Below, piece by piece: positions 1 to 64,000 of a stretch of 64,000 bases of DNA. Source of the stretch: Raillietiella orientalis (Eukaryota); contig JAYWIR010000001.1 in the NCBI GenBank assembly GCA_036172245.1, positions 11,036,001 through 11,100,000 of the forward strand, in the 5' to 3' direction. Below the pieces are notes generated by a model. That model was not told the origin of the DNA and searched no databases. It worked only from the letters and a program-made list of their open reading frames with translations. Numbering within the stretch: the first letter of the stretch is position 1; every line of letters starts with the position of its first letter. Position numbers and translations under genes: made by a program.

Positions 1-1054
1 CACCTTCCCAAAGTCCTTCTGCTCCACCTCACCGTTCCTTTCGTCTTCTCCAGCCTTTGTTTTGCCCTGTCCCTCTGCCCGGGATCGCCCTGGAAGTGGA
101 GATGGCCGGAGGAAGGTGAGGAGGGCCTATGCAGTGACCTCCGCTGGTGCGCATTTCCGATATGCTCACATCTGTGGGAAGGTCCAGCTCCGCCGTCAAG
201 GCCTCCGCTGTCTTGCTGGTCACCTCCTTACGGACACTCTTCAGACACGTTCAGAGGAAGAAGGGGAGAGCCGCCCACTGCTGAGCCCACGGCACTCAGA
301 GTCATCCCTGCCTGCGTGTCCACCACCAACTTTCCGCCAGACTATCCATGCCCAAAGATGGGAAGGCCCAGGAGAGCACGGGTAGCCAAGCCTGCTTCCC
401 GGATGCAAACCGACCTTGGCTCGTGAATTCGCTCACCTGTGGGTGCATGTGTAGTGCCTCCGAACGTCTTCCCTCCAGCTACAGGAGAAAAGCATCTTCC
501 TGACCTGTCTACTCCCCTTCATTTCATGGCCGTCTGTGTGAGGATGATGATCGGGAAGAGGAGGTGTGGAATCTTAACGAAAGTTCCTCTCCTCCTTTCT
601 TCCACCCCTCCTCCTCCCTTCATTCTTATCCTTCTCCTACTCTTTGGGAAATGCGTGCTGTAGATGCACTTTCGAATGCGCCCCGAGGAAGCGTGCGTCC
701 CGGATGTGGATACTTAAACCCGAAACCCTGAGAGACGCACATTTGATTTTACTGTAGTTTTCTTCTCAGTTTTTCCGATTCGGGATTTTGGAGTTTTCAT
801 CTTCTCAGGATCGTCCGTCGTGCAGCAGGATTGTCCCTTTCCCGACGGAGCAGAAGCATTTCCTCCCCGTCGTTATCCGATAAGACACTCCTTCCGGAGA
901 GCGGGTACAGCTGCAGATTCGGCAGCATCCCATTGGGGCGACCACACCTTCTCCCTACAAGGGTTACCCCAGTGGAAGACGACGGACGGCGCCGCAGCTC
1001 AAAAAGAAGGGGCAGTGACACCGCTGGATTGCGCCTCCGGGGAAGGTCGGGTCG

Positions 1055-1069
1055 CCGTACCGGGACTAA
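1055..1069. repeat. Target-site duplication, left copy
   Basis: CCGTACCGGGACTAA, identical to 3854-3868. Confidence 0.9.
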
Positions 1070-3853
1070 TTGTCACCCGGGTGCGCCGGGGCCTTTTTTT
1101 ATAAACTATCCGGGAACAGGGTTCCCGGACAAAGGGGAAAACAAGAGACGAAGGGGGTGGGATCCCCGACACGCAGGTCGGTATATTGAAAGTCCGGAAC
1201 GCGAGGGAGGGGACCACAAATACACTAGTATAAAAGATAAAAATAAAGATATGGGGAGGGTAGGGGACAGGGGTCTTTGGTACGGCCGTTCCTTCCTTTC
1301 AGATCCGGCGATGGATGCCGGCGATCTCTCTCCTCACGCCCTCCGGTAGATGGGCCCACTTGGCAGCCGACGCCATGTTCGCGCTGGCTAATCCGGTGGG
1401 CTGACGAAGGATGGCCAGCTTCTCCAACTCTCGGTGGGCCTTGTCGATGGCGCGGGTGCAACACACCGTTGCGACGACAGCACCCAATGACAGGCCGCCT
1501 GGCGTGAAGAAGCGGCGCATCAAGTCTCTTGCGGTGTCCCCCTGGTGCAGGAGAGCTGAGGCCAGCCTCCGCCACAGTCCTAGGAGGGCACCGCAGTCCA
1601 GGAGCAGGTTCGGGAGCGTTTCCACGTCCCCGCACCGTTTACAGTTCGGGGAGACAACTCCCCCGGAAACACGGTTCGTCCGCTGGTTGGAGTGAAAACC
1701 CCAATGCACCAGCATGGTGACGTCCTGTTTCCAAGTTAAAGGGAACACGGAAGTGTTCAAACAGGAGGGAGGGACCACAAGTTCTTCGGGGGGCACACTC
1801 AAGTGTTCACTCCACCGAAGGAGTCCCTTCGGGATGTGGCGAGGCGTGGCGGCGTCCGCCAGCTCGCAAGTCTTCCAGCCGCCAATAGGTCGCGTTGTTC
1901 CTGCGATGGTGCAGGCGACCTCCCATCTCGCCGGTTCGCAACTGTCATCTCTTGCCCTGAGGGCTGACAGTGCGTCTTCGAAGGGGGTGACGGCCAGGCG
2001 GGTCCACTTCTCCTGGCTGTTGCACACCTCATCCACCGTGCAGTACGGGGAGAGGTGAGCGCAACGGAGTTCCAGGAGGGAAACATCCTGGTGCTTTGCC
2101 CAGCCATGCAACGCCTCCTGCCGCCAGGATTCAAAGTTCGTTGGGCGGCAGGAGATCCATTCCTGGGCTGCCAGGAGCCGGCAGAGGGGCTTCAACGGGA
2201 AACCGAAGCTTCTCGTGGCGCGCTCCGTATGCGGCCGCAGCGACAGAAGTCCATCGCTGCCGGTGCAGCGCCGCAGAAGCAGGCGCGCGGGAGCGCACCA
2301 CGGAGTGGACCAAAGGTTGGCGCACAGGGCCAACATCCGAAGCTGCACCTTTAGCTCGATTCTCTCCAGCGTCAGGATGCCTAACCGGCATCCCGACGCG
2401 GAGCCGCCAAGTCTTTGAGGCGGATCCTGGACCTCGCAGGTCCCCACAGAGCGTTCCTCAACAGGCTGTGCGCCTGGAGCTTGGCCGAGTGGGGGGGCGG
2501 GCAAACAAAAAGCAGGAGGCGCAAGAGGGGGGCAACGAAGGTGTTCCATATCGTAGCCCGCTCCGGCAGGACGAACCTGCCATGGTGGAACGGGCTCAGG
2601 GCATTCGAAGCCTTCCGAAGGCAGTCCGACCACACTTCCACTGGGCTGATGTTCCCCAGCGGAACGCCCAGATATTGCATGGAGGAAGCGGTCGGGATCC
2701 CCAGGCGGATCCAGTCGGACTGCCCCTCCCACGCCGCACCAATAGGCACGACCACGCTCTTGCTCCGCTTTACGCTCATGCCCGCTCCCCGGCGAATCAG
2801 ATCGAAGAAATCCTCGAGACTGGACGCCGGGGTGGTCATGGGTAAGAGGAGAAGCAGGTCGTCAGCATAGGCCGCCACGGACGGCGTTCCTGGACAAGAG
2901 CTCGGCAGGTTGGCCAGCGTCAGCCTGTACGCCCTCAGCACCAACTCAAAGAAGATGCTGAAGAGCAACGGGCTTAAGCTGTCGCCCTGCCTGATGCCCC
3001 GCCGCACCGGCACGCCGTACACGTGGCAGCCGCTAAAAGAGATGGAAATGAGCGCGTGGCGCCAGCAAGCGCGCAAATACGCCACGAGGTGCACCGGGAG
3101 ACCGAGGCGTTCCAGGAGCTCCAGCAGGAGATCCTGATTTACGCAATCGAACGCCTTGCGGAGATCGACCGCGACCGCCAAGGCACCCGGCGCTTCCCCA
3201 GGCCGAATGCAGCGACGCCTTGCCTCGGCAACCGCAGATGCGGTTGCCTGGCTGTCGTGCGCCACGCAGCGTTGCAGCTCGAGCCACGTGCGCGCGAAGA
3301 ACAGGTTCGCCTCCATGGACCGCCCGGGAACAGCGTAAGACTGCTCCGGACTTACCACGGATCCAGCGATCCTGCCCAGGCGCGCGACCCACAGCCTGGA
3401 GAACAACTTGACGTCCGCATTCACCAAAGTGATCGGACGCCAGTTGCTTAAATGGCGCATGTCTCCGCCTTTCGGCAACAGACGCACCCTTGCTGAGCGA
3501 AACGAGGCCGGGACATTGCCCGTCTCTCGCATCAGCGCAGAAAGCCTCAGCACCAGGGGGATGAGTTCCGCCGCGAAGCACTGGAAGAACTCCGCAGGCA
3601 GACCATCCTCACTTGGCGCCTTGCGCTTCTTGAGGTCCTCTATGGCGGAAGACACTTCTTCCGCCGTGAAGGGCAAGTCGAGAGTGGCGCGTTCCTCCTC
3701 GTCGACTGCAGGGGCATCCGCCGGCAGAAGCAGCTCCGAGAGACTGCGTTCCGTCGGCTCCCTAGCATACAACGAGGAGTAGTAGCTCTTCAGGAGGCGG
3801 CGAACGTCGGCCGCTCCCGAGCACTCCAGGCCCTGGTCGTCGAGCAGACAAGC
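1070..3853 (-). mobile_element. 5'-truncated L1/Tx1-clade non-LTR retrotransposon (LINE copy 1)
   Basis: Contains an RT plus a C-terminal zinc-finger region. Bounded by a perfect 15-bp direct repeat CCGTACCGGGACTAA at 1055-1069 and 3854-3868 (TSD). No endonuclease or ORF1 lies inside the TSD, consistent with 5' truncation. Confidence 0.92.
1299..3853 (-). pseudogene. LINE ORF2 fragment: reverse transcriptase + zf-RVT-like C-terminus, one frameshift near 2384
   Basis: ORF 2381-3964 has KAPSEDGLPAEFF, NWRPITLVNADVKL, VDLRKAFDCV, RGIRQGDSLSPLLF and YADD. It stops at 'DAG*', and the expected LGILTL... continues in the frame of ORF 1299-2732, which contains CKRCGDVETLPNLLLDC. Confidence 0.9.
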
Positions 3854-3868
3854 CCGTACCGGGACTAA
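3854..3868. repeat. Target-site duplication, right copy
   Basis: CCGTACCGGGACTAA, identical to 1055-1069; LINE-like protein sequence starts immediately inside it. Confidence 0.9.
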
Positions 3869-5714
3869 GTCGCCTCCATCGCGCCGTCTATTCGTTCTGA
3901 AGGGACGAGGTGGTCGGCACTTGGACGTAATTCCGCTGGCTCCTGGCAGTGAGGACTTTCGCATCGTGCGGTAGGGGAGAGGGTGGGAGTCCCTCGTGGG
4001 AGGAGCGCGCGAGGAGGCGTCAGCGCTCTATCCCCCCGGAGCATGACCTCAGCGGCGGGCCCGCAGATGGTCCCAGGGCATCCGTCGTCGCCATTGTCGG
4101 AAGATCGGGCGATGCTCGTCCAATCGCCCTCAAAGTCCGCCGCCCACTGGGAAACCCCGAGAGCGGTCGCTCGGGGACCGGTTTTTTCTTCCGCTTCGAA
4201 CCGGGAGGAGGAGAAGGCGAAGAGAAACCGGGGAATAAAGCGGGCGGTCGCCTGCTGGTCCCAGTCTCGCCGTCAACAGCGCCGTCGGCCGCGCCGCCGC
4301 TGCTGGCGACCTTTCGCTTCCTGTCGAGGTTCCATCCCGTCTCGCGCCTCCGCGCGGGAGCGCTCCCTGCGCGGTAGCGGTGGTGGCAGCGGCGCGGACT
4401 GAGCCCGCGGGAAGGCTGGGAAGGGAAGGGGGGAGGAGAAGGGGGCTTCGGACGCGCATATAATAATTGCGTCCAGCTGCCAGGACTGCGGCAGTCTCCT
4501 CGCGTTCCCGCGCTGCCTCCCTCCCCCCCGCCGCCTCTCCAGGATCGCCCATTCCGGTGGGAGAGCCGAGAAGGAGGGAGTAAGCTGTAGGCCAAAGATT
4601 TCGTCCTTCTCCCGTCCATCCGAACTTCCTTGTTGGAGCTCCTGAAAGGAAGCCGCCGTTCCCCAAGGAGACCCGTAAATCAAGGCTTTCGACTTCTCTC
4701 CCGATTCACCGAATGCACGTCGTTCCATTTGCTTTCCCGTGTTCTCAGCCGCCGGGAGGAGACGTCAAAACGCGCTGAGATGTCATGGCTGGCAGCGGAG
4801 GGAAGGAGGGGGCCAATTGAATCGAGCACTCGTTCAGCCAGAGGCGTCCTTCCTCTCGTGCAATTTCCGGGTGCAGGGGAGGAAGGAGGAGGGGGAGAGA
4901 TGCACGCGAAAAATCGAATTTCTATCTCCTCGAACTCTTCCTGGTTAATGACTCCTCCCGCTTTCGTTCCTTTCTAATTAACACTCGGAATTCCGCGCGC
5001 TCCTCTTCAGCACCTCGATATCGCGGGCCTCGTCTCATACGGGTGTCCGCTCTGACATCACGAATTTCCCGGTCTTTCCCAGAACACGGGAGAGGGAGAG
5101 GGGTAGGAACCGGCCGGCCCCGGGGGGGGGGGCATATTTCTTCCAGTCTGGTTTCCGGGACGACCGGAACCGGAGCTCACCGACCCGTCCGGTGCGAATC
5201 GCTCGCCCGCGCCGAAAGCACGAAGGTGCGAGGCGTTCGCGGGCTGCTGCTGCCTCCGTTCCCCTCCCCCCCCCCCCTTCCTCCCTCTTCCTTCACCCTC
5301 CGATCCGTTTTCTGTGTCGCTCGCTCGAGGTCCCAGCGGGCGCGCGCGGCGGCTCGCGGAGCCACTGTGTCTCTAGCTGGGCGGGTCCTCAGGCCTCCCG
5401 GAGCGGTGCTACTCCTGCCCGGAAGGCCACCATCTAACGAGCATCCCGCCGAAGTCCTGAAAGGGCGGAAATCGGGCTGTTTCCTTTCTCACGACGCGCG
5501 CACTCGCCAGGAATCACGCGTCACCTCCTTCCCACTCCTCTTTCCCCTAAGCTTTCTTCACCGCCGGAGGGGCAGCTGCAAAGGGAACCGGCACTCCTCG
5601 ATGTCCTGGAAGTATCCCAGAAACTCAGCTTCCAATCCCGTGCGGTCAACGGGAGTTTACGGTTTCCACCCGGATCGCCGCACCCGACGCCCCTAAAGCC
5701 AACCGGCATCATCC

Positions 5715-7720
5715 TTACCACCCGGTTACGCTGGGGTGTTTATTAAAACTCTACAAAAACGTGGTACGAGGCCCCACTAACGGCCAACACAACACCGGAC
5801 CTGCCGGGACGCCGGGGAGCAGACCAGCGTGACTCTCCTCGGCAGTGGAGGGGGATGGGGGATAGAACAAAAAGAAAAATAAAATATAAGGAAAACAAAA
5901 AGAGTTGGGAGGGACGGGAAGGGATCACTGGCCACCGGGAGGAGGGTCCATCCTTTGCAGGATACCTTTCAGCTGCATTCTTCCCAGCTGGGGCCATTCC
6001 GCTGCTCTTACTAGGAAGCGAACAGCATATGGGATGACTTCCCTATCGTAAGCATCATCTTCTTCGTTGCGAACATCGCTCCAGGCCGCCACGATGCCGC
6101 GGCTGCAGCAAAGTGCTGCCAGGGCTGCGGCAGGCTGCAAGGCGTGCCGCACGAAAAGAAGCCAAAAACGTCTCTGAGCACGCTGCTCACCGGGAGACCG
6201 AGGATCGTCCCAAAAACATTCCCATAGGGGTCGGAGGTCACAGTCAACAAGAAGGTGGGAGCGATTCCCGCTCCCCACACCTGGCACACTGAAGATTCAC
6301 TGTTCCCCTCGTCCAGTGGAAGCGGCGTGCGTTGCAGGGTAGAACCAAATGCAACAGCAGCAGCGCCGACTCCTTCCACTTAAGGGTCAGAATCCTTGAT
6401 CCTCTTAATATCGGGAGCCACTTCAGCTCATCCATCGGGATGGCGAGCAGCTCGCCCCATCTTGTTAATCCATGCAGAAGGACGCTCGGGGTCCTCCATC
6501 CTGCCGGGGAGGGGAATCGAAACCCACGACGCGACCGACCCCCAATTTATCGGCTTCGATGCTTCCCCGGGCGAGATTCGAACCAGCGATGCTCAGTGCC
6601 GCGCGCGTGCGGAGACCACAGCCGTCAACGCGGGCAAAAGAGAGGCGTGGCTGAACGCAGAGAGTCTGTAGGCAGGAAACCAGGATCTCGTGCAGAAAAT
6701 TCTTCTTGCGCGAGAATATGGAAAGAAGGATGGGCGTGCCCTTCTGGAGCTTCGCGTTGGCGGACGGCAGAAGGAGCGAAAGGCAGCAGCGCGCCGAAGC
6801 ATCGTCATTCCGGGTCGCCGAGGAGGCATCCTCCCTCCTATCAACTAAGAAGAAAGGCATTGGGAGTGGTCGCATTGAGCGGGATTTCTCGTTCCGGACT
6901 TTGCCGTCGGAAAGTCACTTCGAGGTCGAGTGACGGCACTTTCAGCAAGCTGGAGGTTGCCATCCATCCGCCGCCGGTTCTTCTCTAACAATATCTGGTT
7001 GGACCACCAACAGCTAGTCGAGCGGTGGAGCAACAAAAAAAAAGGGTGCTCGGACTCTTTAGCTTTCGGCATCGCGAAGGCGAATTCATCGATTGCTCCA
7101 AGGAAACCACAGCGAGAGATGCTGGTCATGACGGAGCGTGGATGTAGCCGTTTCCACCCAGCTCCAACCCACCTAACCCATTCCGCGCTCCGTGACGACA
7201 CTGAGACTGTGACTTCCTCTCCTGAGAGAGATCGTTCCCTCCGCAACCTACGCAGTTGCCAGCATCTCCAGTACTATGCATTGGTGAATGCCAGTGACTC
7301 GAAACGCGCTTTCGTCTTTCACCCGCTCTCAACGAGTTTTCAGCCACCCGCACCTGCTACACACAGTCCCTCGTTCCCCACTTGATCCACAGGGGCCGAC
7401 AGGGACCGGTCTCCTGCTAATCCCAAGCAGCTTTGCCACTTTCACGCATGACTCTGAAGGATTCTTCATCGGCTTGGTCAGCTCGGTAGCTGAAGAACAG
7501 TGGAAGAACCGTCCAGGAACTTCGTTGGGCAGTTTTTTTTTCTTCCCTCCATTTTCTAGATGACCGTGTTCGTCAGTTTGGAGACTCGAAAGTTGCTCGA
7601 AATGCTAATCTGTTAGAAATGATGATTTCTGGATGCCTTTTCCACCATTTTTCAGCTTTACTCCGTCTCGGACCTACTGACGCGGGACTTGCTCAAAGCA
7701 CCTCATCCTCCAGGGCATGG
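5715..7720 (-). mobile_element. Degenerate L1/Tx1-type LINE (copy 2), internally deleted
   Basis: Frameshifted zinc-finger region LTLKWKE...CARCGERES/HLLVDC (5925-6435) is homologous to copy 1. Remnants RATFESP (~7590) and RFFHCSSATEL/VMRESG (~7440-7510) match copy 1 RATLDLP and EFFQCFAAEL/LMRETG. Same 3' terminal motif. The 5' boundary is approximate. Confidence 0.75.
6497..6633 (-). mobile_element. tRNA-headed SINE-like element (5' part) nested in LINE copy 2
   Basis: Reverse complement reads CCGCGTTG...GGTTCGAATCTC...ATCGAAGCCGA...GCGTCGTGGGTTTCGATTCCCC, colinear with 44090-44220 and 21830-21960. Confidence 0.65.
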
Positions 7721-7814
7721 TGATGCGATGTCCGGCGTGTTGGAGTCTTTCTCGAACTTTCTCTTCCGAACATTAAGAGCGTAACAGAACAGCATCCTGA
7801 GCAGTCGCGCGAAG

Positions 7815-8620
7815 GGGGATTGGGGATCGACTGGGGACCGTGCCCAAAGGCTGTTCTCGTGGAACCCTCCTCCACATCAGACCTCCATGATCTCACTGGA
7901 GTAGTTGCTGCTACCACCAAGATCTGCGCCAGCGGCGGCTCCAGACGAGGTCGCACCCAAACCCTTCTGCGTCCACCGTCGCGACTCTCCCAATCGCCGA
8001 AACTTGACCACCCTGCCGCCCTCCGGAACGCTCCCTGATGGCAGAGACGGCTCCGCCCTGGCGGCTGGGTACAGGCTCGACGCTTGAGCACCACTCATCT
8101 CCAGGGCCGGTTGCTTCGGCAGGTGAGTCGTTGACGACACCCCTTGGCTGATTCCGACTTCCATGGCCACTGTCCTCCTGTCCATAGCGACCAACATCTT
8201 GCGTGGGATCTGATGAGCGTCACATTGGGCGCCGTAACCCAACTTTGGTTCATCCCACAGCGCCTGTTCTGCTCACCAAAATGGGTCTACTGGGCGCTCA
8301 TGGGTTTCATAGTCGGAGCTTCAGCTTTCAAGCAAGCTGGACCTCTCACCCATTACAAGTTTGATAGTGGTTGAGGTCATTTCAGCCACAAGGCCTCGAA
8401 TCATTCGCTTTACCGGATGACACTCCGTTCTTTTCCCGCTTCGGCGAGCTCCAGCTATCCTGATGGAAACTTCGGAGGGAACCAGCAGCTCTAAGATGGC
8501 TCGAGAAGTCCTTTACCCCTACACCCAGAAGCTCTTACGACCAACTTGCACGTCGAAATCGCTGCGGACCTCCACCAGTTTCCTCTGGCTTCGTCCTGGT
8601 CGGGCTTAGTTTATCATCGT
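7815..8620 (-). pseudogene. Decayed internal fragment of 28S (LSU) rRNA
   Basis: Reverse complement of conserved LSU blocks: CTACCACCAAGATCTGC, TTCGGCAGGTGAGT, GATTCCGACTTCCATGGCCAC, GGTTCATCCC, TCATTCGCTTTACCGGAT, GAAACTTCGGAGGGAACCAGC, TTTCCTCTGGCTTCG. Many substitutions and indels; no flanking rDNA. Confidence 0.93.
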
Positions 8621-8894
8621 TGCAAGATGACTGCACGTCAAAGATCATAGAAGGAGGTCCGCAGCTCTTTATTGAGATCAGGTCCCTCACCTTCCAACCC
8701 AACTATGGTCCACCCGACCGATAGACGGATGGGATCCATTCAACCAGTTGGCCAACAGCACCTCTCTCACGGCGTGAGGTATCCCCTTTCACTGGATCAA
8801 AAAACCTGGCGGGATGCGAGCGGCAGGGACGCGCGTGAAGCCTTCCTTTTGGTTTTCCTCTTCTTTCCTTTAGCCAGACGATCCTCGTTGGTGG

Positions 8895-9340
8895 CCTGTT
8901 CCCTTTGGGGTTTCCCTCCTGCTGTGAAAATGGAACCGTCCATTTTCACGACGGGATACACCATGGAGAAGGTTGGTACCCACCTCAGGAAATCGCATCT
9001 CCAGGGTTTGGGGAGGGGGCTGCTCCCTCTTGGGGAGCGGACCGCTCAGGGAAATTTGGAGAAGCATCCCTTCGGGGTTCTCTCCAGAGGAGGAAACGAG
9101 GAGCGATCCCCTTGCGTGCGCCTTCCGGAGAACAAATTGCAGAAGCGGATCCTTCGAAGAACACACGACGAGGGATCCCTTATGAGACAGCCATCTCCCC
9201 TTCCGATGGGGCTCCTCCACCACGCGTAAGAGGAGCGGACTTTATACTCTGGATCCTTCCTGAATTCATAACGTGGCCCCCTCCCGGGTACCCCCTATAA
9301 CTTGAAGAGTTACACGCACCCTCTGGTGGCATGAACAGCT
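8895..9340 (+). repeat. Body of the dispersed SINE-like repeat family
   Basis: Shares GAAGCATCCCTTCGGGGTTCTC..AGAGGAGGAAAC and CTATAACT.GAAGAGTT..CACG..CCCTC.GGTGGC with 22375-22660. Confidence 0.7.
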
Positions 9341-9949
9341 TTAAAGGGCTCTGTGAGTCCCTCTTTCAAGGAGGAGGCTTCAGAACTCCCAGAGAATCTC
9401 CAAAAACCCTTTCGTTTCAGCTTGGCATCTTTGCAACGGTTCGTTTCTTCCTCTCCATTTATGGAGTGTTCATCCAGAAGTATCCATAGATTTGATTTCT
9501 CGACATCTCCTGCAGCCTAATTTGCCTTCACTTTAATCTAACATCCGTCACCCCAAGACTTTGGCGGACTGTGGCCTTTCTCGCAGCGAGCTCGCTTCAG
9601 TGAAGTTAGCATGTTGTTGCTGAGTGGTATTCCAGAAACCTCTTTGCCTGCGCCTCTTTGCGAGTGTTCCGCGCGCCCAATTTCTCGCTCGAGGAGCATC
9701 GGAAACGCTCATCGCTCCTTCCTCTCCCACGAATTCCCCACCTCCGGTCAGCAGCTTGCTTGCTAGCTGTCTTCCCTCTAGTTGAAGGCATGGGAAACTC
9801 TAGGCCGCATGAACCTCCCCCCTCCTCAAAACTTGCTCGAGAGGAACCCCATCGGGATCCCCTCACATCTCTTGAGTGTTTGCCGCTACCGCGAAGACCT
9901 GTGCCAGAGATGGCGGCTCCAAAAGAGCCTTACGCTCGAATCCTCCCGT

Positions 9950-10560
9950 GAAGAAAGTAGAGCCACGCCTGAAGTCGTTGCACATCCATTAGGCGGGTTT
10001 TGAGTATTCTACAGCCTCCGTCCTGGTTCCCATGGCAGCCAACGAAACCTTCCATGGCACTGCTTGGGCCTCCGATATGGCACTCTGCTAGTGCGTATGC
10101 AGAAGATACGTGTAAGCTGCAGGTCCAATTTTCCGCACAAGGAGAGAGGCGGAACTTCTTGGAAACAAGGCAAACCATTCTTGCCGAATTCAGGAATGAC
10201 TCGGGCTATCAGATCTTCCGGATGCTGGCGTGCAGTAGAATCCCCACTCATCCTGTGTTTTGAAACTTGTCCTCGGAAACCTGTCCCTCTGTTTTCCTTG
10301 GAAAGTGCGTCCCTGGCTTCCGGATCTGATCCTTGAATCTTCCAATGTCTTTCCTTTTCACATCTTTTTCTCACCTCTCTCCCGTCGTCAGAGCATGCTT
10401 CGGAAGCATCTTTCTAAGATTTTGCAAGCACCATCGTCATTGGATCAAGGATAGCCTTCCCCTTCCCAGCCGGAAGTGGAACCGGCTGATGACTCATCAA
10501 CAAGACAAGCCTTCCTTCATCCCTTTGGGTGGCCTTAAAAGAGATCAGAACCGCCGGTAG
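9950..10560 (+). mobile_element. Probable heavily decayed LINE 3' (zinc-finger) remnant
   Basis: Broken peptides LLGPPIWH, RIPTH..ETCP and SHL..PVVRAC resemble the post-RT CCHC region. Many frameshifts. Confidence 0.35.
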
Positions 10561-11469
10561 GAAGGAGGGACCAAGAGTACTAAGGGTGTAAATTGCTCCT
10601 CCCGGATGTGCTGCAACCATCCACTTACACTAGAACCAAAGAAAGACATCGGACTGAGTTCGGCAGATCCAGGAGAGCCGAGACAGTAGTTGCTAAAAAA
10701 CAGCTTCCGGTCCAACATTTTTCTCCCTAAGGCATTTCCTTGTCAGAATTTCGGTGTCAAACAGCAATGCATGGAATGAATAATGAAGCTCAAGCGCTGC
10801 AGGTCGACAGGGTTGAATGAGAAGCGGCAAGGTTGGTCTGAAGTGGACAGCATAAGGGGACAATGGTCAGTGTGCAAGACGGGGACAACCCGAGACCTGA
10901 AATCTGACAAGCCTTTTTTCCGTAAAGCCGAAAGAGGTAGGGAAGCAGGACAAGATTGGGAAGAAAGGGGAAGAGGAAGGAGGGAGAGTTGGCTGATAAA
11001 TAAATGGGGAGGGTGGACGTAACGGCCTCTCAGAGTGGGCGAATCTGACACCTCGTTCAGCCCTGCTTCAGCAACGTTCCAGACGGCAGCGGGGATATCG
11101 ACGCTCACTTTGATTGGCTGACCACGCATTCAGGATGACCTGCCTCGAGGAGGCCTCCTTCCGCGTGAGGGTAGCAGGGGCAAAGAGTGGTGTGGTTCCT
11201 CTTTCATCTCGTATAGCGATCTGCAATGATCAACCTTACTGCACGAAGTGCGACAGAGAGGTCCGAACGAGAATATGAAATAGAAGGAGACCCTGGACAA
11301 TTGTAATAGACTGCCCTGAAACTAGCAGCAGCACTCAACCCCTCACCCTCACCTGCTTTTTCTCTCTCAAGACTCCCAGGGAACCAGTTTTATCACCATG
11401 GGGTCCTCCCTACCGTCCACTCCTTCCCTACTTCCGTCTCCAGCGAGGATCCGCTTCCGGCCGGCACAT

Positions 11470-12700
11470 GACCGGACTCATTCCTGTTGTCGTGAGCGGC
11501 CTCTTACGGAAGCCCACACACGGATCTCTAGTAGACGGAGCTGCGGAGGGAACTCAGTTCAATCCGAGAATACAAGAAGAAAAGCTCCTGAAGGTTCCGC
11601 GAACAAGGTTGGATTTTTCCGCATGCTACAGCAGCTGCGTCCTCTTGACCTTCGTAACTGTGGATCTCGCACAATCTCCCCTTCTGGACTCTTTCTCGAG
11701 TCCACAGGTCGTAAGGCGGGTGCATTTTCGGATGCACTGCGCACAGACACGGCGTCAGGAGATCCAAGGCGTCCGCGGCATTCTCACTGCCACCAGTGGG
11801 GCGCCTCTCCAGGAAGGAACCCTCTCCAGAGACCATTGCGCTCTTTTTTCCCGCTTCTGGAAATCAGGTGCACAGTGGAGGGACATCTCCGGCCGCTGGA
11901 GATGTAAACTGAACATCGGCAGAAGACTTCAGGAAGAGGAGCTGCATTCTCGAGGAAGATCCCTCAGGGATTCGAACACACTTCCCAAAAATTCGAGAGA
12001 TATTGAGGATCCACCCTCGCCCAGAGCTGGTCCAGAGAAAATGAACAGATCCTGCAAGCAAACGCGAAACTCGATGGCATGGATGGTGTGGCATGGATCC
12101 AGTAAAGGGATTGTTGACCGAACACCCTCGCTGTCTGCTTGAAGATATCGAGGAAGCCATCATGGCGGAAGGAACCAGCCTTCCTACCTCCCACCAAGTC
12201 GTGCGAAACGACTTGAGATATTTCTGGAAACAGCGAGGGACTGCGTACTCAATGCCTGTCCAGCAGGCCTCGAGAGTGGATGATGGACAACGTCATCACC
12301 TTACGGGAACAGAAAGAATTTCTCCCAGGCCCTTGGAGTAGTGCATGGCTCTACAAGTCTACGTACAGAGCTGGGCACCGATCCGAAGATCCGTGCATAG
12401 CTTTCATGGACCTTTCTTGTGCCCTCCGGTGCGGTTATGTATCAGAGGATGCAAGAGACCTTGCGAGAGGCAGAAGAAATCAAAGATGGTGATGCGCGGG
12501 ACAGCGGCAAGCTCTGCGGGGTTAGGTGCTTGACTCACGAGTGCTTACTGCTTCATGCAGTAGAGCAGGAGTCCCTCCCGGCCCCCCACTGTGGAGCCAT
12601 CACTACTTGCGGGGCGCTGGCCAACAAGGCTCTGAACAAATTGATTGGGAATTCCTGTGACGGATACGGTGGCATCCCGGGGAGTACAAACACCCCGGAA
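11470..12700 (+). mobile_element. Probable decayed LINE ORF2 remnant (end of APE endonuclease into start of RT)
   Basis: LVD...TRLDF resembles the APE C-terminus, followed by IEEAI...RYFWK and EDP..AF.DL segments in the order expected before the RT. Multiple stops and frameshifts. Confidence 0.35.
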
Positions 12701-12914
12701 ATCCCTTTCGGATCGATCTTTCCGTGGTGCGATCCTCCCGAGGAGGGGAGCAGGACAAGGGCTCAGAATCCGGTGGGCCGTGCGCTCTCCACCCGGAGCA
12801 CTGCGGATGCTCTGGAAGGCTCCCCTTTGAGCGGAATAAGGAAAAAGTTTCCTTCGGGGTTCCCTTCGTAGGCAACCAGAACGAGAGTTCCCTACCAAGC
12901 GTAAGAGGAACGGA

Positions 12915-13363
12915 TAGCAAAAATTCTGACAGGGAAATACCACAAAATCTATTGGAGTGATTACTAATTCTAAGCAAAAAGGATGCCCTATCGTCTGCTG
13001 ATGAGATATTGAAATACTTAAAGTTAATGTACAACGAATACAATTGGGAAGTAGAGATAAAAGGTGGAGAAAGAGAAGCGCATATCTTTAAGTTATTTCA
13101 GGGACTGGCAGACAAATATATATTTCCGCTTAGCATGCTTGACAGTAAGGAAATACTTGGTATATTGAGTTCTCTTGATGACGTAATTGACCTATCCAGT
13201 GGTGATTCATTTTTAAAGTCACAAGAAACTGAAATAAAGATTAAATCTCCGAGTGCACTTGCAAAAATAATAATAGACTATGGTAAAAAAGGTTTAACTC
13301 TGCAGAGATTTAAGGGTTTTGGCGAAATGAATGCCGATCAACTTTGGAAGACCACACTTAATC
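12915..13363 (+). pseudogene. gyrB: Horizontally acquired bacterial DNA gyrase subunit B C-terminal fragment (Wolbachia/Rickettsiales-like)
   Basis: Translates [24 protein letters not shown]...[28 protein letters not shown], matching the GyrB signature QR(Y/F)KGLGEMNxxQLWETTxxP. In-frame TGA at 12958-12960; L>F and E>K changes at conserved motif positions. About 34% GC by hand count of 12961-13320, against GC-rich flanks. No introns. Confidence 0.9.
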
Positions 13364-13536
13364 CTCCTTCCTCTGGAGCCTTCCAGGATTCATGGGGTTA
13401 CATACTAACCAGTTGCGTTAGGATGCACGGAAAACTCTCATCCGAAAGCACCGGAACCACGTTCTAGGCGGGCCTCATTGCACGCCGTCCCGCTTCCCGA
13501 GGGCTGCCTACGATTTTCGGATCGCGAATGCTTCTT

Positions 13537-14500
13537 TTCTTACCCGGTTGCTCCGCGACGTTTATTCACGGATGAACGAACCATCTGAGAACAGAGTTCC
13601 TAGGCAAAGGGACGAGAAGTTCGAGAGAGGGCTCCCCGAAACTCAGATCGGGCACACTGAAAGTCCAGGTACCTGAGGGAGGAGACAATAAATAAATACA
13701 AAAAGATAAGATGAGGTAGAGGACAGGGGTCTTTGGCTTCGGCTGTTCCTTCTCAGAACTGGAGCTGAATGCCAAAGATCTTCCTCACGCCTTCTTTGAG
13801 ATGAGGCCACCTAGCAGTGGTCCTGATGTTGCCATCTATGATTCTCTGTTGGGGTCGCTCGCGACTCCAACATGTGCTGGGCCATGAGGATGGCGCGGAT
13901 GCAACTGATCATTGCGATGACCGCACCTAGCATGAGGCGCGTGAAGCGGTACATGCCCCTCTGGTGCGGGAGCTCTGAATCCAGACTCCGCCACAGTCCT
14001 TGGAGTGCACTGCAGTCGAAGAGCAGCTGCAGGAGCGATTCCACTGCTCCGCACTTTCCACAGTTCGGGGAGACAACTCCCTCGGGCAACAACTCCAGGC
14101 GGCGGTGATCAGACGTGACGCAGCTGCAAGAGACCCCTCCCGAACCCGCCTCCAGCAGCGGTCTCGGCCCATCTCTGCATCTCTGCGAAACGAGAACGAG
14201 AAGCACTGGACTTCCACTTGCGGCTGGTCCCGGATATGCCGTTGTGACGGGAGCTGTCGAATTGCGAACTCATGTCACCGCCAGAGAGCACTTAGACCCT
14301 CTCGGTCGCTGCAAAGGGATTCCACACACTCCAGAGACGTCTCCAAAGGGATCGGTGCGCGCCGTCCTCGCGGGACAGTTAGGACTGCGAGCCACGATCG
14401 AACACTGTAGGATCTCTGGAAACCTCTGGAACCTTCGGCGAGATTCTGTGGAGATCCAAACTGCCATCCAGCGTCAGACGCGGGGACAGCATCTGCTGGA
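13537..14500 (-). mobile_element. Degenerate LINE (copy 3), same family as copy 1
   Basis: 3' UTR is colinear with copy 1 (GGACAGGGGTCTTTGG; CCTCACGCC) and shares the identical block ACAGTTCGGGGAGACAACTCCC. Peptide GVVSPNCGKCGAVESLLQLLFDC. May extend to ~15050 (MLLIRLAAQVLLYGAAP). Confidence 0.85.
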
Positions 14501-17500
14501 CGCTACTCGATCTACAAGAGGATTTGTGCCCAATAAACGAAAGGAATCCTTCCCGCACGGTGCTCTTCGATAGGCAGCTTAGGCACGCCGGTCCCGGAGT
14601 GAAGATGAAACACCAAGATGCGGGCTCGAGAACTCGAAGGGAATGGCTCGCAGGAAGCGTTTGAGATCGGAGACAAAGGCCTGCAAAGGCGTCAGCAGCA
14701 GGCAGGAATCTTCCAGATTCCTAGCGGAGCAACACCACTTGGCTCTCGTTTGCGTGCCAATGGTGTCCTTGTCCAGGTGAGCTTTGTCGAGGACAATCGA
14801 AGAAATGGTCTTGCATTCGTCTGCCGATAGACAGAGATCGAGGCGCTAGGTCCTCTGCAGCCGCTCTGTGAACGTCTCTATGAAGATCTCGGTCGCCTCC
14901 CCTCTCACGAAGTGAAGGTCTCGGATGAGAGTGGGCAGGAGCAGCTCCGTATAAGAGCACCTGCGCAGCAAGCCGAATAAGCAGCATTGGGAAGATGCCA
15001 GTATCGCTCTTTAACTCCTCGGCTACTTCACGCCTGGACCTGTCGAGCCACGAGTTTGCTCTTCCTAGTCGAAAACTTTTTCGGGAACTCGCTGCATGAG
15101 TAGATGAGCTTCCCGTAGGGTCATCAGGGTCTCCAGCACCTCCCGATTCACCACTGAAAGAGGACACCCGTCCGCACGCTCGAGGAGAGGAGGCTCCGGA
15201 GACGGAGCTCCAGCGCCGAACCTGAAGGAGGGAAGTTCGAGGTCGGATTTCCTTCAAGGGAGTTGCCTACTAACCCTGCTACCCAAGGGTCAGTCGAGGG
15301 GAATCAGGAAGAAGCGGGGGGTCAAATGGACGAGATTTGGTATGAGCCTAGATCCTCCGTCAGAAGAAACTCCAAGATGGAACCGCAGTCGACAGGGCGA
15401 AGAAACGCTGTGAATCCCCCTCTTCGTTCTTCTCATACACCCAAGGATTCCACGGAAGGGGATCCTCCCTGTCTAGGGAGGAGATCTCTGGCAGTGAAGA
15501 AGAGAAGACACCTAGCGGACAGAGCATGAAGGAACAGTGGGAGATGGGGGGGGCTCCGTCCCAAATCCTCCTGATCTCGAAGACTGGCTGATGCCAAGAT
15601 GATCTTGCACGTCTCGCTTGGCAACGCGGGCAGCCGCTCCCAGTCCCAATCCGAGGAACGGGAAAGGGTCTTCTGCCGCCCGGGATTCCATCGGTTCCTG
15701 CTGGACCACTTCGGATCGGCTACATGCTGCGTGGTTCCATCCAGTGGTTGCAAGGTTGCCGTGTTCTGCAGCCTTCCAGCTCGCAGGTACTGCCAGTTAC
15801 GGCCAGGTAATGCTCGGTCGGCAGCTCGTTCCCGGCTTTTTTTTTCCCCCTTCGGGAAGCAATCGTTTAATCAGAGCGAGGCGTAGGGAGCGCAGGGCGA
15901 GCGGGTTGCTCTCGAAGCGCGGTACTCGAAGTGGTTGAAGCCGGCGCAGGTGACGCCTTGGACTTCTGAAGCCATCAGGGCACCGAGGATGGGCAGATAG
16001 GCCTCAGAGATACACTTGATGGCGCTGGTTTGGTGTCTCCCTGCCCCCACGGTGATCGAGCCGAAAAAAGAACACCAAGACGCTTCCGATTCGGCAGTGG
16101 AGAAGTCACTGACCCTCCCGGGGATCCTGGACCCTCGTTTCGCTAACGGACTTGCCCCGAATTTCCCTTCTTGGCGGGACGTGGCTGAAGCGCAGGCTGT
16201 GAGGTCTGCAGTGGGTGTGAGGAGGGAGCGCTACATTATTCCAGAAGTTGGACTGGCAACCGCAGCCCTTTCGGTCCCTGCATTCCCTGAGGGAATTCGT
16301 TCGACGAGGCCATCCACGCAGCGAACCGCACCACCTTCTCCCAAGAGGGCAGCGTGTTCTGGTTATGCCCAGGACCCTGGAGACCCAGACTGATCCCAGC
16401 CTTTAGGATTCCTCTGATGACGCTTACGTCTTCCTGTTCAGAGATCATCGCGTCCAGGGCGCTTCCTCCCTCTTCATGCGGACTGATTCCGGGTCCTACA
16501 GTACCGCCGCCGCACCTCCGCCATGGCCAGAGACAACTCTCCCCTTACTCCTTCCAGGACCTAGGCTTCTCTGGAAGGAAATTGGAGCCCCCAGGTGCTG
16601 ACCGCGAAGATGTCTCTTGTCTCGGAAGTGAGGGTATGCAGGCTGACCTCTGCCGTGACCAGAACGCGAGGAAGACTTTTGCGACCAGGAGAGTTGGTCA
16701 CTCTGGAGACGGCAGGAGGAGAACGGCAACCTCGAGGTAGAAAAGTCGCCTTCCTCTTGAGCCTGAAACAACCACGGAAGCTGACCGGAGAGGATGAGAC
16801 TGCAACAGCCGCCCGCCGGCCACGAATCGACTTCCTGCGCTATTTTCGTTACGCGTAAGAACGCCTCTGCGTCGCCGGTGGCCTCGCTCGTCACCACTGG
16901 CTCCTCGGCACTTTCTCTCTTCCCCTCTCGACTACTGCTTGTTGACATTGCTCAATGAAGTGGATAAGTTTAGCTGCGTGGTCTTATTCCGTCCTGGTGC
17001 CTGCTCTTGCTTTGGCCTTGGCAAAAGTGGAAGGATCATCCTCCAGCCGAAGGGCGCCGGACTCTGCTGCCTGGTAGATAGGCGGACGCGAGCCCAGGTG
17101 GTGTTGGCGGAGGAGGAGGCGTTCTCCCCCCAGGAGACAAGAACTGGCCAGTCTGCGGACTTCCTCTCTGGTCCAAGAGGAACACTGGCAGCTCTGAGCA
17201 TGGTTGCCAGAGCGGACTTCATGACGCAGCCGATGGAGCTCTTCCACGCCAACATCTTCGTGCAGACGGCCATTCCAACGACACCCCGTACGAGCTCTCT
17301 GACCTCTTGTAGAGCCTCAAAAAACCCTTCCCTCGGAAAAGGGGGAGGGGGGCACACACGCTACGCTGCTCGGAACGCGAGCATCCCACTCGCGGAAACA
17401 CGCTCACTCGCAGTTCCCGCCATTTCTGTGGGACGTGGCGGGAGACGGGAACCTCATCATACAGCCCAGACGACGCTCCGATGCCCCGGAGAAGTTCTTC

Positions 17501-20100
17501 TTCTTCACGTTTGGATCAGATGCGACGTCTTTTCTTCGGTAGCGGCTCCAGTGCTCGCTCCACTCTCGGATGGCTCGGGATTCCAAGTCTTCCTTGACTG
17601 CAGAGGTGAGAATCCACTAGAGAGAGTCGAAAACGCTTTCTTCGGAGGCGAATAGGTGTGGGGAAAGGGTTGATGCGTGGGAGAAGGAAGGGTTACCGCT
17701 AGGAGGTGAAGATCTGGAAAAATTCTAGAAGAAAAAAGAAAACGGCAGATGTCAACTCGTGACCACTCCTCGGGGGGATGACCAGGCTAGGATGGATCCC
17801 TACAAAGGCCATCAACAATGCTTTGCCTGTCAGAGGCAATTTCAGGGTCCATAATGGGTATCCGGGTGGCACACCTCATGGCGAAGGCAAGAAAGAAAAA
17901 AGAAAAAAAAGGAACAGAGAGTTCCTGTTCCTGTTCCAGAGGCCGATCGAAGGAAGAGCTAGTTACTCCCAGGAGCGAAGAACGCGCTCTGCTTCGACGC
18001 AGAGAGAGTTCAGCAGCTCCCCAGACTCGACTCCGCGGAGCCAACCAGGAAACCGGCAAGAGCTGGCAGCAGCGAGGAGACGGCCGCGACCGATCCCGTG
18101 AGTGCACACTGTAAGTGGGAGCTTCCAGGCCGCGGTCGCAGAGCAGAAAGATCCCGGGTAATGGCCAGGCTGACGAAGAGAAAAGGCATGTGCAGACAGG
18201 CAGTCGTTGGCGCTACACGATGGCGTCACCGCCGGCCAGACAACCCGGACAAGAAGATTCAGTTAGCTGTGAAACCGTCGGTTCATCTCCGCGCGCAGCT
18301 CTTTCTTCCCTCGACTTCGTTGAGGGCGAGGAGACCGCGGAGCGGTCAAACGAGTCAAACGTCTGCTGAACCCCGGGAAACAAAGGCAATGAGAAACAAA
18401 ACAAAAGAAACAAGCAAATGACAAGACACTGGTGAAGGACGAAGGAGACCACTCGCACGGATCGTGGGAGAGCTCAAGTTGTTCGGCGGGGTAATCGGAA
18501 GCGAAATCCGATCCTCAGCTCGCGGAACGTGCAGATGAGTGAGTGATGTTTGGCATGGCAACGCGAGGATGTGCAGCGAGATAAATCCTCGTTTGAGATG
18601 ATGCACATGACGTCCCGAAATCGGAATCGCATGGATAGCAGCTTCGTTTCGGCTGGATGCTTGCATCCTCCCCCCCCCCCCCCCCAGACGGTTTTCCCTG
18701 ACGAAAGAGATGATTGCGGAAATCCTGAGGCAATTCAAAACGAACACGAGAGATGAGCCGTTCTCCACACTTGGACCCCCCCCCCCTCCTCTTTCTCGGA
18801 AGGCAGCGAACGCTCCTTGCACCGGCAGGGTGGTGCTTCTTGAGGCTGTGCCTGCAGCGGGGGGTTTGTAATAATGGGTGGGTGGGGGACCAAGATCACT
18901 TTTCAGGACGTAAGGCACAAAGCACGAATGCTTCCGGACCCATCGCTAAGAACTTGAAGGCAAAATTTCTTCAGAAAGTTCCGTTCGGAGACTTCAGAAC
19001 GACGACCTAGAAAATCCTTTCGCGCCGCTTGGGAGCGTTTCCGAACAGCCTTCCTCCGGGATGCCTGTAGACGTCTGAGAGCATGATGAGCGCTTGGAGA
19101 CAGGTACCTCCTCTTCCCGCGGGCTTCCGGCTCGTCGTTCGCGAGCGACGGTGTTGCGGTGTCCAAGACACAGTGCGTCGCGGTCCTTCCCGGTTCGTTT
19201 CTCGTCTGAACCCGTCCACGACAAGTTCAGGCCCTCGACACGCTCGCCGAGACGAGGGTTCGCGTCGCCAAAAGCATCTCCCTGCTCCCTCCTCCGTTTC
19301 CCTCCCTTTCTCCGTTGACGAAATTCCTCCTTGTCCACTCTCTTCCCTCTGTGAGTGTCTGAACACCAGAGGAAAGCTTCTCCCTGCCACTCGGGGCTAC
19401 GCGACCAGGAAGAGTCTTGTCGTGGCCTCGGTGAGAAAATTCGAAGATGCACCCGGAATTGGATTACCCGGCGTGGGCTGGGAAGGCGCGTGTGGTAAGG
19501 CGCACTGATCCGGGATCGTTGTACGGATGCCCGCCGTTCCTCACCGATTCCCGGACGGAGGATCCATGCTGATCAGCATGACGAGAAGAGCTGTCCCGGA
19601 AGTTGGATGGCGCCCCCAATGCCCGCCGTCGGTGCGCTGGAGACCGACACCTCGCTTCCCGCTTTTCGCACCGAAGGACCATGGAGGATTCTGGAGATTC
19701 CGTAACCGGGCTGCAGGTCGTCTTTCAGGGAGGAAGAAGGCGGGACGAATCTTGCAGCAGCGTCAGTGGCAGGTAGGCAGGCTGACGTCTGAGCTGGCTC
19801 AAGGCGGGTATTCGAAAAGGAAAAGCCAAAAATCGCAATTTGGGAAGTTCGCCCCTGACGTACACCCGTGGAAGGAAGGGGAGGGGGTGGATTTCTTCCG
19901 ACCCGTTCATGATTTGACGCGAGACAGCGTGGAGACCTCTCATCCAGAAATACAAGAAGCAAGGAAACGGCGCGTCTTGCCTCATACAGCACATCATGCC
20001 TCAGGAATTTTGTGTTAACGGCGAACACCTCCGATTTGCGGATTTATGCGTGCGGTACGAGGTGACCTACTTCCCGTTTCTCCGTGGCTTGCCGTGGTTG

Positions 20101-20256
20101 CGGGATGTGCGGAACGAGAATGCGGAAAGAACCCCCTCAGACACTTTGCCAACAATGAAAACGTTATCGAGGGACCACCTTGAAATGCCCTGAGGCGTGT
20201 TGGGAACCAGTTCGAACCCAGTTCTCCAGTGCAAAGAGAAGGTGAGAGCACCGGAC
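20101..20256 (+). repeat. ~150-bp dispersed repeat, second copy at 22166-22307
   Basis: AGAACCCCCTCA.ACACTTTGCCA.CAATGAAA...AAATGCCCTGAGGCGTG...ACCAGTTCGAACCCAGTTCTCCAG.GCAAAG.GAAGGTGAG.GCACCGGAC occurs in both copies. Confidence 0.85.
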
Positions 20257-21829
20257 GTCGCATGCCCTTTGGGTACTCGGGAGCAGCACGAAAAGAGGGA
20301 AGGCGAGGTGATGCGCAGGGCTGACGACGACAAGTCTCCCAGCTCGGTGGCAGGGAGAGAGTTCGTCGCCGGATCCCTGCGACCTCGGAATGCCACGGAC
20401 AAGGGCAACCTGCCGGAGAGCATGGCAGAGGCGACGGCGAGGTCAAATATCCACTGTCCCCGAGGTGTAGCGCGTCCGACACGCCGTGCATGTCACCGTC
20501 CGCGCTGGACGCAGTGCGGTCGACAGCCATCTGGAGGAGCGGTTGCGGAGGACGGGTTCCCCCTTCCGTCCGCTCGGGTCATCTCCCTCCACGCGGACGG
20601 AACCGGCAGCGAGTGGGCGGAAGCCACACTGGGAGGCGCAAACCTGGAGGGCGCCTGCTTCCCACCTGGACCACTCCGTCCGCTGCGACGGGGCTTCCGC
20701 GTCCGAGAAGCAGGCCGCCGGGAAAAATGCCGGTGGAGGCCGTGTCCTTCACCTCGCAGCTTTCGCGGCTGGCGGTCTTATGACGCCTGCAAGAGCCGGG
20801 GTCGACGGCAGTCGGGGGCCTCCTCCCTTCCTGTCCTTCCGCTTCCCACTTCCGGGACCACGGCGGCGTTGATTTTTGGTGGCGCGGCGCGACGTGCCTC
20901 CCACCTCTTGGCCGGGTTTGTTTCGCTTACGGATGCTTCCGGGTCGCGCCTAGGAGTGCGCGCCGACAGAACGGATCTGCTCAGCGCGTGGCACTGGCGC
21001 CTCCATGCCAGTGCACGCGTCTCTTGGACTGCCGTCACGCAGACTGAGCAGCCGGCCCACCTTCCATCCTCGAGATCCCTATCGTTCAGGAATCTGACGG
21101 GTGCCGTCGATTCCCACGTCGGTCCCGCTCCTACCCAAGGCGTGGCGCAGTGGGAACGCGGTGCAGGAGTGAAGGACCTGCCGGACAGGGAGGACGCAGC
21201 AGGGTGCAAAGCAGGAAGCGCTGCTTTTTCCTCATCTGGTGCGCGGCGGACCGGCCCTCGGAGTGGCGCGCGTCGAAGCCGCCGAACCTGAAAGCGCGCT
21301 GAAAGAAGCAGCTCGAGAGAAACCGCGGCCGGGTGCGGTTGAAGTGTCCAGCCGATGCGCGCCCGATGACAGCGAGCGGGACGAGTTGACGAGGGGGATC
21401 CCTGGAAGATCTCAACTTCGACGCCCTCCTTCTGCTGTATCCCTTTCCGGAGGGTTGACAAACGTCCAAAGTTGCAGGAAGATAAACAAGCCAGAGGTTT
21501 TCCCTCTCCTGAGTGATATTCGGCTGCTTTTATCTTCGTTTGCAGTGGAATGGAGAACCGACCGCGATCCACGCCGGTTCTCTTCTGGAAGTGACTTCGA
21601 GTCCCAAGCCATTTTTATTAGATCACGGCCAGACTCCATCACAGGTGGTTGGAGAGGCTTCCGAGTAAAATATGACAGGTCTCAAATCTCCCGTCTCGGA
21701 AAAGCGCGGCGTCCGGGTGAACCCGAGAAGCTTTGCAAGCTCGCTGACGTCAGACAAAACCCTGAGTCTGACAGAGGAGCACGTCGGCCAGCCTGGATGC
21801 GAAGAGGCTCTTCAGCCTTCGCTCGGCGG

Positions 21830-22680
21830 CCGCGTGACCACACTCCCTGCGCTCCTGCGCTTATCACCGAACGTCGCGGGTTCCGGATCCCCACTTGGAG
21901 GATCGACGCCAGAGAAACGGGCGCGTCGTGGGTTTCGAGTCCCCACCGCAAGATGACAGTGGATGGTCTATCCGGGTGCGGCAGCACTGCCAGAAACCTC
22001 CGCATGTCCCTGTTGAGTGGTCAGGATTGGAAGTCGACCCTCCGGGGTCCTTACAGTACATCAAGGAGTCCTTCTGAGTTTTTCCGCTCCGTTGTGAAGA
22101 TGGAGCTGTTATCATGGAACTGATTGAAACCCCTCTCGGGAATCTGCACCTTCAGAGTTTAAGAGGGGATGTGCGGAGAGAACCCCCTCAAACACTTTGC
22201 CAGCAATGAAACCGTGATCGAGGGCTCATCTTAAAATGCCCTGAGGCGTGATGAAAACCAGTTCGAACCCAGTTCTCCAGAGCAAAGGGAAGGTGAGCGC
22301 ACCGGACAGGATGTCACGAACAAGGATTTAAGGGGGCGCTGCTTCCTTCTAGGAGCGCCCTCCAAAGAAAATGGGAAGCATCCCTTCGGGGTTCTCTTCA
22401 GAGGAGGAAACCAGGAGTGTTTTTTTTGCAGGTGTCTTCCAGGGAAGAAACGAGGAGCGACTCACTCTGGGGAACCCTTCCGGAGAGAGTGGAGCTGCTT
22501 CGGAGCTACTTTCGTAGGGTGGAAAGTGAAGAGTTCCCTACCAAGCGTTAGAGGGAAGGACTCCTTCCCCCAAGGCCTTCCTGGATTCACAGGATGGAGT
22601 TTTTCCGGGATACCTTCTATAACTCGAAGAGTTCACACGTGCCCTCAGGTGGCGTAGACGGAGCTTTGTGAGCCCCCCTC
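21830..22680 (+). mobile_element. Near-complete copy of the tRNA-headed SINE-like family, with a nested 150-bp insert
   Basis: Head is homologous to 44090-44345; body is homologous to 8895-9340 and to 56380-56600 (-). Confidence 0.65.
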
Positions 22681-23619
22681 CAAGGAAGCGAACGGTTCTT
22701 CAACACTTGGAGGAGAAAAAAAAAAGGAACGCAGCGAAGACAGAAGACCTGTGCAATCCACTCCTGTGAAACTTCTGGTGCATTCAAATTCTGTTGGCAA
22801 GTGTCTGACAAAAAAAGAAGAAAAAGAGCCCAGCAGCCAGACGATTCACCACTCCGGGATCATTAGCGTCTGCGGTCTCCGAAGAGCTCGGCACGGCTCG
22901 AGTCGATTAACACTGCGTCTCTCTCCCTCGGCTCCTGGAGACGGTCGCTTCTCTTGCGTTTGCAGCTTCCAGTTGGCTCCGCGGCACCCGTTGGCTCCTT
23001 CGTCGCATTCTGTTCGATTGATTGAGGGGGGCTGAAGGGAGGGGGAACACCGTCCCGCTCGAAAATCCACCTGCAGGCTGCCTCGTCGCCCACTCAAGTG
23101 TGGATCGTGTTGCACGAGAGTGTCCACTCCGCCCTGCTTTTTCGATTGAGGTCACTCGTTTGCATCTTCAGCAAAAGATCCACGACTGCTTCCCCTCTCG
23201 GTTGCATCGGGAAATCTTTGAAGAGAACGCGAAGGTGCTGAAGTGGGGTACTCCGGAACTCACATCTCTTTCTCTCCGTCTGCATGACTTCTCCGTCTCT
23301 CCTCAGCGCTTGTTTCCGATTGCGGAACGCCCTCGCCAACTCAGAACCATCCCTTCACTGTCGCACTGGTGGTCCAGACTCTGCTTCCCACCTGCTGATC
23401 CTCTCGTGTGGGACCAAGACCGTGCGCGCTGGCGGTGGGAAATCTTCCAGCCTTCCAGTTGGAATGAATCGGTCGCGCGGGAATCGCCCGACCAGGCCAC
23501 AGTACCGAACTGACCCACGGGAAAGGCTGCGTTGAGGTCGTAGTTTCCATTACACTGTTAAAGAGCTTCCCTGAAGCATTGGGAGGTTGAAAAAGAAGAA
23601 GGCGACTCCGAAGAAAAAG

Positions 23620-23850
23620 GAAAGACTTGTCGTCCATGTGCCATGCCTATACAAGAAGATTCCCGGAAACAGGAAGCGGAAAAGACCTTGACAGTGTTGA
23701 ATTCAAAAACACGAAAAGCTTAATGGAACTGTGACAGAAAAGATAGAAAAATTCGCACTGTGCATTTTGAAACGTCGCAATAGTGGCAAAAAGAGTGAAG
23801 AAAGACTTGGCATCCTTATGCCATGCCTAAGAAAGAAGATTCAAGAAAAC
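23620..23850 (+). repeat. Two diverged ~50-bp direct repeats 180 bp apart
   Basis: GAAAGACTTG...TCC..TGCCATGCCTA...AAGAAGATTC...GAAA at ~23621 and ~23801. Confidence 0.7.
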
Positions 23851-26707
23851 TGTAAGGTGGGACAAGGTGGCATATTTAATTACTCTAGACTCCAGAGGAC
23901 TCTGGAATGGTCTCATTGGAAGACCAAATTCCCGATTCTGGGTGAAGATCAGCGCTTTTTGCGGCCGAATTGATTGCAAGAACGAGAAAATTCTGGGATT
24001 CATCGAGACTTCGGTTTCAAATTCACCTTTCCAGCGTATTCCCTTAACAGTTCCAGGCTACTAGTCTCTGCTGCCTCGAGTCGATGGGAATCCGTGCAGT
24101 ACCAACATTGTGCCAATCTTTCCAACATTCTGGCGTTGAGGTGCATCCCATTTGCAAGTCCACGGTGCTCTTGCCTGCTAACCGCGACCAGAAAGATTCC
24201 ATTTCCGATCGCCTCGGTTAGCAGCAGCAGCAGCGCTTCCCGGTAATTCCTGCTTTACAGTTCAGTTTCCCGGCTGCCCATGCCAGCAACTTGATTCTGT
24301 GTGACAGTTCTTAGGAGGGAACAGTTCCATTCGGCTCGCGCCGATTTTTCCCAGAGGTTCGTCCATAAGTGACCTTTCTGTCTTGAAGACTCCCAGGAGT
24401 GAGCAAGAAAGGGGCTAGCGGGAGCTCATAGGACTATTAGAGATGATGCTGAAGAGTGCATTTTTTTTTTTTTTCAACATTCGGAATTATCTCTGGAGCG
24501 CGGGCTTATCCCGAACACTTCTGCAGAATGAAAATGGTCCGTTGGAAATTCCCTATAGATACTTATCTCGTCGCGGGTCACTCCTGGTTTCTCATCTTCC
24601 TTGCGACGTCTCCCACCAGGATTATGAAGGCACGGAGACTTGAATTCTTCTTCCGAAACCTTTGGATTCCGAGCGTGTGCTCGGAATCCAAAGGTTGGCT
24701 GCATCAGTGAACCACGAGAATGACTGGTCAGCGGTGAACTGAGGTCGTGCATCCGCGCGTATAGCCGACAACATCGGGCAGAAACCTTACGGGACCAAGA
24801 GTCAATATGGCATCGCAGCTGATGGTGTCCTGAACTTAGATGCAGGGACCGATTTCGTGGACCTGGAGGAGCTGGAGGGGCTGGAGAAGCTGGAACAGAG
24901 ATGTGAGGAAGAAGTGAAAGGAAAAATTCGTCTCTCCGACGTCCTCAGTGTGCCTTCGTGGGTCTCTTCAGCGTGCGTTACGCAAGTCAAGACAATAGCC
25001 CAGCTGCCTGAGGACAGCATGCCCGAAAACACCGAGAGGTCCCTTGATCTGATGATCAGAGCGTATCTTGAAAGCTGCGGAGGGGAGCAGGAGAGGGACA
25101 CCCCAAGACTAGGGGGAGTCGGTCGGAGTCCGAGCTCCGCCTTTCTTTTCTCCTCGGGGCTCGGGACACCGCGCTCGCTGAAGGCATCCGGCAGAAAGCC
25201 AGGAGCTTTCCCCAGTGCACCCCAGATGTACTTTCCTTGGGTTGCTTGGAGAAAGCGACGACCCCGGTACCGTCAAGATGAGGAAACTGGAATGCGGGCT
25301 CGAAAAAACGAGGTGGGAGGCGGAAGCTGTCGCGACCGTCAAGCCTGCCCGCGGGCAACTGCCTACCGTTCAGCCCACCCTACAGCACGTGGCCTCCCTT
25401 TGTTTCAAAACCCTCTCGAACCTACGGAAAGCCTTTGGGACGTCTCCTGAGGAGACAGCGAAGATGCAATCGCTCTCGATGGACGCTTGCCAGTCTCACT
25501 TAGCAGGACTTGCTGAAAGATGGGAATGCAAGAAAAAGGAGAAAGAACCTTCCAGAAAAGGTCACCTTTTCTACAGAGGTGTTCCTACAGAAAGAACGCA
25601 ACGGAGGACTCGGAGCTTTGCTACTCCCCCGGGTCCAGTTCCTTCGGAGGAATTGCTGGAAAAGACGGTGACCGGTGAGAAGAGAGTCGATTTCCCTTGG
25701 GAAGGCGCGAGGACTATCGTGTCCGTCGGATCAAGGCCGTTCCGTACATCCTGCAGGAGCTCCTTTCGCGACCACGGGATTCCCTCGGGACTCGTCGCCG
25801 CAAGAATGCCTCCTGCGGGCTCTCAGTCCGGGAGGACAACCCGCGCAACCGCTGTGCCTCTCTCGGAATCCCCTGGAGCGCAGAGGATGCGCGCACAGGG
25901 AAATCAGCCATGTACTCCTTTGTCACCCGCTCCTCTTCTCCCGCTCCCAGCCGTTAGTTTATGCTTCCTAGAGGAGTTCAGGGTAGAGAGTGGTCATGGA
26001 ACAGCATTGGACGTGCGTTCGCCGCTGTTCTTCCTCGCTTGCTTTGCTTCGTGTACTCTCGTCCTACTCAGACAACCCCAGCGAAAAGAAGGGAGGACAG
26101 AGGAAGACGGAGAGACGGACTTGTTTGAAGAAGACAGAAAGGAGATCCCACAGGATGATCTGGGATGCAAGAGGACGGTAGTCAATAGGAGGAAGAGGAA
26201 GGGCATTCGAGGTGAGGCAGCGGAAGGTGCACCAATGAAAAGAAGGGGGACGTGAGGATGGATTTCACTTCCCACATCCCAACCTTGGTGCTCCCATACA
26301 GCTACCGCGGCCTCGCCAAAATGGTGCGACTCCTACCACGCCCCTTCAGCAGAAAGATTCCTCAAAAATTCGTCGCCTAAGAAACCGCCGGCGAGTTTGA
26401 TCATCCACGTGTGCGTGTGTATATTTTTTTCCTTCCTCCTCCTCCTCTTACGCCCATTGTTGTTTCCACCAGATACAAAAGAAAGGCGAAAAAAAGAAAA
26501 AAGGTCGAAGACAGGGAAGGAAGAAGGGAAGATCATCGTGAAGAGGAGGAAGGGACTAATCCGAGCGTCAGAAGAAGGGACGTACGTTCTCCTCTAGAAC
26601 TTTCGGATTATGCCCCGCGGTCCTGCGCCAGCCGACGCCTGAACCGCGCCAAAATCCCAAGACGTCGTTGTTGTGAAGTAGCAACAAGGAGCGACTTCAC
26701 AGGCATC

Positions 26708-29700
26708 ATGGAAGCGGACAAAGCTCAGCCGGAAGAGCGCTGCGCGGAGGAGGAGGTGGATACCATCGGAAGGGCCATCAGCTTTCAGGCGATGCAGGCT
26801 CTGAACGACATGCGCCACCAGAACATGTTGTGCGACGCCACGATCCGCTGCAGCGACGGAGGAGTCTTCCCTATCCACAGGGCCATCCTGTCGGCGTGCA
26901 GCCCCTACTTCAGGTTTGGGAGAGAAAGTACTCCTCTTTGCTCCTATCCTTCTCCTGCTGCGGAAAAGAAAGAATTCCTCTCTTCCTCTGACCGTACGAC
27001 GGAGGCTGGGAGAAGAGGGAGAGAGGAACGTTGGGAGGTTGGGTCTCCTCATCTAGGGAGAAGGGGGCAGTTTCAAGACTCCCACGAGGGTTCCTCTTTA
27101 TTTGGAATGGAAAGGAGAAATGCGACAGACTCTGCAATGGACTTCTTCCCCAATTCGCGCCGACCTTGCTTTTCAGGACCAACGCATGCAACGGACACGG
27201 AAGAGCGATGGGTCCTTGCCATTCCTCATCCTCCCTTCCTTCCTTCCCATCCCCTCTTCTTCCCATCCTTCCCTCCTTCAGTGTTCATTTCCAGGGCGCT
27301 CTTCACCACGACCCTGCAAGCCCAAGAGAAGACTGACATCCAGATCCCTGGGGTCAGCTCCGAGATCATGGAGCTCATCATAGACTACGCGTACACCCGA
27401 CAGACTCGCGCCAACACCGAGAACATCACGCAGCTCCTCGAGGCTGCCGACCAGTTCCACGTCATGGGAATGCTTAAGGACTGCTGCGAGTTCCTGGTTG
27501 GCAGTCTCACCCCTGAGAACTGCGTGGGAATTCAGGAGTTTGCCAAGTAAGTCTTCAATCGCTTCCCAAGAGATGCGGAAGGCGGTGTCGGACTCCTGTC
27601 CCTTTTCACCTATTAATCATCCTCCACTTTTTCTACTACTCATTCTTTCCCATTCCTCCTGCCCTCTTTTCCCCCTCTCCCTTTACCCCTTTTCCCTTTA
27701 CCCCTTTTCCCTCTCCCTCCTGCCTTCTTTCCTTTCTCTCCCTCTCCTTCTTCATCCTTCCTCCTTCTATATGCTTTCTTACCCTCCTCCTACCACCCCT
27801 CCTGGCGTCGTCTCCCTGACTTAATCTTTCATCCCCTCTCATCCCTTCTCCCCGGTTTCGGATCGTCGGTTCCACTTCCTTTCCCTGGGTGGCTCATGCA
27901 GGTCCCCTTCTCCTTCAACCTACTTGCGAGGCCACCTTCAGGAGGAAGAAGCGGGAACACGTGCCTTCTAGGAGCGCGGTACAGCGGCGGCAGAGTCCCC
28001 TGCCGCGGCTCTTGCAGAGATTCCGCGGAAACCTGGAAGCCACCCGCTCGAGGTGGGAGCCTCCGAGGATTACCAGCACCGAAGTTCTCGCTCTGGGGTA
28101 TTCCCCGCCTCGCGGCCTCCCGGATGTCCGAAACTGCGACTCCTGTAGCAACCTCCAATGCTGGAGCTAGCTATCCGGGGACCGCGGGTGCCCCCTAGGC
28201 CCCTGCGCTTGAGCGAAAGAAAGTAGTCCTTGGAAGGTACCCCTGGATGCTTCCACCGTGCGTCCTTCCTTCTCTCTCTCTTTCTGTGCCTCCTCGGGCC
28301 AGCAGCCTCTTTCCGCCTGCTCACCAGGGCGTTCTTGAAGGACATGAACGAGAAGGAAAGGAAGCACTTCCTCCCATTTTCCCCCGTCCTGAGCCCGCCT
28401 CCCCCTCCCTGTCTCCGCGAGCGAGCATGTGGGCGCACACTCGGGCGATCTCCTTCCAGGGTCTTCTTCTGCAAAGAGCTGGAGCAGGAATCCTGGACCT
28501 TCATCATGAGGAACTTCCCGGAGGTGTCAAAGCAGAGCGAGGAGCTTCTGGAACTCCCCATCGACCGCTTCCTGCCCATCCTTGGATCGGACGAGCTCAA
28601 TGTCAGGAACGAGGAGATCGTCTGGGAAACTGTACTCCGGTGGCTAAACAAGAACCCCGAGACCAGGAAGGTCCACGTCGTCGACCTGATGAAGCAGATT
28701 CGTCTGGGACTCCTGGACACGCAGTTCTTCGTCGAAAAGGTGAGCTCGCCCTCGGGGCTTGGAACTCATCAGGGAGGTCTGCGTTTCGGAAGGGTAGGTT
28801 AAGGAAGGGGGACCGAAGGCTTCCTTGCGCCCCCTCTTTCGTTTGCGCAAGAAGGTCCATTCTTCTCAGGAGAGCAAGGGTGTCCCGCCGGCATTTCTCG
28901 TGGGTCGTTTTCCTCCTCCCCCACTCTGCCACCCTCCCTTCTCTTCGGGACGGCGCTCCGAAAGACCCGAGTCCTGCATCGGATGGGCGCTTCTGTAAAG
29001 AGGGGAAGGGAGGAGGAGCAGGAAGGATGACGGCGGGGGAGGTGAAAAGGGGGGAGCAACGGAGACTGGGCTGGCAACATTCGTCGCTTCCCAATCGCGA
29101 AGAACGCAGCTCCTCTTCACCAGATCGGTTGCTTACGTCACACCAAAGCGGGGGAGAAACCGCGCCTCAGGGCTACGGGAGGCTTGTTGACCGCTCCTCT
29201 TCCTCCTCTTGCGCCTTCCGTCTGTATCCTCAGGAGCAGACCGTCCTGGTCTTCTCCCGCTCGCGAGGTCGCCCCCGTTTTCTGCGGAATTGCAGAGTTT
29301 CGGGGGAGAAGAACCGTTTTCTGCGGAATTGCAGAGTTTCGGGGGAGAAGAAGGGTAAGTGGGACACTGCCACCGTCTTCGTCCACCCTGAGGGTGTGCG
29401 CGATCTCCGGAAAAGAGACGGGCGAGGTCTTGAAGGACCGGTCCACGAGGAAGGGAACACGAGGTCGCAAATGGAGCACGCTGGCCTCGTCTGCTCGCTT
29501 AGGGATATTTTCTGGAGCGCGGAAGGGGTCTGGGCGGGCACCCGGGTCTACAGGTCATTCCCTAGCCGCTGCATTTCGAAGCAGCTTTCCTGCCTCCTTC
29601 ACAAGGAACGCCTCGATCCGTACCTCAACTCTTTCCTAACCTGAAGATCACTTCCTTGAAGGGGTCTGCAACCTTCACTCCTCTGGGTGGGTCGACCCAG

Positions 29701-32700
29701 CGTGAGGCCCACCTCACCCTCTCCCTTCCCCTGCAGGTGAAGAACAACCCTTATGTGCTGGAGAATGAGGCATGCCGGCCGCTCGTCATCGAAACCCTTA
29801 AATTTCTGTACGACCTGGAGATGATCACACAGAAGGACGGAGAGGTGGTCACCCCGGAGCTGGCCAGACCCCGGGTACCCCACGAGATCATGTTCGTGAT
29901 CGGCGGCTGGAGCGGAGGAAGCCCCACGAACTTCATTGAGACATATGATACCAGGGCAGACCGGTGGGTCAAGGTGAGGGGTGCACCCTTTCCCGCTCCC
30001 CTCCCTCTTTTCCCTCCCTTCCTTGCGCCAGGTGAACGAGGTGGATCCTGCCGGCCCCAGGGCCTACCACGGCACGGCGGTCATCGGGATGTGCATCTAC
30101 GTGGTGGGAGGCTTCGACGGCATGGACTACTTTAACTCGTGCCGCTGCTTCAACGCCGTCACCAAGGAGTGGAAGGAGGTCGCCCCCATGAACGCTAGGA
30201 GGTAATCCGCGGAAGAGTTTCCTCTTCCGCTGAAAGCACGGGTCGGAAGGGGGCAGAGGGTGGGAGATAGAGGCAGAGAGGAAAGGCGAAAGTGGCGGCC
30301 GCCCTTCCCAGCTCCCTGCCTTCGTCCACGTCCATCCTCCCCCGTGCGCCCTCGCCGCCCGCCCCTCGGGGCAGCGTGGCGCGGCGACATGACGACATGT
30401 CTTTCTTTTCCGCGTGCTCCCTTAAGATGCTACGTGAGTGTGGCGGTTCTGGACGACATCATCTACGCCATGGGAGGCTACGATGGCCACCACAGACAGA
30501 ACACCTGCGAGCGCTACAACCACAAGACGAACCAGTGGTCCCTCATCTCCACCATGAACGTCCAGAGGTCGGACGCCTCTGCCTCCACGCTGAACAGTGA
30601 GTTGCGACAGTCGCGGGAGGGGGAGGAAGGGGAAAGGGAATCCACGCACCCCTTCAGCTTCGTGAAAAAAGGAAGAATCGCTCGCCGATCCGGAAGAGGA
30701 AGGGAAGGCAGGGGGAGCAGGAACGGGCCGCTCTCCTCGCCGGTGCTTCCCTGCGCGCTCCCTGACGGCGCGCTAGCGCTGAGCTCGTCGGGACGCAGGG
30801 TCTGCAAGGGTTGGCTAAAGAGGGGAAGGAGGGGAGAGGAGGAAAGCGGGAAAGATAGCGAGACCTTTTTCTTTTTAGGGAGAAAGGGTGGGGTGAGTAA
30901 AAAGGGGTTGAGATGGGACTGCGTAGTGGTTCCATGTGAGTGGACGGGAGGCAGGGACCACCTTCATTTGTTTCCTTTTCCCCCTTCCCCCTCCTCCTCC
31001 TCCTCTCCCTTCTTTCTTCCTTCCCTCCTCCCTTCCTCCTCCTTTTTTCCCCCTTCCTTCGACCTCCCTTCCTCCGCAGGAATGGAAGCAGAATGAGGAC
31101 CACCGCTTGCGCACTCTTCCTTGACTCCACCTCACCACCCTTTTTTGCCCTCTCTCCTTTTTTGTCCTCTTCCCGCCTCTCCCAGGGAAGGTCTACATAA
31201 CGGGAGGCTTCAACGGGCAGGAATGCATGAACACTGCCGAGGTGTACGACCCCGACACGAACCAGTGGACGCTGATCTCCCCCATGAGATCCCGAAGGAG
31301 CGGCGTCTCCTGTATCGCCTACCATGACCAGCTCTACGTAATAGGTGAGGATGGGGCGCGCGCCGAACCCAGAACAAGACGGTAACAGGGACAAGGATGG
31401 ATGAAAATGAGCGAGGGAGAGAAGGCAACGGTGGGAAGGAGTGTCCATTCCTTTCCGTCCGCATTCCCTTTTCGATCACGCACGTTTCTCCCAGGCAGGG
31501 GAGCCCCCTCCTTCCTCCTCCTCTTCACCTCCCTTCCTGCAGCGCCCTCCTCCTCCTCCTCCTCTTTCCCTAGTTGGTTCAAGCTTGTGTGGGGTGATGT
31601 GCCCGAGATATCCCGCCGTCTTTCCTGGGGGAGGACCTTGGATTTTCGCGGAGGGCAGGCAAAGAGGCGCCTCTCCGTTCCCGCACCTGTCGCCCCCTCT
31701 CTTGCTTTCGTAGAGTAGCGGTCGTAAGACTGCTCCCGGAAGACGCACGGTCACGCTTCCCGGAGAAAGGAAGAACATGAACTCCCCCTTGCCCCCTTCA
31801 TCTCTAACTTTTTGTCCCTCCAGAGACGCGAAGCATCCTCCTCCCCTGCAGACGAAGGGGGGCTTCACCAGGGCGATGGCGGGCGGAGGCCTTTTCGTTC
31901 GTGCGCAGAGCCACCTTCAGATCGCCCGAATCAGCGCGGACGGCGTTGCTGATTCTTCCCGGAATGGCACGAGTTCGGTCCTCTCCCAGCCCCTCCCTCC
32001 CCCCTTCCTTCTTCTCCGACGAAACGGGTCTCCATGGCGACGGGGAAGCGCACGCTGCTTGGCAGCAGGCCCTTCTGGAATCCTCTGTGAGGCGGGCGCT
32101 TCAGCAGCAACCGGAAGGAAGGCGAGACCGCCGCCGAGCAGCTCTTCGTTCGCTACGGCGGCCCCCTGACGTTCCTTGAGGCGTCCACCGCTCACGCACT
32201 CTCCCGTCTTCCTTCCCTCCCTCCCCCCTCTTCACGCGCCGCGGGAGCCCCTGATGCTGGATCTCCCTCATCCTCTTCACTCGCTTCCCATCCGTTCCAT
32301 CCTCCCCGCCCGTCCGTCTTCGTTCCCATCCCTGTGCTTCGGTTCTTCTTGCTGCTCCCACCTCCGCGAGAAGTTTCTTCCCGTTCGCTGCTTGGGAATC
32401 CACCGCGCGCTTCCTTGCGGTTGCCTCCCGGGAGACCCTGGAAGCGGAAGAATAGGAACGTGTCTCGCACCCGCGCGTCTCTTCCCAGAGGGAGTCGCCC
32501 TGCGGCTGGGTAGCTGCCAGGGCACCGCGAGCAGCCGCACGCAAGGAAGAACGACTCCCGTTTTCTAACCCTCCTCTCACCCCACCCTCTGGAGGGCAAC
32601 ACGGGGCAGCAGTGTTCCCCCCCCCCCTCCACGAGTTTTCGAAGGAACCGAGGGTGACCTCCGGGCAAGCAATCTAACCGTTAACGTTGCCACTCCGCGT

Positions 32701-35700
32701 GGGGCCGTGTATCCCGAGTCTGGGGGTTCATCAAGATGGCGACGGCCCCCTCCCTCTCTTCTGAGCACGTCCTTTATTTCCCTTCCCCTCCTCCTCGTCC
32801 GCCTACCTCCCTGGCCCCCAATTTCTTTCTCTCCCGTCTTTTCGATTTCTTTTCTCCCCAGGAGGGTTCAACGGGATATCCAGGCTCTGCAGCGGGGAGA
32901 AATACAACCCCGCTACAAACTCCTGGACCTCCATCCCTGATATGTACAACCCGAGGAGCAACTTCGCCATAGAGGTCATCGATGACATGCTGTTTGCCAT
33001 CGGCGGCTTCAACGGGGTCACCACCATCTTCCACGTCGAGTGCTACGACGAGAAAACCAACGAATGGTAGGTCTTGAACGTCTCCCCCTTTCGCCCCCTT
33101 CCTCTCCACAATGGGCACGCGCACGCACAAGGGCTCACCCCTTGGGGGATGCGGGCGGGTCAGACAAGGACGCCCCACACCATGTACCGCGGTCGGGTAA
33201 ACAGGAGGGTCACATCGGCACTGTGAAGAAAGAGGGCGCGCCTGCAGAAAGCAGGGGTGTGGGACTCCTCTGGCCACACCTCCTCCGGCGCGGAGAAAAC
33301 GAAAAGGAGAGAAGCACGTCCTTTATCCTCCTCCCCATCCTCTCCCGCCTACCTCCCCTTCCTCCTTGTCCCGCCGCACGCAGCGCACCATCTCGGTCAG
33401 GAGGTCAGCGCCTTCGGGAGAGAACCTCTGGAGAAGAGAGAAACCATTCTGAGAGAGTTATTGCACGAGGCGATCTCTGCCACTCTGTGGCGGAGATCGC
33501 GACTTCTTTGGGACTCCTCCACTCACTGTGGACTCCGATCTCCTCCGAAGAGAGAAAAAGGCCCACTCCCGAAGGCGACAACCTTCCCGAGGGAATCCTC
33601 CTTTCCTGCAGATGGAAGGGGGCTTCACCAGGGCGATGGCGGGCGGATGATCTCTGGTGACCGGAAGAAAGGCGTGCCTGCCCTGAACGGCGGAGGTCAG
33701 GGAAGCGAGCATTCCTAGCGGAAAAACAAGAGGATTACCGTCTTCGAGAACTCTTCCAGGATTACTTTCGTTCCCCTCCCCTTCCTCCTCCTCCTCCCCC
33801 CCCCCCTTCCTCGTCCTCGTCGTCGCCATCGGTTGCCAAGCATGCATTCCTCGTCTTAGAGGGCAGCATCGAATGCCGTCCGAGGGCGTCGAAAGATCCT
33901 AAAGACTCGGCCTGGTGTGTCCAACCCTCCTCTGAACTGCACGCGCTGAAAGTGATATGGGGGGAGGGGGTAAGACGTCGTCTTCTTCAGAAGGGGATCC
34001 GTCGCCAGCGGGGAAGAGGGGAATCGAATGTTCTTGCCCGCGTCCCTGTCGGAAGAGGTCTCTGCAGACTCCCGAAAGGCGCTCTCCGAGGTCGCCTGAC
34101 ATCGCACTGGCAATGTGCTTCCTCTCTCCCGCCTGTCATGCCCGGCAGTTGCCTCCTTCACGCCCTCCCTTCTGTCCCGACCCCGCATTCCTATCCCCTC
34201 CCCTTTACTGATGAGGCATCCGACGCTATGAGCTGGCCTGCGAGGCCGGATCTCGGGAGGAAGAACAGGGTCATCCCTGGCAAGACTCGTTTCCGAAAGG
34301 CGATCCGGGGATGACGTTCTTCGCTGGGACAGAGCCTCTGCTGGCTGCTAGCCCGCTTCCTCCTTACCCCATCCACCGGCAGCCACCCGCGCCCCGTGGC
34401 GAGAGGCGCCTTTCCTAGGGAGCCTCGTCGTCATCGCTGCCTTCGCCGTGGGGAAGGGGACGAGTGCACGAGCCAGGGAGGAAGAGGGGAATGGTCCCCA
34501 CACCCTTAAAAAGCTCCTAGGTAAGGTGGGGAACGCTTCGAGGAGCAGATGCGCGGTAGGAGGGGCCTCCGAAATGCACAGTGCGAGGAGCTGAGGAAGG
34601 ACTGAGGGGGGAAACGAGGTGCCAGAACCCGCGCTTCTCCTCGGATCGCGCGCAGTCCATGCGTGGCTGTGGACTGCGCCTCCACGGCCAGTTGCTTATC
34701 CCCCGCTGTCTCCCGTGGTAACACCGTGGTGCCTCGGATGGAGCGCCTATTCGCACACATCCTGCTGCTGCTGGTGGGGTCCACCGAACCCTCTGCCGAG
34801 GGTTTCGCTCCCTCCCGCGAGAGCACCCTCACGGTGCCGGCACCCGTGAACGGAAATTCATCTCCTGATTCATCTCCTGGGAGCGCTCTTGGGTGTGTAC
34901 GGGCGCGTTTCAAGAGGAAGAGGGTAGGGGTGCTCCCCTGTTGTGTTGTTTCCCTTCCATGCCAAGCGCCGCGATCGCTTGGCCTGAGCACCGCCGAAAG
35001 GGGTAAAACGCGCGCGACGGTACAGATACGAGGATAATGCGAGTCGGTTCTTTTCTTTTTTTTTTATCAAGGTCTGTCATTGGCGGAGGGAGCAGAGGAA
35101 TGCCTTGAGCAGAAGAATCGTTCACGCGACACCGCTCGTGTGCACGCGCGCGCGCATGGGAACACTGCGAACAAGCAAGGAGTGGGAGCGCTTGCGCTCG
35201 CTCGCGCGCGCGACAGACGAACCTTCTCGTCGAGCTGTACACCGCGCGGGTAAGTGACGGAGAAGGGGGGGCGAGGAGGAGGGAGGGGATGAGCTCTGGG
35301 AGGGGATGAGTCGTAAATGAACAGGACCAGCAGAAAGACCAAGAAGGAGGAGGAAACGTCACCGCTGATGAAAAGAGCGCGCGGGAAACGTCCGCATAAA
35401 AGTGCGGTTTCACTGAATGAACCGCTCATACGGCGTCATGGTAACGAGAGACTCAGGCGAAGCGGCGACGGGTGAAGGAGCACGCGAGGAAGAAAGGGGG
35501 GAAAAAAATCCGCGTGACCGACTGCAAGCTGTCGAATTGCCTGAGGTGGGAGGTCGTCGTCAGTTGCTCGAGTCACAGGAGCCGGGAGCAGACGCAGGGA
35601 ACACACGACGAAAAGGGAAGGGGACCACTACTCCTTGCTTTGAAAAACTCCCTAGAATTCCCGCCTTCCTTCTTTTTTTTTTTTGCATGATGCAGGAGGG

Positions 35701-38700
35701 TCCAGGCCGGTTTCCAGATTCTCTTCCGCTTCTGGCTATGCCTCCTCCTCCTCCCTCTTCATGTTTACTTTCTTCGGTCGTTTTTGGTGCGCGCATCGAT
35801 GGACCTGCGAGCGCGTGTGCAACCCGCGGGGATTCGTGCGTACTCGGATGCAGCCTCGTGGTGACCTGATCCACTTCCGTTTAGCCATTTTCCTCCCGCC
35901 GCGCGATCTCGCCACCTACCGCTACAGCGGCCCGAGAGCTGCTGTCGCTGCCCCGTTCGCCCTACACTGGACTCTTGTGCTCGCAGCCCTGCGCCCTCTC
36001 CCGTCCCCTCTCGGGTTATCACGCCCACGTCCAGGCACTGCTGGTAGCGGCAACCCCGGAAACACGCTGTGCGGATGCACCTTCCGAATCTGGCAAAGTG
36101 GCTTGTTCCCGCCACGCACCGCTTCCTCGAGGAAGACTGTTTTCTCGCCCCGCCCCGTCGGGAGAGAGCGATGGGTGCGGCCTCGGAGCGGCCCCTCATG
36201 GGAGCAGTGGCAACGTCTCCTTCCTTGGATCCACCGAAGAGCTATGTAGATACGGTCTGGTGTCTGACCTCCAGAGTCCCGGAGATCGGTCCTCCGGCGC
36301 TCTCGCGTTTTCCTTCGGACGCTCGGGGCTCTGCTCACGAGTCAGGAAAAGGCCCCGCAGTCCCTTGGCCTGCGCACCGCCGATCAGGGTCAGGGTCGTC
36401 TCGCTGTCGCTGCACGCCGTCCGAACCTGGCTGTCCGCCGTCCGCGAAATTGGAGGAGGGTGGCTGGAGTGCAGTAGTGGAGCCACTGAAGCCGAGTCGC
36501 GCTAGGAGGGAACTTTAGGCAAGAGAAAAATTCCCTGGAGACCGCACAGCGGACGCGAGGGGGGTGAGCCTAGACGGGACGCAGTGAGAATCAGAAGGTT
36601 TGTGGCAGCGGAGGGGTCCTACGACTGCAAGAAGGAGGGAAGAATATCTTCAAGATGCTAGCCCCGATGTGCCTGAGATTCTTTAAAGGAAGCGGCAGAA
36701 GCGTCTCCATGCTGGGATGTGCGCAGTTGAGGCAGGAGGTGGGAAACGCTTCATTCCCCGAACGTCCCCGAAAGAACGTTTCGATGGATGCTCCGTGGAC
36801 CCTTCTGGCATCAGACGGATCGCTCACGACCGCTCCAGGAACGCCCCTTCCCACCTTCTGCTGCTGCAGCGAGGCATGTTCCACTCGACTGGATGTTGTT
36901 GCCAATCCCGCCCCCATTTCCACTCGAAGCGACCCGTAGGCTCACACGGGCACTGCATCCACGCTGCAGGTCCTTCACTGGCTCCCGAGGAGGATCAGAG
37001 AGGGAGGGAGAAGTTCGCTTCTGTAGCTCTCCCCCAACTCCGCCGAGGAGCGAGGTTGGCCCTGCCGCAACGATCCGCTGCAGCCCTCAAAAACAACCAG
37101 CGTGTGTGCCCCAGAGTCTCAATCCTATTCTTCTCTTTTTTTCTCTCTTCACCTTTTCCTCCTTCTCCTCTTCCTCTTCCTCCTACCTTCCTTCCTCCTC
37201 CTTTCCTTTTCCTCCTCACCTTCCTCCTCCTTTTACCTTCCTCGTCCTCCTCCTCCTCTTTCTCCTCCCTCTCTCCTTCCTCTTTTACGGATCGGTTTTG
37301 ATGCGCCTGCGAAACCGATCCTCTCCGAAAGCCGAAGGCATCTCGTCTGCCGGATGAAATCGATCAGATAAGTCAGCCCGCTGCCTCCGCCTTCGAACCG
37401 GCCAATCTGCAGGCCCGATCCGACCTCTCCTTCTTCTTCCGGCCTACGCGTGCAGCCAGTGAAACCTCCGCTGGGTTGGAAGGTTCCCTCCAGATGGCGC
37501 GAGGCAGCGAATCAAGATGGGACGTGCGTTGGTGGGCGACCGATTGTTTGCTGCATGCCGGCGTCTTTTGGTCTTCCGAGACGTCCGCGCACGGAATCCG
37601 CGACGTCGTGCGGCCCGCAAGGAGGACGAGGCTCTGCCATCCACGCTCTCCGCCTCACCCTTCTTCCGCATCCTCGAGTTCGCTAAAAGGGGACCAACGG
37701 CAGACCAGCTGCCTGGGAGATCACGGGGACCCCCCGCTTCAAGGAAGGCAGAAAGGGAGAGTCGTCTCCACTGAAGTGCTTGAACGAAGAGAGATGCGCG
37801 CGAAATCCGGGAGGAGGAAGAGGGTCAGTTTGGATCTCTCCGGGACGACGTTCCACTCGCATCGTCATTCCGCCCGAGTGCAGCATCCGGAGCCGAGCCT
37901 CAGGCGGCAATCGGAGTCGACAGACGATGCCCTGGGGTTATTTTCTGTCCGTGGCCGAATCGCAAGGAGTCTTAAGGAAAGGGCGACGGACACCGTCCAT
38001 GAGCATTCCCTGATGGCGCCCGATGGACGCGTGCGAACGGAAAGGGAAACATCCTGTCCCGGAACTCCACGGTGCTGCGCGGAGGGCGGAACCAGAGGAG
38101 ACGCCGAAGTTTGCGGGGGGGGGGGATCGAAGCGCCGACACGGGAAGGAAGGAACAGCGCCCGTCAGCTACGAATTTTCCCTCTCCGAGATTTGAAGGGA
38201 GAGCCGGACCGCTGGACGAAAAGGATCCGTCCTCCAGCTTCTCTTCAAAGGATCTCGGGGGAAAAAGGCGACAGCGAAGAAGTCGGTCCGCTCCGATTCC
38301 CAGCTCCCTTCCCCGCTCCCCATAGCTCGTGGGGTCGTCGAGGCAGCATCGCTCCTTCGGCAGCCGCCCCACTCCCGCGCGTCGAGCCGTGCCCTGGCTG
38401 ACGCCGTTCGCCCTTCACGCGGTGGACGCCGGAAGCTGCCATCCCCCTTGGAGGCTTCGTAAAAGCATGCTCCAGTGCTTGCTCCGGAGGACGCGGCCGC
38501 CAGCCTTTGCGCTCTCCCTCCTCCCACAGAAGGGACCGCCTGAACGCAGACGCTCCGCTTTTTTAGCGAAAGTTCTTGAACGGAAAGACCCTCACTCCTC
38601 CCCTGCTCCCAACGGCTCACCCTCAGCCTACAGACCTTGAGGTGCGCCTCCTTACCCTTCCTTAGCGACCACCCCTGCGTGCGTGCTGCAGGGGCCCTCT

Positions 38701-40828
38701 ATCGACGAGGTCTGCACAAGGGCCAGAGTTGGCTCTCCGAGGGATGGAGCTCTCGTTCCCGCCCAAATCGATCCAGGAGGCAGCGGGGAAAGGGAGGAGA
38801 GGGGAAGGAGACCTTTTTCCGGAGCAGCGGACCCCCGGAAGACCACCTCCAGGGAAGACAAGCAGCTTCCGGTCTCCCTGCAGCTTCTCCCTTCCCCTGC
38901 CGCCCTCAGTGCGCCCCAGGCGGCCGGACCTGCGCGACCACCATCTCTAAGCCCTTCGTTCCTCCGCCCCTTTCTTCTCCGGCACGCGAGCTCAAGATGC
39001 CGCTGCGACGTCTGGAAAGAGCGGCCGTTTCTCACGGCTCTGCACCGGGCGTGATCTGGACTGGATCTTCGCGAGGGCACTTCAGGGGTCAGGCCGCTAC
39101 GTAGCTTCACGTTCACCGCCCTAGCACCCTCAAGAGACTTTCTCCCAGCCCTCAGGGAAGATAGGGAGGAGAGTGTAGCTTGCTGGGGAGTCTCTCTCCT
39201 TTCCCTCTCCCTTCCCACACACGAGGACACTCTCCCGTCCCCGTCGCATCGGGTTCAGGCGCGCAGACCCGGATTCCCTACGGACGACCGCGGGGGGAAG
39301 AGGCTGGTCCCAGATGTTCGTTCCTGGTCGATCCCGCCCTCCTTGAACCGCACTCAGAGGAGGAATGCGGAAGGAAGGGGTGGAGGGACGATGGTCGGTG
39401 GACAGGAAGGGAAGGTGCCCCAACGCTACCTCGCCACTTCTTCCCGCCCCCGCGCATCCCTGGAGTCGTCGTTCCCGAGAAGGAAGCCGATCCCGAGCTG
39501 ACCGCCGGCTCGTCCTCCTCCCCGCAGGCAATCCGCTTCCACGGGTTCCTCTGTAACGGCAGCTCCGGCAGGGGGGAAGATTGAGTCGGACCCACAGGCT
39601 GTTCCCCCTTTTCCGTGTTATCTCGGAATAGGAGACTCCGCGTCGGCGCATCTGCAGGACTCGCCGTTCCGGCAGTTCAGCGGGTCCAGGGGCAGCAGAA
39701 AAGGGAATGTCAGAGCCGCCTTGGGGCTGAGTTTGCTTGCCTCGTCCACCCGCGTTGCAGCCGGCAGGTCGCGCTCTCAATCTGCTTCGCCTCCGAGCTC
39801 TGGTTCCGGGGCGACCGCAAGCGGAGCTCAAGATGACCACTGGGGTTGCCCCCGGGTCGTGCCGAGCAGCGAGAAGCTTCTTCTCCCCATCCGTCCTCCC
39901 GAACTTTTCTCCGGAGGAAGGAGATCCCCAGATGGGAGAGAACCAAGGCGGCGGCAGCGTAGCCTGGGAGGAGGAGGGAGGGAAGAACTAAAGAAAGGGC
40001 GGTGACGCGCATCGGCGGCTCACGTTTTCTATTCCCTTTTCTCTAGCGCTTCCGATCGCCGCCCGGGGACAGCCCTCTCCGTCCCGATTTCCCTGTCTCC
40101 TCCATGACCTCGGAGATCACGTGGCAGTTTATCGTGTACAGCGTGAAGAAAAGGGGGGGAGTGACTCCGGATGGCCTGCCATCCCGAGCGCGTCCACGGC
40201 TTCTGCAGCAGGTGGTGTTGGCTGCCGCCCCCGCCCGCCCAGACTCCGCACCTCCGTCCCTGCGGCCTTGGCGGAGGCGTCGCGACCTGGCCTCGAGGTC
40301 AGCAGCGCTCCCGTCTACTCGCCCGCTTCCCGTTCCGTTCGCCGAAGGGGCCAATGCCTCTCAGGGTCAGCGCCACCGATCCGCTGCCGCTCCATGGCGG
40401 CCCGACCCTCGCGTGGGAGAGCCTCACAGACCGCGCCCTTCGTCCTCCTGTCCTCCCGCCGACTCGCGCGCGTGTCCCAGAAGACCCCGCAGCTGCTGGA
40501 AAGGGCCCCGACGGAAGCTCCTTCAGCGTCCTCATTTCACAGAGGCGGCTCCGTTGCTGCGCGCATCCCGGAAGGCAGCGGGGGGCCATATACGCGCGGT
40601 TCCCACCTGCTCCCTTCCCAGGCAGCCAAATACACTTAGGGGTCATTAATCCCGGTATCCCTCAGGTACGAGGCCACGGACATGAACATCTACCGGTCGG
40701 CGCTCAGTGCCTGCGTCATCATGGGGCTCCCCAACGTGTACGACTACATCCACAAGCACCGGGAGCGGCTCATGGAAGAGAAGCGGCAGAAGCTGCTGGC
40801 CCTTCAGCAGGCGCAGAGGGCGAACTGA
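26708..40828 (+). CDS. KLHL10: Kelch-like protein 10 (BTB-BACK-Kelch Cul3 adaptor), 9 exons, 613 aa
   Basis: Exons with GT-AG boundaries and consistent phases: 26708-26913, 27295-27546, 28460-28739, 29737-29973, 30032-30201, 30427-30596, 31186-31344, 32862-33066, 40666-40828 (1842 nt). Contains BTB (LCDA...[19 protein letters not shown]), [39 protein letters not shown], kelch GG repeats, and the C-terminus [18 protein letters not shown] typical of KLHL10. Confidence 0.93.
29275..29352 (+). repeat. Perfect 39-bp tandem duplication in KLHL10 intron 3
   Basis: CCGTTTTCTGCGGAATTGCAGAGTTTCGGGGGAGAAGAA x2. Confidence 0.95.
37125..37287 (+). repeat. Long polypyrimidine (CT-rich) low-complexity tract
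   Basis: About 160 nt almost entirely C/T, in KLHL10 intron 8. Confidence 0.85.
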
Positions 40829-41136
40829 CCCGCAGGGCGCGCCTACCCCATCCAGAGGGTGCGGAGGGACCTCCGCACCCTTCGCCTCTCCGCTGCCCGA
40901 ACCCTCGGAGTTTGCGCGTAAGTTTTCATCCTTCACCCCCCCCCCCTCTCTCTCTCTCTCTCGGGTCCCTGCCCTTACGCGCTTTGCGACCATGAGCCGA
41001 CCTCCTCCCTCAGGTGTTCTCGGAGCTGGCTGCTGTCCTCCGTGCACGAGCCACCGGAAGCGACCGAAAAGTCCAGCAGCTGCCCCTCGTCCCCCCCTCC
41101 GGCGCGCTCACGGACGGGCGGAGCGGGGAGCGCACG

Positions 41137-41142
41137 AATAAA
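41137..41142 (+). promoter_or_regulatory. Candidate polyadenylation signal of KLHL10
   Basis: AATAAA about 310 nt after the stop codon, in otherwise GC-rich sequence. Confidence 0.55.
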
Positions 41143-44089
41143 CGGCCACCTCGGCCTGCCGAGGCTTCCAATTCTGAAAGAGAAGGGATGAAAGGGGGGA
41201 AAGGGCGCCAACCAGCGTGTGGCTGCATCCCGAGCCGAACAGGTGCTCTTCCGGAGGCTCAATGCGGCAGAAATTCACTTCCAGGTCACGGGGCGGGTGA
41301 CGTAACGAGGACGAAAGCAGCCTTTTATCCTTTCCCCTCCCCCTCCTCTTCCCTTTTTGCAATTTTTTAGGACTTCAGGGATGAGGAATAGTCGGATGCT
41401 TGGAAATTTCTGGGAGCAGAAGTAGGTCTCAGCTTCCGTCATCAAGAGAGAGGTGACGTTCCTCCGGGATGAGGATAGGGGGTCAATAGAAGGAAGCACC
41501 GTCTTCCCTTCTCCTTTGAGGGGCAGATGGCAGCTGACGAAGACGGGCGCCGAGCCGCCTGATAGAGGAGGAAATCGTATCTCGCGGAGAAGCGAGGAGG
41601 AGAAGGGGAAGAATCCTTTTTTTAATCGTTCATCCTCCTCCTCCTTCCTGCCTCTTCTCCTCGTGCGTTCCTCTCCCAGCATCCCGTGACCCCAGAAGGG
41701 GATGAACTCGGTGTGGGAGTGTGTCTGAGCCCGTTTCTCATCGGGAATGAGGAAGCGGCGCGCGCAGTCTGCCCCCCTCACTCCGAGACGCAGGGAACCT
41801 GGAGGGGTGCTGGAGACTTCCCGGATTCCCCTCCAGGGAGGCGAAGGGATGCCTCCCCGTTGGCATCCTTCAAACTCTGCGGATGAACTACCGACCGCGG
41901 AGGCACGCGAATCGGTGCCAGCAGGCGACCGGGACCCGCTATGCTCCGGCAGTTGGACCGGTCCAGACCATCTGCAGAAGTGCTCAGCTGGAAGCAGGAT
42001 GAAGGGAAACGCTCTGCGTCTCCCTCCAGCTACCTTCGGAGCTGCGACGCCGAAGGATCCCGGGGGGATGCTGCATGCGAACTGGCCAAAGAGGTCTTTG
42101 CGGAAGGAAGGGGAACGAAGGCTGCTGAAAGAGGTCTGCTCTGTTCCGAGATCATCTGACGCCATCCTGTGCGCTTCGCGGAACCACCGTGCCCTCCTCT
42201 GAAACAGGGCCGCGGTGGGGCGTACATTTCGGGAGATTTTGGGTGCGAAGAACGCAAGCGCGGATTTTGGGCAGAAAGTGGGAAGAGTCTCACTTTTCCC
42301 GGTTTGGACGGAACGATTCCCATTCCGGATGGCCTTGCGCAAAATGAACCAATAAAGATGAAGGGAACAGCCTCGCATCATTCTTTGAAACGTGGGAAAG
42401 GAAGGGGGAAGATCGGTGAGGAGGTAATTTATAGGGTACGCGTCGGGCCCTCAGCGATTTTCCTTTCTTTATTTCAAAGAGCCGCACCGCAGGGAAAAGG
42501 AAAGGGCAGGGGTGCGGGCACCGGCATAAGCCCTTTCGTGTAGTCTTCGCTCGACTTCTTGAAGCCTTCCCTCCACTTGAAGGGCACAGGGTGAGGGTGG
42601 CATTGTCTCCGATTCGTAAACCATCCGTGGAGACGCCCCCCCCTTCCCCTCGCCCCGAAAACACCCACGTCCCGTAGGTGAACTCTTCGTTCACTTCCTG
42701 CTGAGACATGTCTTGGAAGCAGTCGAAGGCAGAGCGAGGGAGGTAATCCCAAACTGCCGCCGGGAGGCCTCGTTCCCCTGACGTCGTGCAGCTGAGGCCA
42801 CTGGGGACCATCGCTACGTCGCAGCTCCTCCCACTTTGCATCGGAGACGCGCCACCCCGTCTCGCATGGGCCCCGGTGGCGCTGCCCGAAAGCGGCATTC
42901 GAGAACTCGAGGTGGAAGAAACGGCCTGTCAACAACAGCCTCGAACGCATAGCGGGGTTTGACGAGCAGAACCCCTGCCGCTCCCATTACCATCAACCGA
43001 CAACGAGTGCTGCAGGGATCGGGAAGAGAGCAGGTCATTTGTCTTAAGGTTTTCTCCGAAAGCATGCCACGCAGAGGTTCCTCTGCGCGTGGCCACTCAG
43101 GATGGAGCAAACCCCACACCTCTGGAGTCCTCTCTACAGAGAGAGTTCCTGCGTGACGCATGCCGATTTCGAGAACCCCCTCGAGGGTTTGGCAGATCTG
43201 CGAGCAGCAGCTGCTCAGACCCGCGAGCTCACAGAAAGAATGCGAGGAAGAGGGAACCCCAAACCAGAGTCCCTGGAGAAGTTCTCAGGACTCCAGTTTG
43301 GGTTTGAGACCTCGAATTGGTGGGTGGTTCGCAATTGGGGAAAGGTTGGAACGGATCAGATTCGGTCGGGTCACATTAGATTAGGTCTGGTAAGGTTGGG
43401 CGAGGTCCAGTGAGGAAACCTAACCACCGACCTGTCCTCTCTAAAATCTGCAGCCTGGCACCCTCAGAATAGCAGACGCTGGGCTGCTTGCGGGGCTTTA
43501 TCCATCGTGTGGCTCCCCTCTTGAGTCTCTTCTTCCGGTCCTCCCGTCGTTTCCATCCATCCATCCTTCCCTGGAGTTTCCCGAAGCTGAGCCTCTCTGG
43601 AAGACTCCCGCACCGAGGCTGCAGTTTTGACTGCCGTGACCCTGCGCTAGGGGACCTTCTGAGTGCGTAGCATCCACCGAGCGGAGGAGGAAGGGTCGAG
43701 CGGGCGGCTTTGATGCCCACCATCCTGAGTGCCTTTTTCTTTCTTTTTTTTCTTTTGCACTCGCCGAGTTTCGAAAGTCGCCCAGAGATGAGACGCTTTT
43801 GTTTTGTTTTTCTACTTAACCCGGGATGGGCGTTCCTCTGGTTGGTAAGCGCGCGCATTCCTAAGGGGACGAACTCCTTCCACCCCCACCTCCCACCCCA
43901 CCCCTGACTACCTGATGACTCGCACCTTTTCACTGATGCCGAAGGACGAACTCATCAGGAAGGGTAGGCAGCACAACGGGATGAGAAATGCCAAGACGAG
44001 AAGCTCCAGACTCTGTGGCTCAGCCCGATCAGCCATGTCAATGAGTATTGTTCGAAGAGTAGGAAGAAGTGGACAGAGAGTTTTCAGGA

Positions 44090-44580
44090 CCGCGTTGGTG
44101 GCTGTGCGCCTGCCGTCTCCGTGAGCGCAGCACCGAGTCACGGGTTCGAATCCCACCCGGAGGAAGATCGAAGCCGAGAAACAGGCGCGTCATGGGTTTC
44201 GAGTTCCCCCAAAAGATGACGCTGGTTGGCCTCTCTATTCGGGTGCGGCACTGGTAGAAACTGAAAAACCGGATGCTCCCTATGAGTGGCCGGGAGCAGG
44301 AGTCTGCCCTCTGGGTCCATCCAGAAATCAGAATCAAGGAGTCCCCTTGGGGTCCCCCCCCAGTTGTGCAAATGGAATCGTCCCCCCTTCTCGGGGAAGG
44401 ACTCTCTCTCTATTGCGTTCCGTGAAGCTGGTGTATTGACACCTCTCTAGAGTGTAAAGAAGCGTCCTTGAAATTTCTTCAGAGAAGGAAACGAGAAGCG
44501 GTTCCCTTGCGGATTTCCTCCGGAGAAGAGATGCCAAGAGCGGATCCTTTCCGGGTTCCCTTTCGAGGAGAAGGTCACCC
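44090..44580 (+). mobile_element. tRNA-headed SINE-like element
   Basis: Pol III B-box GGTTCGAATCC at 44143-44153 and a second B-box-like GGGTTTCGAGTTCCC at 44194-44208. Homologous to 21830-22680 and 6497-6633. Confidence 0.7.
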
Positions 44581-45024
44581 AAGAAGCATTTCTGTTTTTC
44601 TCACCCCCCAGCTATGTGCTTTCGTAGCTTTTCATCCACTGTCGGTCACATTCGATGCGAACTTGGTCCGCGCTTCCCACTAAGATACCTGCTGGGAGAC
44701 CGTTCCTGGATCTTGGCTTCTTCAGGTCTTTACGTTTCGAGCTTCTTTCCTATTCTTTTTTTCTGTTTTTCCCTACAGTAACAGCGTTGCATTGGACAGG
44801 CTGGTGGTCGGCCACTGCTGGCTCGACAGCTCTCCTGCAACGATTCCTCGCATCTCAAAGGGACGTCACGAACTCGTGGACTGAGCTGGCGGCACGTCAC
44901 AGGATGTTCTTGTGCTGCCAGTGGCCTCGTCCGCCTTCTTTGGCTCCATCGTTTCCCTCACCTGAAAACCCTATGTATTCGAGAACCGTTTGCTTGGAGG
45001 CTCACGAAGCTGTTTAACACGGTC

Positions 45025-45240
45025 CACGTCACCCGAGGGTGAGTGCTAACTCTTCAAGTTAGGGGACCACACTACGAATCCAGAAAGGGCTCCGGAGAAA
45101 TGATTCCGTTCCTCTCAAGCTTGAGAGGGAACCCTGAAGGAAACCATTCACCCTGAATGGCTCCTAAGGGAACTTCGAATGGAACCTCTTCCTTATTGTC
45201 TCCGGAGGGGCCCTGGGAAAAGCCACTCCTCGTTTCCTGA
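45025..45240 (-). repeat. 3' part of the SINE-like repeat, inverted
   Basis: Reverse complement GTTCCCTCTCAAGCTTGAGAGGAACGGAATCATTTCTCCGGAGCCCTTTCTGGATTC...TAACTTGAAGAGTT matches 22531-22640. Confidence 0.7.
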
Positions 45241-45299
45241 GTCTACGTGAGTTTCTGAAGCTGCCATGTTCTTTGCTCCAAAGCAGGATGACTCTTGTG

Positions 45300-47000
45300 C
45301 TTGGGGAAAGACCAAAACGGTCAGGAATGCATTCCAGGAACCATCTTTTCTTTCCAAAACACAGCGGAGTCATTTCAAACGTTTTCGGGATCTGCGTTCA
45401 ATACTGGAACCGAGTCTGTGTCGTTCTAGGGTTGACACAAGATGGGATCTAATGATGGAAAGGTGGAGCACGATGAGGGAAGGAGAAACTGGGAAAAGGG
45501 GCTCTGTGCAATGCATGCTCGTTGTTCCTTGTGCCACTGTTCTCAAGGCGATCGTTTTGCCGGAGGCCAAATCCTGATACAACACTTGAAGCAAGAGAAA
45601 TGGAAGGTTTTCGTCAGCGCTGGTTGTGGATTTCCACCGACCCTGCAGCTTGAAAGGGACTTCGCCAAGACACCACTTCACAGACATCCTTATGTCCTCT
45701 CCAGAAAAGATTAGGGAAGCCGCCTCGACAGCATCCAAAACCTCCAGTATGAGAGATTTTAGGACTGTTCCCGTCTGGGAGAATGAGGCCTAGAAAGAGG
45801 GAGCATAGCCGCTCGAACAAGATGGTCAGCAGTTTCTCAGAGGTCTGATCACATTGAACTAGAAACTATCCTTCCTGATACTTGGCTAGGTTTAGTATGG
45901 GAAGGGAGAGATTCAAAGGGTCCTCCTCCTCACCTCAGTGAGCTCTTACGATCCCGTCGGATGCTCTCCTTGCCTCCTTCTGCGATTTACGTACAGAATA
46001 AAAGGCGCCGCAGTCCGTTTCGCATTGCTTTGCCTACCGAGACAAATGTCAATCCCCCTATCCCCGTCTATTGCAAGCAAAGATTGGAAGACGCATGCCT
46101 GTTTGTGCGCCCGTAGCTTACGTTTACACGAATCCCTCTTGACCTGCTGGTGCACCTTTATTGCCTTTCGTATCCTCCTTTCTGCAATCTTGCATCAGAT
46201 CCTATATTTGCTCAGGTATTTCATCCCAAAGATAAGAGCGTTGGCACGAGTGTCCAAAGACCTGAGTTCTGCGACCTTCGACACAAACGATTTTCCTGAC
46301 ACTAATAGTAGATGATCGAAGCTCCCCTTACCCCCCTTCTGTCATCTCTGGTTAACAAGAACTGGGTCTGAAAATCTGGGAAGTATCTGCACCTGCATCT
46401 GAATTTCTTGGTCCCTCCCGGCTAGTGCCGTGTTCTTCAGGGACTTGTTTTTTCAGGGACTACCGAAGACGTGAACCCTCATTGTGTTTCCATCATTTCC
46501 TAAGAAATGTTTCTATCTGTTTTTTTTTTTTCCTTTTCATCCACCCGGATATTCGTGGAGCGTCCTACTCGAGCTCCGAGCTGCGCTACGTCGGGAAACG
46601 ACCTGCAGCTTCCTTCTTGTGTTAATAATGAGAACCCTTGAATTTTCCACTTCCTGTCAAGGAATTCATGGGTACTCTGGTCAATCCCCCAAGTCGAGCT
46701 CTTCTCTTGCCCACAGACAGAAGATCCGGTCACGTTTGATTTCAAAGGAAGACCTGTCCGATTTTGCAGCTGCCTATTTTGAGTTCTCTGGGAATCTTTT
46801 TAAAAAATATCCACGAGTACCATCTTCAACACCGAAATGCGTCGTAAACCCAACGTCATGCCCGGAAGTTGGAAGTTGGCTCTGAGGGGGGAAGGTGACC
46901 TTTTCTAGATCGCACCCAGGGCACGAATTCCATGCTTCAGGCCAGAATGTACTCACCTCTCGTTCCCAGGTTTGGATGCTTTTAGGCAACTGGAAGGAAA
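45300..47000 (+). mobile_element. Probable decayed LINE ORF2 remnant (RT/post-RT region)
   Basis: SIPLS...KDW...FRILLSAILHQILYLL and KIRSRLISKEDL resemble the post-RT region of L1/Tx1 ORF2. Many disruptions. Confidence 0.4.
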
Positions 47001-48384
47001 GGAGGTTAGGAGGACCTTCGGAATGAACTTCTCAGGAAGCATTCCTGTCAGTAGGCAAAGAAATATGGTTCGCAGGTCTCTTCAATGAAGCTCTAGTGAA
47101 GCATGAAAAGAGAGCTCATGTGATGAGCATCCCATGAGCACTTTCGGAGGAGCTGGAATGCATGATGCTCTGGGAAAGCATCCCAGTTGTCGATGGAGCC
47201 AATGAGCTCTTGTTTTGCAGTATTCATCGATCTCCTGCCTCCCTTCGAAAAAACGAAGCTATCCAAGTAGTCTTGCATTGAAGACGTCGATGTTCATAGC
47301 ATTTTCCGATAATGAAGGGGGAGACTAGATTCGAGGATTGAAAGTAGTGCATCGGAAGCCTCTTCTCCTCTACCCTCTTCTCTGTTGTTCCTATGATTAA
47401 ATTTAATAGTAAAGGCCAACATTTTTCTTCAAGTGCTTTTGTTCTCCATCTGTCATATTCAAAGAGACTTTCTAGGGAAAAGTTTCATCCATAAACAAGC
47501 TTCCGTAAAGAGCTACTTCGTCCCTTGTGTTACAGGAAGAATAACAAATAGTTTTTCTGAATCTAAGATGATGACTTTCAGGATTCAAAAGCGTTTCATT
47601 TTAGAAAGCGTTTCTCCCAAGTACAATTACGTATACAATACGATAAACAGTCTGACTAGTTCAAAGCCGTATATGTGATCGTAATCGTGAATGTTTTTCG
47701 AAGAAATGGAAAATGGAAAATTTTTTGTGGCTTATGTGTGAAATAGATAAAATCCAATTGAATAAAGCCTCCCGGGAGACTGGATGACAACTCTGAAGAT
47801 GAGTAAAAAGACAAGAAAAATTCAAGTCCAATACCCCGCGGATGGGAGTCTGCGAAAAAGAATCATTTTACTCCTTGGTGCACAACCAAGTGAAAGCACG
47901 AACCATGATATCTTGAAATCTGTCCGAGCACTGATTAAGATCAGCAATTCATCCAATTACACAATCAATATAGCACATTCATTCATTAATAGAGTTGCTT
48001 GGATTGCGGCAGTTCCTTAAAATTCTGTGGGACGGGCAAGGACACGGCAATATTAAATTCCATTGATGTACGTTTTCTCAGTTCAAAATACCAAGTGTTT
48101 ACCGAACACTAATTTAGAAAATGTCAGAAGGATATATTTGCTTCAAATATGACTTTCAAAAACTGCTTCAATCTGTAGTATGACTCCATTTAAAAAAAAG
48201 AATAATTCAGATTTAATATTTAGGGAACTGGTAACAAATGATGTGATTCACAATATAGATTTGAAAAAGTGATTGCTTCTCACCGAAAGACATCCAAAGC
48301 TGCTGAAGTTGATGCACTTGTGTGTTGAACTAAGTGTTAGTTCATTTTATCAAATCTGTTTTAATGCCAGCAATATGATAAAAT

Positions 48385-50696
48385 ATGCTCGAGGCAGATG
48401 AAAATGACGGACAAGAACATTCGAATCATCAGCCCGATGGGAATGAACCCATACCAGAAAATGACAGTGAGGTCATTGAAACCACTGCAAATTTGCATAT
48501 ATCTAATGCAGAAGGCATAAATTTATCAGATATCCAAGACACTGAAAGTAAGGTAACCATATTTGTTACAGAAAACCCTCTTGAATTTTTCATGCCATAA
48601 TTGTGCCCTTTGTTTATGAAAATTTCATCTTCAATTTATGTCAGGTCCATGCATGTGAATGTTACACAAATGCTTTTTGCTTGTGGTGGACTTTTATCGA
48701 ATTGTGCTCACACAATGTTACAGCTTTATAAGTGAATTGGAAATATGAAAGTGGTCAATAATTTTATGCAAGTGCATGATTGATTTAAACCAATTCATAG
48801 ATGTTCAGATGTACAAATGTTCATGTATTCGTGAACAATCGAAAATTTCTAAACAATTGAAAATATGGTAGATTGCTCACCAGTGATTATTTGATTTTGA
48901 TTTAGAAACACTGGTTAATTTGAAGGCAAATTGGACTTGCTAAAATTAAAAGAAATTTAATTAGCTGTACTCAACTTATTGTATATTGTAGTAACAATTA
49001 TTTGCAAGCAGTGATGAAGAAATGACACAATTATTAATCATTATAGGAAGCCAATGATGCTGATGTTTTTTTTAACATGAGCTTGGATCATGCTGATCAT
49101 GTAAGATATCAGTGGGATTTCAATGAAAAGCAAGTGTTTGTGTTGAGTGAAGCTGGCAAACCAATCTATAGCAGGTGAATTGCTGCTTTTAAGAGATTGC
49201 ATACGTCCATTAAATTGATGCAGAAAATTGGTGCGATGTACTGAAGACCATCAATGTTTTTAGATTTGGAGATGATGAACAGAATGTTACCCTTTGTGGG
49301 GTTTTGCAAGCTTTAGTATCTTTTGTGAAAGATGAAGAAAATACAATCACTTCTATTATTGCCGGAGAACACCGATATGTCTTTTTGAAGGAAAGTTCAA
49401 TAATCTTAGTAGCTATTGGTTCATCTTGGGATGCAGAGAGTCGATTACTGCTTGAACTGAGGTATTTTGTTTGACCCTAAGTGATCCGATGTTTGTATGA
49501 TTCTCTTGTCATTATGAAATGTCTAAATCGTTCAAGTGTTTTTCTTTAGCTACATCCATTATCAGATATTGAGTATTTTGTCATCCACACAACTGATCAA
49601 GATTTTTCAAGAATATGGCAACTATGATTTGAGGCGTATGCTAAGAGGATCTGAACGTCTCTTGGGCTCACTTATCACTTACATGGAAGTAGAACCAGCA
49701 GTACTAATGGGCTGCTACCGTTGTTCACCTATCACTTCATCCATCCGTGATGGGATTGGTCAGATTCTGGTACAAACTTTCAGTAAAATCAAAGTGAGTA
49801 ATGAGGTTTTCCAAAGAATGGATAAGATGTTTGTTGCCAGCATATAGCTTTTGCCATTATATTAGCTGGAGATCACATTATCTCATTAGCAAGCATTAAA
49901 AAACTCCAGATGCATCATACAGATTTACATCTGATATGCAATTTGGTCTTAAATACTAATTCCTGGAATTATGCAGAGTATTGGATACCCATATGCCTTC
50001 CTATACTGGATTCAAGGTAATTTGTTGAAAATTGACGAACATTTTCTTTTTGTTTTTTTTTCAAAGTAACTTTCTATATGGGCACTTTTCTTCCCTGGCT
50101 GAAGATTGTCCAGCATGTCTAGCTTTATTAAGCACAAACAAGGATTCATTTTTTGTATTGTCTGAAGCCAAACGGTCTTTAACTGAGGTAGGAAATGATG
50201 CTGCCACAGAAGATTTCCTTGTTCGATTTCAGAAATTGAGACATCAGAATTATTTGGCAGCAATCAATGGTGCCCTCAAGGCTCCTCAGATAACAGTAGA
50301 TCAGCTTGGAACCTCAGATGTTCGACATTTCATGTATAAGTCCACATCTACCAAGCAGCTTATCAGTTGCCCATTGGGACCTCCATACAAGGATCAACGA
50401 ACTTTTTTTAATAGATATGCATTTCTAAGTGACCGATTACACCACAAATATCGCCCCTTGAAAACAATTTACATAACAACACATTTGGATATTTTACTAG
50501 TTTCGGTAACATCAAGCTTTTTCATGCTGTATGTGCGGACTGTATTTGTTTATAGACTGCGGAGGACTATGAGCTTTATATCACTCTGCAACCATTTGTT
50601 ACCAAGGAAAATATTACAGCTGCCATCCAGAAGGTTGCGAGATTAATTAGAAAAGAAGAAGATAAGTTATTTATCAAAAATTGGCCAACGTTTTGA
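48385..50696 (+). CDS. MON1: Vacuolar fusion protein MON1 homolog (Mon1-Ccz1 Rab7 GEF subunit), 8 exons, ~482 aa
   Basis: Exons 48385-48552, 49047-49174, 49264-49461, 49550-49793, 49841-50016, 50067-50187, 50233-50505, 50556-50696 (1449 nt, GT-AG, phases consistent). Motifs KQVFVLSEAGKPIYSRFG, GVLQALVSFV, NYDLRRMLRGSE, DLHLICNLV, EYWIPICLP, RHFMYKS, IRKEEDKLFI. AATAAA at 50701. The first exon is the least certain. Confidence 0.93.
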
Positions 50697-53479
50697 TGGA
50701 AATAAACATCTATGTGGAAAAATGTTTGCTTTCTTGATAAAAAAAAAAAAAATAAGATCCTTGTCCAAGCCAAAAGTTTTGGAAGTCCCCATCAAACGGG
50801 CATTAGTTTGCGGGACAACGTTTTCTAGCAAGTCATCCACGTAACTTATTCCAGCAAGTTAGTTGAATAAACTGTACGCACGATATTCGGCAGTTGGCAT
50901 GTTTTCAATCGTCCTGATTAAAAGCATGCCGATTTGGTTTATCAATTCATTCATCGCACTCGGCCCTTCTGCTGAATTCAAACCATGCACAGGAACGATC
51001 CGTAGATATTGGAAAGATTGATGCAAAAGAAAAAAACATATGATTACCGAAATCACATGGTTCAAGATTGACACTGTGTGAACCTTTGGCATTTTCAGTC
51101 TGGTTACATTTTTTTTTTTTTTTTCATATTTTTGTATACGATTAAATTACAGGAGTGATATATTTGTAGTACTGGTATCACGCGGTGGGTGCACAAATTG
51201 TGGTTCCTCCTTCCTGTCAAAAGCTGCAGAAACGGCATGACCGTGACGTCACGAAATTCCGGTCCAGCCCTGGGAACGGAGCTGGAAGACCAAAAACAGC
51301 TCTAATGACATAACTGCATGTGAACAGCAGAGCTTGAACAAAAAAAAAAAAAAATGAACCAGAGCATCGAGTGTGGTGAAATAACTTTCTTTTCATGTAT
51401 TCTGCTTCCCTGTTTTTTTCTTTTCTTTTTTTTTAAAGAAAAAAAAAAAAAAAAAAGAATCCTCTCAACTTGTGTACTTTTCCTGCTAAATTCTTTGCTA
51501 AAACGATTGTGCAAGGGACTGCAAATCCCTTGCATAATCGATGATTTCAAGAAGACATGTATTTGTACTGTAGTACACTCGTGCTTCCAGACCAAAGATA
51601 ATACGGATGTGATAGGCATCGTTGCAAGGGAGGGTAAAAGCAGTAAGAATATCTTCAGGCAATTCCACAGGAAAAAAAAAATCATCTTCGAATTCCCAAT
51701 CCACTCACGAATGTTTTAAATCTTCCGACTTTTCAAGCGATTTTATATTTGTCTCGAGGCTGGGGCCCCGTCTGGAGACAAACCGTTTCGAAATATGCTA
51801 ATCGCCCCCCCCCCCCTTTTCCCCCCTCCTTTCTCTCATTTACGGAGGGAATTCCATTTTCACAGGTATTGGCAGAGGGACAGCAAGAATAGGTCCTGCC
51901 GATCGGATCACAGCATCGCAATTTAGCAATACTAAAACACGGATGCAGAAACCAAGGGTTGCACTCAGCTTATGATTAGAAGGGTTTTCTCTCTCTCCAT
52001 CTTTTTACGAAAGGTTTGGGATGCGACTTGAATGGGGCAAAATTCGATTTCCGCCAATACTTTAAAATGTAAAAACATGAACTCTGCCTCATGTCCACGC
52101 CTCCTGTTACCATAACAACAAGCGCTTTGACGAACGATCAGACGACGGACCATTTCACCGCATGCTGTCAGATTGTAGTTGACAGGGACCTGCATTAAGT
52201 GCGGATAAAGCAGCACGAATCTTGGAGTAATTAATAATAATGATAACGCGAAAATGTTCTCTTCGACACCTGGAAAAACGACTGCAAACCGCTGTTGTTT
52301 GAGATTGGATGCTTTTCGCAAATCATTAGAGAATTACTGTTTCTACAAATGAGGATTCAAATTTTCATTTCAATGACAGTACTTCAGCAAAATACTGCAG
52401 AGTCTTGAGGACCACCGTTTCGTTCAAGACAAATGGCCTTTAGATGTAATAATATTCATGAAAGATACCTTTAATGCTACAGATATGACTGTTTCTTCTT
52501 CTGCTTCTTCTTCTTCTTGCAAATTTAAATCCAATCCGTATTTGATGTTGGTGCTGTTGCTTCTTGTCAACTTGCTCGTGACACATAGCAATCCTCAAAA
52601 GAACATATCAGATTTACCAAGGAAGATTTCGTGAAAACAAACTTTTCATCTTTCTTCTCGGAGAGCATCGAATAAAATATGGGTGAAGTCGATGATTTGT
52701 TGCTCTGCGTGATAACTGTGAAGCAACTGAGCTGTTTGCACTGGGAAGTCTGCAGCGGCACGTTATTCCGAACCCTTCTTCAGCCAACAGCATTATCTGA
52801 GCTGCCGGTCATCCGGTATCTATCTATGCATCGCAACTCAGACCACGTGCACTTTGTACCGCTTTGCAGTCGGGGAATCTGGATTTAATGCTTTAGGGAT
52901 TGGGGACGACAGACAGGCGACGCCCTAAATTAAATGAAGTGTCCAGTTCTCTAAAAATTTTGTGGTAGTGCTTAGTGGGGACCTAATTAAAACAAGTGAC
53001 TGATTAGTTTGAAGTAACAGGGAAGGAAACCGCAGCCTGGAATCACTGTTCAGAGAAGAACGCCGGTCACGTTTTTTATCACAAAGACAGCCAGAGGACG
53101 ACAACTGGTGCGCGTCTCAAGGGTCTCGAAAGGTGATGCAAAAGAACTCAAAAGAACGAAAAACGGAAAATGAACAGATAGTGAGTGGTTGATTGCATGG
53201 AAAATTCGTTCAGGAAGACATGGGGCATGGCAGTAAAAGTTGGCAGCAAAATCGTTTCCTAACGAGAAATGGCATCGGAAGATATCGAAAAGACCATAAA
53301 GCAAATGATGACCTTATTCTTCATAACGAAAAACCAGATATGGAAGGACGAAGAAAGATGAAGAGGAGAACACCCTTACGTATGGAAAACAGGAAAGGGA
53401 ATTTCAACTGGAAATGCGGTTTTTCATTCGATTTGTAATTGCTGATTGCTGCTACAAGTGCACAATGTGTCTTTTGAAA

Positions 53480-54260
53480 AATGGTCACCTTGGAGCTTCG
53501 CACAAGAGAGAAAAAAAAAAAGATCAGAACTGCAGCTGAGATTTTCATAGAGAACAACTGTCGAAGACACTTACGAAAGATCAGGCACCTTTCTGAATCG
53601 TTGGTAGATCTTGAAGCTGCCCTCTATAGACTGGGTCAGCCTACTGATGATAGCCAACAATTTATTAACAAAATGATTTTCCGGAGCTTAAAGGAAGGAT
53701 TGAAGGTCGTATACGTACGAAAAGCAGATTATCGATGAACCTTGTCCAGATTGATGCCTTCAGCTCTCAGAAAACTTCCGTGAACAAAAGTTTTTCCTCA
53801 AGAGAAATCCTGCGGTCGTTCACCATGTTTTAGAGACCGAGTTTTTGATGAAGGCGGAAATGGAAAATGCCAAGAGTGACGTTGAAGGGATGGACACTGT
53901 GCACCCCTCATCTTGGTCTGAGAGTCGTGCTAAAAAGTTATCTTTTTAATGAATGGAAGCTGTTTCATAAAAGAAACCCCGATTCAACAAATGCCATGAT
54001 ATGGAGAGCCAAATGAGCATCCATTAGGTCAGAAGACATCGGGAAGCAAGCAAGCAATCGAATTCATTCTGTACAACTGTTTCCAAAACGAAATGATCGC
54101 TTGGTACATGGTGAACCGCTTTAAATTTCACTGATACTTCCAGGCCAGCGTTTCCCAGTGGGAATGTGAGGCTGAGGTACTGAAATGCTGCTGAAGGGCT
54201 GAGAAAAAGTCTTAGGTTGCATTTTTGACTAACTGGCACTGCAAATCTTTTTTTCAAAAG
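53480..54260 (+). mobile_element. Decayed pogo/Tigger-like transposase remnant
   Basis: RKIRH..LVDLEAALY resembles the CENP-B-type HTH; VFDEGG/WKMPR (~53840-53880) resembles VFNxDETGLxWKxMP; VAFL..N (~54215) resembles FLPPNTT. Frameshifted. Confidence 0.45.
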
Positions 54261-55056
54261 AACGGGTAAATCTGAACTCTTAAATAGCAGCAAGCTACTG
54301 AAACTGAAGCGACATCATAGCCGAAGCACATGGAATGGTGGACTATGCTACTCAAATGGATAGCCGTTCCTGCGTCAGAAAATTCAATGTTTCTTTCCTC
54401 TCGAGAAAAAAAAGTCTGCCCTGCCGAGGTTCTGTTTTGGTACACGGCAGTGGGAGATGTTCCCCCAATGCCACTTTCTTTCTTTCCAGGTGAAGTCTGA
54501 CTGCATATTTCAAGAAAAGGGAAAAAGATTTGCTCCTCCTGACGGCTTCACTCAAGTAGAAGAAGGGATGTCGCAGGGTAGATGTCTCACTTACTGAAAC
54601 ATCCACCCCTATTCCTGCCCTACCCTCACTGAGAAGGGCTGGACAGGAAGGAGACCGTTCGATCGCACCCGCCTGGCCTCATGCAGTTCTGCCCGGTAGC
54701 TCACGAACTTTCCTCCCTCGTTAACGCTCTGCGTTCGCAATCCTTCCGCCTGCCATCCGCCGGCAGTTTTCCGAGGCAACCTAAGCCCTCGGAGACATCC
54801 TGACTCCCGGTCAACTCCCAGCATTCACTGGTCTGGATGTGTTGCGTCGAGCACCATGTTCCAGTGAGAGAGGAGCGTTTCTGGACTTCCAGTTTTTTCG
54901 TTGCCCTGCTTCTGGAATCTGACCTCACAGACACCCTTTCAGGGATCACATGTTTGCATCTGCATGTTTATGACGATCTGTTTGTTCATTCGCTTCCCCG
55001 GCGTTCAAATTTAAATGATGATTTGAGATTTCACAGAAGTCTGAGGCTGGTGGGTA

Positions 55057-55528
55057 CAGCAGACCCCGTATAACACGGGGGATATGTTCCACGTTTTGCG
55101 AGCATGGACAGCGTGGTATTCATTAAGGAGAAAAATGCATCTTAAACGTTATAGCAGCAGAGTATTTGTTCCGCTTTAGAGGAAAAGGAAAAAACAAAAG
55201 GTATTCTCTTATTATTTAACCCGAAATATTTGGATGTTTTGTTGATATTTAATCTACTTGAAGGATTTGTACAGTATCAGCCTTGTCGTTGAAAAACGTA
55301 TCTCTTTTTCGCATTGTTTTAGTCGAGAAAACTTGAAGGAAGTTGACTTCAGCCGACTTTATTTACGTGCTTGCGTTCCTTTTAAAGGCAGCTGAACTGG
55401 CGTTATACCACAAACTTGAGATTTATCCACAGCTACCAGCGGGCATGGGCTGATTTACCGCGTTGTACGAAGGATGCCGTCATTCCGCCTTCACGTTTTA
55501 TGAACCTGCAGTAGACAGGGGTCCGTTG
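55057..55528. mobile_element. pogo/Tigger-like MITE
   Basis: TA + CAGCAGACCCCGTATAACACGGGGGATATGTTCC at the left end, a degenerate inverted end ACAGGGGTCCGTTG at the right, and an AT-rich interior. Confidence 0.5.
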
Positions 55529-56379
55529 AAGTCTAGCGAGCAGCCTGACGAGCTTCAATGACTTCGGCCTCTCTTCCAGCCTCAAATGACTGAGAACGAA
55601 AACTGCGCCGCCTCATCCAATCTGCATCTGCCAACGAGAAGCAAGCAGTGGACCTTCTTCGCGAGAAGCGTTCGTAAAGAAGTTTACGGAAAAAATCCCG
55701 AGTTAGCCACGAGGTCCGATTACCGTCTGTCATTTAGCACTGACACCTGTTTTCTTACAACGGGTTACTGGAAAGCTGGAGAACGATTCGGGCCGTCAAC
55801 CCCTAACCACTGTGGACTGCTATCGGGGCGCTGGAATGGGAGGAAACAGTCAAGGGGTTTCAGGATTCGTTAGGGAAGGAGCGAGGTTGAGTTGCTATTC
55901 GATGACGCACCACTGAAGCGCAGGAAAACAACGGTGGAGCAACCGATCCGAAAGACACCGCGGCCCGTTGCAGCTCAAGGACCCCCAGCTGACCAACATC
56001 CGAAATGCGTCTGCCAAATTCAGCTGTTCGGATTTTCGAACGAAAAACCCGGTGGAACGAATTTCGCCTCGCAGCACGAGTTTTCGAGAGGGATACTTCG
56101 GGATTTCGAGGGCGAGAGAAAGTCCTGAAAATCCTGAAAAGGGAGCGAAACTCGCCTTCGCTAGCTCGATCTCCTGGAGTCACGAACTCCCGGAAATGGC
56201 GCCCGCGGACTCGTTCGCCTGCAACCTAAGAATTACGAAATTTCGTGACGTGTGCAATTCGAAGTTCGCGCCAGCACTTTTATGAAGTCGCATTGCTCCA
56301 GACTAGGAGAGACGGAAGCAAGAAAAAAGGAATAAAATGAAATGAAAATGTATTGACAGACATCTTGAATTTCTTTTCC

Positions 56380-56610
56380 GGAGAGAACCCGCAAAGGCGC
56401 CACCTCCCGGTTTCCTCCTCCGAAGAGGAACCCCCCGAAGAGAGGCTTCCCGATTTCTCTGGAGGACGTTTTTCGAAGGGAGCAGCGCGCTTCTTACACT
56501 CTGGAGATGCGACCCCCTGAGGGGGGTACCAAACAGCTCCACGGGTGCGGTTCCATCCTCCCCACCCGAGGGGAACCCAGAAGGGAACGGATTCCTTGAT
56601 TCCTGGAAGG
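56380..56610 (-). repeat. Body of the SINE-like repeat, inverted
   Basis: GGTTTCCTCCTCCGAAGAGGAACCCCCCGAAG..GCTTCCC is the reverse complement of 22375-22413; TTCCTTGATTC is the reverse complement of 44331-44341. Confidence 0.65.
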
Positions 56611-59552
56611 ATTCTCGGGAGAGTTCTTCCAGGGATCAAGGTCCGAATCGATGTTCGGACTGTGTGCCTGAGATGCCAATTGTACTAAGGAATGATCCTG
56701 ATTGCCTCCTGATTTGGCGGGAGGTTGACATTGGACTGTTCTCTGTGTTGTGCCTTTCGTTTCAAACATCGTCGTGAGGTTCAGCTAAGCCTCCAGTGCG
56801 GGCACTGCCTGTCAATTTCCCTGAGGAAAATCCCCTTTGATCTTGTCAGGTGCTTCAAGAGTTTGTCCGCAATCTTTCGAGATTCTCGAGTTCTTCCAGA
56901 GAGAAACCTGTTGAGATAGCCAGGGCGTTTTTACACAGTTCCTCTTTCGGGGATTCTTATTTTGGAAATTTTCATTCATAGAAATCTCCAGAACAAATTC
57001 CGTTTCATGCTCGGAATAAAGGCAGATCAGCATACCAGTTCTTTTAAGTAATTCGCATTGGTATCCAGGGATCCTCTCTCGTTACCAAAGCTATTACTCG
57101 TATTTCCACTGACGCGATGTCACTGAGGGAAGCGCTCTGGTCGCATCACTGGTGTCGCATCAGTGACATCGGAAATCCCAATGCATTCACTTCACTGGAG
57201 ATGATGCTCCGGTACGTCTGGCGCTGCAATTTTCTCACTCAGTGGGTGATTCAAGGCAGCCATTTTCGGGACAGGTCAGCATGGACACAGCTTTCAGAAC
57301 TCATACCTACAAACCCTGCGAGGACATTTCCTATTCCATGAGCTTCCTCCTCAGAGAAGGCTCATAGCAACCACACTCCCTCAAAAGTCACTGAAGATCT
57401 AGGAACAGCGTCCACATCTTCCATTGCAGTCCTGCTAATCTGTCTGCCTCTACAGGTCGCTTCCAACTCCCGTGACTGTCGGCTAAAATTTTCAGCAAGT
57501 TTCTTCCGACTCTGTCGTTTCCGCAAGTGTATGTGCACAACAAGACCCCAAAATATCAGTAAAAAAAAAAAAAATCCAACTTGAAGCTTGAGAATATTTC
57601 CACGCAAGCTCTCCAGGTGGTCGGGAATACATCCCTGAGTCTCCTTGACTCACCTGGCACAGGTCAGTCATTCCTGATTTACCTCGCCTGAAATAGCCTG
57701 TCTGGACAGCGCGTAGACATCCAAAGAGGGTTCGCCAAAGTAAATTGGAAACTGAAATCGTCAACATTTGATCTCTGTTTCTTTTTAAATTGCAAGCACT
57801 TGGTTCTGACCACCTTTAATGCCTTCTCCCTCTACTCCCAGAGTTGCTGCACTTGGGTTTCCTTGGCTCCCCAATGGAACTGCGGGATTGTTTCGCTGCA
57901 GTTCCCTCATTCTCGATAGCAGAGAAAGACCTAAAGAATCAAAAGCATCGATCCCCACATCAGCATATGCTTCTCAGAGGTATGGACTTCGGAAACTCAA
58001 ACACAGGAAAGGAGGAGAACGTTGACTTTCCTAGTCTTTAAAGCAAGGAGAAACCGGCAGGGGCAAGTTCGCAGACAAGCAGGAGACAGTCAGGTGATTC
58101 TCAGAAAGGTACACGAGTGATGGTTGGAATTCAACTAGCAGAGGATGTCATAGCTTGAGGCTGATTCTTAGTGCTGGATTGAATTTCGTGCTTCACTTTT
58201 CAAGTGAGGATCCAGATGAAGAGCTTGTGATAAGGAAGCATCTAGATAATGCATCTGCATTTTTACTTGGAGTGATGTTTGAGCTTGTAAGAATCTAGCG
58301 TTCCCAAAAAGCAAAGGAAATTCACCTCCTTGAAGGCTTAGCGCTCCTCTGCAGCCTCCGAGGAGATGAATGCTCATCCGGCAACTCTATTCTACCATCG
58401 GAAGCCGCAAGATTTCTTCGTCAGTATCCAAACTGAACCGGTGCTCTTATGTTGCTCGAGACGACAGAGATTTGAGCAGAAGAGAAGCATCCTCATCGCA
58501 AATGAAACTGGTCTTCGGGTTGGCCTGCAGGCTCACAAGAGTTCCCGCGTGGTAAGATCTTTCCAAGACAGACTCATACCTTCGAGCGGCGCTTAAGACG
58601 ATCGTTTCCGTTTGAAATACGGTCGGAGGGAGGAGTTCCGGTAGGGAGTTCGTTCCTTTGAATCTTGTCTTCAATCGAGCCATTGCACTCGTGTGCCGAG
58701 TCTTCTGTCGAATCAGTCGCTTTGAAAGGTCCACGGTAGCCATCCGTTCCGATGGCCGACGTGCCGACATCCTTGTAAAGCCCGTGTTTGCAGTATCAGC
58801 TCAGCAGTGGCTTCTTTCTCCATCCGTTCTCATCTCTGACTTGTTTACTGTAATGTTGAGACACACGAGAATAGGAAGAATTCCAGCCCTCCTCTTAAAG
58901 TAACTTGAAACTTCGAAAGGGAAGTATCGAAACCAGAATGAAAAGTCTCTCACTGCACCATCTCAGATTCTTTTTTTGCTAATACCATTCAAAACTGTGA
59001 AACTTACCAGCTCAGAAGTATAACGAAAAGTTCTCCTCTTTTAAAGAAGTAGAAAATCCCCCCCCCCCCCCTCTTTTTCTTTGCTCCGACTTTGCCCTCA
59101 GACTGTCCGGGGGCTGTCAAAGTAAGGAAACCCTGCAGGTATTGTCAGATCATTGGTAACCAGGCGACGGCAATAACGCGGAAGCTCACCAGAGAGTCCA
59201 AATCTTGCTTTGAGAAGACTCGAATGATCCCAGTATCGGTGGTGGGTGTCACGGAGGATGCCGAATGCAAAGCAGCTTCCCACTTGTTTGCATGGTGTGT
59301 GCGCTGATGAGCAGCGTGCGAGAGATGCACTCTCGTGCACTCTTTTAAAGCAGCATCACGAACATGTAGCACCAGCTGCGAAATCGGCAAGGCAGTCCAC
59401 ACGAGGAGTGGAGAACGAGGAAGGAATAAAAAAAAAAAAAAAAGGAATGCATGCGGTCTAGAACGAGTCGGAAAGCGCACAACCTGAAATCTAAAGGAAG
59501 GCGTGCGTGCCTTTGCCCTGTTTTCAGTATGATCCATGAGATCTGGCAATTG

Positions 59553-59583
<31 letters not shown>

Positions 59584-59605
59584 CCCCACACACACACATA
59601 CAGAC
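59553..59605. repeat. (GT)14-C7-(AC)n inverted microsatellite
   Basis: Read directly from the sequence. Confidence 0.9.
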
Positions 59606-60453
59606 TCCTTGCAAGTCCCCAGTCAAGATTACATGCAAATTTTAATAACGATGGGTCACAATTATTGCTTTCTCCTCTCTTGCTTTTTTTTTTTTTTTTT
59701 TTCAATAAATTTTTGTGAGGTACGTTTTTCTGCAGTTTGGTCGATCCTCACTATGCACATTTATCGTATTGTATACATTTGAGAAGTTCATAAATCACGC
59801 GTACAGGAGTGTCCCTTCCGAAGATATAACTAAGAATTAACTAAGAAGAATATGCAATTAAGGAGTTTTATAAAAATGAAAGACATCATGAAAGCGCGTT
59901 TGAATAATAACCGATTAGTTATGTATATCATACGATACGTGCTAATGACCATTTTCAATTGAATTAAATTAAACTCTCGTGCAATTTTATGCACGCAGTT
60001 AAGATACCACCAGCATTCGAGTTCGGTGGTTTCCCCTCCTGCTGATCTTGAATTCAGTTCTCCAGCACCTCGATCTACTATTCCACATTTTCTTCTAAAA
60101 ATAGGCACCTTTCAGCCTGGCTGAAGATTTACGGCCACCTTCATGATTCCGCGCCCAAGAGCCACCTCTACGAATTCAGTCTTTCAGGAGAAGCGTTCCA
60201 GGGATTGATGACTCGAGGATGCAATTTTCGTATTTCAGACTTTCAGACCGGGAAAACGGATTTTCCGACGTTTTGGGGACGCAGGGCGATTGTCGTTTGG
60301 CACCAAACCGAGAGGGGAAAGTTGGCACATTTCTGGGAACTGGGCATACCCGGAGGGATAATTTCGCAAAGCCGTCATACCATACCATTTAGCCAATGAT
60401 CCATCACCACCTTGTTACCCATGGCATCCAGGAACCTTTGGTCTCCTAAACAT

Positions 60454-60487
<34 letters not shown>

Positions 60488-60495
60488 ACATCATC
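60454..60495. repeat. (ATC)n microsatellite
   Basis: About 11 perfect ATC units, then interrupted units. Confidence 0.95.
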
Positions 60496-63380
60496 TCCCC
60501 CCCCCCCCAATTTAAAATGGAATCGATAGCACATCGTGAAGGGATGGCTTGGGAAGATACGCTTTGATTGATGGATACAATAAATGTCCTGAATATCGGT
60601 AAATACACAGGATTCCCTAAGACAATCAGGGTCGATGAAAACGCAATGAGAATTATTAAAAAATCAAATGACGGAAAGGGAGTAGCTGTGATTCTTAGTT
60701 CTAAGTTTGTGCGCATAGAATTTAATGTATAAAAATGAATGGGAAAATGATCGATATGTGTAACGCGGTGTGGAAAAAGTGATACGAAATGAGGAAGCTG
60801 TTAAAAAGTTGCCATGAGCAGCACTGGAATTTTTCTAAATATACGATCTATGCATCAGTCTTTATGAGCTACCCTGCATTCTTTCTAGCTATGAAGTTTC
60901 CGCCCTTATTTTAAGGCTTCTGTCCTTTCTCGGTCTCGTATGTACATACAGAAGGCGATACCAAACAGGCGCACATAAAAGAAAAGCCTGTCAACTAAGT
61001 TTGTTGTTCCTGGCATCCCAAAACTGTAGGAAGCCATCCCAATTAACCTTTTAGCAAATTATTATCTTTCCTTTTCTTATGGTATGTATTAATCTCTTCT
61101 GGACTTTCGAGTTTTGTGTCGAGCCTTTTTTTTTTTTTTACTATTGAGGAAAATAGGTGCTGCTCATCGTGCTTCTGGTGATGAGACCACACAACACTCT
61201 ACGGTGCCTTTGGCCTCCTACTCCAAAAAAGGGAAAATCTCCAGGATTCCTGAAGGTACTTTTTTCGTTCGCAAAATCTGTTTCGAAACTGAACGGTCCA
61301 GCCTTTCGCATCCTTTCCGGCAACATTTTTTCCTGTCCTGGTGTCATCAGTTCCCTCATATCCTTCGGGTGTTTTCCCGTTCTTTGTTCCAAAGGCATTC
61401 GTTCCAAAAACGAACCAAAACGAAGGCTCACCCCAAAGGCCTTTCCACTTTTCGATAAGATGCAACCGTGTGCTTTCAGCCAGACGAGGGTTGCCTTTCT
61501 GATTTTTTGGATTGCGGTTAAACTATCGCAGGCGAGCACATGTAAGATTTTAGAAATAGCTGGAAATTTTCCTATTGGCTGCTGATAATCTCGAAAATTT
61601 TCCTTAACTTGGGAGGAAAGCCCCTGAAATTCCTTGGCTTAAGAAGGAGATGCTTCCGAAAAGTCAAGAGAGCCCATTTGTGCCTTCTGGCCTGTTCCGT
61701 GGATAGACTATATCAACAGCAAGCGAAAGGCCTTGCGAGCGTATCAGGGAAAATCTTAATGTACCAAGCAGGAGATACTATCAAAACTTTGCAGTGAATC
61801 AGACGCGGTGACCCATCTGATAAGCACCCACAAACGCCAAAACGCATCAAACACCCCCGGTGTCACCTCTGAGATAACGTAACGTCATGTGCGGAACGAG
61901 ATGAAATGTCAAGGTTCTCAAGATGCAGCGCCAGATGTTGAGCTTGGATGGAAATCGTGGTGGCTTTGAAGACGGGGCTCGCAAACCAACTCGAACCTGA
62001 GGAGCTGTCCTTGCTTCAAACGACGACAGAAGGGACACACGTCCACGGTGATTGCATTCTGCAAATCTGCAAAGGAATTCCTTGGTCACGAAGCTTATCG
62101 CCACAGAATGCGTGCAACTGTCCTTTTCAGTCCAACAGCCACCGATAAGAATTCCTATGACGACGGATTTCCAGAATCTTTCAGAAGGATGCACACTTCG
62201 TGCCTGCCATTCTATTCACAAGGCTCGGAAGTTTGGTCCTGGATGTACCGCGATGGTGAAAACCCGTGATGGTGGTCCACGTTTTTTGGTTGGCATTTTC
62301 TGTTGTTTCAAAATCAGGCCTCCGATTCAAAAGCACAAGGACCACAAGTTAAAGAGAAGTGTGTCAGTAATGAAATCCCACAGAAGCGGGCGATTCCGAT
62401 TATGCCTTCCTAAGCTCGGAAGTCTGAAGAATCCTCCGAGATATCTCCCCAATGGCCAAAATCAGAAACTGCCTCCCATGATCAATATACGATTTTCTCA
62501 CCTCACATTCATTTATACCGGTAAGTCAGGAGAAATTCACTCGCATTCATAGTATTCAGCCCCAGAACTGGGGAAGCGGGGGATTCGAGGTTAACTTTTT
62601 AAAAGGAAAATCCGACATTGAAAATTGCAAATACTTCCTTAACAGGCGGTAAAAGGTTTTCTCACTAAAGGAACCGCAGCTTTGGTTTTGGAACCACCTA
62701 TTTGGTACATTATGACATCGCGGCTATTCTGATCATTTAATGCCACCGCGGTTCGGATGCGACTGCAATTTCTGCCACCCAATGGACCAAACCGGTCGGC
62801 TCCGTCTCTCGACACGAGAAAGACCGTGGTCCCTCAAAGTGCGAGGGATGCCTGTCCTCCGGAGCAACTCAAAAAAAAAAAAAAAAAAGGTGCACACGTA
62901 CACCACAAACAGGTGTGCACACGTACACCAGAAAACCGTTAAGAGCTCCGCTGGGCTTTCGATGCCATCACTTGGCACAAACAAAAACATTGGGGCATGC
63001 TTGGCATTAACTATAAAAATAATTTTATTAATTTGGTCTCCAGAAAGGAGAGAGAAAGAGGGAGGGAGGAGAAGAGAGAGAGAGAGAGAGAAAACAAACA
63101 ATCATTGATTTGGAAACATCAAGAATATCAGAATCGAGGCTTTCCTGATTTCACTGGCACCAAAGAATACAATACAAAAATAGGGGCAAAGTAGTACCAC
63201 TCATTGGAGAGGCTTTCCATTTGTATCAACATGAAATCACGAACAGTGAAATGTTACTTAAAAAATTAAAGTTTCCATGATTCTAGTACGTAGACATAAA
63301 CAGCATCAAAGAGAAATCTTTTAACATCCTGTTAGGCACATAAAAAACAATATTAAGTAACTTTTAAATGTTATTATTTG

Positions 63381-64000
63381 CTAAGGAAGAATCTCTGAAG
63401 CTACAGGTTGATAATGTGGGGATGGTACTTTCCTCACAGCACTCCGGCTGTTACTGGAAGGAAAAGGAGGAGGGGGATTATAGGAATTATCTCCTGTAGG
63501 CAAAGGATCATAACCACTATTTCGAGGGTTTCTACCACTCTCAAGAAATGAAGACTGTGAATATCTTGGAGGCGGTACATCTCGATTTTGAGGTGAATAC
63601 ACTGGGAGTTTTACATGTTCATCTTCATACTCATTGGGTAATATAGCTGGGATACCTTTCCCCAGCCCTTTACGGTGGCTGGCCACATTCATTCTACCTG
63701 AACGTCTTTTCTGACAAAAGCAGCATGCAGCCATTGCAGCAACAAACAACATGACTGCAATAATAATTGATGGCACTACAAATGTTACTAAAGAATCATC
63801 ATCCTCAAGTATCTTCCCTGTTGGTTCTAGCATAGGATGAATAGCCTGCAAAGGGGGAACTTTACCAAGGCAAGCATTCAATGGAGTTACTTCGGCACGT
63901 GTCACCATAAAAGGAGGAAGGAACGCTTGATGCAAGTTCTCATTCATAGAGCCATTAGGATGGACCAAAAATGAGCTCAAGTGATTTATTAAGGTGTTAT
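63381..64000 (-). CDS. Dg: Dystroglycan, C-terminal coding region (5' partial; frame is open to the window edge)
   Basis: End of the SEA-like ectodomain (PPFMVTRAEVTPLNAC), TM helix TFVVPSIIIAVMLFVAAMAACC, basic KRRSGRM, KGIPAILPNEYE (cf. dystroglycan KGIPVIFxDExE), and a proline-rich tail with PPPRY and YNPPPPF. Confidence 0.85.
   Translation of the reverse strand, partial: NTLINHLSSFLVHPNGSMNENLHQAFLPPFMVTRAEVTPLNACLGKVPPLQAIHPMLEPTGKILEDDDSLVTFVVPSIIIAVMLFVAAMAACCFCQKRRSGRMNVASHRKGLGKGIPAILPNEYEDEHVKLPVYSPQNRDVPPPRYSQSSFLESGRNPRNSGYDPLPTGDNSYNPPPPFPSSNSRSAVRKVPSPHYQPVASEILP

Follow-up and report, generated by a model that had tools for sequence, protein, structure and literature searches.

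Genomic context of the locus

The window analyzed here is one continuous 64-kb stretch of DNA, whose eukaryotic content comprises a fragment of large-subunit (LSU) rRNA, a reverse transcriptase, a BTB/Kelch gene, and a MON1 exon (Table 1). Among solved relatives of the BTB/Kelch gene, the best is Kelch-like protein 3. The top BTB clusters in the protein atlas are most commonly from Arthropoda, and MON1 yielded a single match, to a cladoceran protein at 40% identity. These weak taxonomic hints suggest a metazoan host, probably an arthropod. For the reverse transcriptase, a single relative reaches 64% identity, a protein from a metagenome contig, and all others, drawn from very diverse eukaryotes, lie at ≤30%, a pattern which suggests that public protein data cover the host lineage poorly.

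Base composition shifts sharply along the window, from a GC content of 0.50–0.66 in the repeat-rich first 46 kb (1–46000) to 0.33–0.50 at 47000–64000. The LSU rRNA fragment, which may be an ectopic rDNA pseudogene, is unaccompanied by other rRNA parts in the window. It lies ~4 kb from the gyrB insert described below and adjoins the host repeat copy at 9013–9379.

Table 1 Features located in the 64-kb window, in order of position.
Feature	Position	Strand	Evidence or remark
Reverse-transcriptase ORF	2381–4024	−	Pfam RVT_1, E 1.3e-21
Partial eukaryotic LSU rRNA fragment, isolated	7919–8693	−	Rfam RF02543, model positions 668–1452 of 3401, 390 bits
Host repeat, uninterrupted paralogue	9013–9379	+	nhmmer; blastn 82% over 51 nt across the junction
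Host repeat (~370 bp), left part of a truncated, diverged copy	12803–12914	+	nhmmer profile positions 136–231, E 3.8e-9
Wolbachia gyrB-derived insert, predicted pseudogene fragment	12915–13363	+	449 bp; ~residues 596–744 of the 792-aa GyrB
In-frame TGA stop, from TCA (Ser) by C>G	12958–12960	+	Translation; Wolbachia alignment
Host repeat, right part of the same copy	13364–13398	+	nhmmer profile positions 233–266 at 13365–13398, E 7.8e-4
Second Wolbachia-derived fragment (62 bp), PD-(D/E)XK (PF12784) transposase-family gene	17796–17857	−	blastn, tblastn
Host repeat, uninterrupted paralogue ("empty site")	22326–22690	+	nhmmer E 1.4e-101 (copy used in the profile)
KLHL-like BTB/Kelch gene exons	26381–31093	+	BTB ~27293–27502; Kelch motif ~30425–30568
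Host repeat, partial copy	44446–44568		Profile of three full copies
Host repeat, uninterrupted paralogue	44984–45329	−	nhmmer; blastn 70% over 122 nt across the junction
MON1 exon	50029–50643		In the AT-richer part of the window
Host repeat, partial copy	56491–56363 (descending coordinates)		Profile of three full copies

An AT-rich insert carries part of a bacterial gyrB

An earlier note on this DNA had described a 449-bp AT-rich segment encoding a C-terminal part of GyrB, and both the composition and the gene assignment were borne out. The GC content of the insert is 0.347, compared to 0.575 in the left flank (12600–12914) and 0.528 in the right flank (13364–13700). Scanned in 150-nt windows, the first 47 kb contain no other strong AT island, and GC at the insert falls as low as 0.31. 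Read in frame from 12913, it translates to 151 codons including one stop. The 135 residues past that stop match both the Pfam domain DNA_gyraseB_C (E 1.2e-10) and the NCBIfam model PRK14939, "DNA gyrase subunit B" (E 4.8e-18, profile positions 631–756 of 803). The gyrB piece lacks a start codon, covers ~19% of the gene, and is present as a single copy, i.e., in a blastn search of the 64-kb window it matches itself alone. The second-lowest GC island of the GC-rich part, at 23611–23930 (minimum 0.37), bears a local direct duplication of ~180 bp and no Wolbachia similarity.

The donor belongs to Wolbachia and probably resembles supergroup F

At the DNA level, the insert was matched in all 60 Wolbachia genomes searched. 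In the best two (G031 and G011), nucleotide identity reached 93% across all 449 nt, and the alignment to one Wolbachia sequence (L085) showed 93.1% identity over 449 nt with 0 gaps; the insert is ~7% diverged from every sampled Wolbachia. In every comparison, Wolbachia homology begins at 12915 and stops at 13364/13365. When prokaryotes were scanned at one genome per species, 583 of 600 pattern matches were confirmed as relatives. Wolbachia took the first two places, with 86% and 80% amino acid identity, and the next genus was Anaplasma, at only 40%.

We then placed the insert in a maximum-likelihood DNA tree built from 449 columns and 30 Wolbachia rows plus the insert. There, it was nested in an 11-row Wolbachia clade (support 99/93), at the end of a branch of 0.064 compared to a median of 0.016. 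The donor is, as judged from these alignments and trees, Wolbachia, in agreement with the Wolbachia-like assignment of the earlier note, which had named BLAST searches and a gyrB phylogeny as the means of checking it. As for the lineage within Wolbachia, the closest named protein is that of wCfeF, the Wolbachia endosymbiont of Ctenocephalides felis (90%), a strain which belongs to supergroup F according to a passage in PMC10438800. A protein tree limited to 149 amino acid columns placed the insert in a 9-row clade (support 86/81, not starred) together with five F-named strains, i.e., wCfeF and those of Melophagus, Menacanthus, Mansonella, and Madathamugadia. Given how short the piece is, we describe the donor as probably "supergroup-F-like", with moderate support.

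Seventeen sequencing runs each contained ~5% of the sampled words of 12500–13800, and four of these runs were compared with the locus. One run (X11) provided seven live-Wolbachia contigs, all within 12915–13365, which part from the window at the two ends of the insert and run on as gyrB sequence. A second run (X2) provided one contig at 13315–13355, and for the other two (X1 and X8) none was placed on the locus. The matching contigs are live Wolbachia relatives, not host. A search of metagenome contigs with a 30-mer of the left junction gave 0 matches.

The fragment has decayed since leaving the bacterium

Next, we evaluated whether the insert still evolves as a bacterial gene does. At the in-frame stop, base 12959 is a C and the codon encodes Ser in 30 of 30 Wolbachia rows, and a live-Wolbachia contig of run X11 also has C at this position. 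Overall, 11 bases of the insert are private, i.e., absent from all 30 Wolbachia rows, and 11 of 11 are non-synonymous. The private changes at residues invariant in all 30 rows include Y>S, S>stop, F>S, M>I, and L>F, so that the stop codon and the conserved-residue substitutions noticed earlier are both real features of the alignment. Since a filter for private changes enriches non-synonymous sites, the same filter was run on every Wolbachia row as a control: the ratio of private non-synonymous to synonymous changes was 11:0 for the insert and 49:40 for the pooled Wolbachia rows (Fisher p 0.003).

A second estimate compared the insert to the majority consensus of ten clade members, from which it differs by 15 synonymous and 17 non-synonymous changes. 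The resulting non-synonymous to synonymous ratio on its branch (17:15) exceeds that of the pooled living clade members (52:125; Fisher p 0.013). Likewise, dN/dS is 0.26 for the insert, compared to 0.04–0.16 for the ten living clade members and a median of 0.09 across 435 Wolbachia pairs. We regard the two p values, 0.013 and 0.003, as moderate evidence for decay.

Although raised, a dN/dS of 0.26 is well below 1, which suggests that the lineage passed the greater part of this branch inside a living bacterium or that the closest donor is unsampled. To separate these components, we used a two-phase model combining a bacterial omega of ~0.09 with a neutral omega of 1 (input dS 0.191, dN 0.049). 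Under this model, ~0.035 substitutions per site (roughly 3–4%) would have accumulated since release from constraint, and the rest of the insert's branch would represent divergence of the unsampled donor lineage. Drift toward the base composition of the host was considered and rejected: the base changes in the insert comprise 20 AT>GC and 10 GC>AT, which amount to about equal per-site rates given a source that is 68% AT.

The insert is, on this comparative evidence, a predicted pseudogene evolving without bacterial purifying selection. With no start codon, a small share of the gene, and a later history of unconstrained evolution, it would qualify as a dead nuclear Wolbachia transfer (NUWT). Alternatively, the piece may have been domesticated, because a frame at 12961–13467 remains open past the stop for 168 codons and runs from the insert into host sequence, making it a candidate for an expressed chimeric gene. 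This frame covers only part of the GyrB domain, however, and alters invariant residues, while long frames are frequent in GC-rich DNA (94 frames of at least 150 aa in the window). We therefore find domestication scarcely credible.

The insert interrupts an old copy of a host repeat

Both flanks of the insert are halves of one host repeat in the assembled window. This repeat is ~370 bp long, and its copies are 70–85% alike. To locate the insertion point, we built an nhmmer profile from three full copies: the left flank stops at profile position 231 (window 12914), and the right flank resumes at position 233 (window 13365). The left flank alone matches 22530–22560 at 90% over 31 nt (blastn). When the insert was cut out by script and the joined flanks were aligned to the rest of the window, they matched three uninterrupted copies without a gap across the junction, at 22530–22589 (85% over 60 nt, E 9e-14), 9219–9269 (82% over 51 nt, E 7e-9), and 45197–45076 on the reverse strand (70% over 122 nt, E 2e-9). 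The gapless alignment of the flanks to uninterrupted copies reported in the earlier note is thereby confirmed at three paralogues.

Since the flanks end and resume at neighboring profile positions, no host base was lost or duplicated, within the resolution of paralogues that are 70–85% alike. These empty sites are indeed paralogues (70–85% over 51–122 nt) and not orthologous alleles, so that a gain or loss of 1–2 bp is possible. Target-site duplication is absent at the insert, as seen both from the profile positions of the flanks and from a reading of the junctions, and the earlier statement that there is neither such a duplication nor a flank deletion holds at this resolution. At the right junction, the CT at 13362–13363 can be attributed to either donor or host, which verifies against Wolbachia sequences a 2-bp overlap already pointed out. 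At the left junction, we found an additional 1-bp overlap, in that host repeat and Wolbachia source both have the A at 12914. Chance alone would fairly often produce overlaps as short as these 1 and 2 bp, so that they do not prove the use of microhomology. Read directly, the ends of the insert display no poly(A) tail, inverted ends, duplication, or other transposon marks.

An inverted repeat with a 7-bp stem, formed by 12904–12914 with 13364–13374, brackets the insertion point, which lies within its 3-nt loop. The same mini-hairpin occurs in the 22-kb copy (22552–22568) and is absent from the 9-kb copy. We rejected a target-site hairpin as the cause of breakage, with DNA fold z-scores (0.16, −1.25, and −0.58) that were not significant compared to shuffles.

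The nature of the repeat itself was evaluated separately, as it had been labeled "SINE-like" in the earlier note. ARAGORN detected 0 tRNA-like genes in the 64-kb window, and Rfam at the gathering threshold gave no tRNA, 7SL, or 5S match for the repeat. Relaxing Rfam to E 1 on 22200–22800 produced only a chance-level lncRNA match, although an old, degraded SINE head could escape both the ARAGORN and the Rfam tests. An A-run follows only the 22-kb copy, ~25 nt beyond the profile end, and none follows the 9-kb and 45-kb copies. Shared terminal inverted repeats were not found, with one weak pair (25 nt, 72%) in 1 of 3 copies. Having neither a tRNA, 7SL, or 5S head nor a shared A-tail, the repeat does not bear out the SINE-like label.

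The position of the insert within an interspersed repeat, together with the reverse-transcriptase ORF in the same window, leads to the question of whether a transposon was involved, i.e., whether the gyrB piece was carried as repeat cargo or was reverse-transcribed, and was perhaps amplified with the repeat. Yet the insert is missing from all three of the other copies in the window that extend across the site, and its ends are devoid of a poly(A) tail, a target-site duplication, and inverted repeats. In addition, the similarity of only 70–85% among repeat copies, compared to ~3–4% neutral divergence for the insert, indicates that the repeat burst is older. A transposon-mediated origin is hence highly improbable, and the same difference in divergence suggests that the insert entered a copy that was already old.

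Wolbachia DNA in the window is limited to two short fragments

To evaluate how much Wolbachia DNA the window holds, we searched it whole by blastn against seven Wolbachia genomes and, as 1810 six-frame pieces, by tblastn against a complete Wolbachia contig of 1,451,416 nt. Beyond 449 bp and 62 bp out of 64 kb, neither the seven-genome blastn nor the one-contig tblastn revealed any Wolbachia-like DNA. We took as chance a palindromic match at 51413–51459 that occurred on both strands (E 1e-4), a match at 59686–59716 (E 9e-4), and four tblastn matches at E ~0.01.

The second fragment, of 62 bp, is separated from the gyrB insert by 4.4 kb, and its translation gives a match of 22 residues. Its blastn matches span 49 of 60 Wolbachia genomes, with up to 92% identity over 59 nt. 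The Wolbachia source gene is multicopy, and one copy (L083:886–1737) was identified as Pfam PDDEXK_2 (E 2.3e-48). The end of this fragment and its left host flank have four bases, ATGG, in common. A paralogous empty site was not found for the fragment.

These searches bear on the possibility of an assembly artefact or contamination, in which live-Wolbachia reads were wrongly joined into a host contig. Wolbachia contamination is common in arthropod assemblies, which counts for such an explanation. A mis-join, however, would not pick up the host repeat again at the immediately following base, nor would it be expected to present a stop codon together with 11 private changes of residues that are conserved in 30 Wolbachia. 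The absence of indels over 449 nt argues against noisy-read error, and the Wolbachia-like portion of the window remains confined to the two short pieces at both the DNA and protein levels. An artefact is thus very unlikely, and a chimeric assembly appears to be ruled against by evidence which is indirect but strong.

Another reading is that the insert is a secondary copy, derived from an older and larger NUWT elsewhere in the host genome, e.g., as filler DNA in break repair. If so, part of the decay would be older than this insertion. The proximity of the second Wolbachia fragment and the ~7% divergence already separating the insert from every sampled Wolbachia are consistent with such a history, as are reports that NUWTs frequently occur in several copies or undergo duplication once transferred (PMC3849323; PMC4299567). 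On the other hand, only one copy of the insert is present within the 64-kb window, and the data require no intermediate, making a secondary copy unlikely.

Capture by end joining is the best-supported origin

Taken together, the locus is very probably a genuine NUWT captured by end-joining repair and is now a dead pseudogene. Specifically, a short double-stranded fragment of ~447–450 bp, internal to gyrB and released from a supergroup-F-like Wolbachia endosymbiont, would have been captured at a chromosome break in the host germ line. Break repair would then have ligated it, by non-homologous or microhomology-assisted end joining, into a pre-existing, old copy of the ~370-bp repeat. After integration, the fragment would have evolved without constraint toward its present state of a dead nuclear Wolbachia transfer. 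Capture by end joining is suggested by the base-precise break in the host repeat, the absence of a target-site duplication, and the overlaps of 1–2 bp. The earlier note had already proposed a decaying bacterium-to-animal transfer through end-joining repair, and the stop codon, the branch ratio of 17:15 against 52:125, and the junction anatomy all support it.

A broader scenario can be drawn for the region as a whole, in which two propositions are combined: that the gyrB insert and the 62-bp piece are fossils left when a GC-rich and little-sampled metazoan lineage, possibly now Wolbachia-free or never known to be infected, harbored an F-like Wolbachia, and that 7.9–17.9 kb, including the LSU rRNA fragment, is a break-prone region which repeatedly captured stray DNA. 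We put forward this combination only tentatively, and consider it doubtful that both of its parts hold.

NUWTs matter as a record of past or present Wolbachia infections, and this one would be of higher value should the host turn out to come from a group in which Wolbachia is not known. Such transfers also mislead symbiont screens and the decontamination of assemblies: here, gyrB PCR or read mapping would score the host as infected. Finally, the pattern of decay makes it possible to tell the bacterial phase of the fragment's history apart from its nuclear phase.

Comparison with known transfers

The insert resembles the NUWTs of arthropods and nematodes, which are likewise non-functional Wolbachia-derived fragments within host chromosomal DNA. 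Its length of 449 bp is typical, as passages of PMC12693587 give an average of 434 bp for Onchocerca NUWTs, describe the "vast majority" as non-functional, and report F-derived NUWTs scattered among filarial and strongyle nematodes. In Brugia malayi, NUWT junctions are enriched in intergenic DNA, according to a passage in PMC3849323. Across 45 termite and 2 cockroach genomes, a preprint estimates 281 transfer events, comprising 289 genes and 2,494 pseudogenes, with Wolbachia as the main donor and with the PF12784 transposase and information-processing genes among the termite transfers (bioRxiv 10.1101/2025.03.16.643567). The large Wolbachia insertions of Drosophila ananassae, Callosobruchus chinensis, and two termite cases resemble the insert in donor genus and in the direction of transfer, but span tens of kilobases to whole genomes, compared to 449 bp and 62 bp within 64 kb here. 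GyrB-like entries from Callosobruchus, annotated as "unnamed protein product", were among the protein matches of the insert.

In its junctions, the locus is also akin to mitochondrial and plastid insertions (NUMTs and NUPTs) formed by end joining, sharing with them a short foreign filler at a break, no target-site duplication, an overlap of 0–4 bp, and no flank loss. Insertion of NUMTs by end joining at double-strand breaks was reportedly described by Ricchetti et al. in 1999 and by Hazkani-Covo and Covo in 2008. The donor of the present insert differs in being an intracellular bacterium instead of an organelle, and the mechanism proposed for it derives from junction anatomy only. Overall, this is a genuine but ordinary NUWT that involves no new mechanism, and whose integration site is unusually clean and internally documented. 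It does not differ in kind from other NUWTs; what sets it apart is that paralogous repeats in the same window allow the site of integration to be reconstructed at single-base precision.
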